This document shows positions 1-64,000 of a stretch of DNA of 64,000 nucleotides, piece after piece. The notes beneath the pieces were generated by a model, which saw only the letters and a list, made by a program, of their open reading frames with translations, was not told the DNA's origin and did no database searches. How positions within the stretch are numbered: position 1 is the first letter of the stretch; every line of letters starts with the position of its first letter. A program made the position numbers and the translations under genes. This DNA comes from a virus, in the IMG/VR virus record IMGVR_UViG_3300037418_004082, one strand, 5' to 3'.

Positions 1-2
1 AC

Positions 3-137
3 GTCAGCGGCGCGGGCGAGGACAAGTACGGCGAAGGCCCTGACGAGGTGATCGTCGTGTCGGACCCCAACGCCGAGCCGAAGGTCTTCGTCTGGTCCGG
101 CCACGCCCAGGGCTCCGTCTACAAGCGGGTCTACTAG
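3..137 (+). CDS. 3' end of a hypothetical protein truncated by the window edge
   Basis: Open frame VSGAGEDKYGEGPDEVIVVS...KRVY to TAG at 135-137, GC3-rich codons. Confidence 0.6.
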   Translation, partial: VSGAGEDKYGEGPDEVIVVSDPNAEPKVFVWSGHAQGSVYKRVY

Positions 138-177
138 GCCAGATAATCGACGTTATGTCGAGAAAGAGGTAGTAAAA

Positions 178-699
178 ATGCAAAACGAACTCATCGAGAA
201 AGCGAAGTTCATCCTCGCGAACACGGACGATCAGCCCGATGTGGACGTCACCCCCGCGGACGCGCGGGCCTTGGCCGAGGCTGTGCTCGCGCACTTCGCG
301 CCCGCCAAGCCCCGGCTGGGCCGCGTGGGCATCGAGATCGCCTACACGGTGGACCTGGATGACGAGCGCCAGGTCGAGCGCGCCAAAGAGGCGGCCTACG
401 AAGACCTCCAGAACTACATCAAGCATGACGAGGTCGCGACGGCGGAGGTATTCAGCACCGAGCCCCTCTCGGCCGAGTCCATCCCAGAGTTCATCCTGCG
501 CGAGACCACGTGGCTTGACGCCGCGAAGGCTCACCTGCTGGAGCTGTGGCGCGGCGGACTCGACTTCGAGGACGAGGACGGAATGCAGGAGACGATCACA
601 AACGTCAAGGAGAAGCACGGTCTCGAAGACGACGACGAGCTGTGGCGCTACCTCGACGAGTTGATCGCCAAGCACGAGGAGGATAAGCGTGCAGAATAA
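178..699 (+). CDS. hypothetical acidic protein
   Basis: ATG after GAGGT RBS; phage-like codon usage; overlaps next gene. Confidence 0.75.
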   Translation: MQNELIEKAKFILANTDDQPDVDVTPADARALAEAVLAHFAPAKPRLGRVGIEIAYTVDLDDERQVERAKEAAYEDLQNYIKHDEVATAEVFSTEPLSAESIPEFILRETTWLDAAKAHLLELWRGGLDFEDEDGMQETITNVKEKHGLEDDDELWRYLDELIAKHEEDKRAE

Positions 700-1054
700 T
701 CGCTGCGGCGTGTGCAAGAACTGCAAGCAGGTCGAAAAGACGAAGGGCCATATGCTTGCCATCAGCGCGCAACACCAGCAGAACATTCATGACGGGCGTG
801 GTCACGACGACGGCACGGTGGCCGTGTGGAACGACACGTTGCGGGACTTCCCGTGCACGGGCAGCTTCACGTACGAGCCGGGCCGCAACATCTACAAGAA
901 CGGCGAGCCGTTCATCAGCGTCAACCGAACGGGCGAGACGACGCCCGAACACGCCGACGCGATGACGCGGCACCTCGTGGACCTGCTCAACGCCCATCCG
1001 GCCACGATGGAAGCCATCTTCGAGAAGCACCGGGAGGCCCTGCGCGATGCGTAA
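689..1054 (+). CDS. hypothetical protein with N-terminal CxxCxxC
   Basis: GTG start after GGAGG; overlaps flanking genes. Confidence 0.7.
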   Translation: MQNNRCGVCKNCKQVEKTKGHMLAISAQHQQNIHDGRGHDDGTVAVWNDTLRDFPCTGSFTYEPGRNIYKNGEPFISVNRTGETTPEHADAMTRHLVDLLNAHPATMEAIFEKHREALRDA

Positions 1055-1424
1055 GCAGTTGGTCTGCCCGCAGGGGTGCACCACCGGCATGTTCAGCGTC
1101 ACGGCCAACGTGCGCCGCGACCTGAACGCCGCCGGAGAGGAAGTAGGCCATGACTTCGAAGCCAGCATGGCCCAAGGCAAGCCCTGGTGTGGCTCCTGCC
1201 ACGCGGAGGCCGAGGTGCGTCAGTATCTGGAAGACGGCGACGCCATGTACGCAGTGGGCCGCGTCGAGTTCATCCTGGACTCGACCCAGAACGGTCACGA
1301 CCCGGCTGGCTTCCGCATCGGAAACTGGGGTGAGACGCACTTCGTGATTGACATCGGTGTCGATCGCGAAGACATTCGTCACGTGAAGAGCGACGACGCG
1401 GACCAGCTTTATTACGTGGAGTAG
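1047..1424 (+). CDS. hypothetical protein, possible Zn-binding (CPQGC, CGSC)
   Basis: ORF track; coupled start/stop with upstream gene. Confidence 0.7.
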   Translation: MRKQLVCPQGCTTGMFSVTANVRRDLNAAGEEVGHDFEASMAQGKPWCGSCHAEAEVRQYLEDGDAMYAVGRVEFILDSTQNGHDPAGFRIGNWGETHFVIDIGVDREDIRHVKSDDADQLYYVE

Positions 1425-1435
1425 CGAGGAGCACC

Positions 1436-1702
1436 ATGTCGAACAACTACTACCGCCTCGTCGGTGCCTGGCACAGCAACGACCGCCGCGTGGAGGCCGT
1501 TCCCGAAGAACAGAAGGACCGCTTCGGGAACCTGCACCGCTTCCACCAGACCGCGAACCAAGACCTGGATAACGAGGCCCTCAAGGAGATTCAGTTTCAT
1601 ATCGACGCGCTCGCGCGCATCAAGGCCACGCTGGAGAAGGGTCGCTACGACTATCGTGCCAACGAGTGCGGGCCTATACCGCGGCCGCCGGAGGACACGT
1701 AG
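1436..1702 (+). CDS. hypothetical protein
   Basis: GAGGAG RBS, ATG, 88 aa. Confidence 0.75.
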   Translation: MSNNYYRLVGAWHSNDRRVEAVPEEQKDRFGNLHRFHQTANQDLDNEALKEIQFHIDALARIKATLEKGRYDYRANECGPIPRPPEDT

Positions 1703-2134
1703 ATGCAACGCTACGTTGCGGGCTTCCTGTTCAGCGAGAACGGGTCGTCGGTCGCGCTCGTGCTCAAGAGACGACCATCGTGGCAGGCTGGCAAGCTCAA
1801 CGGGATCGGCGGCAAGGTCGAGGAGGGTGAGAGCGTACCGTCCGCCATGGAGCGGGAGTTCCGCGAAGAGGCTGGTGTAGATTTCTACGGCTGGGTGCCG
1901 TTCGTGCGGCTGTGGCGTGCCGACACGTGGGAAGTCTTCTTTTACGTTGGCCGGTCACAAGTGATCGAGGCCGTCCGCACGATGACTGACGAACCCATCG
2001 TGGTCGTGGACACGGACCTCGTGTGCTTGCGTAACGACATAGTCCCCAACCTCAAGTGGCTCATCCCCATGGCGCTCAACGAGCACGTGGCGAAGGGTAC
2101 GTTCATTGACGTTGAAGACGTCGGCGGGTACTAG
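1703..2134 (+). CDS. Nudix hydrolase
   Basis: Nudix box GGKVEEGESVPSAMEREFREEAGV. Confidence 0.92.
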   Translation: MQRYVAGFLFSENGSSVALVLKRRPSWQAGKLNGIGGKVEEGESVPSAMEREFREEAGVDFYGWVPFVRLWRADTWEVFFYVGRSQVIEAVRTMTDEPIVVVDTDLVCLRNDIVPNLKWLIPMALNEHVAKGTFIDVEDVGGY

Positions 2135-2135
2135 C

Positions 2136-2462
2136 GTGGAAGATGCTTCGGACTTCATCTTCACGCCAGAAGACGACGTGCGTGACGCCTGGCACGTCGT
2201 TGACCGGATGCTCGACAAAGGGCGCATGACACGCGATCAGGCGATGAGCCTTTTCGGCCTCAAGCGCGTGCTGGCCGACGGCACGGTGGCAATGAGCGGT
2301 CAACGTGTGGCCGCTCGTCAAATGCCGGGACGAGCTGGTGTGCTTCGTCAAATCACTCATCACTGTTACAGCGATCGTCGCAAAAACCACTACACCATAG
2401 GCATCCGTTTTGAGGACGGATACTTCGACGAGTACCTGCCGGACGATGTAGTCTGGCTTTAG
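2136..2462 (+). CDS. hypothetical protein
   Basis: In-frame GTG at 2136 just after the Nudix stop; ORF track lists 2106-2462. Confidence 0.55.
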   Translation: MEDASDFIFTPEDDVRDAWHVVDRMLDKGRMTRDQAMSLFGLKRVLADGTVAMSGQRVAARQMPGRAGVLRQITHHCYSDRRKNHYTIGIRFEDGYFDEYLPDDVVWL

Positions 2463-2475
2463 ATAGGAGTATCAC

Positions 2476-2886
2476 GTGGATAAAAATTTCGTCACGTTGG
2501 AGCAGCACCTGTGTCAGGTGTGTGCGCGTAAGTTCGACACGAACAATTTGTTGATCAACACGCGAATGAAGGCCGTGTTCGACAAGTACACGCTCACGGG
2601 CTACGGCCTGTGCCAGGAGTGCCAGAAGCACTACGACAATGGGTTCGTCGCCATCGTCGGTGTGGACCCGAACAAGAGCGGCACGCGCAACGACACCCTC
2701 AAGCTGGAGGACGCGTACCGCACCGGGCGGATCGCCCACGTGCGCCGTACGGCGGCCCGCCAGGTGTTCGACGTGATTATCCCGGACGACATGGTCATGA
2801 TGTTCGCCGACGACGCCGTCATCGACGTGCTGAAGTCGATGGTGGAGGGCGCGGATACCCAGCAGGTCGAAGGGCAGAGCGAATGA
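2476..2886 (+). CDS. hypothetical phage protein with two CxxC motifs
   Basis: AGGAG RBS; CQVC and CQEC. Confidence 0.75.
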   Translation: MDKNFVTLEQHLCQVCARKFDTNNLLINTRMKAVFDKYTLTGYGLCQECQKHYDNGFVAIVGVDPNKSGTRNDTLKLEDAYRTGRIAHVRRTAARQVFDVIIPDDMVMMFADDAVIDVLKSMVEGADTQQVEGQSE

Positions 2887-3122
2887 ATCGCTTCAAGATT
2901 CCCGTCGAGATCGAGACCGACACGACAGGTATGACGGCCAAGGTCATACTGGAGCGCATCATCGAACTCGGCGTCGAGGCTTACAAGGAGAAGGGCATCA
3001 TGTCGTCGTACGAACTGGGCACGATCGACGTGTTGCCCGTCGGAGATCGTATTGAAGCCCTTCACTATGAATCGGTCAAGATGACGTCGTCGGACTGGAA
3101 TCTGACGAACGATCACGGATAA
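2883..3122 (+). CDS. hypothetical protein
   Basis: ATGA overlap with upstream stop; MNRFKIPVEIET... Confidence 0.65.
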   Translation: MNRFKIPVEIETDTTGMTAKVILERIIELGVEAYKEKGIMSSYELGTIDVLPVGDRIEALHYESVKMTSSDWNLTNDHG

Positions 3123-3135
3123 GGAGTCGAACACG

Positions 3136-3561
3136 ATGACGGAAAAGAACTTGGAAAACATGAACCCACGTGAGCTGTTCGAGCATTTCACGGAAGACCT
3201 GGCGCATATCATGCGTGGTGTTGCCACCGACGCCTGCCTTGGCATCGTTCGGCCGGAAGACCTCGTGTACGCTAAACTGATGATTGGCGGACTCCTGGGC
3301 GCGGCCACCGACCTGCACAAGACCGGCGAGTTCACGCCCCAGCCGTCGGCCGACCACGAACTGGATGACGACCAGTTCGACGAGATCCGCATGCTGTGCC
3401 GCCACCTGACGAGCGATGGCAAGGCCACCCTGCTGGGCGAGACCTACGCGCTGGACGAGCTGCAGATGCGGTACGTGGCGGCATGTGCTGGCCGGGGCTT
3501 CACGCCGGAGCCGGAAGCGCTGCAGGAACGCAAGGCCGGCGGCAAGCGGAGGAGGAAGTAG
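3136..3561 (+). CDS. hypothetical protein
   Basis: AAGGAG RBS, ATG. Confidence 0.75.
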   Translation: MTEKNLENMNPRELFEHFTEDLAHIMRGVATDACLGIVRPEDLVYAKLMIGGLLGAATDLHKTGEFTPQPSADHELDDDQFDEIRMLCRHLTSDGKATLLGETYALDELQMRYVAACAGRGFTPEPEALQERKAGGKRRRK

Positions 3562-3563
3562 CC

Positions 3564-3725
3564 ATGGGCGAGCGCACCTACTTCGGGGTAGCCCTCGAAC
3601 CGGCCAACGAACGCGCCCGCGCGTGTGGTGTCCGCTGGGAGGCTCGCATCGGCAACGGCAAGCGCTTGTGCGCCGACACGCTGCGCGGCATCAAGCAGCT
3701 CGTGAAGAAGGAGTTGGGTCGATGA
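3564..3725 (+). CDS. small hypothetical protein
   Basis: GGAGG RBS; MGERTYFGV...; 53 aa. Confidence 0.6.
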   Translation: MGERTYFGVALEPANERARACGVRWEARIGNGKRLCADTLRGIKQLVKKELGR

Positions 3726-4156
3726 AACTGCCCCCTATCATCGAGATCGGTGTGGCCGCCAACGATCGCAGCGACGACGCGCGCTGGCGGCTTAACTGGC
3801 TGATCGGCCTGTGGTTCGGCTGGACCTGGAGCCGCGACACCAACGAGTGGCTGTCGCCCGACGGAGACATCCACAAGCAGATGCCGGACTTCGTTCAGCA
3901 GCTCTCCACGTCGTACAACCTGTCGGCCACCGTCTACAAGCCAGGTACGCGTGTGCTCCTGGTACAGCTCGATGATGACGACCTGGACGACGGCCTGTGT
4001 CCCATCAAGCCTGGTGACGAGGGCGTGGTCTACGAGGACCGCGAGCAACTCAACGGTCCCGGCATCGCCGTGAAGTGGTTCATCGACGGCCGCGAGCAGT
4101 TGACGGCATGGACCGTGCCCGCGGAGTGCTTGGCCTTGGTCAGGAGAGTGGCATGA
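3722..4156 (+). CDS. hypothetical protein
   Basis: ATGA overlap; MKLPPIIEIG... Confidence 0.7.
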   Translation: MKLPPIIEIGVAANDRSDDARWRLNWLIGLWFGWTWSRDTNEWLSPDGDIHKQMPDFVQQLSTSYNLSATVYKPGTRVLLVQLDDDDLDDGLCPIKPGDEGVVYEDREQLNGPGIAVKWFIDGREQLTAWTVPAECLALVRRVA

Positions 4157-4473
4157 AGGTTAAGATTCTCGGTTGGGCCGAAGCCAAAGAGATGAAGCGC
4201 TTCGGGGACCCCAACGGCATAGCTCACCTGCAGGTGGTGGACGACGGCACCAACCTGGCGCGCTCCGCTTGCGGCACCACGGTGCCTACTTTCGGCCTGG
4301 TCACCAAGGAGCCGCGCCTGGGCGTCAGAAAGTGCGAGCGCTGCGAGGCCGCTCGTATCTGCACGAAGTGCGGCACGACCAAGAAGGTGGTCAGCGGCGA
4401 GGGGCCGCGTACCGGTAAGTACAAGCTCTGTTCGGACTGCTTCAAGCAGTTCATGGCGGAGCTGCCGCGATGA
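4153..4473 (+). CDS. hypothetical Cys-rich (Zn-finger-like) protein
   Basis: AGGAG RBS, ATGA overlap; CERC, CTKC, CSDC. Confidence 0.7.
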   Translation: MKVKILGWAEAKEMKRFGDPNGIAHLQVVDDGTNLARSACGTTVPTFGLVTKEPRLGVRKCERCEAARICTKCGTTKKVVSGEGPRTGKYKLCSDCFKQFMAELPR

Positions 4474-4787
4474 CATACCGGCCCACATATGACCGCCTCA
4501 TCAAGCAGCACGAGCCTCAACTGATCGAAGACGAGTGGTTGCAAGACCACGTCGAACCCAAGCGCTTCCTCGTGCTCTACAACGTGGTGCACGACCCCAA
4601 CAACCCGGGCACGGACTTCGAAGAAGACCCCATGCACACCCAGGACGTGTCCACGCCCGCGGAGTTCTGGGAGATCGTTCGCACGGGCGAGCACATGGTG
4701 CCCGCCGAAGATCGGGGCTGGACCCGCGTGCACTTCGCCTACGACCTCGCCACCGGCACCCTGGTGACACCGGTGTTTTCAGGATAA
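4470..4787 (+). CDS. hypothetical protein
   Basis: ATGA overlap, 105 aa. Confidence 0.7.
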   Translation: MTYRPTYDRLIKQHEPQLIEDEWLQDHVEPKRFLVLYNVVHDPNNPGTDFEEDPMHTQDVSTPAEFWEIVRTGEHMVPAEDRGWTRVHFAYDLATGTLVTPVFSG

Positions 4788-4831
4788 TCTCTATTATCTG
4801 CTCGCCTGGTATACAAGGAGTAAACAAGCCA

Positions 4832-5209
4832 ATGAGCCTCATGCACAAGTTGAGCCTGCAGACCATGCAGGAGAAGATTCTCACGGCCCTTCACAACATC
4901 GCCGTCAAGCACGATTGCGAACTGCTGTGGCCGTACCGTCTTGACATCGGACGGCCGCCCGTGAGCGGCAAGATCACCGTGCAACCTGTTGGTCAGTTGC
5001 GCACGGTCGCCACGATCGAGTACAAGATCGGCGAAACTGACGTGTACCTTCACGTGTCGGGACCTAGCGACAAGTACCCGGAGGGTAAGTTGGTGTACAA
5101 GAACACGGTGCCGTACACCAACAACATGGAGATGGGCAAGGCTCTTTCGTTCTTTGACGAGCACCTCATCTCGTTGTTGGTGACCCCATTCGAGCCCAAG
5201 TCGGAGTAG
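4832..5209 (+). CDS. hypothetical protein
   Basis: AAGGAG RBS; MSLMHKLSLQ... Confidence 0.7.
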   Translation: MSLMHKLSLQTMQEKILTALHNIAVKHDCELLWPYRLDIGRPPVSGKITVQPVGQLRTVATIEYKIGETDVYLHVSGPSDKYPEGKLVYKNTVPYTNNMEMGKALSFFDEHLISLLVTPFEPKSE

Positions 5210-5212
5210 GGC

Positions 5213-5722
5213 GTGCCTGCACATCCTCCTCTCGTTCCGCCCGGTCACGACGACCCGTCGGGACGACGCCTGTGGGAGTGGTTCCAGCCCTTCTGCATGT
5301 ACGAGCTGATCATCCGGCGCAACCGCCCCGACCGACCGAAGCCAGCGGACGGGTGGCTCACCGCGTCGCCGGAGATCATGCTCTTCGACGTCGTCTACCA
5401 CATGGGCAAGTTGACCAAGGCCGCCTTTGACGGCAACTGGCACGAGGTCATCCGGCAGTGCGCGAACTGTGCCAACGAGTTCGCGATGATCGCGGACATC
5501 GCGGAACACATCCTCAACGGCCCCAACGAGCCGATGCTGGGTGGCGACCGCGCACTGCCGCCCGACCAGGTAGCGGAACGCAAGCCTGGTGGCTGGTTGG
5601 TCGAGCCCGACGCCGCGAGCCCGGAGCCCGATTCCACGCAACCCGTGATGCAGCAGCCGCCCATCCCGGGTGCCTCACCGGCGCCCGCTCCCAGCCAGAT
5701 TCCTACCTGGCACCTGACTTGA
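5213..5722 (+). CDS. hypothetical protein, possible degenerate MazG-like helical domain plus Pro-rich tail
   Basis: EVIRQCANCANEFAMIAD resembles the EAADVANFAMMIAD phage motif. Confidence 0.4.
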   Translation: MPAHPPLVPPGHDDPSGRRLWEWFQPFCMYELIIRRNRPDRPKPADGWLTASPEIMLFDVVYHMGKLTKAAFDGNWHEVIRQCANCANEFAMIADIAEHILNGPNEPMLGGDRALPPDQVAERKPGGWLVEPDAASPEPDSTQPVMQQPPIPGASPAPAPSQIPTWHLT

Positions 5723-5724
5723 CC

Positions 5725-5946
5725 ATGTACATCAAGACCAACGTGGTCGGCAAGGATCGCGAGATTCTTGTCACGGACATTCACGGTAACTGGCACGTGG
5801 TTCACGTGCTGCCAGATGGTGCGGACTTACACCAATTCGCAATCGACCGCGCTATCACACGCTTTTTCGATCAATCGTCGTGGGAGTACATCAAAACGGA
5901 TGGTGCTCCAGACTCCCTGTCACCCACTATCAACAAAGGAGAGTAA
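5725..5946 (+). CDS. hypothetical protein
   Basis: ATG after upstream stop; MYIKTNVVGKD... Confidence 0.6.
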   Translation: MYIKTNVVGKDREILVTDIHGNWHVVHVLPDGADLHQFAIDRAITRFFDQSSWEYIKTDGAPDSLSPTINKGE

Positions 5947-5949
5947 GGT

Positions 5950-6840
5950 ATGCCTTACAGCGAAAAGGTTTCCGAGCAGATCATCGGCACGTTCATGGTG
6001 CGCAGCACGTTGCACATTGACGAAGACGTCGAAGATCCCATGACGTTCAGCGACTGCAACGGCACGCTCCATCGGTTCGAGCGTGGCGGGTACGGTCACA
6101 ACGACCAGATTCACGAAACCTACAAGGACGACCCGTTCGCCCTGCGCATCCAGCGGTTCGAGCACGGTAACGTGGTGTACTCGCTGGCCGGCGAGGGCCC
6201 GCAGTGCGAGTTCGACACCACCAAGTACGCGGGCTACTGGGTCTGCGATGGGAACTGCCGCGCAAACTACGATTCCGTGCTCGCGGAGAAGGGGTTGTTC
6301 GAGGCGCAGAAGTGGCTGCGCGAGGCGGGTCGCACCATCCTGGAGGAGTTCACCTCCTGGGCCAACGGAGACTGCTGGAGCACCGACGTCCAGGTCTTCG
6401 AGAACGGCGAAGAGCTGGAGGAACTGCGGGACCAGTGCGGCGGCTACGTCGGCCGCTCCTACGCCGAAACGTGCCTCAAGGAGTCGGCCGACGTGGTCAC
6501 CAAGCAAGTCGAGGCGATGATCGCCCGCCGGCTCGCCCGCCTCAAGCACTGGCTCGCCAAACACGGAATCTACACGGTCAGCGACCACGATGTGGAGCCG
6601 GTGCGGCGCTACCTCTACACGATCAAGGCCCGGGAGATGACCTTCGGGCCCCAGTATCGGTATGGCAACCAGGACACGGCAGAGCAGTGCCTGGCCATGT
6701 GCAACATGAACCAGCAGGACCAGCTCGTGCAGCTCGTGGACCTGGACGGCAAGGGGCCCGACGGATACGGCGCGCCCGTACCCTTCCAGATCGGCTACAC
6801 GCTGGCCGTGCGGTCGGAGGCGGTGCAGTCGTCGTGCTAA
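5950..6840 (+). CDS. hypothetical phage protein
   Basis: AAGGAG RBS; 296 aa; strong GC3 bias. Confidence 0.8.
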   Translation: MPYSEKVSEQIIGTFMVRSTLHIDEDVEDPMTFSDCNGTLHRFERGGYGHNDQIHETYKDDPFALRIQRFEHGNVVYSLAGEGPQCEFDTTKYAGYWVCDGNCRANYDSVLAEKGLFEAQKWLREAGRTILEEFTSWANGDCWSTDVQVFENGEELEELRDQCGGYVGRSYAETCLKESADVVTKQVEAMIARRLARLKHWLAKHGIYTVSDHDVEPVRRYLYTIKAREMTFGPQYRYGNQDTAEQCLAMCNMNQQDQLVQLVDLDGKGPDGYGAPVPFQIGYTLAVRSEAVQSSC

Positions 6841-7094
6841 TTCACCGCCCTGGTCCCCAGCGGGACTCCAACGACCCGGCCACGAAAGCCATCTACCGCG
6901 CCTGGGACAACCCGGGCGTGATCGTCAAGGCGCTTGTCATCTGTCAAGAGCGTCGGTTCCTACGACCTGTCGGAACGGATGTCGTGAACGAGCTGGCGTA
7001 CAACTTCCGTTCGTTCGATTGGTCACCGATTCACACCTACAAGGTCACGCCGGATGACGTGATCGAATACGTGAAGATGGAGCGTAACAAGTGA
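6834..7094 (+). CDS. hypothetical protein
   Basis: GTG overlapping upstream stop after GGAGG; GTGA overlap downstream. Confidence 0.55.
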   Translation: MLIHRPGPQRDSNDPATKAIYRAWDNPGVIVKALVICQERRFLRPVGTDVVNELAYNFRSFDWSPIHTYKVTPDDVIEYVKMERNK

Positions 7095-7606
7095 GCTTGA
7101 CGTATCTCGAAGAGATGAAGCACCAGGCAGAGCGCCTGGAGGCCGAAGGTTTCACGGTCAAGATGACGGAGTTGTTCACCAAGCGCATCGAAGAGCTTGG
7201 TCGCGCTCCCGACGACTGGGACTTCGCCGACTGCTCCGACCATCTGCTGATCGAGGTGTCGCGCGGCGACCTCTCGATCTTGGCCTACTCAAGCGGCGAG
7301 CGCCACCTGGCCATGCACGAGCTGCTGGGACCGAACAGCGCTGCGGAGGTCGGCGAGTGGCGCAACGACCGTATCCCGGAAGCGGAGTTGGCGCTCTTCC
7401 GCCACTTCGGCGACGGCGTCGAGTTCGAGCTGCTGGGCGCCCGCAAGTTCCAGTTCACGGTGCACCTCAACGGCTGGTTCGAGCACTTCCGTTTCGACCG
7501 CAACGAGCAGGCCAACGACGGCGTGGTGAACGACGCCTGCCCTACGCCGAACCTGCTCGCCGACGAGATCATCGCGTGGGAAAACGAAGAGAAGGAGAAC
7601 GTCTAA
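7091..7606 (+). CDS. hypothetical acidic protein
   Basis: GTGA overlap; 171 aa. Confidence 0.75.
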   Translation: MSLTYLEEMKHQAERLEAEGFTVKMTELFTKRIEELGRAPDDWDFADCSDHLLIEVSRGDLSILAYSSGERHLAMHELLGPNSAAEVGEWRNDRIPEAELALFRHFGDGVEFELLGARKFQFTVHLNGWFEHFRFDRNEQANDGVVNDACPTPNLLADEIIAWENEEKENV

Positions 7607-7608
7607 CG

Positions 7609-8028
7609 ATGCCCCTTTACATCTACACCGAAAAGTGTCGTGACGAGCACGAGCTGAAGGGTCCCCAGTTCACGGCCGGCGAGTTCCCCGGCTTCTCGCC
7701 GCTCGTGCAGACGATGACCCTGCTGTCGATGACGGCGGGTCTGTACGAGCTGACGACGAAGAACGTGGACGAGTGGATCTTCCGCGCCAAGGTGCTCGCG
7801 GACACGGGTCTGCGGCTCGTGTGCCGGCGTGAAGGCGACGACCGTCCCGACCACATCACCCGCCAGGAGATCGAGCGCCTGGTGGGCTTCCGCACCAACG
7901 CCAGCTCGATGAGCCGCGCGGAGTTCAAGAAGAACGTGTGGCTGCACCTGGAGCGCGAGGCGAACGCCTACGTGCGGCGTTCGAAGGAAGACGCGCCGCC
8001 CGCGAGCCTGGCCCCGGCCCTGAAGTAG
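7609..8028 (+). CDS. hypothetical protein
   Basis: AAGGAG RBS; MPLYIYTEK... Confidence 0.75.
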   Translation: MPLYIYTEKCRDEHELKGPQFTAGEFPGFSPLVQTMTLLSMTAGLYELTTKNVDEWIFRAKVLADTGLRLVCRREGDDRPDHITRQEIERLVGFRTNASSMSRAEFKKNVWLHLEREANAYVRRSKEDAPPASLAPALK

Positions 8029-8042
8029 AGGAGACCATAACC

Positions 8043-8441
8043 ATGGTAGACATCGGCATCACCGTTCGCAACGCCATCCGAGCCCTGCAGCGCCCGGACA
8101 CCACCATGTCCGCAGACGCGAAGCGCTCGCTGGAGGACATGCTGCGCCTGATCGCGCAGCAGAACCCCACCGATCAGGAGATCCAGGACGCCATCGACGC
8201 CTACCTGGAGCCGCCTCGACCCGTAAAATTCGTCGTCGAGTTCACCGCGATGGTGCCGAACGGCGACTTGAGCAAGGCCGACTGGCTTCGCAAGGACCTG
8301 GCCATGAAGCTCAACACCCACATGGAGACCGGTGCCCCCGCGGCCCCCACGATCGACGTGCTGGGGGAGCTGCGCGCCCAGGACCTGGAGCTTACCCGGA
8401 TCCGCGTGACCGAGAGCATGGTGGTCGAAGATGCCCGCTAG
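8043..8441 (+). CDS. hypothetical protein
   Basis: GAGGAG RBS; MVDIGITV... Confidence 0.75.
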   Translation: MVDIGITVRNAIRALQRPDTTMSADAKRSLEDMLRLIAQQNPTDQEIQDAIDAYLEPPRPVKFVVEFTAMVPNGDLSKADWLRKDLAMKLNTHMETGAPAAPTIDVLGELRAQDLELTRIRVTESMVVEDAR

Positions 8442-8682
8442 GGGCCATTCGCCACGCACCATCCTTGGTTGTCGCCGCGAGCCCGAACCCGACGAAGCGG
8501 CCCGCGGCGCGGAGGTGGTCTTCGTGCGGCTCGACCACAACGGCAACGAGGTCAACATCCTGGCCTTCCTCACGGAGGACGGCCAGTATTCCCAGTACGG
8601 CGCAGACGCCGACACGTTGTGGGACAACGTGCCCGACGTCGAAGAGTGGCGTGAAGAACGCCTAGAGGAGTTGGCACCTTGA
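8431..8682 (+). CDS. hypothetical protein
   Basis: Overlaps both neighbours; 83 aa. Confidence 0.6.
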   Translation: MPARGHSPRTILGCRREPEPDEAARGAEVVFVRLDHNGNEVNILAFLTEDGQYSQYGADADTLWDNVPDVEEWREERLEELAP

Positions 8683-9089
8683 CACGTTTGATGACACACA
8701 ATACCGATACCGCGCACATCACTGACGAACACGGCTCGCTCTGCCGCCGCTTCGACACGAGTGGGCGATGGGTCAAGCCCAATGAACGTGAAGGTGTACA
8801 TTACAACATTTGTAAGGCGTGCGAGAAAGCTAACGACAAGGAGACGAAGCGCCGCGAGGAGCGAGACCACCAAGTCAAAGCCGATCGCGAAATCGTCGGT
8901 GACGACCACCATCGGTTGGCGAGACTTGCCAACGCCTACCTCGACGCAATCGACGAGAAGGACGATAGCCCTTCGATTCGCCTCACGCGATCGGAGCGTG
9001 CCATCGCCGTCGCGGAGTTCCTGCAGTTCGCTTTGGGCTTCGAGATATACGTCAACGAGCCAAAGAACGGTCCGGCCACGTTGTCCTAG
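8679..9089 (+). CDS. hypothetical protein
   Basis: TTGA overlap after GAGGAG; last gene before AT-richer intergenic region. Confidence 0.65.
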   Translation: MTRLMTHNTDTAHITDEHGSLCRRFDTSGRWVKPNEREGVHYNICKACEKANDKETKRREERDHQVKADREIVGDDHHRLARLANAYLDAIDEKDDSPSIRLTRSERAIAVAEFLQFALGFEIYVNEPKNGPATLS

Positions 9090-9141
9090 CGGTATGACAT
9101 CTCGCGCACAGCGCCATTTTTGTGCCGTTTTGTAAACAAGC

Positions 9142-9169
9142 TTGACGAATTGTGGTTGTCTGTTACAAT
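9142..9169 (+). promoter_or_regulatory. sigma70/sigmaA-type promoter
   Basis: TTGACG (9142-9147), 16-bp spacer, TGn-TACAAT extended -10 (9161-9169). Confidence 0.7.
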
Positions 9170-9264
9170 CGGTGTTAACCTTTATAAATGCCTCCGACGC
9201 AGGGTGTTCGAAACCCATCAAACGAACATCGGATGTTAGAGGCAATCTGAAAAGGATAGAACCA

Positions 9265-9447
9265 TTGCTACGTCAACCACACCGTCGGGTCACGTACACG
9301 CGAATCACAACGAAGCAAGTGATCACGCAGCGCCCCGCGGACGACGACCGACCAATACCGACATCACTATTCCGTTCCATCACCGATTACGCACGCACCG
9401 AGTTTGTCGAATTAGACGACGCCGTCCGACGGTACTTCGGCACGTGA
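9265..9447 (+). CDS. possible small protein (60 aa)
   Basis: TTG after AAAGGA; atypical codon usage; could instead be an untranslated leader. Confidence 0.3.
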   Translation: MLRQPHRRVTYTRITTKQVITQRPADDDRPIPTSLFRSITDYARTEFVELDDAVRRYFGT

Positions 9448-9465
9448 AACAACAAGCGTGACGTG

Positions 9466-9474
9466 TGGTACAAT
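9466..9474 (+). promoter_or_regulatory. possible extended -10 element upstream of the spoVS-like gene
   Basis: TGG-TACAAT; no clear -35. Confidence 0.35.
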
Positions 9475-9570
9475 GTAGTCACAACGACCACCGCCACGAC
9501 GCGCCACCGAAGTCACACAGCACGATCAATCGGTTACCTGTTGGATCACCTTCAAGAAGAGGAGCGTCAC

Positions 9571-9945
9571 ATGACCGCCCACGCCGAACAATTCGAAGAG
9601 TTCGAGGTGCACGAAGTGCCCACGAACGGCCCGGTTCCGATGAACCGCGCGTTCAGGGCATCCGTGGTGCCCGCGAAGCAACCGCCGAAGCCTCTCAAGG
9701 TCAGCTCGCACAGCGACGTCGGCCCTCTGGCCGGTGCGATCACCGAAACTATGAAGCGCCACGGCGCCTGCGAGATGCGCGCCATCGGCGCGGCCGCGGT
9801 CAACCAGGCGATGAAGGCTCTCGCCATCAGCCGGGGCCAGCTCGTTACCTCCGGCATCGACGTCGTGATGCGACCGTCGTTCTACGAGACGGTCATCGAA
9901 GGCCGTCCCATGAGCGGGTTGAGCTTCATCCTCGACTGCGCCTAG
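9571..9945 (+). CDS. spoVS: stage V sporulation protein S (SpoVS) family, Alba-like fold
   Basis: LKVSSHS..GPLAGAI...MRAIGAAAVNQAMKALAISRG...GID closely follows the SpoVS consensus (AIGAGALNQAVKAVAIARG); GAGGAG RBS. Confidence 0.9.
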   Translation: MTAHAEQFEEFEVHEVPTNGPVPMNRAFRASVVPAKQPPKPLKVSSHSDVGPLAGAITETMKRHGACEMRAIGAAAVNQAMKALAISRGQLVTSGIDVVMRPSFYETVIEGRPMSGLSFILDCA

Positions 9946-10529
9946 TCTTCGTTCCCTGCGTCAGCCATCGACTCCTCGTCGCCTTCGGGCGGCGGGGAGT
10001 CGATGTTTCCGGCCTCTTTTCTTTTAGCTTCCCGGGCCAGGGCGTCGCTGTGGGCGCCGCGCAGCAGGGCGAAGATCGTGGGGTCGATCACGTCGCCGCG
10101 CTCGTACCGCTTCTGGACGGTCTGGATCAGGTTGTGGATGCTCTTGGAAGGCGTGTCGGCCAGCACGGCCGCGACCGTCGTGGCGTCCTCCTCCTGGGCC
10201 TTGCGCGCGAGCAACGGCTGGTGTTGGCGCGCGGCCACGAAGGTGAAGGTCCTGCCCTTGTAGCTGACCACGTAGGAGCCCGTAGAAGCGTCCCAGGCCA
10301 GCGAGGGCTTGTACCGGGTGGGGACGAACCGTCCGACCCCCTTCACGGTCAAGCTGTCGCCGTTCGCGAGCACCTCCAGGAAGGTCGCCCAGAACGTCTC
10401 CATGATCAGCTCGACGTCGGCGGCCCGGAAGCCCGTCCGCTTGCTCACGATCTTGGCGAGGCCGTGGCCGGTGACGGTCTTGTTCGGGTCGGCGGGCTCC
10501 GTGGCCTTCCAGCGGCGTACGCGGGGCAT
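9942..10529 (-). CDS. HU/IHF-family DNA-binding protein with C-terminal extension
   Basis: LAKIVSKRTGFRAADVELIMETF...LANGDSLTVKGVGRF...AWDASTG HU-like pattern; about 90 extra C-terminal residues. Confidence 0.8.
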   Translation of the reverse strand: MPRVRRWKATEPADPNKTVTGHGLAKIVSKRTGFRAADVELIMETFWATFLEVLANGDSLTVKGVGRFVPTRYKPSLAWDASTGSYVVSYKGRTFTFVAARQHQPLLARKAQEEDATTVAAVLADTPSKSIHNLIQTVQKRYERGDVIDPTIFALLRGAHSDALAREAKRKEAGNIDSPPPEGDEESMADAGNED

Positions 10530-10542
10530 GGGTAGGTCCTCC

Positions 10543-11346
10543 TTAAACGATCTCGATGGCTTCCGCTTCGATCGTCGCCTTGCCGATGATGTGCTGCTCG
10601 ACAGGCGCCGTCATCAGCTTCATGGCGAAGCTGTGCAGGAAGTTGTCCTTGGTCTTGTTCAGGTCGAAACGCATGATGGTCTCGGCCAACTTGTGCACGC
10701 TCATCGACGCCGTCGTGAACATGTTCATCGTTGCTTGCAGACGCTTGAACGCCTCGTCGTCGTGCACGTTAATAAGCGTTTCGATGCTACGTGCAGAGTT
10801 GCCAAAGGCCATCATGTAGCGGTAGTTCATCGTGAGTGCGTCTTGTAATGCTTTACCTGGCTCGACTTGCTCTTCGCCCGATGTGGAGGCGAAGAAGCGC
10901 AGGTCGTCGTACGAGAACGTGAGAATGCGTCGCAACGACTCCGCGTGCATCGGGTCGCGACGGAACAAACCATCCAGGTACGCGAAACGATCCGTGGGTG
11001 ATTCGAACACCTTGATGTCGAAGAACAGGTCCGCGTAAGCTTGCACGACGGCCAGCTCGTCCGTCATCTGCAGCAAGTCCGCGGCCTTCTCGTAGTCGAG
11101 CGTCGCGAGCAGCATGGCGTCCATCACGAACCGGATCGCCGGCTGCTGGAACTTGAGGAGGGCGCGCACCACGGCGGGGTCGGGTGGCGGCGCCTTCTTG
11201 CCCTTGGGCCGCGGCGGGGGCTTGACCACGTTCACCAGCAGCTCGCTGATCGCGTCGGGCTTGGGCAGCATCTTGAGCCCGTCCTCGTGGCTGGGCATCT
11301 GGATCTGCGGCGCGACCCGGTTGTAGCGATGGCGGGGAGACAGCAT
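10543..11346 (-). CDS. hypothetical helical protein
   Basis: 267-aa ORF with GC3 bias, co-oriented with neighbours. Confidence 0.7.
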   Translation of the reverse strand: MLSPRHRYNRVAPQIQMPSHEDGLKMLPKPDAISELLVNVVKPPPRPKGKKAPPPDPAVVRALLKFQQPAIRFVMDAMLLATLDYEKAADLLQMTDELAVVQAYADLFFDIKVFESPTDRFAYLDGLFRRDPMHAESLRRILTFSYDDLRFFASTSGEEQVEPGKALQDALTMNYRYMMAFGNSARSIETLINVHDDEAFKRLQATMNMFTTASMSVHKLAETIMRFDLNKTKDNFLHSFAMKLMTAPVEQHIIGKATIEAEAIEIV

Positions 11347-11355
11347 GCGGCGGGG

Positions 11356-11706
11356 TTAGTCCTCGTCGCCGTCCTCTTCGTGGTCGTCCTCGCCCTGGTC
11401 GGGGTCGGGCTGCGCGGGAGGCGAAAGTAGTGCGGTCTGCGGCGCGGCGAGGTTGCGCGGCTTGATGCGGTAGCGGACGACCACCACCATTGTAGCCGCA
11501 ACGTAGTCTATTTCAACCCCCTGCCGATCGAAGGTGCGCTTCTCTTGCGTGCGGGTGACGTCTTCCTTGACGATCTCCAGGGTGTGCTGGTTCTGCGCGA
11601 TCAGCTCGTTGTAAGCCTTCAGCTCCCGGCCATCGTACAGGTCGAACACGCCGACCTGCTCGATGGCATCGGGTTCCTGGTAGCTCTTCCGCGGCAGAAA
11701 GAGCAC
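11356..11706 (-). CDS. hypothetical protein with acidic tail
   Basis: 116 aa; tail DQGEDDHEEDGDED. Confidence 0.7.
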   Translation of the reverse strand: MLFLPRKSYQEPDAIEQVGVFDLYDGRELKAYNELIAQNQHTLEIVKEDVTRTQEKRTFDRQGVEIDYVAATMVVVVRYRIKPRNLAAPQTALLSPPAQPDPDQGEDDHEEDGDED

Positions 11707-11709
11707 GTG

Positions 11710-13782
11710 CTACCCCACGTTCGTCATGAACTGGCCCCGGCTCACGCTGGCGTTGATCAGTGTGGAGCGGAACTTGTCGGCCTCGCGGAAGACCCGCAGG
11801 ACCTCTTGCTCCGTCAGGAACTTGACCTTGTCCAAGCGCACCAGGGTGAGGATGCGGCCCAGCTTATCGCCGACCTCGCCCAGCAGGCCGATCAGCTCCT
11901 GGGCGATCTGCATGACCTCGACGTCCGGCAGCTCGTTGGTGGCGAAGCCCATCAGGATGTCGCTGATGTCCGGCAGGCCCTCCACCTCGGGACCGATCGC
12001 CGCCGACGTGTCGATCACCATGCCCGGGTCCTCGCCCTGCTGCGTCATCCCCACGGCGTCCGCGCGGCCGCTGTTGTCGAAGGCGACCTTGAGGCTCATC
12101 AGGTCCATCGCCAGCTTCACGGCACCCGGCGACAACACGCCCGGCTTGCGGTCGAGTGACGGCTCCAACACGCTGGCCTCGAACGTGTCGTACTTGTAGT
12201 TGCTGATGTCGTTCAGGATGGAGAGCGCCTTGTCGGGCGTCATCGCGTAGCGGTGCACGAGGTGCTGCACGAACTGCCCTCGCGTCAACGGGCTGCTGGG
12301 CGCGCCGTGGTGCTCGGAGATGCGCCAGAGGCCACCGCCCTTGAACACCTTCACCTTGACCACGTGACGCTCCGTGTCCTCGCGCGAGTCGGCCAGCGTG
12401 TCGAAGCGGGAGTCCGCGTCGAGCTTGGTGGGGTTGATGGCGAAGACGCTGTAGCCTTCCTTCGGGTAGGCGATCTCGCCGGGGCCCATGCGGTAGACGC
12501 CGCGCTGGTTGCCGAAGGAGATCGTGATGATGGGCGCCGTCTCGTTCGAGACGAGAGGCTTGACCTGCAGGACCGTGGCACCACCCTGGGTGTGGTGCTT
12601 GCCGGCGATGCGGAAGGGCACCGACGCCTCGTTGGTGACGTGGTTGAACAGGAACGCCATCTCGCCAGGCTTCAGCTCCGCGCGGCGGTAGATGTGGCGC
12701 ATCTCGTCGCCGCTGGGCACGGCGGACGGCGCGGCGCGCCAGTGCGTGCCGTGGTCCACCGCGTAGCCGTCCGTGCAGACCGCGAGCTTGTAGCCGCAGG
12801 GCAGGCCGTCCAGGTGGAAGGTGCGGAAGACGCGCGCGGTGGTCTCCTTCTTCAGGCCGGGCAGCGCGATCTCGTACCAGCCCGGGTCCTTCACGCCCAT
12901 CTGCGAGACGGCGTCGAACTTGCGACGGTCGTGCTCCTCGACGGTCAGGTGCGCGCGGCGCAGCGGGCTCGCGTCGGGCGCGGTCGCCATGATCGGGTCG
13001 GCCTTCTTGGCCTCCTTGACCCGGGTATCGAGCACCACGACGTCGTTGCGCAGCAAGGACGCGACGTGCTCCGGCTGGTTCAGCTCGCGCAGCAGGCTCG
13101 CGGCCTTGGGCATCTCCAGCTCCGTGAACTGGTTGTCCACGCCCACCTGCACGGCGCCCGACGGACGGGCCTCCATGGTCACCAGGTGGCCGGCAGCGGC
13201 CGCCTTGACGATGCGAGCGGGGTCGGTGGTCGCCTTGGCCGTGGCGAGCACGTGCTTCATCGTGGTCGCGTAGACGGGGAAGTCGGCGGCCGCGGCCTTC
13301 ATCGCTTCGTCGATCTCCTTCACGCGGGCGTCGTCCATCACCAGGATCTGGCTGGAGAGCTTCACGCGCTCGAACGAACGCATCACGTGCATGGGGCTGC
13401 GGCGGCCACCCTGGCGGTCGCTCGCGAACGGCGGCACCATCTCCAGGAACACGTCCCGGTCGATCGACGCCGGCATCCGCTCGACCACGGTGCCCATGCC
13501 GACGTTGTTGAACACGAACATCAGGTTGGGCTCCGACAGGTAGCAGAAGCGCGGCTCGCCGGCCTGGTGGAAGATGAGCGTGTCGAAGGGCTTCAGCTCG
13601 AACTCGCGCACGACGTACGGCACGACGGCGTTGTTCACCGGCACGACGCCATAGCCGTTGCCTTCCTCGTCCACGCCCAGCTCCTTCGTCTCGACGACGT
13701 AGGGCTCCAGCACGGGAAACTGCTGCAGGAGCGCTTGGATGATATAGGCACCCCACTGGACGGGATTCAAAGGCAGGCGCAT
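11710..13782 (-). CDS. large hypothetical protein, possibly virion structural
   Basis: 690 aa from ATG after AAGGAG; divergent from the baseplate-like gene; function not recognised. Confidence 0.6.
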   Translation of the reverse strand: MRLPLNPVQWGAYIIQALLQQFPVLEPYVVETKELGVDEEGNGYGVVPVNNAVVPYVVREFELKPFDTLIFHQAGEPRFCYLSEPNLMFVFNNVGMGTVVERMPASIDRDVFLEMVPPFASDRQGGRRSPMHVMRSFERVKLSSQILVMDDARVKEIDEAMKAAAADFPVYATTMKHVLATAKATTDPARIVKAAAAGHLVTMEARPSGAVQVGVDNQFTELEMPKAASLLRELNQPEHVASLLRNDVVVLDTRVKEAKKADPIMATAPDASPLRRAHLTVEEHDRRKFDAVSQMGVKDPGWYEIALPGLKKETTARVFRTFHLDGLPCGYKLAVCTDGYAVDHGTHWRAAPSAVPSGDEMRHIYRRAELKPGEMAFLFNHVTNEASVPFRIAGKHHTQGGATVLQVKPLVSNETAPIITISFGNQRGVYRMGPGEIAYPKEGYSVFAINPTKLDADSRFDTLADSREDTERHVVKVKVFKGGGLWRISEHHGAPSSPLTRGQFVQHLVHRYAMTPDKALSILNDISNYKYDTFEASVLEPSLDRKPGVLSPGAVKLAMDLMSLKVAFDNSGRADAVGMTQQGEDPGMVIDTSAAIGPEVEGLPDISDILMGFATNELPDVEVMQIAQELIGLLGEVGDKLGRILTLVRLDKVKFLTEQEVLRVFREADKFRSTLINASVSRGQFMTNVG

Positions 13783-13832
13783 GATAATCTCCTTGGCTGG
13801 GTTCAAGCTAATTATCATCCGAAGCAGGTAAC

Positions 13833-15368
13833 ATGCGCGACGGTACGCTCTTCATCCAATTCTTGAGCGACTTCTGGACCACCGTCTGGACCGACCGCAA
13901 ACTGCTCGTGAAGGCGGTTGGCGCCCAAGTGGAGCTGCTCCAACGGCTCTACCTGCAGGCCGTCCGCGTCGCCGCGCCGGACTTCATCGACCAGCTCCCG
14001 ATCTTCCGCGAGGACTTCTGGCACCTGATCACGCTGGCGGAGAGCGCCGCGATCGACGTCGCCAAGACCAAGTACCGCCTCGACGCGCGGTACGAGACCG
14101 TGCCCTTCCTCTACAACAAGGTCTTCAACCCGACCAAGGTCCTGCGCGAAGGCGTGGACTACACCATCACCAAAGACGTGCCCGTCGGCGCGAACGACAG
14201 CACCCAGGTGGCGCCGTCTGTCATCACGTTCACGAGCAACCCCTTCGCCGACGCGACGATGCCCATCGCGGCGTCCGGCACCGACAAGCTGCTCGCCTTC
14301 TTCGCGCCCAAGGTGCTGGTGGACCAGGACGACCTGTACCGCTTGTTCGGCCACCTGGTCAACATCGTGCAGCCCTCCAGCGAGCAGTACCGCCAGCTCA
14401 TCAAGGGCGCGCTCTCGCTCTACGCGCACGGCCCCAAGCTGTTCTTGATGAACGCCGGCCTCAACATGGCCGCGGGCTACCCGGTGAGCCGTGACTTCGA
14501 TCGCGTGACCGGTATCACGAACAACGCCACGCACTACGTGATCCGCACGGAGAAGGGCGTGCGCTACGACATCCCGCTCGTGGCTACCTTGTCCGTGCAG
14601 GTGAACTCCAAGCTGCGGCCCTTCTCGACCTTCATCACCGACATCCGGTTGATGGACCACCACACGGTGCCGGAGTGGTGGAAGGGCGGCCGCGGGAACA
14701 CCAACCCGGAGTTCCGCATCGTCAACTACATCCCGCCAGAGATGGCACCCGAACTTGATGCCGCCATGCGTGACGACCCCGAAGTGATCGACTACCTGTT
14801 CGAGCAGTTCTTCAAGACGCACACGTTCGGCATGCAGGTGAACACGTTGGCCGTCCAGAACTTCGACGCGATCGAGGCGTTCTACAAGCTCGTCTTCGAT
14901 GTGAAGCCCTCACACACGAGCCCCTACATCAACTCGTTCTTCAAGGCGGAGCTGCTGTTCGAGCTGCCGGAGGAGGACCCGGAGGTGCACAGCCTGATCG
15001 AGCTGATGGCCCAGCTCGACACCGGCTCCGACCGCGACGACGCGGACTACTGGAGCTTCCCGCCCGACGTCGTCATGAACTCGGAACTGGTGCTGAACGC
15101 CGACCCCAGCTTCATGACGCAGAGCAACTACGACAGGCCCGCGCTGTCGGCCGACATCGACCTGGACGAGCCGGTGCAGACCGGCGGCGGCCAGTTCACC
15201 TTGGGCGGCCTGACCCGTCTGGGTGGCGGCGGACCGCTCGACAGCATGCGCGAGCACGTCAACATCACGGCGACCATCGAGCTGGAAGACGAAGTGGACA
15301 CGCCGACCGAAGTCGTCGGCATCTTCGTGACGGACGAGGACACGAACGTCACGACACAGGTCGTGTGA
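13833..15368 (+). CDS. putative baseplate/tail structural protein
   Basis: LREGVDYTI...VITF beta motif, YAHGPKL..GLN..AGYP segment resembling myophage wedge proteins, acidic C-terminus; precedes cell-wall hydrolases. Confidence 0.45.
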   Translation: MRDGTLFIQFLSDFWTTVWTDRKLLVKAVGAQVELLQRLYLQAVRVAAPDFIDQLPIFREDFWHLITLAESAAIDVAKTKYRLDARYETVPFLYNKVFNPTKVLREGVDYTITKDVPVGANDSTQVAPSVITFTSNPFADATMPIAASGTDKLLAFFAPKVLVDQDDLYRLFGHLVNIVQPSSEQYRQLIKGALSLYAHGPKLFLMNAGLNMAAGYPVSRDFDRVTGITNNATHYVIRTEKGVRYDIPLVATLSVQVNSKLRPFSTFITDIRLMDHHTVPEWWKGGRGNTNPEFRIVNYIPPEMAPELDAAMRDDPEVIDYLFEQFFKTHTFGMQVNTLAVQNFDAIEAFYKLVFDVKPSHTSPYINSFFKAELLFELPEEDPEVHSLIELMAQLDTGSDRDDADYWSFPPDVVMNSELVLNADPSFMTQSNYDRPALSADIDLDEPVQTGGGQFTLGGLTRLGGGGPLDSMREHVNITATIELEDEVDTPTEVVGIFVTDEDTNVTTQVV

Positions 15369-15369
15369 C

Positions 15370-16035
15370 GTGGCGGACCTGCTGCAGAGCAAGGAGCTAC
15401 GCCCCTTCCTCGACGACATCGGGGCGGGTGCGAACGCGTCCACGGTGGCACCGAACCACGTCTACCGCGAGACCCTTCGCCTGCTACGCCTGCGCCAGTA
15501 CCCGCCGGCCGAAGTCACCACGTGGCGCAACAACAACCAGGCCATCGAAGCGCTGATCGGCGCCATGCTCGCGCCCGCGCCGCCGCTCACCCCAGACACG
15601 TCGGTGACGGGCAACATCGGACCCACGGCCGCGGACCGGGCGGCAGCGTTCCTGCGCGGCACGCCCCAAGGCCCGCGCGAGATGATCCTGCTCAAGGGCA
15701 TGGGCCTGGGCGGCGCCGACGTGGTGGCGAGCCTGCAGTTCGGCCCCAAGGTGCGCGCGTGCGTATTGGCAGCTCGCGCCGCCGGCCACAAGCTCGTCAT
15801 CAACAACTGCTACCGCGACTACGACCCGAAGCAGAGCAACGCCGCCCAGGGTGGCACCTCGAACCATCGCTACGGCAACGCGGTGGACTTCGACATCGCG
15901 AACTCCGGCATCGCCGCGATCGACTGGGTTCACGCCAACAAGAACAAGTTCGGGCTCAAGAACGAGCTGTGGAACCGCACGCAGCCCAAGGACTACACGC
16001 TGGAGTACAACCACTTCTCGATCGACGGACACTAG
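15370..16035 (+). CDS. peptidase M15 family Zn peptidoglycan hydrolase with novel N-terminal module
   Basis: YRD...SNHRYGNAVD...EYNH = M15 R..SxHxxGxAxD..ExxH ligands. Confidence 0.85.
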   Translation: MADLLQSKELRPFLDDIGAGANASTVAPNHVYRETLRLLRLRQYPPAEVTTWRNNNQAIEALIGAMLAPAPPLTPDTSVTGNIGPTAADRAAAFLRGTPQGPREMILLKGMGLGGADVVASLQFGPKVRACVLAARAAGHKLVINNCYRDYDPKQSNAAQGGTSNHRYGNAVDFDIANSGIAAIDWVHANKNKFGLKNELWNRTQPKDYTLEYNHFSIDGH

Positions 16036-16038
16036 CCC

Positions 16039-16833
16039 ATGCCACGCCCCGAAGCCGACCCTGCTCTCAAGCCCTTCCTGCAGGACATTGGCGTCCTCGA
16101 CGCCAACACCAAGGGCTCGAACCACGTCTACACGGCCACGATCGCCACGCTGCGCAAGCGGGCCTACGAGGCGCGCGGCAAGTGGGAGCAAGACAACAGC
16201 GCGATCACCGCGATCGTCGGTGCCATGCTTGCCCCGCCTGCACCACTGCCGTCCACGTCGAGTGTCCCCATCGACTCCGCCTCGTTGAGCGGCTTGTTGA
16301 ACACGTCAATCGAAGACTTTAACAAGAACATCGCTGGCCGTTTCGAGCCGTACGTCAAGTTCTTTGCGCCAGGTTGTCGTTATATCCAGCAGAAGTATGG
16401 CGTGCCCGGCGTGTTCGTCATCATCGCTGGCGAGCTGGAAAACTCGTTGGGCAATCCGGCCGTGATGTTGGGACGTAACATGTTCAACATCGAAGCGACG
16501 GGCTGGCACGGTAAGACCGTCACGTACTACCAGAAGGACGGTGCGGGTGTGAAGCACGCACGTAAGTTCCGCGATTACGACAGTTACTTCCAAGCGGTGG
16601 ACGACTTCGGCAAGCTGCTCGCGAGCAACGCCGGCAACGGGCGTGATACCTACGCGGCGGCCCTGGCCCGCTACAAGCGGGACAAGGACCTAAGCAAGTA
16701 CCTGCTGGCCGCCCGCCTGATCTACGCACCGCCCACGGAGACGCTGGGCGGCGGCAACTCCGCCAACCCGCTGCCGGACATGCTCAAGGTAGTCGCCCGG
16801 GTACGCGCGATCGACCCGTCGATTGTCCCCTAG
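16039..16833 (+). CDS. GH73 glucosaminidase/muramidase (FlgJ-like) with novel N-terminal module
   Basis: ELE..G, NMFNIEA..W.G, FRDYDSY..AVDDFGKLL, YA motifs. Confidence 0.8.
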   Translation: MPRPEADPALKPFLQDIGVLDANTKGSNHVYTATIATLRKRAYEARGKWEQDNSAITAIVGAMLAPPAPLPSTSSVPIDSASLSGLLNTSIEDFNKNIAGRFEPYVKFFAPGCRYIQQKYGVPGVFVIIAGELENSLGNPAVMLGRNMFNIEATGWHGKTVTYYQKDGAGVKHARKFRDYDSYFQAVDDFGKLLASNAGNGRDTYAAALARYKRDKDLSKYLLAARLIYAPPTETLGGGNSANPLPDMLKVVARVRAIDPSIVP

Positions 16834-17162
16834 CGCAGCTCCGCGAACAGGTTGCCGCGCCAGGGCGGCGGACCGTCGCCCAGCTTGTGCAGCTTGCGCG
16901 TGCGGTACTCCTCGACCGTCATCAGGACTTGGGCTCGCTCAAGCGTGATGTGCCGTTCCTTCACGCGCACCGCCATGATGGCGTAGTCGGCCGCCAGGTG
17001 CCACCATCCGCTGGGCCGCTTGTCGTCGCACTGGCCTTCGCGGTACGTGTCCCACACGGCCTTCTGCAGCACCTTGGGCACGGCACGCCAGTGCATCCCG
17101 CACATCAGGTGCGTCGGTGGGCACGAGCGCGTGCAGTCGTAGGCGTGGCAGGTATGCTTCAC
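16830..17162 (-). CDS. hypothetical phage protein (C/H-rich: CHAYDC...LMCGMHW)
   Basis: GTG overlapping helicase stop; recurrent phage motif MC..HW..VP. Confidence 0.7.
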   Translation of the reverse strand: MKHTCHAYDCTRSCPPTHLMCGMHWRAVPKVLQKAVWDTYREGQCDDKRPSGWWHLAADYAIMAVRVKERHITLERAQVLMTVEEYRTRKLHKLGDGPPPWRGNLFAELR

Positions 17163-18673
17163 GACACGTCCTTCTTCTCGTCCTTCGACGGCGGCTCGAC
17201 GAAGTAGTAGAACTGCTTCGAGCGCGTCAAGGCGACGTACATCAGGTTCTCCTCCTGGTCCCGCTCCCACGCCGACGTGGCCTTGGGGTGGGGGATCAAG
17301 TCGGGCCGCAGCAGGAACACGCACTCCGCCTCCAAGCCCTTGGCCCGGTGGATGCTGGAGAGGACCACCTGGTTGCCCTTCTCCTCCGTGAGCCCCTTGA
17401 TGACGCCCTTGATGGCCGACGCGTCGTAGATCTTGCGCGAGCGCGCGATCGACAGCACGACCTCCACCTGGTCCTCGACTTCCGCGAGCATGGTCTCCGC
17501 GTTGAGGTACTCCTTCAGCTCGTCGTACCGCTTCTTCACGAACGCCTTGCAGCCGGCGAGCAGTGCGTCGTACGTCTTGCCCTTGTACTTGGTCTCCGTC
17601 TCCACGTAGTGGAGGATGGTGCTGAACTCCTTGAGGATGTCCTTGCCCTGGATGCGCGCGGGGATGCCGCGGTCGATCAGCTCCAGGCAGAGCGCGTACA
17701 GCGGCGCGTTCACACGGCAGAGGATCAGGTCGTCGGGCTCGACCTCGTGGAAGATGTCCTCGTGCGGGATGTGGAAGATCTCGCCGTCGTCCGCGCCGGG
17801 CGCCGCTTCGATCTGGGGCACGTACTGCTTCGCCAGCGCGACGTGCTTCTTCGGGCAGCGGTAGGTGACGGAGAGCGGCAGCTCCGTGATGCCCGGCAGC
17901 GCACGCAGGGCCTCCACGGAGGCGGTGTCGGCACCGGTGAAGCCGTAGATGGCCTGGGCCGGGTCCAGCACGAAGAAGATGCGGCCGCCGGGCTTGAGGC
18001 TCTTGAGCAGCAGCTCGCGCTGGGCGCGGCTCAAGTCCTGGGCCTCGTCCACGAAGATGTAGTCGTACTGGGGCACGGCCATCGGCGCGACGTTGGGGAG
18101 CCAGAGCATGTCGTCGAACGTGATCCGCCCGGTCTCGAACGCCATGCGGTAGCCGATGTCCATCGCTTCGGCTGCCCACTCGAAGACCTCCGGGTACTTC
18201 GTCGAGAGACCGTAGTGCTCCGCGAGCAGCTTCATCGCGTCCTTGTCACGAGGGTTCGTCAGCGTGACCTGCGCATAGTGCACGTAGTCAAGCGTCAGGT
18301 TGCGCATGTAGTATTTCGAGTGAGTGATGCCCTTGCGCCAGTTCTTCACGACGATCTGCTCGCAAATGTCGTGGTACTTGTACTGGAAGTCGTTCCGCTG
18401 CATGTGCGGGATGACTTGCTCGATGGCGTTCATACCCAGCTTGTGGTTCGTGAACACGTCCACGTACAAGGGCAGACGCGAGCGCAGCACGCCAGCGATC
18501 GAGTTGTTGAACGCGGAGAACAGGACCTTCAAGTGCGTCGGCACGAGCGCCATCGCGTTCACGAACGTGGTCGTCTTGCCGGAGCCGGCGACCGCGGAGA
18601 TGAAGGCGTGCCCGTCGCCGTGCGCGACGAAGTCGTAGATGTCCTGCTGGAACCGCGAAGGCGCGACGACCAC
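17159..18673 (-). CDS. UvrD/Rep-like SF1 helicase
   Basis: AVAGSGKTTT, VDEAQD, DPAQAIYGF.GA, TYRCP, SSIHRAKGLE, NLMYVALTR. Confidence 0.93.
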   Translation of the reverse strand: MVVAPSRFQQDIYDFVAHGDGHAFISAVAGSGKTTTFVNAMALVPTHLKVLFSAFNNSIAGVLRSRLPLYVDVFTNHKLGMNAIEQVIPHMQRNDFQYKYHDICEQIVVKNWRKGITHSKYYMRNLTLDYVHYAQVTLTNPRDKDAMKLLAEHYGLSTKYPEVFEWAAEAMDIGYRMAFETGRITFDDMLWLPNVAPMAVPQYDYIFVDEAQDLSRAQRELLLKSLKPGGRIFFVLDPAQAIYGFTGADTASVEALRALPGITELPLSVTYRCPKKHVALAKQYVPQIEAAPGADDGEIFHIPHEDIFHEVEPDDLILCRVNAPLYALCLELIDRGIPARIQGKDILKEFSTILHYVETETKYKGKTYDALLAGCKAFVKKRYDELKEYLNAETMLAEVEDQVEVVLSIARSRKIYDASAIKGVIKGLTEEKGNQVVLSSIHRAKGLEAECVFLLRPDLIPHPKATSAWERDQEENLMYVALTRSKQFYYFVEPPSKDEKKDVS

Positions 18674-18676
18674 GCG

Positions 18677-19390
18677 TTAGAACCTCAATCCCGCGCCCGC
18701 GTACCAGCCCGCCCCGTTGTCGAGGTTCACGTCGCCGCCGACCTGCACGAAGTACGGTCCGCCGACGGCCGCACCCAGGCCCAGGGCCCGGTGGTTGAGG
18801 ACGGCGTCCACGCTCATCTCGATGTCGCCCGCTCCTTCCGGCACGAGCTGCCAGGTGACGAGGGGCTTGAGGGGCTGTCCGCGCAGGAGCTGCACGTCGA
18901 GCGCCATGCCGGCAGGCACGTAGCCCAGCAGCACGCCCAGGCGGCTGTGGTTGATGCCGTGCGGGTCCACGGTGGGGATGGTGAGGGGAACGGTCTCGTG
19001 CCGCTGCTCCGGGGTGACCGGAACGGGCGTGGGGGTGATGACGACGATGGGGACGGAGGCGCCCGCGTCCTGGTGCATGGTGATGTCGATCACCTCGTCC
19101 TGGTCGGGCGTCGGGCCGACGAGCGTGGGGTCCGTGGAGGCGCCCAGGCTGGAGGCGGGGCGAGCAGGCCGGCGAATGACGACGTGCACGTCCTGCGACG
19201 CTCGCACGACGGCCACGGGCCCCGGGGTGGGCGTGGCGTCAGGCGACGGCGTGGGGGAAGCCACCGCCGCCCCTTGCTTCGGAGCGAGTGCGGTCGGAGC
19301 AGGGGTCGGTCGATGAGGCGTGCAGTACGTCAGGCCAACACCCGCGGCGAGAACGGTCGCGACGGCGACTGCGATGATGCGCATGTCCAT
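18677..19390 (-). CDS. putative membrane protein: N-terminal anchor, Pro/Thr linker, beta-rich C-terminus ending in Phe
   Basis: MDMRIIAVAVATVLAAGVGLTYC; C-terminus GWYAGAGLRF. Confidence 0.6.
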   Translation of the reverse strand: MDMRIIAVAVATVLAAGVGLTYCTPHRPTPAPTALAPKQGAAVASPTPSPDATPTPGPVAVVRASQDVHVVIRRPARPASSLGASTDPTLVGPTPDQDEVIDITMHQDAGASVPIVVITPTPVPVTPEQRHETVPLTIPTVDPHGINHSRLGVLLGYVPAGMALDVQLLRGQPLKPLVTWQLVPEGAGDIEMSVDAVLNHRALGLGAAVGGPYFVQVGGDVNLDNGAGWYAGAGLRF

Positions 19391-19391
19391 C

Positions 19392-20003
19392 TTAGCGACC
19401 CAGCGCGGCGTAACGCGCGCGGCACGTGTCCACCATCTTGCGCAGGCACGCGGCGGTGGCGCGCACGTCATTCAGCGCGTCGTGCGCCGCCTCCTTCGAC
19501 AGCTCGATGCCCAGGTACTGGCAGAGCATCTCCAGCTTGACCTTCTGCACCTGGTTGTTGGCGAACTTCATGTCGAAGAGCGCGTAGCTCATGGTGTCCA
19601 TCACGTGGTAGTCGAGCGGCAGCTTGTGCTTGATGCCCAGCCAGCGCTTCACTTCACGGCGCAAGATCGGCATGTCGTAGCCGGCGGCGTTATGGCCCGC
19701 GGGCGTCAGGTAGTTGCCGTGCTTGCGGATGAACGCGTCCAGCTCCTGGTAGACCTGCAGCGGCGGCTTGCCGGCGTTCATGAACCACTCGTAGCTGCGG
19801 CCCTTCTGCTCGTGCATCTGCATGGCGTAGGGCTCGACGTGCGCGTAGGAGGGGATCTTCAAGAACTCGTGGAAGCAGTCGATCTCCGGGAAGCCCGGCT
19901 GGCGGGCGTCGAGGATGATGCCGGCGATCTGCACGGGCACGATGGCCTCGCCCATCTCGCCCAACCCGGTGGTTTCCAGGTCGAACACGAAGATCTTGTG
20001 CAT
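19392..20003 (-). CDS. DEDDh 3'-5' exonuclease (DnaQ/epsilon-like)
   Basis: FDLETTG, GHNAAGYD, AHDALNDV. Confidence 0.92.
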   Translation of the reverse strand: MHKIFVFDLETTGLGEMGEAIVPVQIAGIILDARQPGFPEIDCFHEFLKIPSYAHVEPYAMQMHEQKGRSYEWFMNAGKPPLQVYQELDAFIRKHGNYLTPAGHNAAGYDMPILRREVKRWLGIKHKLPLDYHVMDTMSYALFDMKFANNQVQKVKLEMLCQYLGIELSKEAAHDALNDVRATAACLRKMVDTCRARYAALGR

Positions 20004-20013
20004 GGAGTTCTCC

Positions 20014-20607
20014 TTAGAACGCGAAGGTGATGCGTTTCAGCTTCGGCAGGAGTTCCGCGACGCGCTCGTCGGGACCGTCAGCCGTCACCGTGTGGATGCG
20101 AACGTGAGGGGCGCGCTCCCGCACCAGGGGGAGCAACTTGTCGGTGAAGAACTCCTCGATTATAGCTTGAAAACCCGCGCTCGTGTGCCTCACACCGTCA
20201 TTTTCCGGCCCGAACATCACGGGCACGTAGACCAGGTCGGTGTAGCGGTGGATGCGCTGCTGCAGCAGGTTCGCGTACAGCAAGAGCAGCTCGCCGTACT
20301 GCTCGTGGAACTTGTAGATGAGACCCGGGGGCGGGTTGTGGGCGTAGGCCGTGTAACAGAGCATCGAGCAATCGCTGACGAAGCCGCTGACCTCGTGCTG
20401 GACCTCCTCCACGAAGTGGTACTCCAGGGCCTTGCGCTGGAACTCGCAGAAGTCGGGCAAGGCCAAGTTGCCGGGGGTGACGCCCATCTGGCGGGCGACG
20501 ATGCGCGCCGGCTCCTCGATCAGAGGTTTGTCGAGCACCAGCGCGAGGCGCGCGGCCAGGGTGGTCTTGCCGGTGCTGAACGCGCCGCACACGCCGATTC
20601 GGCTCAT
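20014..20607 (-). CDS. P-loop ATPase/nucleotide kinase (AAA_28/NadR-kinase-like)
   Basis: RIGVCGAFSTGKTTLA, LIEEPAR, FVSDCS, END.VR. Confidence 0.8.
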   Translation of the reverse strand: MSRIGVCGAFSTGKTTLAARLALVLDKPLIEEPARIVARQMGVTPGNLALPDFCEFQRKALEYHFVEEVQHEVSGFVSDCSMLCYTAYAHNPPPGLIYKFHEQYGELLLLYANLLQQRIHRYTDLVYVPVMFGPENDGVRHTSAGFQAIIEEFFTDKLLPLVRERAPHVRIHTVTADGPDERVAELLPKLKRITFAF

Positions 20608-20630
20608 GTTGTCGTCTCCGCAGATGATCA

Positions 20631-21401
20631 TCAGGATGCTCCCTTCCTAATGATATTCTCCTCTGCGAGTTCTCCCGTCATGTCTTGGCGTTGGCCTTCA
20701 ACGGCACGTGCTTCGTAGTCGGTGATGCCGCGCGTCACGTAAGGGTGTGGTGCACCCACCAGGTGAAGCCCCATCACCGCGAGCAGGAACGCGTCCGCTT
20801 CGTCGTTGCGCCAGTGGCTCGCGTTCGTGCCCCAGTTGTCGGGCATCGGCTTTCCCGGCGTGACGACGGCCGGGTACACGGTGTCGGGAACGGGCTCCGG
20901 GTTGGGGTTCTTCTTGGTGGGCTTGGGTTGACGATGTTGCACGACGCGCTCTGGCTTGATCTTCGGCGCCCAGCCCGACCAGTCCGTACGCAGGAACGAC
21001 ACGTCATAGCGGCGCTGCACGTGCTGACCTACCATCACCTTGTCGGCATTGCCGTTGCCGGTGCCGAAGATCTTCAAGCGGCTGATGGGCACCACCGCGT
21101 ACGGGATGCCCGACAGGTGGATCGCGTAACGCAACACCGCCCACATCTCGATGAGCGCGGTGTTGGCCCCCACGATGCTGCCGTAGCCCTCCACCACGAT
21201 GGTGACCACCCGCTTGCCCTCCGCGGCGAGCGCGGAGAGCACGTTCAGGAACTTGTGATGGATGTCCTGGACCCGCAGCATCCCGGTCACCCCGGGGGCG
21301 GGCGTCAAGGTCGTGGTGGCGATCGGGCCGCCCTCCACGTCCGCGACGGCAAGACCCGTCGAGTTGACCGAGATGTCGAGGCCCAGGATGACGTCAGGCA
21401 T
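20631..21401 (-). CDS. ruvC: RuvC-like Holliday junction resolvase with Pro/Lys-rich insertion
   Basis: ILGLDIS..STG, VVEGY, K.FGTGNGNADK, NDEADA. Confidence 0.85.
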   Translation of the reverse strand: MPDVILGLDISVNSTGLAVADVEGGPIATTTLTPAPGVTGMLRVQDIHHKFLNVLSALAAEGKRVVTIVVEGYGSIVGANTALIEMWAVLRYAIHLSGIPYAVVPISRLKIFGTGNGNADKVMVGQHVQRRYDVSFLRTDWSGWAPKIKPERVVQHRQPKPTKKNPNPEPVPDTVYPAVVTPGKPMPDNWGTNASHWRNDEADAFLLAVMGLHLVGAPHPYVTRGITDYEARAVEGQRQDMTGELAEENIIRKGAS

Positions 21402-21933
21402 GGTGTTGTACGAGTCCTCGGTAGATGTTGTTGTTGCGATGACCGGCGCGGAAGCGAACCGCCTTGCCCTTCTCGACCTCGTAGATGACGCGGAACATGT
21501 CGTTCTGGCCCGCCTTCATCTTGAAGCCTTGCGTCACGCAGCCGATGGATCCGGCCGCGATCGGATCGCCGATCCCTGGTTTAATTATCGCTCGCACCAT
21601 CTTCTTGAAGAGCGACATCTGGGTGTTCACGTCGCCCGGCGCGCCTTCAAGTGCGACGGCCATCACGGTGGCGACTTCGACGACGGCTTCGGTCTCGGTG
21701 AAGCGCCCGGTGTCGAGCACGGACTCCGTGCACTCGCGTGCCAGCTTGGCGAACTTCTTGTGCGGCTTGCACTTGCAGCGGATCACTTCGTGCAGGGCCG
21801 CGAGCACCTTGTCCGACAGATGGTCGGGAGCCAACGGTCGATCCGCCACCAAGGGCGTGTGCGCCGCAACCAGCCCAACAATGTAGTTGTGGGAAGCCCT
21901 AGCTGCCGGAGGCTTGGGAGCCGCCGGCACCAC
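21394..21933 (-). CDS. hypothetical protein
   Basis: 179-aa ORF co-oriented in operon; start uncertain. Confidence 0.55.
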   Translation of the reverse strand: MVPAAPKPPAARASHNYIVGLVAAHTPLVADRPLAPDHLSDKVLAALHEVIRCKCKPHKKFAKLARECTESVLDTGRFTETEAVVEVATVMAVALEGAPGDVNTQMSLFKKMVRAIIKPGIGDPIAAGSIGCVTQGFKMKAGQNDMFRVIYEVEKGKAVRFRAGHRNNNIYRGLVQHHA

Positions 21934-21953
21934 GGCCGTCAGGACGGGCTCGT

Positions 21954-22523
21954 CTACCTGGCGGCCGGAATGAAACTTTCCAGCTTCGCGTTCAGATCGG
22001 CGGGCAGATCCACCGACGAGGCGGGCTGCTTGAGCAGCTTGTCGTGCTCCTCCAGCAGGTCGTTGTGGTCCTTCTGGAGGTCGGCGAGCTTGGCCTGCAG
22101 GGCGGTCATTTCCTCGTCGCGCGCGGTGAGCTTGCCGACGGCCTGGTTATGCGCCAGCTCAAGCGTCGTGAAGGCGTGGGACTGCTTGTCGCGCAGCTCC
22201 TGAAGCTGCTGCACCTGGTCCAGCAGCCAATAGAGCTTGGTGGTCCAGTCCGCCGTAGAGGGGACGGGTGCCGCCGTCGAAGCGGGGATCTTCTCGATCT
22301 CCGCCTGGCACAGGTTGCACAGGTCGTAGTTCTCCGACGTGTCGAACGGGTTCACGAGAGCGTACTGATGAGGGGAGCGATGGCAGGCCGGCTTGCCCGC
22401 GATCATTACGTGAGCGGTCGTGCTATGCGGAGGGATCTTCGTCGTGACGAAGACGAACGGCTTGTTGATCTTCTCCGCCAGCGTGGTGGCAAAGTCCATC
22501 AGATGGGGACGCGTGTTGGACAT
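21954..22523 (-). CDS. hypothetical protein with C/H motif and coiled coil
   Basis: AAGGA RBS; HVMIAGKPAC...LCNLC; heptad-rich C-terminus. Confidence 0.7.
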   Translation of the reverse strand: MSNTRPHLMDFATTLAEKINKPFVFVTTKIPPHSTTAHVMIAGKPACHRSPHQYALVNPFDTSENYDLCNLCQAEIEKIPASTAAPVPSTADWTTKLYWLLDQVQQLQELRDKQSHAFTTLELAHNQAVGKLTARDEEMTALQAKLADLQKDHNDLLEEHDKLLKQPASSVDLPADLNAKLESFIPAAR

Positions 22524-22543
22524 GGTGATTCCTTTCACGATAA

Positions 22544-22570
22544 GTGACGCCCTCGCCACGAGGGCGTCAC
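22544..22570. terminator. perfect 12-bp hairpin between genes (weak terminator or processing site)
   Basis: GTGACGCCCTCG-CCA-CGAGGGCGTCAC; only short T run on minus strand. Confidence 0.45.
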
Positions 22571-22587
22571 GTGGTTTGTACGAACAG

Positions 22588-23877
22588 TTAGCCGACCGGC
22601 GCGCCGATCTCGCGGAGTTGGTCGAGCATCACGGCGGGCAAGCGGATCTGACCCGCTTCCTTGAGCCGCGTGTTCTCCTCCGCGAGCGCCGTGTTGGTCA
22701 GGGTCAACTCCTCGATCTTGGTGGCCTGGAGCTGCACGCGCTCCATCAGCCAGGCCATGTGCTTGATGACGGCGTCCGCGTCCACCGCCACCGATGCGCG
22801 AACCGGGCTGGGCGGCGTGCTGGCCTTGAGCGGCACCTCCGCGGGCGGCGGCATCTGCTGCCAGGGCGGTGCCGGCATGGGAACCGTCTGCTCGAACCCG
22901 GGCGGCACCTGCGCGGCGTCGGCGAGCAACGGCGGCGCATCTTCCGCGTCGGCCGACCCCGGGTCCACGTCCAGGGCCTGGCCGTTCTTGAAGAAGCCGA
23001 TGCGGTCGTAATCCAGCAGGTGCTGGAAGCACGACTTGCAGACGGTCATCTCCTTGCCGTGCTCCAGGGGGATGTGCGCGAGGATGCGGTTGCCGCACAT
23101 CGGCTTGAACGCACGGATCTTGATGGCCTCGCCCACGTGCCACGCCTGCGTCACGATGACGTGCGCCACCGCCGCGTCGGGCCCCGTGAGCGCGTAGATG
23201 AAGCGCATGGGCAAGAGCTTCTCGACCCGGCCCTCCGTCGTGAGCGGCGGGGTCAAGTGCTTGACGGCCTTGTCCCGGTCGGCCATCTCCTGCGCCAGGT
23301 TGCGCTGGTTCATGGCGTGCTTGGGGCTCTCCGACCCCATCGGATTCACGGGCTCCGCCGGCTTCGACGGCGCGATCTTCGGGGTGGGCACGGCTTCCGC
23401 GACCGGTGCGGGCTTGGGCAGTTCGGGCGCGGCAGGGGGAAGAGGCGGGGGTGCAGCGGCGTCCACCTTCTTCTCGACCGGCTTGGGCGGTTCGGGCTTT
23501 CGCGGCGTCAGCGCGTCGTCCACGACCTTGTGCAAAGGCGTCGTGCCAGGGGCCGGCTTGACCTTGGTCATCTGGTAGGCGGCATGGAGCTTCTTGGCAC
23601 GGTTCAAGCACACCGCGCAGATGACGAGGCCCTCGCTGGTAGCGACCGGCTTCTTCATCGGCATGGCGTCCTTGCGGCACAGCGGCGCCTGCTCCACGAT
23701 GGGGTAGGCATAGCCTTCCGGCGCCTTGACCGGCTTGGTCGGCACGACGTGTGCGCACAGCGTCGCACCCGGCTGGGTGCTGCGCTCGAAGGTGTAAGGG
23801 AAGGTAAGGGCTTCGGCCAGGGCTCCTAGCTTGTTCGTCTTACAGTTGGGATCGGGCATAGCGGGCATTTGAACCAT
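22588..23877 (-). CDS. Pro-rich hypothetical protein with two Cys/His domains and C-terminal coiled coil
   Basis: PLC...ICAVC and PMC...VCKSC repeats separated by Pro-rich linkers. Confidence 0.7.
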   Translation of the reverse strand: MVQMPAMPDPNCKTNKLGALAEALTFPYTFERSTQPGATLCAHVVPTKPVKAPEGYAYPIVEQAPLCRKDAMPMKKPVATSEGLVICAVCLNRAKKLHAAYQMTKVKPAPGTTPLHKVVDDALTPRKPEPPKPVEKKVDAAAPPPLPPAAPELPKPAPVAEAVPTPKIAPSKPAEPVNPMGSESPKHAMNQRNLAQEMADRDKAVKHLTPPLTTEGRVEKLLPMRFIYALTGPDAAVAHVIVTQAWHVGEAIKIRAFKPMCGNRILAHIPLEHGKEMTVCKSCFQHLLDYDRIGFFKNGQALDVDPGSADAEDAPPLLADAAQVPPGFEQTVPMPAPPWQQMPPPAEVPLKASTPPSPVRASVAVDADAVIKHMAWLMERVQLQATKIEELTLTNTALAEENTRLKEAGQIRLPAVMLDQLREIGAPVG

Positions 23878-23890
23878 CCTTTCGGTATCG

Positions 23891-25093
23891 CTACCGTCTT
23901 GCCGCGGCCGCTTCCTCGCGCTCCAGCGCGTACGCCACGGCGAACTCCGGGTGGCAGTGCTCCAGGTAGGGGCACGGCTCCTTGGTCAACTTGTTCACGC
24001 AGTTGGACGAGAAGTCCGTCGGGTTCTGCTGGATGAACACCTCTTGTTCGATCGCCTTGATGGCCTTCATCTTGCGCGCGACCGCCTGCTCCGCCTTGAC
24101 GGGGTCGAACGGCGCCCAGATGAACTGGTTGGTGCGCAGGTGCCAGATGGCGATCATGTGGGGGTACTGGCCGTGAATCTGCTTCCACGCCCAGCCGTAC
24201 AGCAGGAGCTGCTCCCAGTGCGCCACCTTCGACTGCGTGGGAGCTTCCTTGCTGCTCTTGTAATCGATCAAGTACACGCGGTTGTACGAGTCCGTCACGG
24301 CAAGGTCAATGTACCCCTTGTAGATGACGTCCGTGCCGGGGAAGTAAACCGCGTTGCGCAGGCGCTTGAACTCGTCGTCGTACTCGCTGATCTGGAACTC
24401 CACACCGTCGATGCGGCAACCCCACACGTGATCGGTGAAGATGTTGATGATGCTCATCACGTCGGCGTACACTTTGGTGAGCGAGAACTTGGCCCAGATG
24501 CCGACCTTGGGGATCAGCGACTTGACCGCGGCGGGATCGTCGTCCGGCAGCGGCACGATCGGCAGCGCGGCGTGCGCCTGCTTGGCCATGTTGTTGGCGT
24601 ACTCCTCCTGCTGCTCGATGCCGGCAGCGGCGTACGCGTTGGTCCAGGCGGCGGTCTTCTCCGGGGCCGTGGCGATGTCGTTCTTCCACGCTTCGGCGCC
24701 CTTGAACTTCCCGCTCTTGCGGATGGCGTCGGGCCCCTGATAGGACGCGCTCGCGCGCAGCTTGAGGTTGGCGAGGACCTGGGCGCTCATGTTGAGCGTG
24801 GGCAGCAGATGGGCCAGGTTGTCCTTGGCGAGCAGCGTGTGCCAGTGCTCCGCGGCGAGCTGTTGGACGCTGGGCACCTCGTGCGGCTGGGGCTGGCGCT
24901 GCCACTGCAACTGGAAGTTGCGGATGTTGTTGCCGTAGGTCTCCAGGATGTCGTGGCAGATCGAACCGACCGTCGTGGAGAAACGGTCGGTGTCGGGCCG
25001 CGGCACGCTCTTGTCGATGTAGTACAGGCGGTAGTATTCGCTGCACTCGTTGTACTTGTCCAGCCGTGTGTGGCTGAAGAACTTGAACGACAT
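23891..25093 (-). CDS. PD-(D/E)XK nuclease (RecB/AddB/Cas4-like), probable Fe-S cluster
   Basis: FSHTRL..Y.EC, GSICHDILE, GYIDL...IDYKS, QLLLY, C-terminal C..CPYLEHC. Confidence 0.9.
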   Translation of the reverse strand: MSFKFFSHTRLDKYNECSEYYRLYYIDKSVPRPDTDRFSTTVGSICHDILETYGNNIRNFQLQWQRQPQPHEVPSVQQLAAEHWHTLLAKDNLAHLLPTLNMSAQVLANLKLRASASYQGPDAIRKSGKFKGAEAWKNDIATAPEKTAAWTNAYAAAGIEQQEEYANNMAKQAHAALPIVPLPDDDPAAVKSLIPKVGIWAKFSLTKVYADVMSIINIFTDHVWGCRIDGVEFQISEYDDEFKRLRNAVYFPGTDVIYKGYIDLAVTDSYNRVYLIDYKSSKEAPTQSKVAHWEQLLLYGWAWKQIHGQYPHMIAIWHLRTNQFIWAPFDPVKAEQAVARKMKAIKAIEQEVFIQQNPTDFSSNCVNKLTKEPCPYLEHCHPEFAVAYALEREEAAAARR

Positions 25094-25119
25094 TGATTAC
25101 GTGCTCCTGATGTGATGCG

Positions 25120-25740
25120 TTACGTGATGCAGTTGAGAATACGTTCGTGAACTTCGTCAACAGTACCACAACCATCGACTACTTGCCAAGAGGTACGTCC
25201 ACCCGCGTGAGAGATCGCGTACGGCGGCGCGTTGAACACGTGCAGGTACGCTTCTCTCACACGACGAAGACGATCTTCGTTCGCTTCGTACGCATCATCA
25301 CGAATGGGACGACGACGGAAAGACTCCTCGACGGGGATGTCGATGAGGATCTGCACGTCCGGCTGCGGGATGTCACCGGGGATGATGCTGTAGAGCCAGT
25401 CGAGGTCGAGGCCGTCGGCCAGGCCGTACGCGAACGCGCTTGCCGTGTAGCGGTCCAGCACCAGGGAGCCCTCCGCGAGCATGGCCTTGAGCTTGGGGCG
25501 AGCCTCCAGCCGGTTCACGGTCTGGAGGGCCTGCAACGCGTGGCCGGCGTGCACGGGGTCCGGGTGCGGGTTGTTGAACGCCTTCACGATCTCCCGGCCG
25601 CTGACGCTGTCGTAGACCGGGAACTTGTAAGTCTGGGCACCCAGCTTGTTGGCGAGCAGTTGGATCTGCGTGCCCTTGCCGGCGGCGTCGAGGCCCTCCA
25701 GCGCGACGAGGCGCTTGCCCGCGGGAACGGTCCAGAGCAT
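25120..25740 (-). CDS. tmk: thymidylate kinase
   Basis: LEGLDAAGKGTQ, LDRY..SAFAY, PQPD. Confidence 0.92.
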   Translation of the reverse strand: MLWTVPAGKRLVALEGLDAAGKGTQIQLLANKLGAQTYKFPVYDSVSGREIVKAFNNPHPDPVHAGHALQALQTVNRLEARPKLKAMLAEGSLVLDRYTASAFAYGLADGLDLDWLYSIIPGDIPQPDVQILIDIPVEESFRRRPIRDDAYEANEDRLRRVREAYLHVFNAPPYAISHAGGRTSWQVVDGCGTVDEVHERILNCIT

Positions 25741-26577
25741 CTACGCCACCGCCTTCGTGACCAACGAGAAGTCGTGCTCGTTGGGGATCATCTTGCGCCG
25801 GCTCACCCAGCCGCACAGGTTGCCGTAGAACTCGTCGTCATCCGCGGGCGTGGCCGCGTGCTCCAGCGGGCTCATGTGACCGGCCGTCGTGAGCCGGCCC
25901 GTCATCGCGATGTCGTCCACGGCGTCACGAACACCGTTGTGCGTCACGTGCGTGACACGAGCGCAGCGACCCACGCTCGCCGACACGATGTCTTCGAGCC
26001 CGAACGCCTGCTGCAAGTCGGCGAGGTCGGGCGTCAGCGGCAGGTGCCACTCACCGTACGCCAGGCGCTTGGGCGTGGACGCTTCCCGCGCCTCGCGCAT
26101 CATCACCGCGATCGTCTGGATCTCCGGCTGCGCGTCGGGGTGGCAACGCAGGGCGAAGAAGTTGTCCCACTCCGTCGCCGTGAAGATGGCGGTGTACCAC
26201 TGGAACGGTTCCAGCACACGGTTGGCGAGCTGCTTGTGCAGGCCGATCAGCTCGAACAGCCACGAGACGAACACGGCGATGCGCGAGGCCGCGATCCAAA
26301 CCTGGATGGCCGCCCAGCGGCGCCAGCCCGTCAGCTCCGCCTTGGCCTGCATCCCCGCCTGGTTCTTGCCCAGGTAGGTCGGGATGAAGGGGTTGTCCCA
26401 CACGGCCTTGCGGATCTTCTTCGTGGGGATCGCGCGGCTGCTCGCAGCGTTGCGGCTAAACATGCGATGGGTCATCATCTCCGCGTGGATGATGCGCGGG
26501 TAGGTCAGCTCCATGGTCGTGAGGCGCTTGCCGCGAGGGCTGACGCTGTCGGCCAGGATGACGACGTTGTAGGCCAA
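25741..26577 (-). CDS. thyX: flavin-dependent thymidylate synthase
   Basis: HAEMMTHRMFSRNAASSRAIP; KQLANRVLEP. Confidence 0.92.
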   Translation of the reverse strand: MAYNVVILADSVSPRGKRLTTMELTYPRIIHAEMMTHRMFSRNAASSRAIPTKKIRKAVWDNPFIPTYLGKNQAGMQAKAELTGWRRWAAIQVWIAASRIAVFVSWLFELIGLHKQLANRVLEPFQWYTAIFTATEWDNFFALRCHPDAQPEIQTIAVMMREAREASTPKRLAYGEWHLPLTPDLADLQQAFGLEDIVSASVGRCARVTHVTHNGVRDAVDDIAMTGRLTTAGHMSPLEHAATPADDDEFYGNLCGWVSRRKMIPNEHDFSLVTKAVA

Positions 26578-26581
26578 GGTT

Positions 26582-26905
26582 CTATTCCTCCGTTCCCGGC
26601 AGCACGAAGCATGCCGACAGATAGTGCTTGTGGGGCGGCCAGGACTTGGGCGTCACGTCCTCCGCCTTCCTGCTCTCCAGGTTGATCAAGTTGACGCGCT
26701 TCCACGGGAAGTCGGCGAGGCCGTCCTCCGGGCTCGTCAGGATGTCGCAGCACAGGTCCACGCACTCGTTGCAGATGAAGACGCCCGGTGCCGCGATGAG
26801 CTTGGCGACGGATTCAAGCGCCTTTCCGCAGAACGAGCACCTCGACGTGTACTGCGGCGGCAGCGGGTCCTTCTTGAGCGGTTCGTCGGGGTTCAAGAAC
26901 GTCAC
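26582..26905 (-). CDS. stand-alone ClpX C4-type zinc-binding domain protein
   Basis: CSFCGK...[18 protein letters not shown]; no AAA+ domain. Confidence 0.88.
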
Positions 26906-27408
26906 ACCAGCTCCAGTGCACGCTCGCTCTGCGGCACCATCACGGTGCGCCAGCCGGCAGCGGCCGCGTGCTCCAATGCGCCCATCGGCGTCTTGCGGTG
27001 CATCACGACGCTGTGCCAGACCTCCATCAACGCGAGCAGCGAGCCGCCGTTCATCGAGCCCTCGACGCGGTACACGTTGGGGTGCCAGTAGAACGCGCAC
27101 GTCGTGTTGTCCACGGTGAAGGCCGTGCGCGTGTAGTCCCAGATGATGACGGGCTTGTTGGTGAGCAGGCCGCCGCCCAGCTCGACGTGGGTGCCGCGGC
27201 CGCCGGGCAGGAGCACGAGCACGACGTCGGCCGACCGCACGCCCTCGACCTCCTTGACCGACACTTCCTGCAGCCGCTCGATGCTGCTGCCCGCGGGGCC
27301 GTGGTCGAACCAGCGATAGGTGATGATGTGGCCCAGGTCCTCCAGCATGTCGGCGACGCGCTTGGCCTCGGCCAGGTTGTCGAGACCGCTCGCGATGTAA
27401 ATGCGCAC
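26902..27408 (-). CDS. nucleoside 2-deoxyribosyltransferase-like / nucleotide N-glycosidase
   Basis: RIYIAS...[23 protein letters not shown]. Confidence 0.8.
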
Positions 27409-27419
27409 GTGTGGTTCTC

Positions 27420-27671
27420 CTATACTGCCGTGTGGCCGCACATCAAGCACGGCTGTCCGGGGGTGTGCTTCAACTTGATGGCGCGACTTTTCCCGTCACC
27501 CAGCTCGATGAGCCCTGCGATGGCGAGACCTTCGAGGTGGTAGTGCACCGTGCTCGTCGAGCGCAGGCCCGTACCCTCCGCGATCTCACGTACCGTTGGC
27601 GTGAGGCTGTTGGCTTTGAAGTAGGTCTGGATGAACTCCAGCACTTCGTTACGCGTATCCGACTTGCTCAT
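27420..27671 (-). CDS. LexA N-terminal DNA-binding domain only, with C-terminal CxxC
   Basis: EVLEFI...[25 protein letters not shown]...GLI...KSRAI; ends PCLMCGH; no Ala-Gly site or S24 peptidase. Confidence 0.9.
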
Positions 27672-28033
27672 TCACCGAACTCCACACGAAAGGGCACGCC
27701 GATCTTGCCTTTCAACGACGCGTACTGCGTCTCCTCGACGGGGATGCGCATGCGCTGATCGCAGTGCTTGCACCAGGTGTCGGCCCAGTCGCCCCCGCCG
27801 TAACCCGTGTCGCCGTGCTCGTTGTGGCCGGTGACGAGACCGCACAAGAGCTTGGCGGGCCAGAGCAGCAGACGGTAGCCGCGCAACGGCCGGACACCCG
27901 GCAGGATCTTCTGCTGCAGCAGGCCGTCGATCAGCCCTTTACGGTACGCACGAACCAATTGGCTCACGACCGGCGTCAACGCCAGGCGGATCAGGGCGAG
28001 GTAACCGTACTGGCGGGTCTGCGGGCCGCACAT
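27668..28033 (-). CDS. hypothetical protein
   Basis: GTGA overlap; LCGLVTGH...WCKHC. Confidence 0.6.
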   Translation of the reverse strand: MCGPQTRQYGYLALIRLALTPVVSQLVRAYRKGLIDGLLQQKILPGVRPLRGYRLLLWPAKLLCGLVTGHNEHGDTGYGGGDWADTWCKHCDQRMRIPVEETQYASLKGKIGVPFRVEFGE

Positions 28034-28573
28034 CTACTTGATCCTCCCGGCCCGGCGCAGCTCCGCCTCGATCACCGCCACCGACTTCATCACGCGGAAC
28101 TCCGCGCCGGCCAGGGCGACGAGCACGCTGTTGGCGTCCGGGCACTGCAGCGCGCTGATCCCCTGCTGCTGCTCCAGCTTCAAGAGGGACTCGACGAGCT
28201 GCTTGAGGCTGCTGGGATAGCGGTAGCCCTTGGCCGGAGCCCAGTTCGTCCAGCGCTTCTCCTCCTCGTTCCAGTTCCGGCTCAACAGCTCGAAGCAGAT
28301 GAACTGCTTAGTGAGCTTGAACGCGTAGTGGTCGGAGAGCTGGATGATGGGGAAGCCGCCGGGCTTGCCGACCTCTTCGGTCTCGTCGTCATCGGCGACC
28401 TCTTCGTCCGCGTCGGACGACGGGTCGGCTTCCGGCATGGGGGCCGCCTCCACCGCCGCCGCTATCGCCCGAGGCTTGCGCGTCCTGGGAGGCGCTGGCT
28501 CGGTCGGGGCGACGGTCCGGTACATGTCCCGCGGATCCTTGGGTGCGTCGGCGGCCTTCTTACGGGGCGGCAT
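28034..28573 (-). CDS. hypothetical protein
   Basis: 179 aa; disordered N-terminus, helical C-terminus. Confidence 0.7.
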   Translation of the reverse strand: MPPRKKAADAPKDPRDMYRTVAPTEPAPPRTRKPRAIAAAVEAAPMPEADPSSDADEEVADDDETEEVGKPGGFPIIQLSDHYAFKLTKQFICFELLSRNWNEEEKRWTNWAPAKGYRYPSSLKQLVESLLKLEQQQGISALQCPDANSVLVALAGAEFRVMKSVAVIEAELRRAGRIK

Positions 28574-29090
28574 TCAGGACCTCTTCGAGCTTCTGGCCCA
28601 GGCCAGACGAGCCCCAACCCTTCGAGCCGCGCTGGCTGTCGGGGAGCTGCTCCACCGGGATGGACTTGAACAGCGGGTGGGTGTACTCCTCGACGCAGAT
28701 CTGCGCGATGCGATCGCCGTCGTTGACCACGAAGTTCTTGTCACCGTGGTTGTAGAGCACGATGCCGATCTCGCCGTGGAAGCCATTGTCGATGAGGCCC
28801 GCACCCGCCTCCACGCCGAACTTGGCGGCCAGGCCGCTGCGGCTCTGCACGCGGCCGCGGTAGCCCGGCGGTAGGATCAGGTGAACGCCCGTGCCGAAGA
28901 CCTTGTAGCAACCGGGGCGCACGATGGTCTGGCTATCAACCATCTTGCGCTCGTCCCAGTCGTTGCGCTCCGGGTTCCACGTGCGCAGCGTGTACGCGCC
29001 GACATCCGCGCCCACGTCGCCTTCACGTGCAATCGTGGGCATGAACGCGCCGGGGCGCAAGTAGGTAGGGACGTCAACCATCGTGAGCAC
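28560..29090 (-). CDS. dut: trimeric dUTPase
   Basis: SRSGLA, GLID..FHGEI, GDRIAQ, RG.KGWGSSG. Confidence 0.93.
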   Translation of the reverse strand: MLTMVDVPTYLRPGAFMPTIAREGDVGADVGAYTLRTWNPERNDWDERKMVDSQTIVRPGCYKVFGTGVHLILPPGYRGRVQSRSGLAAKFGVEAGAGLIDNGFHGEIGIVLYNHGDKNFVVNDGDRIAQICVEEYTHPLFKSIPVEQLPDSQRGSKGWGSSGLGQKLEEVLNAAP

Positions 29091-29103
29091 GTGAACTTCC
29101 TCC

Positions 29104-29940
29104 TTATGAAACGACAGCGTGGTTCGGCGACGTGTAGAGGCCGGCGGCCGCGAGCGTCATCGCGACGCGGACGTCGAGCCCGTCCAGCTCGTTGCCCATC
29201 ACGGTCCAGTTCGGGCGCGGGTAACGGCAGAACATCTCCAGCTTGGTCTGGTTGGGGTACATCTGCTCCAGCCGCTCCGCCACCACGTCAGGCTTGCGGC
29301 TGTGCTCCCGGATGGGCTCGCGCACGGCGATGGTGCCGGTGGGCCACAACTCGGTCGCGCCGTTGTTGGGGTTGACCAACACGTCGCTATCCCAATCCCA
29401 CACGGTCTGTGGCGTCATCCGACGACCACCCACGGATTCCGGCGTGAGCTTGTTGCCGTCCTTGCCGCTCTTCTTGCGGTTGTACGTGAACAGCAGCACG
29501 TCTTCCGTGTTGGACGCCGTGTACGTGCCGGGCATCCCACGTTCTTTCTTGCCGTCCTTGGTGCACTTGAACCAGCAGAACGACTTGGTGCTGTACTCCA
29601 GCCCCCACGCCTTGCCGATCTCGATGGCGGAGTTGATGTGCGGACCCGTGACCCACATGTGGATGACGGCGCGGTCCGCGAGGATGCTGCGTACAAGCTT
29701 GCCCATCGCCATCATGTCTTCGATGGTCATCATGTCGTACTGCGCGTCGGCACCGCCACCGAACACGGTGCGGTTGCCTTCGCCGTGCGTGATACGACCG
29801 CCGTAGATCCAGGGCGGGTCGAGGTAGACGACCTCGTATTGCTTGGGCGCGTAGACCGGCACCGTGCGCGCGAGCTGCGGCAGGAAGGCCGGGTGGGGGT
29901 TGTACGGCTGGTAGTAGGGGACGAAGGGCTGGGTGGACAC
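29104..29940 (-). CDS. MT-A70 family DNA methyltransferase
   Basis: YLDPPW, YDMMT, MWVT, NTEDVLL, HSRKP, KLEMFCR, W..MGNE. Confidence 0.9.
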   Translation of the reverse strand: MSTQPFVPYYQPYNPHPAFLPQLARTVPVYAPKQYEVVYLDPPWIYGGRITHGEGNRTVFGGGADAQYDMMTIEDMMAMGKLVRSILADRAVIHMWVTGPHINSAIEIGKAWGLEYSTKSFCWFKCTKDGKKERGMPGTYTASNTEDVLLFTYNRKKSGKDGNKLTPESVGGRRMTPQTVWDWDSDVLVNPNNGATELWPTGTIAVREPIREHSRKPDVVAERLEQMYPNQTKLEMFCRYPRPNWTVMGNELDGLDVRVAMTLAAAGLYTSPNHAVVS

Positions 29941-29941
29941 G

Positions 29942-30277
29942 CTAGGACCTCACGTGGGCTCGAAGGGCTGCATGGAGATCATCAACGTAGCGAGCAACCA
30001 CGTGACCATGGCAGGGGTTGGGTGCGCAGTAGCACACCAGGTTCGCGTTGCGCGGAATGGCGAGCAGGGCGTTGACCACGACCATGTTGCCGCCGGCCAC
30101 TTGCTCGTGAAGCCACACCTGGTAGTGCGCGATGGCCTCCTCGCGTGTCGTGACCTTCTTGACCTCCGGGAACTTGCTGGGCTTGCTCGACCAGCGGTTC
30201 GCGAGCGGTGACGGACGACCGATGTAGATGTCGCGTGTCGAGGGCACGTGGTAGTGCTTGTTAACCACGTGGGGCAT
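29942..30277 (-). CDS. DUF4326-like protein
   Basis: HVVNK...IYIGRPS.LAN...REEAIAHY..W...LVCYCAP.PCHGHV. Confidence 0.88.
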   Translation of the reverse strand: MPHVVNKHYHVPSTRDIYIGRPSPLANRWSSKPSKFPEVKKVTTREEAIAHYQVWLHEQVAGGNMVVVNALLAIPRNANLVCYCAPNPCHGHVVARYVDDLHAALRAHVRS

Positions 30278-30908
30278 ACGTGTCCCTCCATTCGTTCCAC
30301 ACGTTGATGAGCCGCGGCTTACCTGTGCGCTCGCTCAACTTGTGGACGTCTCGCACGCAGTTTCCCGTACCGCCCGCCGAACCGTCGTGTAGCGCAAGTA
30401 CCACCGTAGCGCGACGGTTCATCCACTCGTTGCGCACCTGCATCTTACGCGGTTCGTAGAAACCGTCACTCACGATGACGATGTACTCGGCCTTGACCAA
30501 GGTCTGTGCGTACAACGCACGTGACGCGTCGGGCCACGTGCCGTCCTGCCCGAAGCACGGGACGGCTGCGATCAGCTTGATGCCCAGCAAGAGGGCGGCT
30601 ATCGCGAGCGCGAGGTCCCAGCCCAGGGCCATCCCGGAGACGACCCAGTTGGGCTTGCCGTGCTGCAGGCACCACATGGCCAGCGCCACCAGCCGCTCGA
30701 ACACGTTGTCACCGTAGCCGCCCAGCTTGGGCGGGCGGTGCCCGGTCCCGCTCCAGACCTCGTCACCGAAGAGCACGTAGTGGTCCAGCACGTCGCGCGT
30801 GAAGACCTCGACGTCGGCAGGCAGGATCAGGCGACCCACGAACGGGTCCTCGTCAGGTGCTGCGGCATGTGCCTCGAAGGTGATGCGAAGGTCGGCTGCG
30901 CCAGCCAA
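30261..30908 (-). CDS. SLOG family (YspA/DUF1273-like) protein
   Basis: GTGHRP.KLGGY, SGMALGWD, RNEWM, GSAGGTGNCV. Confidence 0.85.
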   Translation of the reverse strand: MAGAADLRITFEAHAAAPDEDPFVGRLILPADVEVFTRDVLDHYVLFGDEVWSGTGHRPPKLGGYGDNVFERLVALAMWCLQHGKPNWVVSGMALGWDLALAIAALLLGIKLIAAVPCFGQDGTWPDASRALYAQTLVKAEYIVIVSDGFYEPRKMQVRNEWMNRRATVVLALHDGSAGGTGNCVRDVHKLSERTGKPRLINVWNEWRDTYAPRG

Positions 30909-30927
30909 GTAGGCTGGAGTGGAGGGT

Positions 30928-30956
30928 ATTATAGCCTACCAGAACACCTGGACCAA
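30928..30956 (-). promoter_or_regulatory. putative sigma70 promoter overlapped by an AGAACAC-N9-GTGTTCT dyad
   Basis: Minus strand TTGGTC-17 bp-TATAAT; dyad at 30941-30963. Confidence 0.5.
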
Positions 30957-31391
30957 GTGTTCTATCCCAGCCGGTTGAAAAACTTTTGTTAACACAGGCT
31001 CGACCTCGCTCCTGGTGCGCTTTCCGTTCTCGCAACCAGGCGCCGGCAAGCACACCGGCCAGAGGGTGGTCGGCGCCACGCGCAGCATCGTGCTGACCCA
31101 GTTGGTGAGCTGCCGCGCGCTCGTCTCGATGAGCGCCAGGTCGGCCTCCTGCTGCCAGTGGTGCTTGGTGGGGAACGTGATGAGCCGCAGGTCGGCCCAG
31201 AAGTAGCACTGGTTGCCGCCATTACGCAGCGCCGTGCCCAGGCGTGCGTCGAAGCCCGGGAAGCGCTGCGTGGTCGCCTTGGCGATGCCCGCACCCACGA
31301 TGGCCGTGCCGTCCTTGCGGGTGGCGCCGTTCGTGGTCACGCAGATGACGTGACCACACGCGTGCCAGTCCCAGATGGGATAGTGCTTCAC
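30936..31391 (-). CDS. macro domain (ADP-ribose binding/hydrolase) protein
   Basis: TTN...G...GAGIAK, LITFPTKHHW, LP..GC.NG. Confidence 0.82.
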   Translation of the reverse strand: MKHYPIWDWHACGHVICVTTNGATRKDGTAIVGAGIAKATTQRFPGFDARLGTALRNGGNQCYFWADLRLITFPTKHHWQQEADLALIETSARQLTNWVSTMLRVAPTTLWPVCLPAPGCENGKRTRSEVEPVLTKVFQPAGIEHLVQVFW

Positions 31392-31810
31392 GCCGGAGGC
31401 AGCAAGTAGGCGCTGCACACGCGGGCCCACTTCTCCGCGTTGTCGTGCCCGTCCAGCGCGCCCTCGTACAGCGGCAGGTCCGCGAGGAACACGTACGCGT
31501 CGTCGTAGCTCACGGGGAAGCTGACCTGGCCCGTGGGCAGGTCGATGATCAGCAGGTTGTCCTGCTCCGGGGACGCCGTGGCGTCCATGGTCACGCCAGC
31601 CTTGAGCCCCTGGCTCATCGCCACGCGAGCGACCAGGGCGGCGAGCATGGCCACCTGGGTCCGCATGCGATCGCGCTCATACTCCGCCTTCTCCGCGCGG
31701 TCGGTGAGCGTGTTGACGGTGTCGATGGCCTTGATGCGCGTGTCCTGCAACGCAACGAGGACGGGATCCTTGGGGCCCTCGACGGGGAGCAAGGGGTACT
31801 GCTGGGACAT
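31388..31810 (-). CDS. hypothetical phage protein
   Basis: IDLPTGQVSF...DGH..AEK motif seen in small phage proteins; GGAGG RBS. Confidence 0.7.
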   Translation of the reverse strand: MSQQYPLLPVEGPKDPVLVALQDTRIKAIDTVNTLTDRAEKAEYERDRMRTQVAMLAALVARVAMSQGLKAGVTMDATASPEQDNLLIIDLPTGQVSFPVSYDDAYVFLADLPLYEGALDGHDNAEKWARVCSAYLLPPA

Positions 31811-31820
31811 GGAGGTTCTC

Positions 31821-33050
31821 CTATTCGTACGTTCTGCGGGTGCCGCCCAACTCGGGCGCGTATTTGTCCGGGGAATTGTCCAGGCTTCCGCCCAGTTGTG
31901 GAGCCAGTTCGGGCGGTTCGATGACCGGCCAAATGTCCACGAGAATGTCCATCAGGGTGACGACGTCCAGAGTGCTCTGCTTGGCCTGGTTCAACTTGCG
32001 CAGCGTGGGCAACAAGGCTGACGCGACGGTGAAGTGGTCCGTCGGCGTCTTGAGCACGAAGGTCAAGCCCACGTTCGCGTAGGCATTGCGAGTCGGCAGG
32101 CCGGTGTGGTCGTCGATGAACTCGCGCAACAACTGCTGCCCGCGCTCGTTCATCAGCGCGGCGCCGATGGTCGGGAACTCCTTGAACAAGGGCACGTTCG
32201 TCAACTTCGCCAGGTGTAGTTGTCGTTCTGCTTGCACTGACGCCTCCGTTCGGTACGTCACGTGCATAACCTCTCCGTCACGAGGCTGGCAACCTTCACG
32301 GAACGTGATCGTGCCGTTGTCGTTCACGACGTAGTCGTGACCTTCGGACTGTACAATGCCGCCCACGGTAATCACGTGAGACACCGCGTCAACAGGTAGG
32401 TTGACAGTTGCAGGTCCAACGGAGACACGCGTCACAATTTCCGGTTGTATACTTTCAGCGACGTCATTCAGCATTTGCATACGCACGGGATTGTTGACGG
32501 CGATACCGTAGAGGGACTGACTAAGCAGCTCACGTGCATAGCGCTGCACGTTCGACCCGAACTCCGGGTGAATCTGCCAGCGGTCCTGCGCATAGCTGTC
32601 GATCGGCTCGACCTGGAGCTGCTCGCCCAGCCGCGCGGCCGTCGCCATCAAGCGCTCCAGCGTGAGCCCTTCAGCAGGGCCTGCCGCGTCCCGCACCGTC
32701 GCGCTCATGCTGACACCCAGCCTGGACGGCGGGGCCGACATCGCCTGGCGTAGCAGCGCCCTATCGAAGAAGCTGTCACCACCCACCGCCCAGAGGTCCA
32801 TCGCTTCCGCGTTCCGCTGGATCATCGGGCGGCCGTCCGGCCCTAACAGCGCGTGGTAGTGGTAGTCGTCGAACGAGACGGGTTGCGCGGGCGCCGACCA
32901 GTGGTACGTCGCCAGGACCTGCTCGCGGTCGAGCGCCGGCAAGTCGTCGATCAGGACCTGGTCGCAGGAATAGCCCGCGAGGCCCGTACCCAAGCGACGG
33001 CTCCGGGCCGCCTCCCGCCGCGCCCGCTTGCGCTGGGACTTCCTACCCAC
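31821..33050 (-). CDS. hypothetical protein with an embedded beta-sandwich-like motif
   Basis: GTG start; ITVGGIVQSEGHDYVVNDNGTITF..P..GEVMHVTY. Confidence 0.6.
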   Translation of the reverse strand: MGRKSQRKRARREAARSRRLGTGLAGYSCDQVLIDDLPALDREQVLATYHWSAPAQPVSFDDYHYHALLGPDGRPMIQRNAEAMDLWAVGGDSFFDRALLRQAMSAPPSRLGVSMSATVRDAAGPAEGLTLERLMATAARLGEQLQVEPIDSYAQDRWQIHPEFGSNVQRYARELLSQSLYGIAVNNPVRMQMLNDVAESIQPEIVTRVSVGPATVNLPVDAVSHVITVGGIVQSEGHDYVVNDNGTITFREGCQPRDGEVMHVTYRTEASVQAERQLHLAKLTNVPLFKEFPTIGAALMNERGQQLLREFIDDHTGLPTRNAYANVGLTFVLKTPTDHFTVASALLPTLRKLNQAKQSTLDVVTLMDILVDIWPVIEPPELAPQLGGSLDNSPDKYAPELGGTRRTYE

Positions 33051-33702
33051 GCGCCGCCCGTCCGGCCAAGAGGCCCCGCAGGTAGGCGGCCTGCTCCTTG
33101 AACCGCTCGCCACCCCGACGCTCCATCTGCGTGGCCGCCTCGCCGATGTCGAAGCGCAGCCCCACCGCCTCCGCGCACTGCGTGGTGATCTCCTTCACGG
33201 CGTCGCACTTGGTGCAGAAGCACTCATACTTGCGGATGGCCGTGGCGTAGCTTTCGCCGCTCGTCACCCAGTCGTGCGGCTCGTCAGCGCAGTCGCTGGG
33301 CCCCACGCCAGACCAGTTCTGCTCGTTCGACCAGAGCACCTCGCCCGTGATTGCGTCCGAAACCTCCTGGCGCTGGATGAGCCCAGGATGCTTCAACGGG
33401 TTCCAGTACGTGACCTTTTGCACGGCGTTCACGTGCACCGTCACGTTGAACGTCTCCATGTTCACGTGGTTGATCGAGAACCTCTCGTTGGTCGGTAAAT
33501 GGTTCACGGTGACCGAACCGTAGCCGTCACCCGGGTCTACCTCGATGGTCGCGTCCGCACCACGCATCGCGTTCACGAAAACCTCGATGGCCGGGATAAA
33601 CCGCTGCAACGATGCGCGCGAGTCCTTCACGTCCGTGATCTCGACGCCCCAGGGCAGGTTCTCGTACCAGGTCTTCGTCGAACCCTTCAACGCTGTCGTC
33701 AT
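33043..33702 (-). CDS. hypothetical protein with C-terminal Cys cluster
   Basis: 219 aa; ECFCTKC. Confidence 0.7.
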   Translation of the reverse strand: MTTALKGSTKTWYENLPWGVEITDVKDSRASLQRFIPAIEVFVNAMRGADATIEVDPGDGYGSVTVNHLPTNERFSINHVNMETFNVTVHVNAVQKVTYWNPLKHPGLIQRQEVSDAITGEVLWSNEQNWSGVGPSDCADEPHDWVTSGESYATAIRKYECFCTKCDAVKEITTQCAEAVGLRFDIGEAATQMERRGGERFKEQAAYLRGLLAGRAARG

Positions 33703-34013
33703 AGCAACCGTCCTTTCCGCTTCAAGTTCTCGCGCATCGCGGCTTCGCTTACTCGTTGAATCACGGCGCCCAGCGTGTCCTTCACGTCCTGGTTCGTGTT
33801 CTTGAACACGTAGTTAGCTATCGCCAGTGGCTCGTCTCCGATGATACCCGATATGAACGTGTCCGCAAACGCCTCGTTCACGATAGTCACGTCATCAAAG
33901 TCGATCGTGTGACGACCGTTCGCCGTGTTCGGATTAGCTGGCAACTTAGCCAACTCCCCCAGTACACGTTCTGCTTGCTCGCGCGTCACGAGCTGGGTGT
34001 CTTTGATCTTCAT
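33699..34013 (-). CDS. STAS-like domain protein (DUF4325-like)
   Basis: TREQAERV...IDFDDV.IVNEAFAD.FI...NTNQDVK. Confidence 0.7.
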   Translation of the reverse strand: MKIKDTQLVTREQAERVLGELAKLPANPNTANGRHTIDFDDVTIVNEAFADTFISGIIGDEPLAIANYVFKNTNQDVKDTLGAVIQRVSEAAMRENLKRKGRLL

Positions 34014-34017
34014 CGTC

Positions 34018-36603
34018 CTACTTCTTCCACTTGCTGCTGATCTGGCCGTCCGCCTTGTTGGGCACGTGCACCAGGATGCCCGCGCCCGCCCCCTCCATCG
34101 CGGCCACGACGGCGGCCAGGCAGGCTTCGGCCTGGCTCTTCTTGCACTTGACCACCAGCTCGTCGTGCACCTGCAGCACGATCTGCCACTGGCGCATCAA
34201 CGCCACCATCGCGCGCTTCACGATCTCCGCGCCGTTGCTCTGAATCGGGAAGTTCAACGCCCGCTGGTAGCAGGATACGCGCTGGATCTTCCCGTCCTCT
34301 TCCATGGTCACCTCGCGGGGCATCACGCGCACGCGGCCCAGCGAGTTCTCCACGATGTACGGCCCGTAGCCGTTCTTGATGTCCGTCTTGATGCGCTGGT
34401 GCCAGCCGCCCACGCCGGGGAACGTGCTGAAGTAGCCGTTGCGCTGCGTCTGCGCCTCCGCGTCCGACCACACCAGGCCGTACTGCTCCCAGGCCATGAT
34501 CTTCAGCTTGGGCCAGCCCGCGCCGTACGACAAGCCGAAGTTAGGCACCTTGGCGTTGTTACGGGCCTTCACGAACTCCGGGATCTTGTCCACCTTGTAG
34601 CGCTGGTACATCTCCTCGTACGTGACGCCCATGTTACGTGCCGCGGTCAAGCAGTGCGCGTCCTTGTCGCGGATGAACAGGTCGATCATCGACGCGTCCA
34701 TCGTCCACTCTGCCAACAAGCGCATCTCGATGTTGCTCAAGTCGCAGATGATGAACGTCCACGGGTCGTTCGGGTCGTTGTCTTCACACGCTTCCGCGTC
34801 CACGCACGCGCGCAGCTCCTTCGACTCCTTCGCCTTCGACGGGATGTTCTGGAAGTTAGGTCCGCTTGACGACAACCGGGACGTGCTGGTCTGGTACTGG
34901 TTGAAGCTCGCGTGCACGCGCTTCGTGACGGACGACACCTTCGTCAAGAAGGACAACGTGAAGTCCATCATCTTCGTGACGGACTTCCAGCGCAGGATCT
35001 TTCGGATGACCTCGTGGTCGATGTGCCGCTTCAGCTCCGCGCCGCGGTAGTTGGGCAGGGGGATGCCGCGCGCGTTCAGCTTCGGCACCATGTACACCTG
35101 CGAGCCCAGCTTGACCTCCTCGTCCGGGTGGTCCTTGAGCATCGTGATCAGCTCGTGCTCCAGGCGCTTGGCCTCGTGCAGCAACGCGATGTGCGTGCGC
35201 ATCGCCTGGCCGCGGTTGATGGGGATGCCGTGCAGCTCCATCCGCGCGATGGCCTCCGCCACGTCGCACTCCAGCTTGAACAGGTACGGCCAGGGCGTGC
35301 GACCTTGACGGTCACGGTGGGCGTGCAGCTCCTGCAACTGGTCCCACGCCAACCGCGGCATCCACATCGCGTCGAACGCGGCGTACACGACCTGGCGGGG
35401 CGAGAGGTCCTGGTGGATCCTGAAGGTCGCCTGCGGCTCCGGCGGCATCGGCTCGATCTTCTTCAGGCGCTTGTAGGCCGGGTCGTTCAGGTGCGCTTCG
35501 CAGAGCTGCTTGGTGTTGGCGCCGCTGCCCTTGAGGTAGGTAGGGGGCGCGTTGCAGCCGTCGAACATGCAGATGTTCACCCGGTTCTTCACCGGGTCCT
35601 TCTCCGGCTCCACGCGTTCCACGAAGCCCTTGCGGCGGAAGCTGGTTCGCAACGCCGGGTCCTTGTCCATGAGCTGGCCGTAGCGGCGCTGGATGACCGA
35701 GCCCAAGCCGATGCAGCTCGCGTCGAAGTCCATGCGGGTGACCTCGCCGAAGCCGTAGCCTTGGGCCAGGATGTACTCCGCAGCGATGCTGTCGTGGACG
35801 CTGTCCATGTACAGGTCCTCGCCGAAATACTTCATGAACCACTTGCGTTCGAACGAGCTGTTGTGAATGATCTTCGTGCACGCGTTCTCGCGCAGGTACG
35901 CTTCGAAGAACTCCACGTCCTTCACGTCAAGTAGCGTCTGCGGGAAGTCGAGGTGCACGACATACACGTGGTTGTTCAGCTCGACCTGCACGGTCGCGAC
36001 TTCACCGTCCCACGGGTTGATGACGCCTTCGGTTTCGATGTCGAGCCCGCTGTACTGGGGACCCGTCCACTTCCAGTTCGACAACTGCTTGCGCTTGCCG
36101 TTCGCGTGCTGCCCGATGATGAACGTCGAGAAGCAACCGCGCATGAACGAGAAGTCCTTCACGACGGTGACGTTGGCCGGCACGGTGAACACGTGCTCGA
36201 ACCCGTCGGGACCGTAGTGAGCGCCCATGGGGAGGGGCTCCGGCACGCGTACGACTTCGAGCACGGGAAGCGTGGGGGTGAGCGTGCCCTGGAGCTGTTG
36301 CACGAGCGTCGCGTTCTGCTGACGCGCTTCAACCGGGGAGACGACGCCAGCGGCAGCGTAGGCGGGGTTCGCGGGCGTCCAGGGGTTCTGGCCTTGGGAG
36401 GCTGCGAGGACGTTGTAGGCGGCGGGCACCTGGGCGGCGGGGACGACGTAGGGCTGTTGTTGCGTGACGGGCGTGCCCGGGAGGACCTGGAACTGCGGGT
36501 TAGAGGGGTAGGGGGTAGGCGCCGGGGCACTCTGGGCAGCGACCGACGGCCCGCCGATGGTGGGCGCGAGGCTGTTGGTGGGGAACTGGGGTGCGAAAGT
36601 CAT
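34018..36603 (-). CDS. polA: family A DNA polymerase with 3'-5' exonuclease, Zn-finger-like insertion and low-complexity N-terminus
   Basis: GLDIETE, HNSSFE, YAAFDA; TSRLSSSGPNFQNIP, DLSNIEMR, AKVPNFGLSYG, NFPIQS, QVHDEL. Confidence 0.96.
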   Translation of the reverse strand: MTFAPQFPTNSLAPTIGGPSVAAQSAPAPTPYPSNPQFQVLPGTPVTQQQPYVVPAAQVPAAYNVLAASQGQNPWTPANPAYAAAGVVSPVEARQQNATLVQQLQGTLTPTLPVLEVVRVPEPLPMGAHYGPDGFEHVFTVPANVTVVKDFSFMRGCFSTFIIGQHANGKRKQLSNWKWTGPQYSGLDIETEGVINPWDGEVATVQVELNNHVYVVHLDFPQTLLDVKDVEFFEAYLRENACTKIIHNSSFERKWFMKYFGEDLYMDSVHDSIAAEYILAQGYGFGEVTRMDFDASCIGLGSVIQRRYGQLMDKDPALRTSFRRKGFVERVEPEKDPVKNRVNICMFDGCNAPPTYLKGSGANTKQLCEAHLNDPAYKRLKKIEPMPPEPQATFRIHQDLSPRQVVYAAFDAMWMPRLAWDQLQELHAHRDRQGRTPWPYLFKLECDVAEAIARMELHGIPINRGQAMRTHIALLHEAKRLEHELITMLKDHPDEEVKLGSQVYMVPKLNARGIPLPNYRGAELKRHIDHEVIRKILRWKSVTKMMDFTLSFLTKVSSVTKRVHASFNQYQTSTSRLSSSGPNFQNIPSKAKESKELRACVDAEACEDNDPNDPWTFIICDLSNIEMRLLAEWTMDASMIDLFIRDKDAHCLTAARNMGVTYEEMYQRYKVDKIPEFVKARNNAKVPNFGLSYGAGWPKLKIMAWEQYGLVWSDAEAQTQRNGYFSTFPGVGGWHQRIKTDIKNGYGPYIVENSLGRVRVMPREVTMEEDGKIQRVSCYQRALNFPIQSNGAEIVKRAMVALMRQWQIVLQVHDELVVKCKKSQAEACLAAVVAAMEGAGAGILVHVPNKADGQISSKWKK

Positions 36604-36649
36604 GCGAATAAGCTCCGGTGCCGACGGGCGCTGAACCAGTCAGGCAAAC

Positions 36650-36678
36650 ATTATACCCGACCGGGTGTTCGAGTTCTA
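36650..36678 (-). promoter_or_regulatory. putative polA promoter with SOS-box-like site in the spacer
   Basis: Minus strand TAGAAC-17 bp-TATAAT; CGACC-GGGT-GTTCG at 36658-36671. Confidence 0.5.
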
Positions 36679-37044
36679 GTCCTTCGAGGGGTCTGGTGGC
36701 GCGGTTCCTGCCAAGGCAGTTGCGATGTGCACCTTCAGCCAGGACACGAAGCCCTGGGGGTCGGTCACGGCGTCCGCGCACTTGCCCAGGTAGACGAGCC
36801 AGGCACCCAGGCGCTCCGCCTCGCTCACCGGGACGGTGTCGCGACCTGCTATCGTAGGCGCCATGTCACCCATCTCCTCCGGTTCGTAGTACCAGCAGGC
36901 GCCCGGGATGTCGTGGTCCTTCCGGCACTGCGCGACCAGGATCATGGCCGCCAGCACATCGAGCCCCGTGTCGATCACCTCGCGGCCACCGGTGAGCTGC
37001 TGCAGGAACACGACCCTGAACGTGGGCTTCGGCTTGTCGGCCAT
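36676..37044 (-). CDS. hypothetical protein
   Basis: AAGGAGG RBS. Confidence 0.75.
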   Translation of the reverse strand: MADKPKPTFRVVFLQQLTGGREVIDTGLDVLAAMILVAQCRKDHDIPGACWYYEPEEMGDMAPTIAGRDTVPVSEAERLGAWLVYLGKCADAVTDPQGFVSWLKVHIATALAGTAPPDPSKD

Positions 37045-37056
37045 GTGCGCCTCCTT

Positions 37057-37287
37057 CTACGCCAGCAGGCGCTGCTTCCAGTTCGCCTTGCACCACTTCG
37101 CCCACCAGTTGAAGCAGGGCATCAGCTCCTGCTTGGTGGCAGGGTCGTCGAGCACGGCCAAGAACGTCGTCAGTTCGTCCTGCTCCCATCCCGACCAGAA
37201 GAGCTTACGGCAACACGGCAGGCACAGGACCAGGTCCTCGACCAGTTTCTCGCACGGGGCCTGGCAGGCTTCGCAGACCTCGCTCAC
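37057..37287 (-). CDS. hypothetical protein (CxxC motifs)
   Basis: GGAGG RBS, GTGA overlap. Confidence 0.65.
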   Translation of the reverse strand: MSEVCEACQAPCEKLVEDLVLCLPCCRKLFWSGWEQDELTTFLAVLDDPATKQELMPCFNWWAKWCKANWKQRLLA

Positions 37288-37715
37288 CGATTCTCCCTCC
37301 GTACGTCACCCGCCTGCACGGGCCTACCAAAGCCGAAGCCGGCGAAGTCGAGCGTGTCGGGCTCTTTCCGGCCACCGGGAATGACGCGGTTGACCAAGCC
37401 CACGAACTCCTGCCCGTTCCACGGAATGGTCACCACGTCGCCTACGTGCAGCACCCGCGGCGACTGGAAGGAGCCGAAGCCCAGCGCCGTGGTGACACGG
37501 GCGCTGACGTTGTAGGTGCGGGGCTCGTCACGGAGAGGTGCCGGGGGCCGTGGGAAGCCCCGTCCGCCGAACCGGTAGTCGATGGTCGGAGGCGGCTTCT
37601 TGCTCTTCGGGTCGATCGGACGTGTCACGCCGTGCCAGCCGCGGTAGAGCCAGCAGGGCCAGCACTCCGTGTCCGACGCCAGATACTTCACCGAATTGCA
37701 GTTCGTGCACACCAT
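37284..37715 (-). CDS. hypothetical protein
   Basis: CTNC...CWPC; 143 aa. Confidence 0.6.
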   Translation of the reverse strand: MVCTNCNSVKYLASDTECWPCWLYRGWHGVTRPIDPKSKKPPPTIDYRFGGRGFPRPPAPLRDEPRTYNVSARVTTALGFGSFQSPRVLHVGDVVTIPWNGQEFVGLVNRVIPGGRKEPDTLDFAGFGFGRPVQAGDVRRENR

Positions 37716-37724
37716 GAGCGTCAG

Positions 37725-38081
37725 CTATTTGGCGATGCCACGCGTCGGGAAAGGGAACGGACTCCACGTAACACCACAGTGCTCGCACGTGTGGCTCGTG
37801 TGCCGCACCATGGTAGGTTCGTCAACGTGCTTCTCGCCGCACGTGGGGCAGTCGAGCCGACAGTCCATACCGTTGTGGTTGATGTCCGCCGTGATGGCGT
37901 CCAGGTCTGCCTTCAGCGACGCGAACTGCGGGTAGTTAGCAAGTGCGTTGGCGTAACCCACGAGACCGTAGAACGCGAACGGGTCGCGCTCGTATTCGAA
38001 CGTGAACGTCGGGCCGACGGGCTTGCCGTCCGCACGTGTTACCTTGTACTTGTCGAACAAACCCTTGCCGTGTTCAGGCAT
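37725..38081 (-). CDS. hypothetical protein with C-terminal Zn ribbon
   Basis: GLFDKY.VTR.DG; CPTCGEKHVD...HTCEHCG. Confidence 0.75.
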   Translation of the reverse strand: MPEHGKGLFDKYKVTRADGKPVGPTFTFEYERDPFAFYGLVGYANALANYPQFASLKADLDAITADINHNGMDCRLDCPTCGEKHVDEPTMVRHTSHTCEHCGVTWSPFPFPTRGIAK

Positions 38082-38433
38082 CTTTCTTCTCCTCTGCTTG
38101 GGCGGGTGGCTTCTTGCCGGCCTGGTGTAAGAGGTCGTCCATCATGGCCTTGGTCAGAACCGTGGTCGCGTGGCGGCCGTTCTCCGTGACCGCGATGTAC
38201 CAGCGGTTCTTCTTGTTGCCGCAGGCCAGATACCAGGATTCGAGCAGACCCCAGCCCTCCTTCGGGTAGAGCCAACGCTTGAAGTGCTTGGGCCGACGCA
38301 GCCGGGTGTTCTCCCACAGCATTCGCATCAACAACGTACGTGCAGAGTCTCGTGACGCTTTAGGGTCAACACGCTCGATGTAGCGCTTGACGGCGTGAGC
38401 AGACACGGAGACACCACGCATATTGACGAGCAC
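38074..38433 (-). CDS. hypothetical protein
   Basis: HAVKRYIER motif common in small phage proteins. Confidence 0.65.
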   Translation of the reverse strand: MLVNMRGVSVSAHAVKRYIERVDPKASRDSARTLLMRMLWENTRLRRPKHFKRWLYPKEGWGLLESWYLACGNKKNRWYIAVTENGRHATTVLTKAMMDDLLHQAGKKPPAQAEEKKDA

Positions 38434-38434
38434 G

Positions 38435-38785
38435 TTACACGACCTGCAGCATCTTGTCCGTGACGTTAAACAACGAGATGACCGCTGCCTCGTGAGCCGG
38501 GTTGTACGTCCCTTCGATCACGATGGCCTTGCCGTCCTCGTCGGCGGGCTCGACGATGACGCCACGGTCGGCCAACCATTTCTTGAGTCGCACGACTTCG
38601 TGCACGAGGCGGAAGTGGTTACCCACGACGATGTGCACGTACGGATAAGGCTGATCGCACTCGAACTCGTGCGTCTTGCCGTCGCCGGAGTCGCGCGTGT
38701 CGAAGCCGTCGGCGCGCAGGGCCTTGACCAGCTCGCGGATGCCGGGGTTGAGCTTGGAGGTGTCGATCGGTTCAATGTTCGTCAT
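38435..38785 (-). CDS. hypothetical protein
   Basis: MTNIEPID...LNPGIRELV..L...GF.T.DSGDG. Confidence 0.7.
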   Translation of the reverse strand: MTNIEPIDTSKLNPGIRELVKALRADGFDTRDSGDGKTHEFECDQPYPYVHIVVGNHFRLVHEVVRLKKWLADRGVIVEPADEDGKAIVIEGTYNPAHEAAVISLFNVTDKMLQVV

Positions 38786-38912
38786 CGGGTGTCTCCGGTC
38801 GTACGGGTGGCGTGATCGGGATCGTGCTCGCGTCGGGGTTGGCACGTCCACACGCGCCGCAGAACACGTCCTTGTCGAAGTTGGCCCAGAAGCACTGGCA
38901 CTTCCACGTCAC
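38772..38912 (-). CDS. 46-aa RanBP2/NZF-like zinc-finger protein (not in ORF track)
   Basis: GTGA overlap after GGAGG; MTWKCQCFWANFDKDVFCGACG. Confidence 0.6.
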   Translation of the reverse strand: MTWKCQCFWANFDKDVFCGACGRANPDASTIPITPPVRPETPDDEH

Positions 38913-39211
38913 CAGGCACCTCCGCTGAAGTAGCGCGCCGTGATGCGCGTGTACGAAGCGATGTGCGGACCACCCTTCACGACAGACACTTGACGTGCGG
39001 CCATGTGACCGCCTGTGATACGCCCCGTAATCTCGCCATCGCGCTCGTTGTCCATCAAGTGCACGCCGCTCTCGCCTTCCGCGAACAGATAGATGGCACG
39101 GTCCGGGAACTTGGCCCGCAACGAGTCCATCTCCTTGGCGATGGCCTCGAAGTGGGCCCTGATGCGCTCGATCTCCGGCGCCTTGGCGAGCTTGGTGTCT
39201 TCGTTGCTCAC
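38909..39211 (-). CDS. hypothetical protein
   Basis: GTGA overlap; 100 aa. Confidence 0.7.
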   Translation of the reverse strand: MSNEDTKLAKAPEIERIRAHFEAIAKEMDSLRAKFPDRAIYLFAEGESGVHLMDNERDGEITGRITGGHMAARQVSVVKGGPHIASYTRITARYFSGGAW

Positions 39212-39366
39212 CCGCGCTTCTCCATCTCGATCAGGCGCTCCAGCTCGCTCTCGCGCCGCTCCGCCGCGTACTGCTTCTCCTTGAGCCGCAGGACGGACGC
39301 CTTGGCGCGCTTGATCTTGTCACGCACCTGGCGCAGCTCGTACCGCAGGTCCGACAGGCGCGACAT
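39208..39366 (-). CDS. small basic coiled-coil protein
   Basis: MSRLSDLRYELRQVRDKIKR...; TGATG coupling. Confidence 0.6.
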   Translation of the reverse strand: MSRLSDLRYELRQVRDKIKRAKASVLRLKEKQYAAERRESELERLIEMEKRG

Positions 39367-39608
39367 CAGCGCAGCCTCTTGCGGAACAAGTAGTGCGTGG
39401 TGCTGTAGGTGCCGGCCGCCGCGTAGGGCTCCCAGCCGGCGTCGAGCTTGGCTTGCACCTGGGACCAGTCCGTGACCTCGCACATCGCCCACGCGGGCTG
39501 CGCCGCTGCTCGTGCCTGGGCGGACGCGTTGAGGATCATGCAGCCGGCGCCGATGAGCACGCCGAGCGTCATACCCGTGAGCGTGCCCATGAACGTGTGG
39601 CCCGACAT
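39366..39608 (-). CDS. small membrane-anchored protein, paralog A
   Basis: N-terminal hydrophobic segment; W.....LDAGWEPYA...YLFRKR. Confidence 0.7.
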   Translation of the reverse strand: MSGHTFMGTLTGMTLGVLIGAGCMILNASAQARAAAQPAWAMCEVTDWSQVQAKLDAGWEPYAAAGTYSTTHYLFRKRLR

Positions 39609-39838
39609 CAGCGTGCCCTCCGACGCAGGAAGTACGTCTTGTGGTAGGTGGTCTCCGACCCCGCGAAGGGCTCCCAGCCCTCCTTGAGGTACTGCTTCAA
39701 GTTCTCGAAGTCCTCCGTCACGGCGACGTCCCACTTGGGAGGCACTTCGGCGTGGGCTTGATGTGACGAGATGACCCAGCACAGGGCTGCGGGCACGGCG
39801 AACAACCAGACCGGCGGGAAAGTTAGGATGTCTTTCAA
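39608..39838 (-). CDS. small membrane-anchored protein, paralog B
   Basis: TTG after AAGGAG; W.....LKEGWEPFA...YFLRRR. Confidence 0.7.
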   Translation of the reverse strand: MKDILTFPPVWLFAVPAALCWVISSHQAHAEVPPKWDVAVTEDFENLKQYLKEGWEPFAGSETTYHKTYFLRRRAR

Positions 39839-40035
39839 CAAGGATGTGTCTCCTTCACGTGTAGACGACGTGACGGTAGCGTGTACTCGATCGACACCTT
39901 CATACCGTACATCTCTGTGATGCGATTCCACGAAGAGTAACACGGCTTGTCACGTAGCCGGTGCACGCGTTCTTCGATCGTGCCGTCGGGCATCTGGATC
40001 ATCACCTTGAACGCGATGATCCTGGGGCGGTCCAC
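39835..40035 (-). CDS. hypothetical protein
   Basis: 66 aa, adjacent to both neighbours. Confidence 0.55.
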   Translation of the reverse strand: MDRPRIIAFKVMIQMPDGTIEERVHRLRDKPCYSSWNRITEMYGMKVSIEYTLPSRRLHVKETHPC

Positions 40036-40215
40036 CTAGAAGTCCCGGCCCCTGCGAAGGGCCTGCGTCATCTCGACGTTCGCGCGGGTCAGGTCCATGT
40101 TCTCGCGACGTGCATCACGCAGCGCACGCTCTGCTTCGTCGCGCTGGTGTAGCACAACGAAGAAGCCCACGGTCAACAGCGTGGTCGTCACGACGTAGTA
40201 CACGACGGCCCACAT
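40036..40215 (-). CDS. small membrane protein with coiled coil
   Basis: MWAVVYYVVTTTLLTVGFFVVL then heptads. Confidence 0.65.
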   Translation of the reverse strand: MWAVVYYVVTTTLLTVGFFVVLHQRDEAERALRDARRENMDLTRANVEMTQALRRGRDF

Positions 40216-40216
40216 G

Positions 40217-40666
40217 CTACTTGCTCCCCGATAAAGGCTTCGACATCGTCTTGGCCCACTCCACCGCGTGACGCACGGCGAACAGCAGGGAGTCACCGTA
40301 CGCGTAGCCGATGTACGAGCCGCCCGTGAGGTCGCCGTCCTCGTCCACCACCGGCGTGTGGACCTCGATCAAGAAGCCCAAATAGCCCGCGTTCATCACG
40401 AAGTTGACGAAGTCCTCGAAGCTGTCGATGCGGTCGCCGTCGTAGTCGTCGCTCTCCTGCCACTCGATGGCCTTCGCCAGCTCCGGGATGGCCGCGCGCA
40501 CCGGCGCGAACGCCTTGCCGTCGGGCTCCGCGTTGAGCACCAGCTCGTCGTCGAGGTCGCTCTCGTCGTGCGCCGCGAGCGCGCCCAGGTGGATGATGCG
40601 CATCACGCGCACCGCGTTGTCCTGGCACAGGTCGCGGATGAGGATGTGGTCGTTGTTCTGGCTCAT
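40217..40666 (-). CDS. hypothetical acidic protein
   Basis: GAGGAAG RBS; MSQNNDH... Confidence 0.7.
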   Translation of the reverse strand: MSQNNDHILIRDLCQDNAVRVMRIIHLGALAAHDESDLDDELVLNAEPDGKAFAPVRAAIPELAKAIEWQESDDYDGDRIDSFEDFVNFVMNAGYLGFLIEVHTPVVDEDGDLTGGSYIGYAYGDSLLFAVRHAVEWAKTMSKPLSGSK

Positions 40667-40869
40667 TTCTTCCTCTTCTTGCTGGTCTTGGGCGGCTCCG
40701 GGGTAGGGGCGCTCTCGTTGATGGTCAGGTCCGCCCAGCTCTTGAGCAAGCCCAAGCACAGGCCCACGTCGCCGTGGTCGCCCTTCTTGAGCGAGTTCTC
40801 CAGGCGCGCGAGCGTGTCCTTCGACAGCTTGGCGGTCTCGTGGATCGTGGTGAGCTTCTGCTGCGACAT
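40663..40869 (-). CDS. hypothetical protein
   Basis: TGATG coupling; MSQQKLTT... Confidence 0.65.
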   Translation of the reverse strand: MSQQKLTTIHETAKLSKDTLARLENSLKKGDHGDVGLCLGLLKSWADLTINESAPTPEPPKTSKKRKK

Positions 40870-41183
40870 CAGTAGGGCTTCTTTCCATGCGTCACGAAGA
40901 AGCTGACGCCCACCTCTTCGAGATACGGGATGCCCAGCACCTCCGCCATGATGGCGCCGTGAACACGCAGGTACTTCACCTTGGCCTTCGTGTGCTTGCA
41001 GTTCGGCTTCACGCCGGGCGCCAGCTCCATGAACCCACCGCCCTTGCCCTCCTTGTAGTGCAGACGAAGCACCACGTCGCTGCCACGATCGTGCAGCTTG
41101 ATGTGCTGGTCGTGGTAGTCCTTGTCGTGGGCCTTGTTCCTGGCAACTTCCGTGAGCGCGGCGATCATCTCGTGACTGCTCAT
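40869..41183 (-). CDS. hypothetical protein
   Basis: AAGGAG RBS; TAATG coupling. Confidence 0.7.
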   Translation of the reverse strand: MSSHEMIAALTEVARNKAHDKDYHDQHIKLHDRGSDVVLRLHYKEGKGGGFMELAPGVKPNCKHTKAKVKYLRVHGAIMAEVLGIPYLEEVGVSFFVTHGKKPY

Positions 41184-41422
41184 TACGTGTTGGTCTCCTT
41201 GTTGGCTCGCGTCCCGCCCAGGTCGGGTGCATTGCCGATGCCTTCGAGCTGCGCCACACGACCTTCCAGCTCGATGATGTGGTCGATCAGCCGGTTGAAC
41301 ATCGCGCGGGTGTCTTCGTCCATCCACGGGTTCCGGGTTCGTTCGAGCACCGGCAGCTTGTCGTGTTCGGGGCACCGGGCGTAGCTGGAGTGGCCGGTGC
41401 AGCCGCAGACGAACTTAGGCAC
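41183..41422 (-). CDS. hypothetical protein
   Basis: GGAGG RBS; FVCGC...RCPEH. Confidence 0.65.
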   Translation of the reverse strand: MPKFVCGCTGHSSYARCPEHDKLPVLERTRNPWMDEDTRAMFNRLIDHIIELEGRVAQLEGIGNAPDLGGTRANKETNT

Positions 41423-41651
41423 CGCTTCCGCCCTCCACCTTGTTGGGTGGCGGGAACATTGTCTGGATGTCCTGCATCGCGAACGTGCGCTCCACGCCGC
41501 GCTCCCCGTCCACCGCGTTCATCAGCCACTGGGGCTGTGGATGGTGCTCCGTCTGGCCGAACCAGATGCACTTGGGCAAGACCCGGCGCACGGCCACCTC
41601 GCCACGGTAGTTCTTGTACACCATCGTGAGGATCTGGCTAGGTTCGTGCAT
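41415..41651 (-). CDS. stand-alone WYL-like domain protein
   Basis: Y.NYRGEVAVRRV.P..IWFG.T.HH..PQWLM.A.D.ERG.ERTFAM..I. Confidence 0.72.
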   Translation of the reverse strand: MHEPSQILTMVYKNYRGEVAVRRVLPKCIWFGQTEHHPQPQWLMNAVDGERGVERTFAMQDIQTMFPPPNKVEGGSGA

Positions 41652-41799
41652 CCCGGGCCTCCTTCTTGAACGGATCCCGCACGACCACGCAGCTCCGCGG
41701 CTGCACCTTGCCGGGCACCCGGATCTTCGGGCCGGCGTTGCGGCACACCCACATGTAGGGCTCGATCGGTTTGGCCTTGGGCCCGCGCTTCCGTGGCAT
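41638..41799 (-). CDS. small basic protein (not in ORF track)
   Basis: MPRKRGPKAKPIEPYMWVC...; TGATG coupling. Confidence 0.55.
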   Translation of the reverse strand: MPRKRGPKAKPIEPYMWVCRNAGPKIRVPGKVQPRSCVVVRDPFKKEARDART

Positions 41800-42155
41800 C
41801 AGCGCCAGTCCGTCGGGCGGTCCTGACGCAGCGCGGCCAGCAACCCCTGCCAGAGCTTCGCCGTCGCACGACCGTAGCGATCACGCACCTCGCGCACGCG
41901 ATCCAGCAGGTGGCCCCGGTGCTCCCGATAGAACGGCCCGCTCACCGCGTTGCTCACGGTCCAGACCTTGTTGGGCGGCGTGGTCAGCTCCACCTCGCGC
42001 AGCCGCGCCAGCGTGCGGCCGTTCTGGTTGAACAGCACGGCCGTGTACCCGGCCTCCCGGGCCTTTGCGATCGTCAGCCCGTCGATAGTCTCCGGCAGCT
42101 CGCCGGCTGCTTCCAACTGCTCGAACGTGCGGATGCCGTAGTCCTTAGTCTCCAC
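41799..42155 (-). CDS. hypothetical protein
   Basis: 118 aa, overlaps neighbours. Confidence 0.7.
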   Translation of the reverse strand: METKDYGIRTFEQLEAAGELPETIDGLTIAKAREAGYTAVLFNQNGRTLARLREVELTTPPNKVWTVSNAVSGPFYREHRGHLLDRVREVRDRYGRATAKLWQGLLAALRQDRPTDWR

Positions 42156-42474
42156 GCGTGCGCTCCAGGCGGTTGCGCTTCACGAGCTTGCGGCCCTCGC
42201 GCAGCGTGCGCCACGTGGTCATGCCCTCGTCGGCCTCCGCTTCCGTGCGGTAGAACGCGTTCTCGCACAGCTCGTCGTCCGCGTCCACTTCCTCGACCGT
42301 CCACGGGTACGCGTACTCGTGCAGGTCGTCGGTCTCCTGCATCGTGTCGCAGTCCTCGTCCTCGAACGCGTCCACGATCGTGAAGGCGATCTCGCCCTTC
42401 TTGTCCTCCGGCAGGTACGCCTTCACGGCGTCCCAGATCTTGCCGGCCAGTTCGGATCCACCAGACCATCCCAT
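42145..42474 (-). CDS. hypothetical acidic protein
   Basis: AGGAGG RBS. Confidence 0.75.
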   Translation of the reverse strand: MGWSGGSELAGKIWDAVKAYLPEDKKGEIAFTIVDAFEDEDCDTMQETDDLHEYAYPWTVEEVDADDELCENAFYRTEAEADEGMTTWRTLREGRKLVKRNRLERTRGD

Positions 42475-42486
42475 CCTGTTGTCCTC

Positions 42487-42654
42487 CTACTTCTTGGTTG
42501 ACGCGTACTGACTCGTGAGCGTCAGCACCTGCTTGCCAGCACGCGTCGCTTCGTCCAGCTTGAGGGCCCCTTCAGACCCGCCGCCACGTGAAGCCTCGAC
42601 GGCCTTCACGAGGTCGTTGAGCGTGTCGTACAACAACCGCGCGTCGTTCAGCAC
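42487..42654 (-). CDS. small hypothetical protein
   Basis: TAGTG coupling with primase stop; GGAGG upstream. Confidence 0.55.
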   Translation of the reverse strand: MLNDARLLYDTLNDLVKAVEASRGGGSEGALKLDEATRAGKQVLTLTSQYASTKK

Positions 42655-45600
42655 TACTTCAGCCTCCCATCGGCGAGCGCCACGCCGCGCTCCGTCACGC
42701 AGTACACGTACATCCCGTCGCCCTGGAAGCTCGCCACGTTGTTCGTGTTCGTGCGGCTCCACTTGCCGGGCTGGTTCTTCCGCCCCGGCTGCGACAAGAT
42801 GTAGCCACGTGCGGCCCAGTCGTTGGCGATGCTGATCTTCAAGTTGAACTGGCGCATCACGTCTTGCTGCACGCGCGAGTTGACGACCAGCTCGTACTTG
42901 CTGTCGTTCGGGTACATCAACTGCTGGCCGCGGAACGCGATCATACCCTCGTTGTTCATCGCCACGTCGGGCGACGTGCCACCCGCGCCCCAGTTCGCGT
43001 TCTTGATGCGCTCCATGAACGCGGTGAACGCCTGGTCGCACACGTCGGCCTTCTCTTCGATCGACGCCTCGCGCGTGGGGATGATGGAGCGGATCAAGTA
43101 GTCCATCGTCTTGCTAATGGGCAGCGCCACGCCCATCACCTCTTGCAGGACCTTCAAGCCCTGCGTGATGGCGGCTACAATCCGCTGGTCGTCGCCCACG
43201 AACGGCACGCCGCGCGTGCCCAGCCGGGCGTCGCGCTGCTCGACCTCCAACAAGGCACGCTCCAGGTTGCCCGGCACGTTATACCAGCGCTCCAGCTCCA
43301 CGCCGACCACGCCGTAGTGGTGCTCGAACACGCGCTGCGCCCGCTTGGTCGCGGCGACGTCCGGCAGCGCGTAGTCCTCGCTCAAGATGATGGTGCGGTT
43401 CCGCGCGCCCTTCTCCAACTGCGACGCGAAGTTGACCTCGCTGTTGACCATGTTCACGCCCTTGCGCGTCTCGCCGCCCTGGGCCTGCAAGGTCTTGGAC
43501 GAGGTCGTGCGGCGGTTGCCGTTCGCGAGCGAGTACAGCACGGCGTCCGCCTCCGCGGTGCTCGCCAACCCGCCCACGCCGCCCTGCTTGCGCTGGAACT
43601 CGTCCACGATCAGCGGCAGGTCCTGCATGTTGATGGCCTTGTCCTCCGTGCCCTTCATCGTGGACGAGGCACCGACCATCGCGTCCTTCTTGGCGTTGCA
43701 CCAGATGGACGTGGCCCACTCCGTGACCGTGTTCTTGCCCTTCGACGACTCCGTCGCGATCAGCACGATCGGATTACGCACGTGCAGCCAGCGAATGAGA
43801 GGCGCGCACGCCGACAGCGCCATCATCACCCACATCACCTTGTACTGCTCGAAGTCTTGCTGCGCGTGCCACTCGAACGACTCGCGCCACGGCTCCAGCT
43901 TGCCACGACGACTCAACATCGGGCCGATCACGACGTTCATGTCGGGCTGCGTGTCGTGGTACACGACGAGGCGCGGCCTATCCAGCTCGCTCTTCACGCC
44001 GGGCAAGTCGGTCGGAATCTGCCAACCGTACTCCGTCACGACGGGAATCAGACCGTTCGCACCAAAAACGGCCACCGTGTCGTTGAAGTATTCCGTGAAC
44101 TTGAGGGCGCGCGACGCGTCCACGGGGAAGTTCGGCAGCGCGTCCCACTTCTTGGCGAACAGGTCGGACACCTTCACCCAGGCGCTCTCGTCGCCGATGT
44201 TCGACCCCCACTTCACCTCCGCCCACTGCTGACGGCTCTTCGGGTCGATGCCGATACGCGTGACCCAGATGGGCTGCGGGCTCAACGCCTCGCGGTCGAT
44301 GAACTTGTTCTGGCCCACGCCCTTCTCGACCACCTTGTACGTGCCCTTGCGGTCCAGGTCGTACTTCGCCGTGTCGATCACCGTCTCGAACTGGTCCCAG
44401 ATGCGCGCCGCACGCTGATCGGACGAGCCGGCCAAGCCGTTCATCGACAGACCGCCGCCCCCGGGCATGGCCATCCCGCCTCCCCCGGCGCCACCCAACT
44501 GGCTGTCTCCCTCCCACGGCGGGGCGGCGGACTGGCCGGGCGCACCGGGCGGGGCCTGTAGCACGACGTGCTCCGCGACCATCGCCTGGTCGAGCTGCCC
44601 GTGCTTGGCCTCGACCAACGTCAGCGCCTGCTGGCGATCCTGCAAGGGCAGCGCGTTCACCTGCTGCAGCACCTGCGGCATCGGCGCCGCCGACAGGAGG
44701 ATCTGGTTCTGGAACTGCTGGAGGCTGGGGGCCGGCGGGAAGCCGACCATCTGGTGGACCTCGAACTTGGCCTGCTGCCACGAGAGCTGCTGACCGCTGC
44801 GTGCGAGCTGCGCGTTGCGCAAGCGGTAGTGGAACGTGTAGATGCCGCCGCCCTTCATGCCGTTGCCCGCGCACTCGCTGAAGCACACGTACATGCCCGT
44901 GTTCTTGTCCACGCAGAAGTTCTTCGGGTTGGCGCCGCCGTGGATGGGGCACGCGCACTTCCACTCGCTGCCGTGGTCACGGAGCTGGGGCAGGATGGTG
45001 CGGTAGTAGCGATCGATCTGCTCGCGCGTCCACGTGCCCGGGATGTGGGCCTGGTTCTTCTTGGGACGGCCGGGGCCTGCCGGCGCCTTGACGTTGAGCA
45101 CCGTGGGGTCGATGTACATCCACGGGTCCGACGCGTTGCCCTCCAGGTAGACCGCACGTCGTTCGACGGCCTCCGGCGGGGAGCTGGGCAGGTAGAAGAA
45201 GCGGTTGGCCTGGTTGCAGCTCGTGTCCATGCCCGCCGTGAAGCTGGCGCTGGTCAGGCCGCACTGGGCGAGTGCTTCGGTGAACGCCTCCTCGAACACG
45301 TGCGACGGCACCGGCTCCGCGAGGAAGATGATGACGCGGAACTTGGGCCAGGCCGGCGTGTGGTTGTGGCTGGTGACGAGGATGGACTTGAAGCCCGCCG
45401 TGCGCAGCATCGTCTCGACCGTGTCGAACGTCACGGGGTTCGGGATGCACTCCTTGATCTTCACGGTCTTCGTGGGATCGGTCGGGTGTGGGAACTTGCG
45501 CTCGATGCTGTTGTCGTAGTCGATGACGACGAGGTGCGTCTCGACGACCTGGTTCTTCTTGCGCGACGACGAGTCCTTGAAGAGCGACGGGCAGAACAGC

Positions 45601-45740
45601 TCGACGTCGGTCTTGTTCGGCGTGATGCGATGCGTCGTGAAGAGCTTGACGAAGTCGTCGAGCGACGCCTCCTTGGCGTACGGATCGGTCGCGTTCGTGT
45701 GCGACATCGTCGAATAGTGGATCGTATCCGCGCTCGACAT
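42654..45740 (-). CDS. primase-helicase: AEP-like N-terminal domain, CHC2 Zn finger, DUF927-type C-terminal NTPase
   Basis: VVIDYD, TSHNH, KFRVI; CPIHG...CFSEC; SKGKNT, LIVDE, N.NG..R. Confidence 0.85.
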   Translation of the reverse strand: MSSADTIHYSTMSHTNATDPYAKEASLDDFVKLFTTHRITPNKTDVELFCPSLFKDSSSRKKNQVVETHLVVIDYDNSIERKFPHPTDPTKTVKIKECIPNPVTFDTVETMLRTAGFKSILVTSHNHTPAWPKFRVIIFLAEPVPSHVFEEAFTEALAQCGLTSASFTAGMDTSCNQANRFFYLPSSPPEAVERRAVYLEGNASDPWMYIDPTVLNVKAPAGPGRPKKNQAHIPGTWTREQIDRYYRTILPQLRDHGSEWKCACPIHGGANPKNFCVDKNTGMYVCFSECAGNGMKGGGIYTFHYRLRNAQLARSGQQLSWQQAKFEVHQMVGFPPAPSLQQFQNQILLSAAPMPQVLQQVNALPLQDRQQALTLVEAKHGQLDQAMVAEHVVLQAPPGAPGQSAAPPWEGDSQLGGAGGGGMAMPGGGGLSMNGLAGSSDQRAARIWDQFETVIDTAKYDLDRKGTYKVVEKGVGQNKFIDREALSPQPIWVTRIGIDPKSRQQWAEVKWGSNIGDESAWVKVSDLFAKKWDALPNFPVDASRALKFTEYFNDTVAVFGANGLIPVVTEYGWQIPTDLPGVKSELDRPRLVVYHDTQPDMNVVIGPMLSRRGKLEPWRESFEWHAQQDFEQYKVMWVMMALSACAPLIRWLHVRNPIVLIATESSKGKNTVTEWATSIWCNAKKDAMVGASSTMKGTEDKAINMQDLPLIVDEFQRKQGGVGGLASTAEADAVLYSLANGNRRTTSSKTLQAQGGETRKGVNMVNSEVNFASQLEKGARNRTIILSEDYALPDVAATKRAQRVFEHHYGVVGVELERWYNVPGNLERALLEVEQRDARLGTRGVPFVGDDQRIVAAITQGLKVLQEVMGVALPISKTMDYLIRSIIPTREASIEEKADVCDQAFTAFMERIKNANWGAGGTSPDVAMNNEGMIAFRGQQLMYPNDSKYELVVNSRVQQDVMRQFNLKISIANDWAARGYILSQPGRKNQPGKWSRTNTNNVASFQGDGMYVYCVTERGVALADGRLK

Positions 45741-45782
45741 GGGACTCCAGCGGTGAAGCGAAAGGGAAGCGAAAGGGGTGGG

Positions 45783-46058
45783 CTAGGAGGCGACCGCGTC
45801 TCGTTCGACGGCGACGATCGCCTCCGCCTCGCTGTCGATCCAGAGTTCGAGGGGGTTGGCGCCGAGCACGCGGCAGATAGCGAGGTAGATGCTGGTTTCG
45901 GGCTGGCGCTTGCCGCGCTCGTAGCGAGACAGGTACTCCTCGCGCAGCATCTTGGGGTTGCCCTGGTCGTCGAGGTAGCGCACGCGCATCGCCAGCTCGT
46001 GCTGGGTGAGGTTCAGGGCCGTGCGAGCAGCGATGCAGGCTTGGGCGTTGAAGGGCAT
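45783..46058 (-). CDS. XRE-family HTH regulator
   Basis: ARTALNLTQHELA...LSRYERGKRQP...ICRVLG. Confidence 0.85.
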   Translation of the reverse strand: MPFNAQACIAARTALNLTQHELAMRVRYLDDQGNPKMLREEYLSRYERGKRQPETSIYLAICRVLGANPLELWIDSEAEAIVAVERDAVAS

Positions 46059-46892
46059 GCGGGGTCCTTCTGCGAGGAGGGTGGGAGGGGGAGGGGTATT
46101 TATTTTGGCCGCGTGGCCGCACGCATAACTTTCGCCGCACAAAAGTTGAAACCCTTCGGGCTCCTGGTGTTTCCGGGTCCCGGGTGATGCGTGATGCGGC
46201 CGGGGGCGGTCGGAAATGAGGGGGAGGGGGTGTTTGTGCTTGGGGCGTGAGAGGGTGCGGGTGGGATGTGGATGGGGTGCGAACTTGAGGCGGGTCCCCG
46301 GGTCGGGAGCCTATCTTCGCAGATGCCCCGATACCTGTCAAGAGAGCATGGGTGAACAAACTTTGTCGTTGAGACTATGGTGTCGTGGCTCATGATGATC
46401 GGACGACGCGGCGTCGAAGAACGGCTGGAGGTTCATCGTCGCTGGGTCAACGAGTCAGGCGATCTGCATTCATATACATGCGAGGCGTTGGTGGATGGGG
46501 ATGAGAGGGCTAGGAAGGCGGTTGTTTTGACCCGGAAGGTCTCGGAGTACCCGCCACCCACCCACGGAGGGAAATAGGGTAGTTAGAGAGTGGTTGGGTG
46601 AGGTGCTGGAGTGGGGGAGTTAGGGTATGGATCGGTGGATTGGGTGGTTGGTGGGTGAGATCGGAGGGCGCCCATGTAGGTGCCGCGGGGTGTTCGGATC
46701 TCGAACGCTTGTTTGCACGGTTGCCTGCTGATCACCATTTTTATTTTCGCAACTTTTTCGATCGCCGGCCGCCGAAACAACAAAGCTATAGGGAGAATCC
46801 AGAAAATAACCACCCACCCCCTGGAACAAGAACACCATACGAGGACCGCCACCAACAACACCATAGGGAGAACAAGGGGGAGGGGGTCCCCA

Positions 46893-46954
46893 ATTAAATC
46901 ACTATATATATATATATATTTTATTTGATAGTCTTACAAAATAAATAAATAAAT
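46893..46954. repeat. AT-rich tract with (TA)8 and (AAAT)4, possible DNA-unwinding element
   Basis: (TA)8 at 46903-46918; (AAAT)4 at 46939-46954 in an otherwise GC-rich genome. Confidence 0.8.
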
Positions 46955-47166
46955 AGGAAAGGTTGGTGACGTCTTGTCGTTGGTATATCAACTCACGCTG
47001 TAAAATTCGGCGGCGTGCCTGTTTCGAATTTCGATGGTCCACGGGGTCCGGCCCGCAAACCCAGTAGGTTCGTGTCACATTGGCGCGGATACGTGGTTTG
47101 CGGGCCGTGTTACGTGCTGGTGATCGGAGGGGTCCCCTGGTATTTTATCGCGCACGTCTCGTACGT

Positions 47167-47292
47167 GTGGAACGGGTGTTCCACAAACACGCGAAATTCG
47201 ATGGGGTCCTCGACCGAAAAGTGGAACGGGTGTTCCACACGCGCTCGTAATTCGAGGGGGTCCTCGTCGTGTTTGTGGAACGGGTGTTCCAC
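47167..47292. repeat. three GTGGAAC-GGGT-GTTCCAC palindromes at exact 54-bp period (GAAC-N4-GTTC core)
   Basis: Copies at 47167-47184, 47221-47238, 47275-47292; spacers share AATTCGA.GGGGTCCTCG. Confidence 0.92.
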
Positions 47293-47529
47293 ATGCGCGG
47301 GGAGGGGGTGGGGTATTTTCGGGACGTCGAACGCGTCGTTGGGGAGGGTCTATAATTATGAACAAAATAAGAAAGGTAAAGTTGCGGTTAAACTGTACAA
47401 AATAAATTCAAGGGGGTCCCCCTCGCGCACGGCCCGAAAATTACAGGGGGACCCCTGCGCGAACGCATGAAAAACGCGTGACCGAACACGAAAACCGTGT
47501 CGATCACGCGGGGGAGGGGGTCTAATTAT

Positions 47530-48837
47530 TTATTGAACGAGCACGAGTTCGTCCGCCGCGCGGGTGATCCCCGTGTACAAAAGTTGCCGACGCGTGTTCT
47601 GGTCGCCGAAGGGCTCGTAGATGTATATGACACGCTTCCACTCGGAGCCCTGGCTTTTATGACATGTGATGGCGTAGCCGTACTCCAGGTTGTAGTGCGG
47701 GTTGTGGTTGTCCGGCTTCACCTCGTCCTGGGGCTCGAACCAGTCCAGGCTGCAGACCAGCTCGCGGAACTCGTGCTGGGTGTCCTCCCAGCCCTGGACG
47801 CTCAAGTAGAGCGTGCGCTCGTGGCGGTCCACGTCGCGGCTGGGCACGTCCTTGAGGACGCGGCAGTGCCAGCCGTTGATCAGCGGGAGGCCGCCGTTGG
47901 TGCTGCGCTCCTCCCAGTCGTTCTTGCGGTTGATCAGCTTGTCGCCCTTCTTGGGCAAGCCCTCGAACCCCAGCATCTGGCGCATCACGCCGTTCAGGTG
48001 GTCCTTGGTGCGGTTCAGCCCGCAGATGATCTGGTCCGCGTGCTGCAGGTCGCTCTGCATGAGGTAGTTGTAGGGGATGACGCGGAACTGCGGGCTGTAC
48101 ACGCCGTAGGGGAGCTGGTAGCCCTGGCGCACCTGCATGCTGGCCCACAGGATGGGGTTGTCCGCGGCCTGGCGGTGCACCTGCGTCAGCACGGCATCCG
48201 GCTTCTGCAGGAACGGGTTCATGCGGTCCTTGACCGGCGGGAGCTGCTCCGGGTCGCCCAGCAGCAACACGGGCGTGCCCAAGGAGAGCAGGTCCGCGAG
48301 CACCTTGCGGCTGACCATCGAGACCTCGTCCACCACGAACAGCCGCCACGGGATCGTGTCGGGCGTGCGCAGCTTGAAGCCCTTCACACGTTCCTTCTGG
48401 CGCCCCGTGTGCGGACACGTGTACTTCTCCGTGATGGGCACGTAGATGGTCTTGTGAATGGTCTCGGCGGGCGTGCCCTTGTTCGTGAGCACGAGCGCGG
48501 CCTTGCCGGTATACGTCATGTACTGCACGTCGTTCGGCTTCAACCCCAGGGATTCGATGGCCTGTTTCAAGACCGTGCTCTTGCCCACACCCGCGTAACC
48601 CGCGACGGTGAACACGAGCTGTTGTAACCGCAAGTGGTTCCACCAGTAACGAATCTGCTTGACCACGGACTCTTGCTCGCGCGTCAGCGTGATGCTGCTC
48701 GATGGCAAGATGATACGCGGCTTGTCGTCGTCAGGCAGCACGAGCTTCGTTGGAACGGACGTAGCCTTCTCCTGCTCGCGTTGCGCCTTGTAGGCCGCGG
48801 TGACGCGGGCGATGGCGGTCTCGAACCTGTCGGTCAT
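47530..48837 (-). CDS. RecD/Dda-like SF1B helicase
   Basis: GYAGVGKST, YTGKAA, VDEVSM, GDPEQLPPV, HRQA, YAITCHKSQGSE, LYTGITRA. Confidence 0.93.
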   Translation of the reverse strand: MTDRFETAIARVTAAYKAQREQEKATSVPTKLVLPDDDKPRIILPSSSITLTREQESVVKQIRYWWNHLRLQQLVFTVAGYAGVGKSTVLKQAIESLGLKPNDVQYMTYTGKAALVLTNKGTPAETIHKTIYVPITEKYTCPHTGRQKERVKGFKLRTPDTIPWRLFVVDEVSMVSRKVLADLLSLGTPVLLLGDPEQLPPVKDRMNPFLQKPDAVLTQVHRQAADNPILWASMQVRQGYQLPYGVYSPQFRVIPYNYLMQSDLQHADQIICGLNRTKDHLNGVMRQMLGFEGLPKKGDKLINRKNDWEERSTNGGLPLINGWHCRVLKDVPSRDVDRHERTLYLSVQGWEDTQHEFRELVCSLDWFEPQDEVKPDNHNPHYNLEYGYAITCHKSQGSEWKRVIYIYEPFGDQNTRRQLLYTGITRAADELVLVQ

Positions 48838-50387
48838 AGGTGCCTGATTCTTTCGTACTTGAACGCGGGTTCGGTGCCGTAGATCGCCATACGACGCGAG
48901 AAGTGGGCTTCGAGGGTGCGGTGCTTGTCGTCGAACTCCTCCACGAAGGCCACCGTCTTGCCGTTGTAGGTCGGGTCGAAGCGGTTCTTGCCGTCCGTGG
49001 TGCGCAGCGGGCGGCCGGTGCGCTGCAGGGCACGCGTGCTGCTCTTGCCACCGCCCGCGAGCGCGACCACATCCAGCTCCGGGATGTCGAGACCCTGGTC
49101 GGCGAGCGTGGTCGCGATGATGACGTTGATCTCGCGGTTGCGCATCTGGTCCCACAGCTTCTTGCGCTTGGTCTTGCTCACGCGAGAGCCCACGACGAGC
49201 GTGCTCTTGGGGATGAACTTCTGCAGCGCCTGGCCATGTAGGTCGTGCTTCACGAGCACGAGCACCGTGCGATTGTACAAGCTCACGTGCTCGTTCACGA
49301 TGTTCGCTATGATCTGATGACGCTTATCGTAGTCACGGATGAACGTCTTGTACGCGAAGTCGAAGTCACCGAAGTCCTTCGTGCAGCCCGGCGGCGGGGG
49401 TATCTCGTGGATGCGCACGAGCGGCGGCACCAACCAGCCCAGGTCGATCAGCTCGCTCGCCGTGATGGTGTGCACGATGGGGCCACACGCGGCCTGGATG
49501 AGGATGTCCATCCCGTCGTCACGCCAGGGGCTCGCGGAGAGTCCGCCCATGAAGCTCACGCGGTTGAACAGGCTCACGCACTCGAACGGCGTCTTGGCGC
49601 CCAGGCTGTGGCACTCGTCAAACATCGCGGCACGCGTCTGCGTCACGAGCTTCTCGACGACGGGCGCGCTGCTGGGCATCTCGTACGGCACACCCTTTGT
49701 GTTGAGCACGCCGTTCTTCGCACGATAGTAGCCGTGAACGCTGTCAACGCTCACGATGTTGATGAGCTTTAGGTCGCACTTACCGCCACCGATCATCCCG
49801 ATGGGCTCCGGGGCAAGTGCACGCTGGAACTCGTCATGTGCTTGTAAGAGCAGGTCGTTGTTATCGTTCACGAAGAACGCGAACGGAACACGTAGTGTCT
49901 GCGCGATCTTGATGGACGTCTTGGTCTTGCCCGCGCCAGTGCCCGCGCGCAGCACGCCACCCACACGAGGATGAATGAGACCCGTCGTGGGCAGCATGTA
50001 GCCCATGATCATTTTCATTAGTGCAATCTGCTGATAGGCCCGGAGCTGGACGACGTGCTCGTGGTCCAGGTGCGCCAGGTGCTCCAACGCCGGGTCGGGC
50101 GCGAGCGGCAAGATATTGTTGTAGAGTTGCACGGGGGCCTGGCACAGCGCGAGATGTTCAAGCAGCATGTGCACCAGGCCCGTGGGCACGGTGTGCACAG
50201 AGAGGTACGGTGCGTGACGGTTGAGCACCGTGACGTGACCGTCCCACTTGCCACTCTTCACGTCGGGGTGTTGGTGCGAGTTCGGAATCGTGTAGCCGAC
50301 TTGTCGCTGCAGATACGTCTCGACGGGACTCCCAAAGGGAATCCCGTAGACGACCGTCGTGAAAGGGTGGATGTCGATGGAGATCAT
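48834..50387 (-). CDS. SF2 (DExH, UvsW-like) helicase
   Basis: GTGAGKT, DECH, SASPWRDDG, QGLDIP, QRTGRPLR. Confidence 0.92.
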   Translation of the reverse strand: MISIDIHPFTTVVYGIPFGSPVETYLQRQVGYTIPNSHQHPDVKSGKWDGHVTVLNRHAPYLSVHTVPTGLVHMLLEHLALCQAPVQLYNNILPLAPDPALEHLAHLDHEHVVQLRAYQQIALMKMIMGYMLPTTGLIHPRVGGVLRAGTGAGKTKTSIKIAQTLRVPFAFFVNDNNDLLLQAHDEFQRALAPEPIGMIGGGKCDLKLINIVSVDSVHGYYRAKNGVLNTKGVPYEMPSSAPVVEKLVTQTRAAMFDECHSLGAKTPFECVSLFNRVSFMGGLSASPWRDDGMDILIQAACGPIVHTITASELIDLGWLVPPLVRIHEIPPPPGCTKDFGDFDFAYKTFIRDYDKRHQIIANIVNEHVSLYNRTVLVLVKHDLHGQALQKFIPKSTLVVGSRVSKTKRKKLWDQMRNREINVIIATTLADQGLDIPELDVVALAGGGKSSTRALQRTGRPLRTTDGKNRFDPTYNGKTVAFVEEFDDKHRTLEAHFSRRMAIYGTEPAFKYERIRHL

Positions 50388-50740
50388 CAGGCTTCTGGAT
50401 GCGGATTAAGTGCGGCGGCTTGTACTCGTTCGAGTACATCGCGGGGCAACAACGACATGATGCTGCGTATCTCATCGTACTTAACAGGGACGTATTCGGT
50501 CAAGCACGTCCTCTTAACCAGCACCGCACGAAGCACCACCGAACCCATCACACGTTCGGCCTCGCTGGGTACACGCTCTGCCACGGCATAGCACGTGGTG
50601 CACCGCCACTTGCCGTCCTGCGTGAACGAATTGACCGACCCGGACGTGCCACCCATCGTGTTGCCCATGGTGAAGGGGTTGCCGTTGGTGAAGCTCACGT
50701 GGCTCTCATCGGTAGGGCAGCGTAGCAACTTGGGATCCAT
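50387..50740 (-). CDS. hypothetical protein
   Basis: GGAGG RBS; TGATG coupling to helicase. Confidence 0.65.
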   Translation of the reverse strand: MDPKLLRCPTDESHVSFTNGNPFTMGNTMGGTSGSVNSFTQDGKWRCTTCYAVAERVPSEAERVMGSVVLRAVLVKRTCLTEYVPVKYDEIRSIMSLLPRDVLERVQAAALNPHPEA

Positions 50741-50812
50741 AGTACCTCCATCGTGTGGTATGGCTCGCTGTCACCAGGCCATAACACACGCAAACGCGTT
50801 ATCGTGTGACAA

Positions 50813-50838
50813 GGGCCACCACCCGAAGGTAGTGGCCC
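50813..50838 (-). terminator. 11-bp hairpin with C(UUCG)G loop
   Basis: Minus strand GGGCCACTACC-TTCG-GGTGGTGGCCC, weak T tract. Confidence 0.55.
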
Positions 50839-50856
50839 ACGTAAGGGTGGCGTGGC

Positions 50857-52008
50857 TTACGGCGTCAACGACTCCAGGGCCTCGACCGCCGCCTCCAGGT
50901 TGGCGTCGAAGTTGGCGGGGTCCAGCAGGTAGACCTCCGTCAGCGCGGCCAGGGCCTTGAGCTGCACGGGCGACAGCGCACCGCTGGACGACGCGGGCGC
51001 GGGCTGACCCGCGGCAGCAGCCTGGGCCGCCGCTTCCTTCTCCTGCTTCTTCTTCAGCGCGGTCTGCTGGCGCTTGGTCAGGGGCTTGCCGTCCGCGCCC
51101 ACCGGGACCGCCGGCAGCGCGGGCGCACCCGCGGGCTGGCCGGGCAGGGCCTGGGGGTTGAAGGTCGGCATCGCCTGCACGCCCGTGTCCACGGGCGCAG
51201 CGGCACCAGGCACCGCGGCCTGACCGCCGGGGAACGCACCGGGTTGGGCTTGCCCGAACTGGCCGTTCGGCTGGGCCTGGTAGTTCCACTGCGGCTGCTG
51301 GGCGTTGGGGTCCACCGCCGGGGGCGTGAAGCCCGCGGGCGCGCCCTGGGGCTGGAAGCCCTGCTGCGGAGGCGCCTGGTACTGCACCTGCTGCTGCGGG
51401 GGCTGCGCGGCCTGCTGGAGCAGCGCGAGCGCGTTGGGGGAGGGCGGCTGCTGGGCCATGTCGGACACCAGCTTGTACAGGTGCGCGGTCTGCTCCGGCG
51501 TCCAGGGCTGGGCCACGAGACCCTGGCTGGTCATGAACTGCTGGAGGTACTGCGGGTTGGCAGCGCCGATCACCTGCATGTAGAACTGGTGGAACTCCTG
51601 GCTGATGGGGTGCTGGGGCGCCATCTGCTGGAAGATCTGCGTCACCGCATCCACGTTGGCCGCGGGGTACGCAGGCGCCGCTTGCGTGGCGTTGAAGGTC
51701 GGGGTGGTCATGGGTTGAACTTCTCCGTTGGGACCCACCGGCAGGGCGGCGGGAAGAGGGGTGCCATCCAGGTTGACGAGGGTGGTGGTTTCGACCGTGA
51801 TGCTGCCCTCTTCGAGATCAGCACCTTCGGGCACGACCACCATGTAGAGTTGGCCCGTGGGCTTGAGCACGTACGTCGAGAGGTTTTGGACCGGCGTGCC
51901 CGCCTTGTGGCCGTTGGAGTCCACGGCGAGCTTCAGGGTGGCCCCGTTCATGTAGTCGATGCTGGTGAGGTTGTTCATGAACGTCTCGACGGCTTGGTTC
52001 TTCGCCAT
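50857..52008 (-). CDS. hypothetical protein with long Q/P/A/G low-complexity region
   Basis: AAGGAG RBS; QQAAQPPQQQVQYQAPPQQGFQPQG... Confidence 0.8.
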   Translation of the reverse strand: MAKNQAVETFMNNLTSIDYMNGATLKLAVDSNGHKAGTPVQNLSTYVLKPTGQLYMVVVPEGADLEEGSITVETTTLVNLDGTPLPAALPVGPNGEVQPMTTPTFNATQAAPAYPAANVDAVTQIFQQMAPQHPISQEFHQFYMQVIGAANPQYLQQFMTSQGLVAQPWTPEQTAHLYKLVSDMAQQPPSPNALALLQQAAQPPQQQVQYQAPPQQGFQPQGAPAGFTPPAVDPNAQQPQWNYQAQPNGQFGQAQPGAFPGGQAAVPGAAAPVDTGVQAMPTFNPQALPGQPAGAPALPAVPVGADGKPLTKRQQTALKKKQEKEAAAQAAAAGQPAPASSSGALSPVQLKALAALTEVYLLDPANFDANLEAAVEALESLTP

Positions 52009-52026
52009 GTTCTTGATCTCCTTGCG

Positions 52027-53160
52027 TTACGCGACGTTCTGCATGCTGGCGAGAACGGCTTCGAGTTGCTGGGCCTGCGCGGGCTGCAGGAGGCCCACGT
52101 CGCCCACCCCGAACGTCGTCATGACGTACTGGTTGAGCTGCGGGATGGCCATGCCCTTCTGGGCGGCGGTGCCGGTGATGCGCGCCACGGTGGCCGGGTC
52201 GAGCGCCATGCCGGGGACGGGCATCCCGGGCGCGGGCATGCCGGGCTGACCCATCGGTTGGCCCATCGGCATCGGAGGCGGCGCGCCCATCGGCATGCCG
52301 GCCATCGGCTGCTGCTGGTTGAACACCGGCGCACCCTGGGGCTGCGGCAACGGCTGCGGCGCGAAGCCGGGCATCGGCGGGGGAGCGCCCATCGGCATCG
52401 CCTGCGGGGGCTGCGCGTACTGCGGAGCGGCCTGCTGGTACTGCTGCTGCTGCTGCTGCGGCTGCGCCATCGGCGCGGCGCCACCGCCACCTTGCCGGCG
52501 CTGGATCTCCGCCATGACCACGTTGCGCTTGACCATGTCCGGCGTCTGGCGGTCCTGGAGCGTGAGGTTGTTGTAGTTCCACATCAGGTCGTCCATGGAG
52601 ATGGACGGATCGCTGACGTGCTTGCCGGAGTGCTTGCCCCACTTGAACATGCCGTCCCAGCCACCCTGGCCGCCGCCTTGAGGCGCCTGCTGGTACTGGG
52701 GCGCCGCACCGGGCTGCTGGAACTGCTGCTGCTGCGGCTGGAACTGACCCTGCTGCGGGGCCTGCGACACGCCGCTCTCCAGGGCTTCCTGGTCGAGGTT
52801 CAGCGCGAGCGACAGCGCACGGCTCGTGCCGCGCGTCTCGGCGAGCGCCACGAGACGACCGCTCACGCGTCCGCCGGTCTGCGTGTCCGCGTCGCCCAGG
52901 GCTTCCCACTTGAGCAGCGGGCCCTTGTGCTCCGTGTCCGTGTAGAAGCGGAAGAAGAGCGTGACCTTCACGATCACGAGCATGTTCGGCGGCGCGGGCG
53001 GCAGCACGAGCGTGCTGTCCATGCCGACGAGGATGAGGCCGCGATCCGTCGCGTCGCGGTGCGCGCGGGTGAGCATGGCCTGGGCCGTGGGCACGTTGCG
53101 ACCTTGGATGTTGGTCGTGCCCATCGGCTTGAGTTGGCCCAGTGGGGCGATGGTACTCAT
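52027..53160 (-). CDS. putative single-strand annealing protein (Rad52/Sak-like) with Q/P/M-rich regions and a FGKH-type small domain
   Basis: ALGDA...VALAETRGTSRAL; FKWGKHSGK...LMW; C-terminal helical bundle. Confidence 0.55.
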   Translation of the reverse strand: MSTIAPLGQLKPMGTTNIQGRNVPTAQAMLTRAHRDATDRGLILVGMDSTLVLPPAPPNMLVIVKVTLFFRFYTDTEHKGPLLKWEALGDADTQTGGRVSGRLVALAETRGTSRALSLALNLDQEALESGVSQAPQQGQFQPQQQQFQQPGAAPQYQQAPQGGGQGGWDGMFKWGKHSGKHVSDPSISMDDLMWNYNNLTLQDRQTPDMVKRNVVMAEIQRRQGGGGAAPMAQPQQQQQQYQQAAPQYAQPPQAMPMGAPPPMPGFAPQPLPQPQGAPVFNQQQPMAGMPMGAPPPMPMGQPMGQPGMPAPGMPVPGMALDPATVARITGTAAQKGMAIPQLNQYVMTTFGVGDVGLLQPAQAQQLEAVLASMQNVA

Positions 53161-53169
53161 AGCGTTGCG

Positions 53170-53325
53170 CTATTCCTTTCGTTCGAGGTGAGCGTCTAAC
53201 ACGCGGCGCACGTATTCAGCGAGAGGTATGCCAAGTTTATCGGCACGTTCTGTAAACTCTTTGTGCTGCCGCTTCGTCAAGTTGATCGACAACTTCTTGA
53301 ACTCTAGCGGTTGTTGACGTGCCAC
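53170..53325 (-). CDS. ribbon-helix-helix (CopG/Arc-like) regulator, 51 aa (not in ORF track)
   Basis: MARQQPLEFKKLSINLTKRQHKEFTERADKLGIPLAEYVRRVLD; GAGG RBS; own promoter. Confidence 0.75.
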   Translation of the reverse strand: MARQQPLEFKKLSINLTKRQHKEFTERADKLGIPLAEYVRRVLDAHLERKE

Positions 53326-53407
53326 ATGCGTGAACGCCTCCTCTCTTCACTTGTTGGGATGCGACTGTAGTGCGTTTGATAACCCGGGAAGGTTACCGCT
53401 CGACCTA

Positions 53408-53436
53408 ACTATACACGTGGCTCACGTAACCGTCAA
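53408..53436 (-). promoter_or_regulatory. sigma70-type promoter
   Basis: TTGACG-17 bp-TATAGT on minus strand. Confidence 0.75.
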
Positions 53437-53460
53437 GCAAGTTTGACGTAAAGCGATGTA

Positions 53461-53494
53461 AAGAAAACGCCCCGCTCTCCGAAGAGAGCGAGGC
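53461..53494 (-). terminator. Rho-independent terminator
   Basis: GCCTCGCTCTC-TTCG-GAGAGCGGGGC followed by GTTTTCTT. Confidence 0.8.
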
Positions 53495-53520
53495 ATTCAC
53501 GTGTATGGAGGTTGGAGAGG

Positions 53521-54087
53521 TTACGAAGCGGTGCCGACCGCCACCTTGCCGGCATCCTTCGCGGGCGCCTTGTCCGCGGCCTTGGCAGGCGTCGCCGCCT
53601 TGGTCTCGGTCTTGGCGGACTCCTTGGCAGCAGGGGCCTTCTCCGCGGCGGGCGCCTTGGTGGCGTCCTTCGCGGGAGCCTTCGCGGCCGGCTGCTTCTC
53701 CGCGGCAGGGGCCGAAGCACCCTTCTCACCACGCTTGGCAGCGGCGCGGGCCGCGCGGTCTTCCTTCTGGTACTGCTGCGGGGTGATCTCCGCTTCGGCG
53801 CGACCGGCCTTCTTCTGCTGCTCGGCCCAGGTGGCGTACGCCTCCTTGCCGACGCCGACCGGCCAACCCGGCGGGGGACCACCGCGGCGCTTGCGCTTGG
53901 CCTTCTTGACCTCGACGACGACCGCCGGGGGCTCCGGGAAGAACTTGTTGTGGGTGTCCAGGAACTGGCCGTACGCCGCGGTGGCGTCGGTCAGGGTGAT
54001 GGCCGCGCCACCTTCGGTGGTCGCAGCACCAACTCGGCTCACGAGCTGGCCGAAGACTTCGAGGGCCTTCTCTTCGGTGATGGGCAT
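53521..54087 (-). CDS. histone H1-like Lys/Ala/Pro-rich protein
   Basis: Tail of KAPA/PAAK repeats; KKAKRKRRGGPPPG; AAGGAG RBS. Confidence 0.7.
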   Translation of the reverse strand: MPITEEKALEVFGQLVSRVGAATTEGGAAITLTDATAAYGQFLDTHNKFFPEPPAVVVEVKKAKRKRRGGPPPGWPVGVGKEAYATWAEQQKKAGRAEAEITPQQYQKEDRAARAAAKRGEKGASAPAAEKQPAAKAPAKDATKAPAAEKAPAAKESAKTETKAATPAKAADKAPAKDAGKVAVGTAS

Positions 54088-54128
54088 GGGGACTGCTCCT
54101 TTAAGGTAGTGGAACTTGGTTGCTGGTT

Positions 54129-54158
54129 ATCTTACGTCGTGACCGTCTCGTGTGTCAA
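54129..54158 (-). promoter_or_regulatory. sigma70-type promoter
   Basis: TTGACA-18 bp-TAAGAT on minus strand. Confidence 0.65.
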
Positions 54159-54169
54159 CGTGCGTGCAC

Positions 54170-54937
54170 TTAATTTTTCGCAATCTCGATCGTCATCGCC
54201 GCGTTGCGTGCACCGTCGAGCGACACCTTCTTGCCGAACAGGTGGCCGTTCTGCCGCATGTTGTCTTGCATTTCACGTGCCAGCTTGAGGTGCGCGTGGT
54301 CCACCTTGTCCTTCAAACCGAACGAACCGTCGAGGATCGCGATCAGGTTCACGAGATCGAAGCCGCAACCGCCCAGGGCCGCGTACCTCTCTTCGGGGCG
54401 CTGCGGGTGGAAGATGAACAGGCTGGGCGGAAGCACGCGCATCTTGCCGGTGGACTCCCACACGTGCACGGGCACGTTCTGCTCGTACAGCGCCTGGTGG
54501 ATGAGGTTCGCGTTGGGGAAGCGGCACTTGCAGACGGGGTCGTACTCGAAGACGGCGCGCCCCTTGGCATCCAGCCCCGCGATGCGCTCCTGGGGCGCGT
54601 GGTGGCAGAAGTAGAACTGCGGGTCGGGCACCTCGCACTTGCGCAGCATCGTGAGCAGCTCCTGCTGCACCTTCATGTAGCCGGCCATGTCCATCTGGCC
54701 CATCTCGATGTAGGGCGCCATGTCGATGGCGATGGGCGTGGCGCCCCGTGCCAGGCACTGCTCGCGGATGAAGTCCACCACGGGCATGATCAGCTCTTGC
54801 TCGCCGACCTTGGTGGGCACGGGCGGTGCCATCCCGTGCTTCTCCGCGTAGGCTTGGCCCACTTCCTTCTTGAGCCGTCGCACGACGCCGTCGATGGTGA
54901 AGACGATGGCAGGACGCTTCTTACTCTTGATCATCAC
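54170..54937 (-). CDS. HAD/GmhB-like protein with substituted catalytic motifs
   Basis: IVFTIDGV (DxD lost), FYFCHH...CKCRFP (RKP to RFP). Confidence 0.6.
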   Translation of the reverse strand: MMIKSKKRPAIVFTIDGVVRRLKKEVGQAYAEKHGMAPPVPTKVGEQELIMPVVDFIREQCLARGATPIAIDMAPYIEMGQMDMAGYMKVQQELLTMLRKCEVPDPQFYFCHHAPQERIAGLDAKGRAVFEYDPVCKCRFPNANLIHQALYEQNVPVHVWESTGKMRVLPPSLFIFHPQRPEERYAALGGCGFDLVNLIAILDGSFGLKDKVDHAHLKLAREMQDNMRQNGHLFGKKVSLDGARNAAMTIEIAKN

Positions 54938-55833
54938 GACCTCATGTACTTGGCGAGATGGGCGTCTCGCGTGTTCTCGAACTGGGTAGGCGAGGCGAGG
55001 TCCACGACGTCGCTCATTTCCATCCGTCGGCTCGCCCGGCGCTGACGGTACGGGAAGAAGATCTCCACGATCGCACGCGACGGCGCGTCCGTGACGTAGA
55101 GGTGGAAGAAGTAGCTGCGTCGCAACAGGTTCTTGAAGTAGCGCACGTCACGTGGCCCACCCTTGGGGTTCGCGAAGAGCTTCTTCTTCCACGTGGCAGG
55201 GCTTGCCTTGGGATTGAACAGCTTGACGCCCGTCAGGGCCTTCACGTGCTCGTACACCCACTGGAACTCGCGCTCCGACACGAGCTGCCCGAAGATGGTG
55301 GGCCCACGCTTGCCGCGCACGAAGTCGCCCAAGGTGAAGTCCACCAGGGCTTCGAGATTGCCGTCTGCACGTTCTAACATGTAGAGGAAGAACGCCTCCA
55401 CGGACTTGGAGTCCACGGACGCTCGCAGCACGGCAGGTGGCGTATCCAGGGGCTCCTCGACCAGCAGGGTCTGCAGCTCCTTGTAGGACACGTCGAACGG
55501 GTGGTCCTTCACGAGCCCCTGCTCGTGGATGTAGGCCAGGAAGCCTCGCAGGTGCAGCAGCTTCAGGCACATCGTGCGGGAGGCGTGCTTCGTCACGGAG
55601 AGCACGCGGATATAGCGGTCTACGACCTCGCGGTTGATCGCGCCCACGTCGTCGATACGCTGGGTGGCGAGCCACGCGATGAACTGCTTGCCGCTCAATC
55701 GCGTGTGCATCCACTCCATCTTCGAGAGGCAGTTCTGCTTGCGCAGGTATGCCATCAGGACCTCGTCGATGGGGTGGGCTGCAAACCTATGCCTGACGCG
55801 CTCTTCGAGGTACTCCTCGGAGACGGCCTTCAT
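54934..55833 (-). CDS. degenerate tyrosine-recombinase (XerC/D-like) protein
   Basis: Core-binding-domain-like N-half; GNLEALVDFTLGDF in place of GLRxSEL..L..D; LRRSYFFHL in place of LRHSFATHL. Confidence 0.6.
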   Translation of the reverse strand: MKAVSEEYLEERVRHRFAAHPIDEVLMAYLRKQNCLSKMEWMHTRLSGKQFIAWLATQRIDDVGAINREVVDRYIRVLSVTKHASRTMCLKLLHLRGFLAYIHEQGLVKDHPFDVSYKELQTLLVEEPLDTPPAVLRASVDSKSVEAFFLYMLERADGNLEALVDFTLGDFVRGKRGPTIFGQLVSEREFQWVYEHVKALTGVKLFNPKASPATWKKKLFANPKGGPRDVRYFKNLLRRSYFFHLYVTDAPSRAIVEIFFPYRQRRASRRMEMSDVVDLASPTQFENTRDAHLAKYMRS

Positions 55834-55837
55834 CGGA

Positions 55838-56275
55838 TTAGCCGGTCGTCTGCTGCAGGTACTCCTGCGCCGACGGGTGCATCAGCGCCTCCGTCTGGTA
55901 GCCGCCCGCCTGCAGGGCCGCCAGCAACGCGTTGACCTGCTGCTCGTGCTTGTCGGTCACGAGGATGTCGGCCGACGCGATCAGGTCGATCGCCGCGTTG
56001 ATGATGTTGGTCTGCTTGTCGAGCTGCACCAGGACCGTGGGCCACGTGTTCTTGACGGCCTTGATCAGCACCGCGTTGGCCTGGGCCTCCGCGTCCGTCA
56101 ATCCCGACACGTGCCCCACGAACACCGGGTCGCCCACGTTCGGGTCCTTCTCGTCCACGGCCACCACCATGTAGACCGGGGGCGCGCCCTCTTCCGAAGG
56201 GGCGGTCGTCAGCTCCCAGCGCTTGCCGGTGGTCGCGTTGACGATGTCGTCGAACTGCTTCTGAATCGTGCTCAT
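55838..56275 (-). CDS. hypothetical phage protein
   Basis: ANAVLIKAVKNTWP resembles common phage ANA.LIA motif; AAGGA RBS. Confidence 0.7.
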   Translation of the reverse strand: MSTIQKQFDDIVNATTGKRWELTTAPSEEGAPPVYMVVAVDEKDPNVGDPVFVGHVSGLTDAEAQANAVLIKAVKNTWPTVLVQLDKQTNIINAAIDLIASADILVTDKHEQQVNALLAALQAGGYQTEALMHPSAQEYLQQTTG

Positions 56276-56661
56276 GCGCGCGTGTCCTTCTTCTCTTCCT
56301 TCTTGTCGCGTTCGGCCTTTTCCATCTCGCGCAGCTTGGTGCGGAAGCGATTGTGCAACGCCTTCGCCGCCTTGTCGCGCTTGAACGTTTTCGCGTCGAT
56401 GCCCTCGCGCAAACTTTGCACGAGTACACGTACGTCTTCGATGTCGAGAGGCTCTCCGAACATCCCGGTGATGTCGATGGGCACGTTCTCGTCGTCGCTG
56501 TCCACATACCACGCCATATCACGTGGCACATAGTTGAGCTGTTTCGTGGTTCCCACGAGGTAACCGTGTGCCGATTGCGTGGCTCTCACGTGATCGGTCG
56601 AGGCCACGTTAAGAGGCACATTTACGATCTTGTCGCCGTTGATGATATTGAGTCGGATCAT
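56272..56661 (-). CDS. hypothetical protein
   Basis: First gene of the long leftward block; ATGA overlap. Confidence 0.65.
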   Translation of the reverse strand: MIRLNIINGDKIVNVPLNVASTDHVRATQSAHGYLVGTTKQLNYVPRDMAWYVDSDDENVPIDITGMFGEPLDIEDVRVLVQSLREGIDAKTFKRDKAAKALHNRFRTKLREMEKAERDKKEEKKDTRA

Positions 56662-56856
56662 CTCACGTGATTCTCTTGTGACACTGACGTGTCGTGTTGT
56701 GAAACGAATGTGATGCGAATGTGATGCACGTGATGCGACACGTGTGGACGTGAACTTTTCTAACGAATGTCACGTTTTTAATCAGCAGTTGCCTGCTAGT
56801 GTATAATAGCTCACAATTGAAGGCTTGTCATCGTATCACTTTCGGAGATCATTCGC

Positions 56857-58107
56857 GTGCTGCATAAAGTCTGGAGTGGGGCCGTCCGTTACGTGGCCCT
56901 GGGTCGTCTGGCGGCCCAAGATGGTAAGTTTCTCGTCCACGACGTGGGGGTTGACGACACGCTCTCCTTGCGCCTGCCTGGCGAAACGTCCGATCCCGTG
57001 AGCATCAAGGCGATCCGCGCACACACCAATGACGTCTTGGAGGTCGCGCAGATCCCCGACGTCGAACCGTCGGACGAACAGGTGTTCGAACTGACGATCG
57101 AGCGCACCATCGTGCACGGCAAGTGCATGGAGTGCGCGCAGCAAGGACTCGTGCGCGAAGGCTTCAAGCCCGGCACGATCGATGGCAAGTTGACGCTGTT
57201 GCCGACGCACCGTCACTGCCAGTGGAACGGTTCGATCCTGCCGGACGGCTACATCGGCAACTACTCCGACGACGCGCGCACCATGATGGAACAGATGCTG
57301 CTCGCGACGGGGCAAGCGCGCCTGTCGTTCCCGATCGCGCGTGGCAAGAAGACGGTGCGCATGCACGTGCTGACGTTCGCGGAGAACGACGCGGTGCGCG
57401 AATGGCAGGACGACTTCCTGCGCAAGAACAAGGACGCGTCGGACGTCGTGTACTTCGAGCAGCAGACGCGTGCGCACCTCGCGCTCGCGCTCGACGACGA
57501 CGGCAACGGCAAGAGCCCCGCGCTCGCGCTCGCCAACGTGGACGTCAACAAGTTCTCGATCTTCCAGCAGCTCTTGCTGCGGATGGCGCACTTCGGCCAG
57601 TACCCCGACGCGTTCTACCGCAAGCTGACCGACATCTCCGCGCGCATCGACGGCCTCGCCGAAGAGGTGTGCGCGCAGCGCATCGACGACGACATCAGCG
57701 AGGACGATCTGCTGCAGCTCGGCGAGGACCTCGTGCACAGCGAGCCCGTGCTGCAGGCCATCAAGGTGTTCGGCGGCCGCAGCGAGCTGTACTTCACCGC
57801 GGTCAACAAGGACGTGATCGACGCGGCGGACAAGTGGGCGGAATCCATCATCACCCAGATCCGCAAGGAGCAGGGCGGCGACGTGCTGACCGTTCGCGAG
57901 AACGAACTGCGTTCCATCGCACGCTTCGCGGCGGAGTTCCGTGGCGACGCGCGTGTGTCGTTCGACGAGTCGAGCACGTTCGACGAGCGTCTCGGTTACT
58001 TGACGGAGCTGTGCCACCCGTTGTGGAACATGTACCTGCACGCGGGCAACGTGTGGCGTCAGCGCGCTCACCGTGCGATGGGGGTCGATACGCTGGGAAA
58101 GTCCTAG
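56857..58107 (+). CDS. hypothetical protein (416 aa), possible tail/baseplate assembly chaperone, frameshift upstream ORF
   Basis: GTG after GGAG; ends CTG GGA AAG TCC TAG. Confidence 0.75.
   Translation: MLHKVWSGAVRYVALGRLAAQDGKFLVHDVGVDDTLSLRLPGETSDPVSIKAIRAHTNDVLEVAQIPDVEPSDEQVFELTIERTIVHGKCMECAQQGLVREGFKPGTIDGKLTLLPTHRHCQWNGSILPDGYIGNYSDDARTMMEQMLLATGQARLSFPIARGKKTVRMHVLTFAENDAVREWQDDFLRKNKDASDVVYFEQQTRAHLALALDDDGNGKSPALALANVDVNKFSIFQQLLLRMAHFGQYPDAFYRKLTDISARIDGLAEEVCAQRIDDDISEDDLLQLGEDLVHSEPVLQAIKVFGGRSELYFTAVNKDVIDAADKWAESIITQIRKEQGGDVLTVRENELRSIARFAAEFRGDARVSFDESSTFDERLGYLTELCHPLWNMYLHAGNVWRQRAHRAMGVDTLGKS
58095..58101 (+). other. -1 programmed ribosomal frameshift slippery heptamer G GGA AAG
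   Basis: X XXY YYZ in correct frame, identical to the lambda G/GT site; -1 frame open to 58460. Confidence 0.75.
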
Positions 58108-58460
58108 ACACCACGTGGGGCAGCTTGCGCTCGCAGGCTTACCTACGTGGCGTCAAGCTTCCACCACGCCACAGCTTACAAGACGCGTACATGCAACTGG
58201 CACTTCAACGTGAAAACGAACGACGTCTTGATGAAGTCAATGTTATAATTCATGCGTTGTGGGCCACCGTTCCGTCTGAAAGTCAAAAGACCTTCATCGA
58301 AGCGACCATGAACACGGCCAAGAGCATCTTCAAGTCCCTTTTCCCGTTCGCCAACCAGACGCCCAAGAGCACGGTGGATCGCGATCAGGAGCAGGCCCGA
58401 TTGCTTAAGAAGCTGATCGACGGGAAGGGCTTCAAGATCGAGATCGAGGGGGACAAATGA
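58101..58460 (+). CDS. -1 frame extension (119 aa) of the 56857 gene, giving a predicted 534-aa product
   Basis: VLDTTWGSLRSQAYLRG...IEIEGDK; no strong RBS for an independent start; ATGA overlap with next gene. Confidence 0.65.
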   Translation, partial: VLDTTWGSLRSQAYLRGVKLPPRHSLQDAYMQLALQRENERRLDEVNVIIHALWATVPSESQKTFIEATMNTAKSIFKSLFPFANQTPKSTVDRDQEQARLLKKLIDGKGFKIEIEGDK

Positions 58461-58723
58461 CGTCGGCGACGGTCGCTTACACGGCCTACACGTACCACAC
58501 ACGTCTCGACCACGAGGCCGCCTTGCGTCAGATGGAGACGATGACGGAGGTGCGTGCCGGTGACGTGATCGTGCTGTACCACAACGCTCGTCGGCACGGC
58601 TGCTACCGCGTGGCGAAGGTCCGTGACCCTTACCTGAAGCTGGTTCGCATTCCTTGGAAGAAGTTCATGCGAGCGCCCAAGCGTCTCGCTTCGATCCACA
58701 TTGGCACCCTGATCGCACCCTGA
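58457..58723 (+). CDS. hypothetical protein
   Basis: ATGA overlap after GAGGGG. Confidence 0.7.
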   Translation: MTSATVAYTAYTYHTRLDHEAALRQMETMTEVRAGDVIVLYHNARRHGCYRVAKVRDPYLKLVRIPWKKFMRAPKRLASIHIGTLIAP

Positions 58724-58737
58724 AAGGAGCATCTCCC

Positions 58738-60231
58738 TTGAACGTTCGCGTCGCCGACGAGCCGTTGGTCTTCACCGACAACAACGGCCAGCCCATCTTC
58801 ACCATCCAGCCCGATGGCAAGTTCCTGATCGGCGATCAGGAGATGCCGATCCCCGCCGTGCAGCAAGCGATGTTCGCGCAGTTCGCGCAGGCGTTCGTGG
58901 AGTCGAACGCCAACCAGGGCAAGACCATCTTGAAGATCACGAGCCACGCCGCGCGCATCGTGACGGATCTTCAGGCCGCGATCGGGGACGGCGAGCCCAC
59001 CGCGGAGCAGAAGCTGTTCGCGCTGCAGGCCCAGGTGTTCCCGGAGGTGGAGTTCGCGTTCGACCCCGCCACCGACGGCAACGTGGACATCTACATCGGC
59101 CTGCTGGAGCGCTTGAAGCACAACTTCTACAACGCGATCCAGATGGCGGAGTTGCGCGCGATGGCGAAGGCCAAGGCCGACGAGCAGAAGGTGCGTGACC
59201 TCGCCGCCAACCAGGTGGTCGAGAACGGCGCGGACGTGCTGCAGAACGGCGAGCCGATGAGCGCGCCCACGGAGATCGCGCGTGGCAGCACGAACGGCAA
59301 GACGCGCGTCACGAACGAGGACGGCAGCGAGTACGTGCCGGAAGCGTACCAGCCCGTCAACCCGCCGGTGGACGCGCCGCCCATCACGCAGGAGGACATG
59401 ACCTTCCTGTCCGGCCAGCCCATGGAATCGCTGCCGGAGCTGGAGGGCGAGGACGCCGCATCGCTGCAGCGCGGCATCGACCAGGCCGCCAACGGTGAAG
59501 GCCGCGTGCTCGACCTGAACGAGCTGCCCTACGAAGGTGATGATCCCGACCTCGTCAACGCCGCCATCGCCGCGGGTGGCATCGTCGTGGCCGGCAAGAT
59601 CATCACGCAGGACGGCTCGTACGAGACGTTCAAGCGCGCATGGGAAGGGACGAACGAGGACGCGGTTCGGATGCTACTGTCCAGCGCGTACCCCGACCAC
59701 CACGTGACCTGGTCGTGCGAGCAGGTGACCGAACCCGCGGACCCTCTCGATGCCGCGTCGGCGGCGACGGAAGCTGCGAGTGCTACTTCCGATGCGGCCT
59801 CGACGATCCCCTCTGGTGAACCGCACGTGCTCGTGGACGAGGCGGGCAACCGCACGCTCTCGTCCGCGGGTGAAGCGTTCTTGCGGTCGTCGGGCGTGGA
59901 CGATGCGGGTATCGCGGACATTCGGGCCAAGCTGGCGGCACGCACGCAATTTGAGCTGATGGCGGAGGTGAAGAAGCTGCAGGAGGCCGCCACGAGCACC
60001 GCGAGCCCTACGGTGGACACGTCTTCTACATCGAAGAGCGAACCTGTCTCGGATGCGGCGCCGACCTCTCCTACCGAAGCGACGAGCACGTCTGCCGCGG
60101 TTGAGGAGGTGGGCACGACCAACGACAGCCCTACCAGTGCCTCGCCTGTGGACGAGGCTACGAACGACGGCCCTGCCCAAACTGCTTCCCAAGAGTCGTC
60201 CGCGGGTACGGACGAAGCGGCATCGTCATAA
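58738..60231 (+). CDS. large acidic hypothetical protein with disordered S/T/A/E tail
   Basis: TTG after AAAGGAG; 497 aa. Confidence 0.75.
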   Translation: MNVRVADEPLVFTDNNGQPIFTIQPDGKFLIGDQEMPIPAVQQAMFAQFAQAFVESNANQGKTILKITSHAARIVTDLQAAIGDGEPTAEQKLFALQAQVFPEVEFAFDPATDGNVDIYIGLLERLKHNFYNAIQMAELRAMAKAKADEQKVRDLAANQVVENGADVLQNGEPMSAPTEIARGSTNGKTRVTNEDGSEYVPEAYQPVNPPVDAPPITQEDMTFLSGQPMESLPELEGEDAASLQRGIDQAANGEGRVLDLNELPYEGDDPDLVNAAIAAGGIVVAGKIITQDGSYETFKRAWEGTNEDAVRMLLSSAYPDHHVTWSCEQVTEPADPLDAASAATEAASATSDAASTIPSGEPHVLVDEAGNRTLSSAGEAFLRSSGVDDAGIADIRAKLAARTQFELMAEVKKLQEAATSTASPTVDTSSTSKSEPVSDAAPTSPTEATSTSAAVEEVGTTNDSPTSASPVDEATNDGPAQTASQESSAGTDEAASS

Positions 60232-60250
60232 CGTAACCAGGTAACAAACG

Positions 60251-60280
60251 AGGTGGGTGCCGTGTGCGCCCACCTTTCTC
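60251..60280 (+). terminator. probable Rho-independent terminator
   Basis: AGGTGGGTGC-CGTGT-GCGCCCACCT followed by TTCTC. Confidence 0.6.
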
Positions 60281-60319
60281 ACATTAGCAGTTCATTCGAT
60301 TCACGTTCAGGAGGATGGT

Positions 60320-60499
60320 ATGGCACGTCGTGCGAGCAGCTATTACGTCATCGACCTCACCGGACGCATCGTTGCGGTGAGCAGAGACTACAAAACCACG
60401 AACCCCAACGCGGAGGTCTACACGTCACGCACGGCGGCCAACGATGCGTTGCGCCTGCGCTTGCAACTCGCTGACGACGAGGAGCTGTCCTACGGCTAG
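60320..60499 (+). CDS. small hypothetical protein
   Basis: AGGAGG RBS; MARRASSYYVIDL... Confidence 0.65.
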   Translation: MARRASSYYVIDLTGRIVAVSRDYKTTNPNAEVYTSRTAANDALRLRLQLADDEELSYG

Positions 60500-60557
60500 T
60501 CATTGACACGTCACGTGTGTTATGCTTGCTCGTAGGATGACGTACAACGGAGGAACC

Positions 60558-61190
60558 ATGGACGAAGTAGCATACCCGCCCGCGCCCTATCCGCTGGGCG
60601 AAGTGGTGCGCAAGGTGATGCGCGAGCGTGGCATCGGCCTGCGCCAGATGAGCGAGTTGGTGGGCCTGCGCGCCGCCAAGTTCTGCGACTACATGCGCGG
60701 CAAGGAGAAGACGCCCGTGAGCGTCGCGGCCAACATCGCCAAGGCGCTCGACATGTCCATGGGCGAGACGTTGCACCTGCAGGAGCTGTGCGAGGTGCCG
60801 CTGCCCGACTGGGAGGCCATCGCCAAGAAGCAGCGCGAGCTGGAGGACGAGGGCAAGCTCATCGTGTTCCGCAACACGCGTACGGTGATGGATCGCGCCA
60901 TCATCAAGGCGATGGACGAGAAGCTGCAGGAGTTCCACGACTTCATCGCCATGAACGGCTGGTCGGACCCCAACTCGTTGATGGAGCTGGAAGAGCTGCT
61001 CGACAAGACGGACTACGTGCCGCTGCGTAAGAGCGCCATCCGCACGGCCTACATGGCGTACTTCCTCAACAACCCGCCCGTGGCCTTGCCCCCGCAGCTT
61101 GACAACCTGCCGCTGCCCTACAAGGCGGAGGACATCCCCACGCTCACGGAGCTGCTCGACAACATCCAGCAGGGCAACGCCGATGCCTAA
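60558..61190 (+). CDS. XRE-family HTH protein with C-terminal helical domain
   Basis: LGEVVRKVMRERGIGLRQMSELVG...YMRGK...IAKALDM; GGAGG RBS. Confidence 0.8.
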   Translation: MDEVAYPPAPYPLGEVVRKVMRERGIGLRQMSELVGLRAAKFCDYMRGKEKTPVSVAANIAKALDMSMGETLHLQELCEVPLPDWEAIAKKQRELEDEGKLIVFRNTRTVMDRAIIKAMDEKLQEFHDFIAMNGWSDPNSLMELEELLDKTDYVPLRKSAIRTAYMAYFLNNPPVALPPQLDNLPLPYKAEDIPTLTELLDNIQQGNADA

Positions 61191-61509
61191 CGGTGCGTGT
61201 GTCTTCACGCCGTTCGAGGAGCGCTTCCTGCTGGAGCCCGTCAAGACCATCACCAACGCCGGGATGGCGCTGGAGTATTCGTGTGAACTGCAGGACCTCG
61301 TTAAGCAGCGTGCACGTGTGAACACGAGCGGCCAGGTGTACCTGCTCATCTGTTCGCGTATGCGCGAGCTGGAGTTCGAGCTGAAGTTGTGGCGTTTGAA
61401 CAATCCCACGACCACGACGATGCTAGACGATCCGCGCACGGACATCTATTACAAGAGCACGCGTACCAACCCCAAGTACCCCGACATCAAGACAAGGAGA
61501 CTCACGTGA
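61183..61509 (+). CDS. hypothetical protein
   Basis: ATG overlapping upstream gene end. Confidence 0.6.
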   Translation: MPNGACVFTPFEERFLLEPVKTITNAGMALEYSCELQDLVKQRARVNTSGQVYLLICSRMRELEFELKLWRLNNPTTTTMLDDPRTDIYYKSTRTNPKYPDIKTRRLT

Positions 61510-61868
61510 CCGCCTTCGACGACTTCATCAACAAGAAGCTGCCCACGTCGCAAGACAAGAAGCAGCTCAACGACCTGGCGCTGTCCACGCCCAACGGCGG
61601 CGACATCCTGTTGGGCCGCAACGCCAACCAGGCAGGGCCTTTGGAGTCAGGCACCGTGCCGATCGCCAAGCTGCCGCGCGAACGCCAGACCATCGACGCC
61701 AGCTCGATCAGTCAAGCCCTCGATCAAGAGGCCGTGCTCTCGACGCTGCGCGCGGACGAGCAGATCCGCAAGACGGCCAAGCTGCACGCCAGTGACGAGC
61801 GCCAGCAAGAGGACGACACGTCGATGGTCAAGTACGGCGACCAGGCCGACGACACGGAGGGCGTGTAA
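61506..61868 (+). CDS. hypothetical protein
   Basis: AAGGAG RBS, GTGA overlap. Confidence 0.7.
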   Translation: MTAFDDFINKKLPTSQDKKQLNDLALSTPNGGDILLGRNANQAGPLESGTVPIAKLPRERQTIDASSISQALDQEAVLSTLRADEQIRKTAKLHASDERQQEDDTSMVKYGDQADDTEGV

Positions 61869-61869
61869 C

Positions 61870-62715
61870 ATGGAGACGTGGCAGAAGGAGTTCGCGCGTC
61901 TCGTTGACGCCTACAACACCGCACGTGACAACCACGCGGGCCTGCGCAGCTTGGGTTCGGTCGGCAACGAGGAAGTCCTCGCCGAAGCGTCCAAGGTGCA
62001 GACCGCCGCGTTCGACGCGCTCGTGGCGTACGTGGAGCGTGGCGTCGTTGCCGGCCCCGGCTTGGAGAAGGTGAACGGCACGTTGAGCGTCGCGCCGACC
62101 CTCGCCGGCATCTTGAACGTGGACCTCAAGGGTGCGTGGGGCGGCATCACGCTGGCCGACGGCTCGAACATCGTGCCCGACGCCAACGGCAACCTCGTGC
62201 ACGCGCCCGCCGTGCCCCAGAGCAGGCTCCTCGACGACGGCACGGGCAAGACGATGGACCAGCTCATCAAGGAGCAGGCCCAGGCGCTCGTGGACGGCCC
62301 GGCGCACAAGGCCGCGCTCAAGCTGGCCGACACCCTGCTCGCGCACCCCCAGCCCACCATCTTCGACACGCCGGAAGATCTGGCCGGGATGCTCGAAGAT
62401 CTCGCCGCGCTCGCCCCGGAAACCCTGCATCGCGGGCTGCGGAACATCATCGCGGACGAACTCTTCAACACGCGCGCCAAGCTGCACGAGCTGGCGTCCG
62501 ACCTCCAGAAGGAGACGCTGCGCTTGCGTCAGCGGCTCGACCAGAACGGCATCAACCACAAGGACATCGCCAAGAACTGGTACAACGTCAACCCGCCCGC
62601 GTTGCCGCCTGGCGACCCGATTGGCGTGAAGGTGGTGACCATCGACACGCCCAACGGCCCGATGCAGGCGTTCGAGCAGGTGACGATCACGGCCGACGTC
62701 CAGGAGGGCGAGTAG
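61870..62715 (+). CDS. hypothetical protein
   Basis: GGAGG RBS; 281 aa. Confidence 0.75.
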   Translation: METWQKEFARLVDAYNTARDNHAGLRSLGSVGNEEVLAEASKVQTAAFDALVAYVERGVVAGPGLEKVNGTLSVAPTLAGILNVDLKGAWGGITLADGSNIVPDANGNLVHAPAVPQSRLLDDGTGKTMDQLIKEQAQALVDGPAHKAALKLADTLLAHPQPTIFDTPEDLAGMLEDLAALAPETLHRGLRNIIADELFNTRAKLHELASDLQKETLRLRQRLDQNGINHKDIAKNWYNVNPPALPPGDPIGVKVVTIDTPNGPMQAFEQVTITADVQEGE

Positions 62716-63072
62716 ATGACGACGCTGTTCGAACGCGCCCTGATCACCCTCGGCGAATGCTTCGCGGGCAGTTCGGCGGCCGTCAAGGACTCCTTCTGCC
62801 ACGTCGTCTTTGAACTGCGTGGCCTCGACGGCAAGGCCATCCTCGACCTGCTGAAGCCCAGGCCCGCCAACGAGGACGCGCTGAACATCGACTACCTGGC
62901 GTGCCAGATGTACAACGCGTACGGCGAGGAGTGCGACTTCAAGACGTGGGACGGCAAGCCGATGCCCACGTGGGACGACCTCGTCACCAGCGGCTCCAAC
63001 GTGGTCGATCGCTGGAAGGCGTCGGCGACGCGTGCGTACCGCATCGTCAAGGAGCACTTGACCAATGGATAA
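62716..63072 (+). CDS. hypothetical phage protein
   Basis: YNAY...KTWDGKPMPTWDDL.....W motif common in small phage proteins. Confidence 0.7.
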   Translation: MTTLFERALITLGECFAGSSAAVKDSFCHVVFELRGLDGKAILDLLKPRPANEDALNIDYLACQMYNAYGEECDFKTWDGKPMPTWDDLVTSGSNVVDRWKASATRAYRIVKEHLTNG

Positions 63073-63820
63073 CATCCAGACCACGCTGTCTCATGACGAC
63101 GCTGGTGTGCACGTCGTCAACAACAAGGGGGTTACGCTGCACACCGTGTCGTGGGACGTGCTGCACCGTTGGCTGTACGTGGACTACCGCCAGTTGGAGA
63201 ACATCAAGCGCAACAGCTCGTGGGTCGAAGGGTTCATCTTGCGCACGGCACGTGTCGAGATGCACCACAGCTTCGAGGGCCCTAAGCTGTCGCTGGTCGT
63301 GGGAGGCTCCAAGTACGACGAGCGCTACAGCGTCAAGCTCTCGCACGAGCAAGCCGCGGAACTGATCTGCCGCGAGCTGCCCGACGAGGCGAAGAGCTTC
63401 TACATCGCCGACATGCGCATCCGCGAGGTGCCCAAGCAACAGGAAGACTGGGCGCGCTACGGTGAGATCGGACCGCGTAGCGGTACAGGCTTCCGCTACA
63501 CCGTGTTCGACACGCGCCAGGAAGCGGAGGCCGCACTCGTCGAGATGCTGCAGGATCTCATCAACGACGTGCGCAAGAACGCGAAGGGCGTGACCATCAC
63601 GCTCAACGGCACGCCTCACGTGCTGGAGAACGCGCTCGTCACGTACGACGTCATTCGCCGTCTGCTGGGCCACAGCGACGATGACGTCGCCCACCCGCTC
63701 TACAGCGTCACATATGCGAACGCTGCCAACCCGTTCGCGGGCATCCTGGCGCCGGGCGACGCGGGCGTGGTCGTGATGCCTGGCACGCGCTTCGAAGCAA
63801 CCGTCACGGGCAACGCGTAA
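63065..63820 (+). CDS. protein with C-terminal multi-ubiquitin-like (beta-grasp) domain
   Basis: VTITLNG...VTYDVI..L...YSVTY......GILAPG...V..GTRFEATVTGNA. Confidence 0.7.
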   Translation: MDNIQTTLSHDDAGVHVVNNKGVTLHTVSWDVLHRWLYVDYRQLENIKRNSSWVEGFILRTARVEMHHSFEGPKLSLVVGGSKYDERYSVKLSHEQAAELICRELPDEAKSFYIADMRIREVPKQQEDWARYGEIGPRSGTGFRYTVFDTRQEAEAALVEMLQDLINDVRKNAKGVTITLNGTPHVLENALVTYDVIRRLLGHSDDDVAHPLYSVTYANAANPFAGILAPGDAGVVVMPGTRFEATVTGNA

Positions 63821-63823
63821 CCA

Positions 63824-64000
63824 ATGGCTCGCGAATGGAACGACGGCGCGCTGCGCACGCGCCTTGCCAAACTGATCGAGCAGGTGTGCTCGACAGAAAC
63901 ACGCAAGGTCACGTGCAAAGTTGGCGACATTCGTGGTAGTGTCGGTGGCCGTCGTAACTTATTCGATGCGAGCTACGTGTGGACGGCTCGTGTAAGCGTC
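63824..64000 (+). CDS. 5' part of a hypothetical protein truncated by the window edge
   Basis: ATG at 63824, frame open to end. Confidence 0.5.
   Translation, partial: MAREWNDGALRTRLAKLIEQVCSTETRKVTCKVGDIRGSVGGRRNLFDASYVWTARVSV

Follow-up and report, generated by a model that had tools for sequence, protein, structure and literature searches.

In LexA, the S24 peptidase domain with its Ser–Lys dyad doubles as the dimer interface of the protein, and the isolated head of E. coli LexA pairs only on DNA. The target GAAC-N4-GTTC is read by the LexAs of the Bacillota, Actinomycetota and Chloroflexota. The N-terminal domains (NTDs) of LexA and of the CI proteins of S. aureus phages 11 and 80alpha stay bound and repressing after cleavage until they are removed by ClpX, and so provide a described case of heads that lack a dimerisation domain, still repress and are RecA-proof (PMC10584840). 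Phage GIL01 is known to manipulate host LexA, keeping a co-resident prophage down (PMC9700832), and temperate phages commonly have LexA-like repressors adjoining their integrases (bioRxiv 10.1101/2024.08.14.607894). Proteins consisting of a single LexA head of 70–110 residues with no S24 domain are found among phage and prophage LexA_DNA_bind proteins (PHROG 3502, 24920 and 362) and are also encoded by isolated phages, an example being the ‘LexA DNA-binding domain protein’ of Bacillus phage 11143. We found no study in the literature testing the function of a stand-alone phage LexA head.

The protein described here is a further head of this kind, with an unusual cysteine-containing tail. Its gene lies in a window of 64,000 nucleotides (the whole stretch of DNA that was analysed) from a large, uncultured, metagenomic phage of ~194 kb (IMG/VR record IMGVR_UViG_3300037418_004082), and a megablast search with 20 kb of the window matched no sequenced phage. 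We refer to the 83-residue product as mini-LexA; the features of the locus discussed below are compiled in Table 1.

Table 1. Features of the mini-LexA locus, candidate operators and related loci; positions are those of the 64,000-nucleotide window unless another locus is named
Feature	Position	Strand	Basis or remark
mini-LexA gene (S24-less LexA-type, 83 aa)	27420..27671	-	ORF, PF01726, contig calls, GC3; stop codon 27420-22
GGAG Shine-Dalgarno of mini-LexA gene	27680..27683	-	8 nt 5' of ATG; from sequence
Winged helix-turn-helix, residues 5-67	27471..27659	-	AF2 and Foldseek; helices 6-21, 27-34 and 39-51, wing strands 55-57 and 65-67
Recognition helix S38-L46, STSTVHYHL	27534..27560	-	Aligns with E. 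coli LexA helix 3
C-terminal tail, residues 68-83	27423..27470	-	7-residue linker, C75-x-x-C78 at 27438-27449, H69 and H80 flanking
121-aa gene preceding mini-LexA gene	27668-28033	-	C64, H70, H73 and CKHC motif
Free ClpX C4 zinc-binding N-domain, 107 aa	26582-26905	-	PF06689 E 1e-14; NCBIfam clpX positions 5-48 of about 415
DUF4326, SLOG/YpsA-like and more small genes	29942-31430	-	Upstream of MT-A70 gene
Small unlisted ORF, ~103 codons	33700-34012	-	Occupies seeming gap after PolA
PolA	34018-36603	-	First gene of array with mini-LexA gene
Weak candidate operator CGACC-GGGT-GTTCG	36658..36671	.	One mismatch to CGAAC-N4-GTTCG; GGGT spacer as in dyads
XRE-type gene	45783-46142		Flanks dyad region
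Non-coding, AT-rich, repeat-rich origin-like region, 1.4 kb	46143-47529		Between RecD-like helicase gene and XRE and DUF927 primase-helicase genes
Candidate operator 1, GTGGAAC-GGGT-GTTCCAC	47167..47184	.	Perfect dyad
Candidate operator 2, same 18-mer	47221..47238	.	54 bp from operator 1
Candidate operator 3, same 18-mer	47275..47292	.	54 bp from operator 2
Candidate target sequence GTGGAACGGGTGTTCCAC			Proposed target, as is CGAAC-N4-GTTCG
CxxC head and Dam methylase overlap loci	L008 892-1664; L009 1378-2150; L016 993-2374		Loci of other phage-like contigs

The original prediction of a LexA winged helix was borne out by profile, sequence and structure comparisons alike. Residues 7–64 match Pfam LexA_DNA_bind (PF01726) with an E value of 5.1e-15 and 55.4 bits (cut-off 23.7 bits), the PHROG matches are to 3502 (E 6.6e-15), 24920 (E 2e-11, function unknown) and 362 (E 5e-8, ‘transcriptional repressor’), and the top PDB sequence match in phmmer is the E. 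coli LexA DNA-binding domain 1lea (E 9e-8). The AF2 monomer model, made with an alignment of 60 relatives, has a pLDDT of about 90 over residues 5–67, and its best Foldseek matches are LexA (3jso/1lea, with an rmsd of 1.5 A over 67 columns for 1lea), while weaker matches include the Rrf2-type RsrR and IscR. The recognition helix was likewise correctly predicted to be of the Bacillus type, as it is of the type carried by full-length Bacillota LexAs (STSTVHGHL in the Enterococcus LexA P0222) and differs from that of E. coli LexA (SPNAAEEHL). Mini-LexA therefore has in common with Bacillota LexA/DinR the fold, the Pfam family, the recognition-helix type and the expected target class. It very probably binds DNA in a sequence-specific manner, and because LexAs with such a recognition helix read GAAC-N4-GTTC, binding to dyads of that type would be expected.

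What mini-LexA lacks is the other half of LexA. The chain ends at residue 83, 16 residues past the wing, with no S24 domain, as had been claimed, and the lexA model TIGR00498 gives only 53.6 of the 110.95 bits that it requires, with a match confined to model positions 7–70. A tblastn search of the 64-kb window with four full-length LexAs matched heads only and found no S24 portion, and a split LexA, considered as a candidate, is ruled out by the lack of an S24 gene in the window. From its sequence, then, mini-LexA is a LexA head and neither a LexA nor one part of a split LexA. The further claim that it has no Ala-Gly site holds for the tail, where neither an Ala-Gly nor a Cys-Gly cleavage site follows the wing, but not for the whole chain, which has a sole A-G pair (A52–G53) inside the winged helix. 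With both the S24 domain and a cleavage site absent, mini-LexA should neither cleave itself nor be a substrate for RecA* in the manner of LexA, which agrees with the predicted insensitivity to RecA. Compared with LexA, it thus has a 16-residue CxxC tail in place of the linker cleavage site and Ser–Lys domain, and it is encoded by a phage, in an operon of lytic type. It also differs in origin from the cleaved NTDs of LexA and CI, which are made by cleavage and cleared by ClpX, whereas mini-LexA is made as a head, with a tail added and a gene for a ClpX N-domain nearby.

Stand-alone heads are numerous. An exhaustive search returned 3514 relatives at E <= 1e-3, often single LexA heads of 70–130 residues, and in the ESM Atlas LexA_DNA_bind-only proteins of 70–100 residues make up many clusters, mostly viral or from Bacillota, those nearest to mini-LexA being viral. 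The uncleavable LexA head is therefore common among phages and not new by itself. Some relatives consist of tandems of two to four LexA heads, without S24 and without CxxC; these proteins (P0003–P0011, P0016, P0029 and P0088), in effect covalent ‘dimers’ of the LexA head, are apparently undescribed. Their presence in other S24-less lineages suggests that pairing may be the need that is served.

Most stand-alone phage LexA heads have no cysteine tail, and it is in the tail that mini-LexA differs from them. The motif, C75-L-M-C78-G, had been placed at the very C terminus as PCLMCGH; the actual end differs, as C78 lies 5 residues before it. The attention that the original prediction gave to the CxxC was nonetheless warranted. 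In an unbiased library search, 13 of 83 S24-less single-domain proteins carry a CxxC <=30 residues past the wing, a number that should be about 0.5 if other tails, in which Cys makes up 1.5%, are the guide. When profile matches are included the set grows to 23 proteins, 13 of which read C-P-x-C-G, with a linker of 3–16 residues (commonest 7) between the last wing strand and the motif and, in many, a stop only 2–9 residues after it. We define the CxxC-tailed subset accordingly, as having C-x-x-C (mostly C-P-x-C-G) 3–16 residues past the last wing strand and at or near the C terminus; mini-LexA falls within this definition, as do 22 relatives. The six members of one lineage (P0054 and P0152–P0156, 64–81% identity to P0152) differ in their linkers but all keep the C-P-x-C-G unchanged, and IMG/VR added one further member of that lineage only. 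The tails occur on at least three recognition-helix types, STSTVH[YF]HL, STSVVAYNL (also present in the Chloroflexi LexA P0200) and SPNGVxxHL. On a head-only tree the trait requires 14 changes; a single CxxC clade was not rejected on its 63 columns (AU p 0.089, delta lnL 47.7). A literature search found no LexA heads with a CxxC tail, and judged by these comparisons the tail is a recurrent, conserved and undescribed variant of phage LexA heads.

The genomic contexts of CxxC-tailed members were phage-like in all six examined, and include terminase and Mu-F genes, an SNF2 helicase and a 157-kb contig that encodes Ndt and Tmk. No neighbouring gene is common to these contexts. In two separate lineages a Dam-type (PF05869) methyltransferase gene begins within the gene for the CxxC head, and in the window an MT-A70 methylase is encoded three genes upstream of mini-LexA; a CxxC head with a methylase gene may represent a controller–methylase pairing.

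The mini-LexA gene itself is well formed and is called as a gene on the minus strand. Its ATG shares the sequence ATGA (27668–27671) with the TGA of the preceding 121-aa gene, an overlap which points to translational coupling, and the downstream gene begins 12 nt past its stop. The GC3 of 0.80 is similar to that of the adjoining genes. Fourteen metagenomic contigs from several samples, the longest of about 193.6 kb, carry the protein unchanged; there are no close orthologues beyond these identical copies, the next relatives having <=55% identity. The phage lineage is very poorly sampled, since the proteins of the structural regions (56857–63820 and 5950–15368) have no PHROG or Pfam match. Its PolA is less than 30% identical to every one of its phage relatives, no tRNA genes were found, and a search of genome contigs for LexA returned two Clostridia LexAs only.

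The gene belongs to a minus-strand array running from PolA to ThyX/Tmk in which genes are co-directional, with overlapping stops and starts and almost no intergenic space; the seeming gap behind PolA is filled by a small ORF, so that the array has no true intergenic break. Between PolA and mini-LexA are encoded a SLOG-like protein, a DUF4326 protein, the MT-A70 methyltransferase, a dUTPase and unknown proteins of 179 and 121 aa. Past mini-LexA come a nucleoside deoxyribosyltransferase-like protein (Ndt), a 107-aa ClpX zinc-binding domain, ThyX, thymidylate kinase and a PD-(D/E)XK protein. The array is the part of this large, probably lytic phage that serves replication and nucleotide metabolism, and the placement of the mini-LexA gene is unlike that of a lysogeny switch. 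Two other small proteins of the operon deserve mention. The free ClpX N-domain is encoded two genes downstream of mini-LexA and is absent from the loci of other CxxC-tailed heads; since ClpX takes the NTDs of LexA and CI off DNA (PMC10584840), a free N-domain might interfere with their removal. The coupled 121-aa protein has no match in Pfam, PHROG or NCBIfam and its gene is not conserved beside other CxxC-tailed LexA heads; its pattern of cysteines and histidines indicates that it may bind zinc.

The original prediction that the phage has GAAC-N4-GTTC boxes of its own proved correct. The motif occurs 5 times in the window against 1.0 expected, and three perfect copies of one 18-mer stand 54 bp apart in the origin-like region. 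These three dyads have perfect 7-bp inverted arms and an 11-bp centre spacing, and read GGAAC/GTTCC, unlike the CGAAC/GTTCG of classical Cheo boxes. They are 100% identical to each other while the intervening DNA is only about 64% identical, which argues for selection at the DNA level. The left arm of operator 1 overlaps a -35-like hexamer of a promoter-like site on the minus strand, for which the evidence is weak. An ORF on the minus strand (47110–47292) reads VEHPFH three times across the dyads with an 18-codon period; it was rejected as a gene, having no RBS, being missing from the gene-call collection and showing identical 18-mers against diverging flanks, and the in-frame recurrence is probably a coincidence. 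Two matches to the 18-mer in IMG/VR (L010 2993–3010 and L011 686–703) were also rejected as operators, as both lie inside long unrelated ORFs, reading VEHPFH, and reflect chance or coding.

The surrounding 1.4 kb looks, from its composition, like an origin or control region. It has a (TA)n/(AAAT)n core at about 46890–46960, four AATTCGAGGGGGTCCTCG-like palindromes belonging to a second motif family with which the dyads alternate, repeated promoter-like elements on the plus strand (GGGGAGGG(GG)TCTA(T)AATTAT) and 8 terminator-like hairpins against 1.5 expected. Elsewhere, a one-mismatch box adjoins a TATAAT just upstream of PolA, at the head of the array that contains mini-LexA; degenerate and one-mismatch boxes occur in the rest of the window at background frequency only, so this site is a lead and nothing more. 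The half-site GGGTGTTC is found 8 times against 2.6 expected, which is suggestive only. The loci of five other CxxC-tailed members, covering 2–20 kb each, contain no GAAC-N4-GTTC, some of these members having other recognition-helix types, and palindromes upstream of other CxxC-member genes were uninformative. On balance we lean slightly towards mini-LexA reading dyads of the GAAC-N4-GTTC type; that the three dyads of the origin-like region are its sites is an attractive but somewhat weaker proposition, which we would put a little short of likely.

How the tail works can be read in more than one way. Across 11 diverse members no potential metal ligand is conserved apart from the two cysteines equivalent to C75 and C78, and the presence of only two per chain favours a metal site shared between chains. 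With no conserved partner protein and with heads joined covalently in other lineages, such a site would be completed by a second copy of mini-LexA, and a zinc-bridged homodimer is accordingly our tentative proposal, which we put below an even chance. The comparison with a Rad50 zinc hook made in the original prediction is apt in that each chain has one CxxC and needs a second chain for a tetrahedral Zn(Cys)4. It is loose in other respects, as in Rad50 a long antiparallel coiled coil bears the CxxC at its apex, whereas mini-LexA lacks any coiled coil and has the motif at the end of a flexible 7-residue linker; the two share no homology. The tail could instead be a self-contained zinc knuckle or a docking peptide, on a protein that is monomeric or that pairs only on DNA, with no shared metal. 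Mini-LexA has four potential ligands within 12 residues (H69, C75, C78 and H80) and hence a possible single-chain C2H2-like site, several relatives have C-x-x-C-x-[C/H] or a nearby His, the AF2 monomer shows a tiny hairpin with a bridge 74/81 (at low confidence, pLDDT 54–61, and with no helix beyond residue 51), and many stand-alone LexA heads do without a Cys tail altogether. The third or fourth Cys/His, however, is present in only about a third of the CxxC relatives and its position is not conserved; at least 8 relatives, including the whole of the P0054/P0152–P0156 lineage, contain just the two Cys and nothing else that could act as a ligand, and no conserved neighbouring gene could supply a docking partner. 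We consider a knuckle or docking peptide of this sort rather unlikely. A redox centre, in which the cysteine pairs of two chains hold an Fe–S cluster or a disulfide to give a redox-switched regulator, is very improbable: clusters that bridge dimers do exist in winged-helix regulators, RsrR and IscR are among the weaker fold matches and two Cys per chain could bridge a [2Fe-2S], but C-P-x-C-G is a typical zinc-knuckle turn, the protein has no Rrf2-like dimerisation helix and its context gives no redox hint.

The role of the protein also admits alternatives. Mini-LexA might be a working regulator that acts on host SOS boxes or other phage promoters while the dyads belong to the XRE protein, the DUF927 primase-helicase, host DnaA or host LexA. 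The XRE and primase-helicase genes flank the dyad region, the second motif family is interleaved with the dyads, TGTTCCACA is DnaA-box-like, and the mini-LexA gene lies 20 kb away with no operator of its own. The inverted arms and centre spacing nevertheless suit a symmetric dimer and not DnaA, and the dyad core is exactly the motif of LexAs with the same recognition helix, so that we treat another owner for the dyads as a real possibility that still falls below an even chance. The ‘transcriptional repressor’ annotation of PHROG 362 and the frequency of LexA-like repressors beside integrases would fit a CI-like immunity repressor of a temperate phage. Such a role is, in our estimation, quite remote, given a gene mid-operon among others, for dUTPase, MT-A70, Ndt, ThyX, Tmk and PolA, whose stops and starts overlap, no divergent promoter, no integrase seen nearby, a ~194-kb phage with its own replication set and, in the absence of S24, no route to induction. 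The idea that mini-LexA is a functionless, decaying fragment of a captured lexA has only its small size to commend it and is hardly credible for a gene with intact RBS and coupling, neighbour-like GC3, an identical sequence on 14 contigs and a tail motif found in distant relatives.

Taking these points together, mini-LexA is probably a working regulator that binds DNA sequence-specifically and does not respond to RecA, with its conserved CxxC tail serving as a module that binds a metal or a partner. It would be co-transcribed with the nucleotide-metabolism and replication genes and, given this and the translational coupling, would be made during lytic development. The best candidate targets would be the three GTGGAAC-N4-GTTCCAC dyads near the primase-helicase genes, with host SOS boxes as further candidates should the host be a Terrabacterium. 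The tail would most likely substitute for the lost S24 dimerisation domain through a two-chain metal site, and a pair of mini-LexA chains joined by it would sit on the dyads in a form that RecA* could not displace. That mini-LexA also damps the host SOS response is doubtful, though the persistence of repressing NTDs (PMC10584840) and the effect of GIL01 on host LexA (PMC9700832) make it plausible, and the nearby ClpX N-domain gene adds to this. Its purpose might then be common with that of GIL01 gp7 and of plasmid PsiB, namely to prevent SOS and the induction of rival prophages during replication; gp7 and PsiB make protein contacts with host LexA or RecA, whereas mini-LexA would compete at DNA sites. 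In its fullest and decidedly speculative form, which we regard as improbable as a whole, the proposal would be that phages have repeatedly made a RecA-proof mini-LexA by exchanging the 130-residue S24 domain for a C-P-x-C-G half-knuckle with one Zn per two chains, that the dimer acts on origin dyads and host SOS boxes, and that the free ClpX domain shields these heads, the phage's own or those of cleaved host LexA, from ClpX, so that the SOS regulon and resident prophages are kept locked during lytic growth.

If a four-residue Cys motif does replace a dimerisation domain, it would rank with the most compact means known by which a bacterial-type repressor oligomerises, and would explain phage SOS-box binders that DNA damage cannot turn off. 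With a free ClpX N-domain encoded in its operon, mini-LexA also provides a specific setting in which to probe the ClpX step that removes repressor heads (PMC10584840). The finding also bears on the regulation of phage origins and on the design of compact synthetic repressors, as well as on how lytic phages may silence the host SOS response, resident prophages and SOS-linked defences.

Follow-up and report, generated by a model that had tools for sequence, protein, structure and literature searches.

In phage P4 the initiator is a primase-helicase fusion, the alpha protein, whose C-terminal winged helix binds ori and crr, and the repeated octamer sites (TGTTCACC) lie in non-coding regions away from the gene. 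The iterons of phage lambda have a period of ~20-24 bp. Lambda-type origins consist of a few identical dyad sites of ~19 bp, all in one orientation, beside an AT-rich segment (PMC7466680). DUF927 helicases, among them SaPIbov1 Rep and Cch, act as initiators that load themselves, and they use a C-terminal domain to read iterons beside their own gene (PMC7581432). At the SaPI/SCCmec-type origins served by these helicases the iterons are many, short and close together and lie directly downstream of the gene. A SaPI-type ori has two mirrored sets of short iterons round an AT-rich core, directly 3' of rep. LexA operators, or SOS boxes, are dyads of another class. The box types of the different bacterial groups, with the consensus CGAACRNRYGTTYC, have been published (PMC2248561), and the Cheo/DinR box of Firmicutes and Actinobacteria reads CGAAC-N4-GTTCG.

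The locus described here lies in a 64-kb stretch of virus DNA (64,000 nucleotides, the window) that belongs to a novel, uncultured phage of ~183 kb with a high GC content of 63%. The primase-helicase encoded in the window was found in identical form on public contigs of up to 182,679 bp, and a near-identical variant on contigs of up to 193,568 bp. No close relatives of the phage were found among GenBank phages or in IMG/VR. The array contains two kinds of dyad, which alternate on the plus strand:

47167..47185, plus strand: dyad 1, GTGGAAC-GGGT-GTTCCAC with a conserved 3' A; exact match, 18-mer part at 47167-47184
47195..47212, plus strand: second motif, copy 1, AATTCGATGGGGTCCTCG (CGATG-GGGT-CCTCG); direct-repeat family D1, 17/18 identical to copy 2
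47221..47239, plus strand: dyad 2, same sequence as dyad 1; exact match, 18-mer part at 47221-47238
47249..47266, plus strand: second motif, copy 2, AATTCGAGGGGGTCCTCG (CGAGG-GGGT-CCTCG, a perfect dyad); direct-repeat family D1
47275..47293, plus strand: dyad 3, same sequence as dyad 1; exact match, 18-mer part at 47275-47292

The first-pass annotation had reported three identical 18-bp dyads starting at 47167, 47221 and 47275, and these were recovered as exact plus-strand matches to GTGGAACGGGTGTTCCAC with a spacing of exactly 54 bp. No fourth copy was found in the 64-kb window with up to 3 mismatches permitted (expected count 0.08), and three copies were reached in 0/100 shuffles. The identical block is 19 nt rather than 18 because an A follows all three copies, and in the unit alignment the copies agree at 19/19 nt, spacer and outer GTG/CAC arms included. 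Tandem Repeats Finder described the array as a 54-bp unit in 2.5 copies with 81% matches. The core GAAC-N4-GTTC, counted against background, occurs 5 times in the window compared with 1.0 expected, and 3/5 occurrences are the array dyads. The 7-mer GTTCCAC is also enriched in the window (22 vs 9.5 expected). The GGGT spacer is non-palindromic and gives all copies a common orientation. One period equals 5.14 helical turns, therefore neighbouring sites are offset by ~50 degrees, and the earlier statement that the sites share a DNA face holds only roughly.

The second motif, an 18-nt element (AATTCGAKGGGGTCCTCG), sits between dyads 1 and 2 and between dyads 2 and 3. It is itself a dyad, CGAKG-GGGT-CCTCG, with 17/18 positions identical between units 1 and 2. 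Both dyad types have a GGGT centre (CGAGG-GGGT-CCTCG and GGAAC-GGGT-GTTCC). The rest of the repeat unit is identical at only 5/17 positions between units 1 and 2, which is the random level. Blocks of 19/19 and 17/18 identity amid a 5/17 remainder therefore indicate that the units are old and that two blocks are under selection. Near-identical site copies separated by diverged spacer are the pattern of an iteron origin.

The array lies in a long gene-free gap, which together with its neighbours has the following features:

46059..47529, no strand: gene-free hub with the array, 1,471 bp, from gene calls on public contigs and motif counts; a matching gap is present in relatives L067 and L068
46891..46960, no strand: AT-rich core with (TA)8 and (AAAT)4, GC 13%, ranking first in AT content among the 70-mers of the 64-kb window; candidate DNA-unwinding element
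47342..47411, no strand: another AT-rich segment, GC 30%, ranking second in AT content among the 70-mers
45783..46058, minus strand: XRE-family HTH protein, 91 aa, from Pfam HTH_3/HTH_31 matches and gene calls; candidate binder
42654..45740, minus strand: DUF927 primase-helicase, 1,028 aa, Pfam DUF927 E 7e-19, with a CHC2 zinc ribbon; candidate self-loading initiator and candidate binder
47530-48837, minus strand: Dda/PIF1-like helicase, bordering the gap, with a ResIII helicase on the same side

The sole gene call inside the gap is a doubtful 66-aa ORF at 46377-46577, which was called in contig L005. All neighbouring genes are on the minus strand, the XRE and DUF927 genes forming an operon on one side and the Dda-like and ResIII helicase genes standing on the other. 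The array is thereby directly upstream of the XRE and DUF927 genes and downstream of the two helicase genes. The AT-rich 70-mers flank it at distances of ~207 bp on the left and ~50 bp on the right, so that it has both a helicase gene, the candidate initiator, and an AT-rich segment that might unwind beside it, as iteron origins do. GC skew in the window gave no clean origin signal, and the gap had no match in Rfam.

A full HMMER search identified full-length relatives of the primase-helicase with 34-39% identity. In two relatives the order is likewise ResIII helicase, Dda-like helicase, long gene-free gap and primase-helicase. Their syntenic gap measures 796 bp in L067 and ~2 kb in L068 and an ENA contig. 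These gaps contain AT-rich cores, G/C runs and long-period repeats of their own, including a 46-nt unit present twice at 72 bp and AAAACCYGGTAAAATGC, present ~6 times. Neither GAAC-N4-GTTC nor GTTCCAC dyads nor GGGGTCC occurred in the syntenic gaps of the relatives. Conservation in related phages thus extended to the position of the gap and not to the array: the L067 and L068 gaps hold other repeat families and lack all the motifs of the window. The XRE gene of the relatives lies on the opposite side of the primase gene. Since the same gap position carries different repeats, the hub is a clade feature and the site sequence is lineage-specific. A site that changes with the initiator is typical of iteron origins, and lineage-specific sites are as expected for co-evolution with a phage protein, not for a host-wide operator. 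Two strain contigs (L005 and L004) do not differ from the window in the array or in the PolA near-box described below, and hence are uninformative on conservation.

Similar dyads were sought in other DNA. Viral contigs were scanned for paired GGAAC-N4-GTTCC, which found many arrays. The clearest set is that of M. abscessus prophages (phiGD21-1 and relatives), in which a gene that matches O-like initiators (PHROG 391, 3171, 2447) contains 4-6 of these dyads, mostly with a period of 33 bp; the arrangement is that of the lambda ori (PMC7466680). Arrays with a Cheo-type core are therefore not peculiar to LexA. When metagenomes were scanned for paired GTGGAAC-N4-GTTCCAC, four loci were found. Two of these, L062 and L063, consist of gene-free, satellite-like repeats of low GC and were set aside as comparanda. 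In contig L064 two dyads with the same arms lie inside parB, adjoining parA. In the gut contig L065 the 7-mers GTGGAAC/GTTCCAC number eight and include two GTGGAAC-N4-GTTCCAC dyads. They stand immediately behind a gene whose end encodes Pfam HTH_56 (the HTH of Cch, E 4e-16), and a ResIII helicase comes after them. L065 is a single, partly chimeric contig of 1.2 kb.

Judged from sequence, the three dyads are most likely iteron-type binding sites in an origin-like hub, bound by a phage-encoded protein. The first-pass annotation had itself offered, as an alternative to LexA, an initiator that needs the outer GTG/CAC arms, and that alternative fits the data at least as well as LexA does. We infer protein binding and origin function along the following lines. 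A sequence-specific protein of the phage would bind each 19-bp site, and the interleaved CGAGG-GGGT-CCTCG sites would be bound either by another factor or by the same one in a second mode. Both bindings would build a phased nucleoprotein complex that could help to open the flanking AT-rich DNA. The opened DNA would then permit helicase loading and the start of priming. As binder of these putative iterons our first candidate is the neighbouring DUF927 primase-helicase, which would use a Cch-like HTH at its C-terminus; we put this identification forward tentatively, at somewhat less than an even chance. The sole Pfam match of its C-terminal 148 aa is HTH_56, which at E 0.024 and 15 bits falls below the threshold (cut-off 26). 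An hhalign comparison of this C-terminus with the L065 HTH_56 domain was not significant, and the structure model of the C-terminus had a pLDDT of 49.5, too low for use.

An iteron array beside a primase-helicase is of a known kind. With SaPI/SCCmec-type origins the locus shares a DUF927 helicase, here fused to a primase, beside a gene-free, repeat-rich and AT-rich region, and L065, where 7-nt arms identical to those of the phage dyads immediately follow a Cch-HTH gene, adds a likeness to Cch. The layout differs from those origins in several respects. The phage array is upstream of the primase-helicase gene, ~1.4 kb from its start and beyond the XRE gene, and not directly downstream. It consists of three widely spaced 19-bp dyads at a 54-bp period and not of many short, close iterons. 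Both of these points count against the initiator reading. The phage also has a second interleaved motif, its HTH_56 match is below the family cut-off, and two mirrored sets of short iterons round an AT-rich core directly 3' of the gene, the SaPI arrangement, were not found.

The few identical ~19 bp dyads in one orientation beside an AT-rich segment resemble a lambda-type ori, and the M. abscessus prophages show that layout with a GGAAC-N4-GTTCC core. Unlike the lambda-type arrangement, the phage sites are outside genes and the AT-rich core is ~207 bp away, and the period is 54 bp compared with 33 bp in the prophage arrays. No O-like initiator was found among the scanned window ORFs. P4 alpha, also a primase-helicase fusion, belongs to a different helicase family (D5_N / Primase_Cterm), and its sites are unlike the phage array in sequence and layout. 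A limited literature search for the P4 octamer found nothing. The locus departs from the known cases in its long period of 54 bp, in the interleaving of two GGGT-centred dyads, and in the presence of a Cheo-type core in a phage that encodes a LexA head.

The LexA head and a related box are located as follows:

27420..27671, minus strand: mini-LexA, 83 aa, a LexA DNA-binding domain only, Pfam LexA_DNA_bind E 5e-15, aligned with Listeria-type LexA in alignment A2; candidate binder
36658..36671, plus strand: near-box CGACC-GGGT-GTTCG, with the GGGT spacer of the dyads, flanked by a weak -35 and a perfect TATAAT ahead of the minus-strand PolA gene

The first-pass annotation had called the protein at 27420-27671 LexA-like. 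The Pfam match showed this to be real, with the refinement that the gene is on the minus strand. The recognition helix of the protein (STSTVHYHL) resembles that of full-length Listeria-type LexA (SSSTVHGHL) and is unlike SPNAAEEHL of E. coli LexA, which makes the mini-LexA a credible candidate reader of GAAC half-sites. Its nearest relatives among GenBank phages are mini-LexAs of Bacillus phages, and a genome scan with the mini-LexA as query matched only two Clostridia LexA-like genes. Bacillus phage 11143, whose mini-LexA is 47% identical, has zero GAAC-N4-GTTC in 39 kb, therefore mini-LexAs need not have sites in their own genome, and this phage gave no support to a general link between mini-LexAs and in-genome boxes.

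The dyads match the Cheo core at 12/12 positions and, as had been claimed, CGAACRNRYGTTYC at all but the first base (13/14), a consensus confirmed in the literature (PMC2248561). Against the exact core stand a G at both flanks in place of the consensus C/G and a spacer that is GC-rich, asymmetric and invariant. In a regulon motif the core is kept while spacer and flanks vary; here 19 nt are identical, three bases past the box on each side, and the neighbouring bases are random. The setting does not look like that of a promoter. Promoter overlap amounts to one weak sigma-70-like match over dyad 1 on the minus strand (TCCACA-18-TAAAAT), and the promoter-like matches in the region, 2 compared with 1.0 expected, are at chance level. 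The likeness to SOS (LexA) boxes is genuine but insufficient to show LexA binding.

Of the LexA-based readings, the one with the better case is that the uncleavable mini-LexA binds the three dyads and the PolA near-box, in a private, damage-insensitive LexA-type circuit for the transcription of replication genes, for origin use, or for both. This is possible, though we doubt it. It draws on the threefold exact GAAC-N4-GTTC core, the Listeria-like helix, the kinship with Bacillus phage mini-LexAs, and the near-box with the same spacer that fills the PolA promoter spacer. The 8-mer GGGTGTTC is likewise over-represented (8 vs 2.3 expected) and mostly extragenic (6/8). The PolA promoter heads a gap-free minus-strand gene row that takes in the mini-LexA gene, so autoregulation is possible. 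A near-copy of the dyad with GGGT spacer at the PolA promoter is no less compatible with a transcription factor than with an initiator, and this counts against the initiator reading. The protein, however, is without the dimerisation domain of LexA, its gene is 20 kb from the array, and its relative in phage 11143 does without such sites. The outer arms, spacer and 3' A are conserved beyond known LexA boxes, nothing links the second interleaved motif to LexA, and the sole perfect CGAAC-N4-GTTCG of the window is intragenic (57075). The fuller proposal, that the mini-LexA uses a triple, maximal-affinity Cheo-type array and the PolA near-box as a private LexA-like circuit at the phage's own origin, an SOS repressor head thus repurposed, is rather unlikely. 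The array might further compete for host LexA and perturb the host SOS response. The first-pass annotation had favoured LexA of the host or of the phage, and had suggested that the array could tie replication or transcription of the phage to DNA damage or titrate host LexA. The exact core and the phage-encoded LexA head stood, and host LexA does control a phage promoter in GIL01 (PMC4551915). Position 1 varies in natural boxes, as in the Listeria-type lexA gene, which has AGAAC-AAAC-GTTCG and CGAAC-CTTT-GTTTG upstream. Binding by LexA of either kind was weakened by the 19-nt conservation, the interleaved second dyad, the boxless gaps of the relatives and the origin-type repeats with the same core elsewhere. 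Binding of host LexA to the array as true SOS boxes is very unlikely, since both half-sites have G at the position that C occupies in Firmicutes and Actinobacteria (CGAAC / TCGAAC), the GC-rich spacer is identical in all copies, and no other promoter-associated perfect box occurs in 64 kb. A weak hint in the same direction is that the best phage relatives of two helicases (32-37% identity) are mostly phages of Gram-negative hosts, whose usual LexA boxes are different (PMC2248561).

The dyads may instead be operators of another transcription factor, for example the adjacent XRE protein, with promoters in the gap serving as an early/late switch and not as an origin. The HTH gene at the gap edge, the dyad symmetry and 18-19-bp length, which suit HTH dimers, and the sigma-70-like match over dyad 1 are consistent with this. 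The dyads, however, are >1.1 kb from the gene start with no copy in the 300 bp upstream of the XRE gene, the promoter-like matches are at chance, and the gene of the relatives is on the other side of the primase gene; this reading is unlikely. Recruitment of a host chromosome protein, DnaA or ParB, through a GTTCCACA half-site is less probable again than binding by host LexA. The conserved 3' A generates TGTTCCACA three times in one orientation, which fits the DnaA box TTWTNCACA at 8/9 positions, and TGTTCCAC is the left half of the parS consensus TGTTNCACGTGAAACA. The GTTCCAC enrichment and the two same-arm dyads inside parB of L064 point the same way. The DnaA box is nevertheless mismatched at position 2, with a poorer fit in the opposite half (7/9), the halves of parS are everted with a different spacing unsuited to a ParB dimer, and no ParB homologue was found among the scanned window ORFs (about half of all). 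Perfect conservation of the left arm and spacer is explained by neither protein. The least probable reading is that the repeat is a small gene (minus frame 47292-47110) or forms RNA or single-strand DNA hairpins with GGGU loops, and is not a protein site in duplex DNA. The minus frame is open for 60 codons and has VEHPFH three times in an 18-aa repeat (54 being 18 codons), and its codon score of 0.13 exceeds that of shuffles (-0.74 +/- 0.16). This score is driven by six dyad codons counted three times; the unique codons score -0.01 compared with 0.67 +/- 0.24 for real genes. The frame has codons that are very rare (three TTT, a codon used for 2% of Phe, as well as TTA, CGA and ATA) and no Shine-Dalgarno, no gene call on public contigs and no Pfam/PHROG match, and the coding reading was rejected on these grounds. 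The VEHPFH codons have zero synonymous differences amid saturated neighbouring bases, therefore the constraint is on DNA and not on protein. Both motif types can form stems with the same GGGT loop, and the array strand folds with z = -6.6, a score that is uninformative because any palindrome folds. With a T-run after only one of three hairpins and no Rfam match, an RNA element was rejected as well.

Should the array prove to be the origin in this orphan clade of ~183-kb soil phages, it would be a concrete starting place for the study of their replication. The candidates for binding it are three phage proteins, the primase-helicase tail, the mini-LexA and the XRE protein, and identification of the binder would give a function to an unstudied protein. 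Were it the mini-LexA, the phage would be an example of re-use of the LexA DNA-binding head outside the SOS response. The locus also calls for caution in sequence-only reading. One and the same 19-mer accommodates an 8-base Cheo core, a look-alike of the DnaA box and half of a parS site, and arrays with the Cheo core appear, by analogy with lambda, to serve as origin repeats in mycobacterial prophages.

Exact matches to the 18-mer in IMG/VR were two (L001 and L002), both encoding VEHPFH within proteins, and we estimate that this number is about chance for a collection of that size. The gap itself is rich in other repeated words. GGGGTCC occurs 15 times in the window, 7 times inside the gap and an eighth time at 46061 on its left edge, and the GGGGAGGGGGT words of the window are all (4/4) inside the gap. 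The T7-promoter-like CnATAGGGAGAA was rejected as a genome-wide promoter because the window has just two copies, both within the gap. An 18-nt hairpin lies in the gap at 47049-47107.

Gene prediction on a JGI contig placed an ORF inside the gene-free gap. An inverted repeat was located to the right of the dyad array.

window 46377-46577, plus strand: 66-aa ORF, gene call on a JGI contig
window 47413-47455: 11-bp perfect inverted repeat, GGGGTCCCCCT / AGGGGGACCCC

The 66-aa ORF has a poor codon score (-0.44) and contains, at 46465-46511, 8/11 of the gap's alignment columns in which the two strains differ. It is unlikely to be a gene. The inverted repeat is likely the terminator of the helicase operon because a T-rich tail comes after it on the minus strand. 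The gap of the related phage L068 contains a comparable pair, GAGGGGGGTCT / AGACCCCCCTC.

Paired (T)ATAGGG words were common to the syntenic gene-free gaps of 3/3 related phages, the window, L067 and L068.

window 46786-46797 and 46861-46872, plus strand: CTATAGGGAGAA and CCATAGGGAGAA
L067 5629 and 5701: word pair
L068 952 and 980: word pair

In the window the words immediately precede the AT-rich core. In sequence they resemble a T7 promoter start region. The layout, (T)ATAGGG words and then an AT-rich core, recalls the T7 primary origin. In the window, the words are oriented differently with respect to the primase gene.

Two further sites in the window resemble LexA operators of the Cheo type or lie within a predicted promoter.

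window 46686-46716, plus strand: GGGTGTTCG-GATCT-CGAAC-GCTT-GTTTG, everted pair overlapping a Cheo-type box
window 36640-36690, minus strand: predicted internal promoter with a perfect TATAAT, 60 nt upstream of PolA

At 46686-46716 a GTTCG/CGAAC everted pair overlaps a Cheo-type box with one mismatch, which is similar in form to the second upstream box of a Listeria-type lexA gene. The predicted PolA promoter sits immediately past the stop codon of the preceding gene, and its spacer is occupied by the near-dyad CGAAC-ACCC-GGTCG, read on the minus strand.

Related dyads were identified in other viral and metagenome contigs.

L007 5807-5974; also L016, L023, L025-L027, L034-L039 and L045: M. abscessus prophage dyads
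L065 859-1010: eight GTGGAAC/GTTCCAC 7-mers, metagenome contig
L064 9701-9763: two GTGGAAC-CACG-GTTCCAC dyads within a parB gene, metagenome contig
L010, L017, L020, L028-L031, L041, L043, L044, L047, L050, L054 and L055: GGGGAACCnnGGTTCCCC palindromes, viral contigs

The M. abscessus prophages carry 4-6 CACCGGAAC-GGCN-GTTCC dyads each, most with a 33-bp period. These sit within an O-like initiator gene, annotated in GenBank as an HTH protein only, and the array is probably a lambda-type origin, unmarked as one in the GenBank records. In L065, the stretch 859-1010 is probably the origin of a mobile element from the gut; the 7-mers are flanked by a gene with a C-terminal Cch-type HTH_56 domain and by a ResIII helicase gene, and the start of the contig is chimeric, with a pstB fragment joined. 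The L064 dyads have additional palindromic flanks and are candidates for parS-like sites with half-sites in everted order. The parB gene that holds them adjoins parA and a gene for a DnaA_N-domain protein.

The repeated GGGGAACCnnGGTTCCCC palindromes occur in mostly AT-rich contigs, the majority of them giant-virus MAGs (GVMAG). In several contigs they form tandem arrays of about 49-55 bp, and in most a CCCCTCC-type word follows each palindrome.
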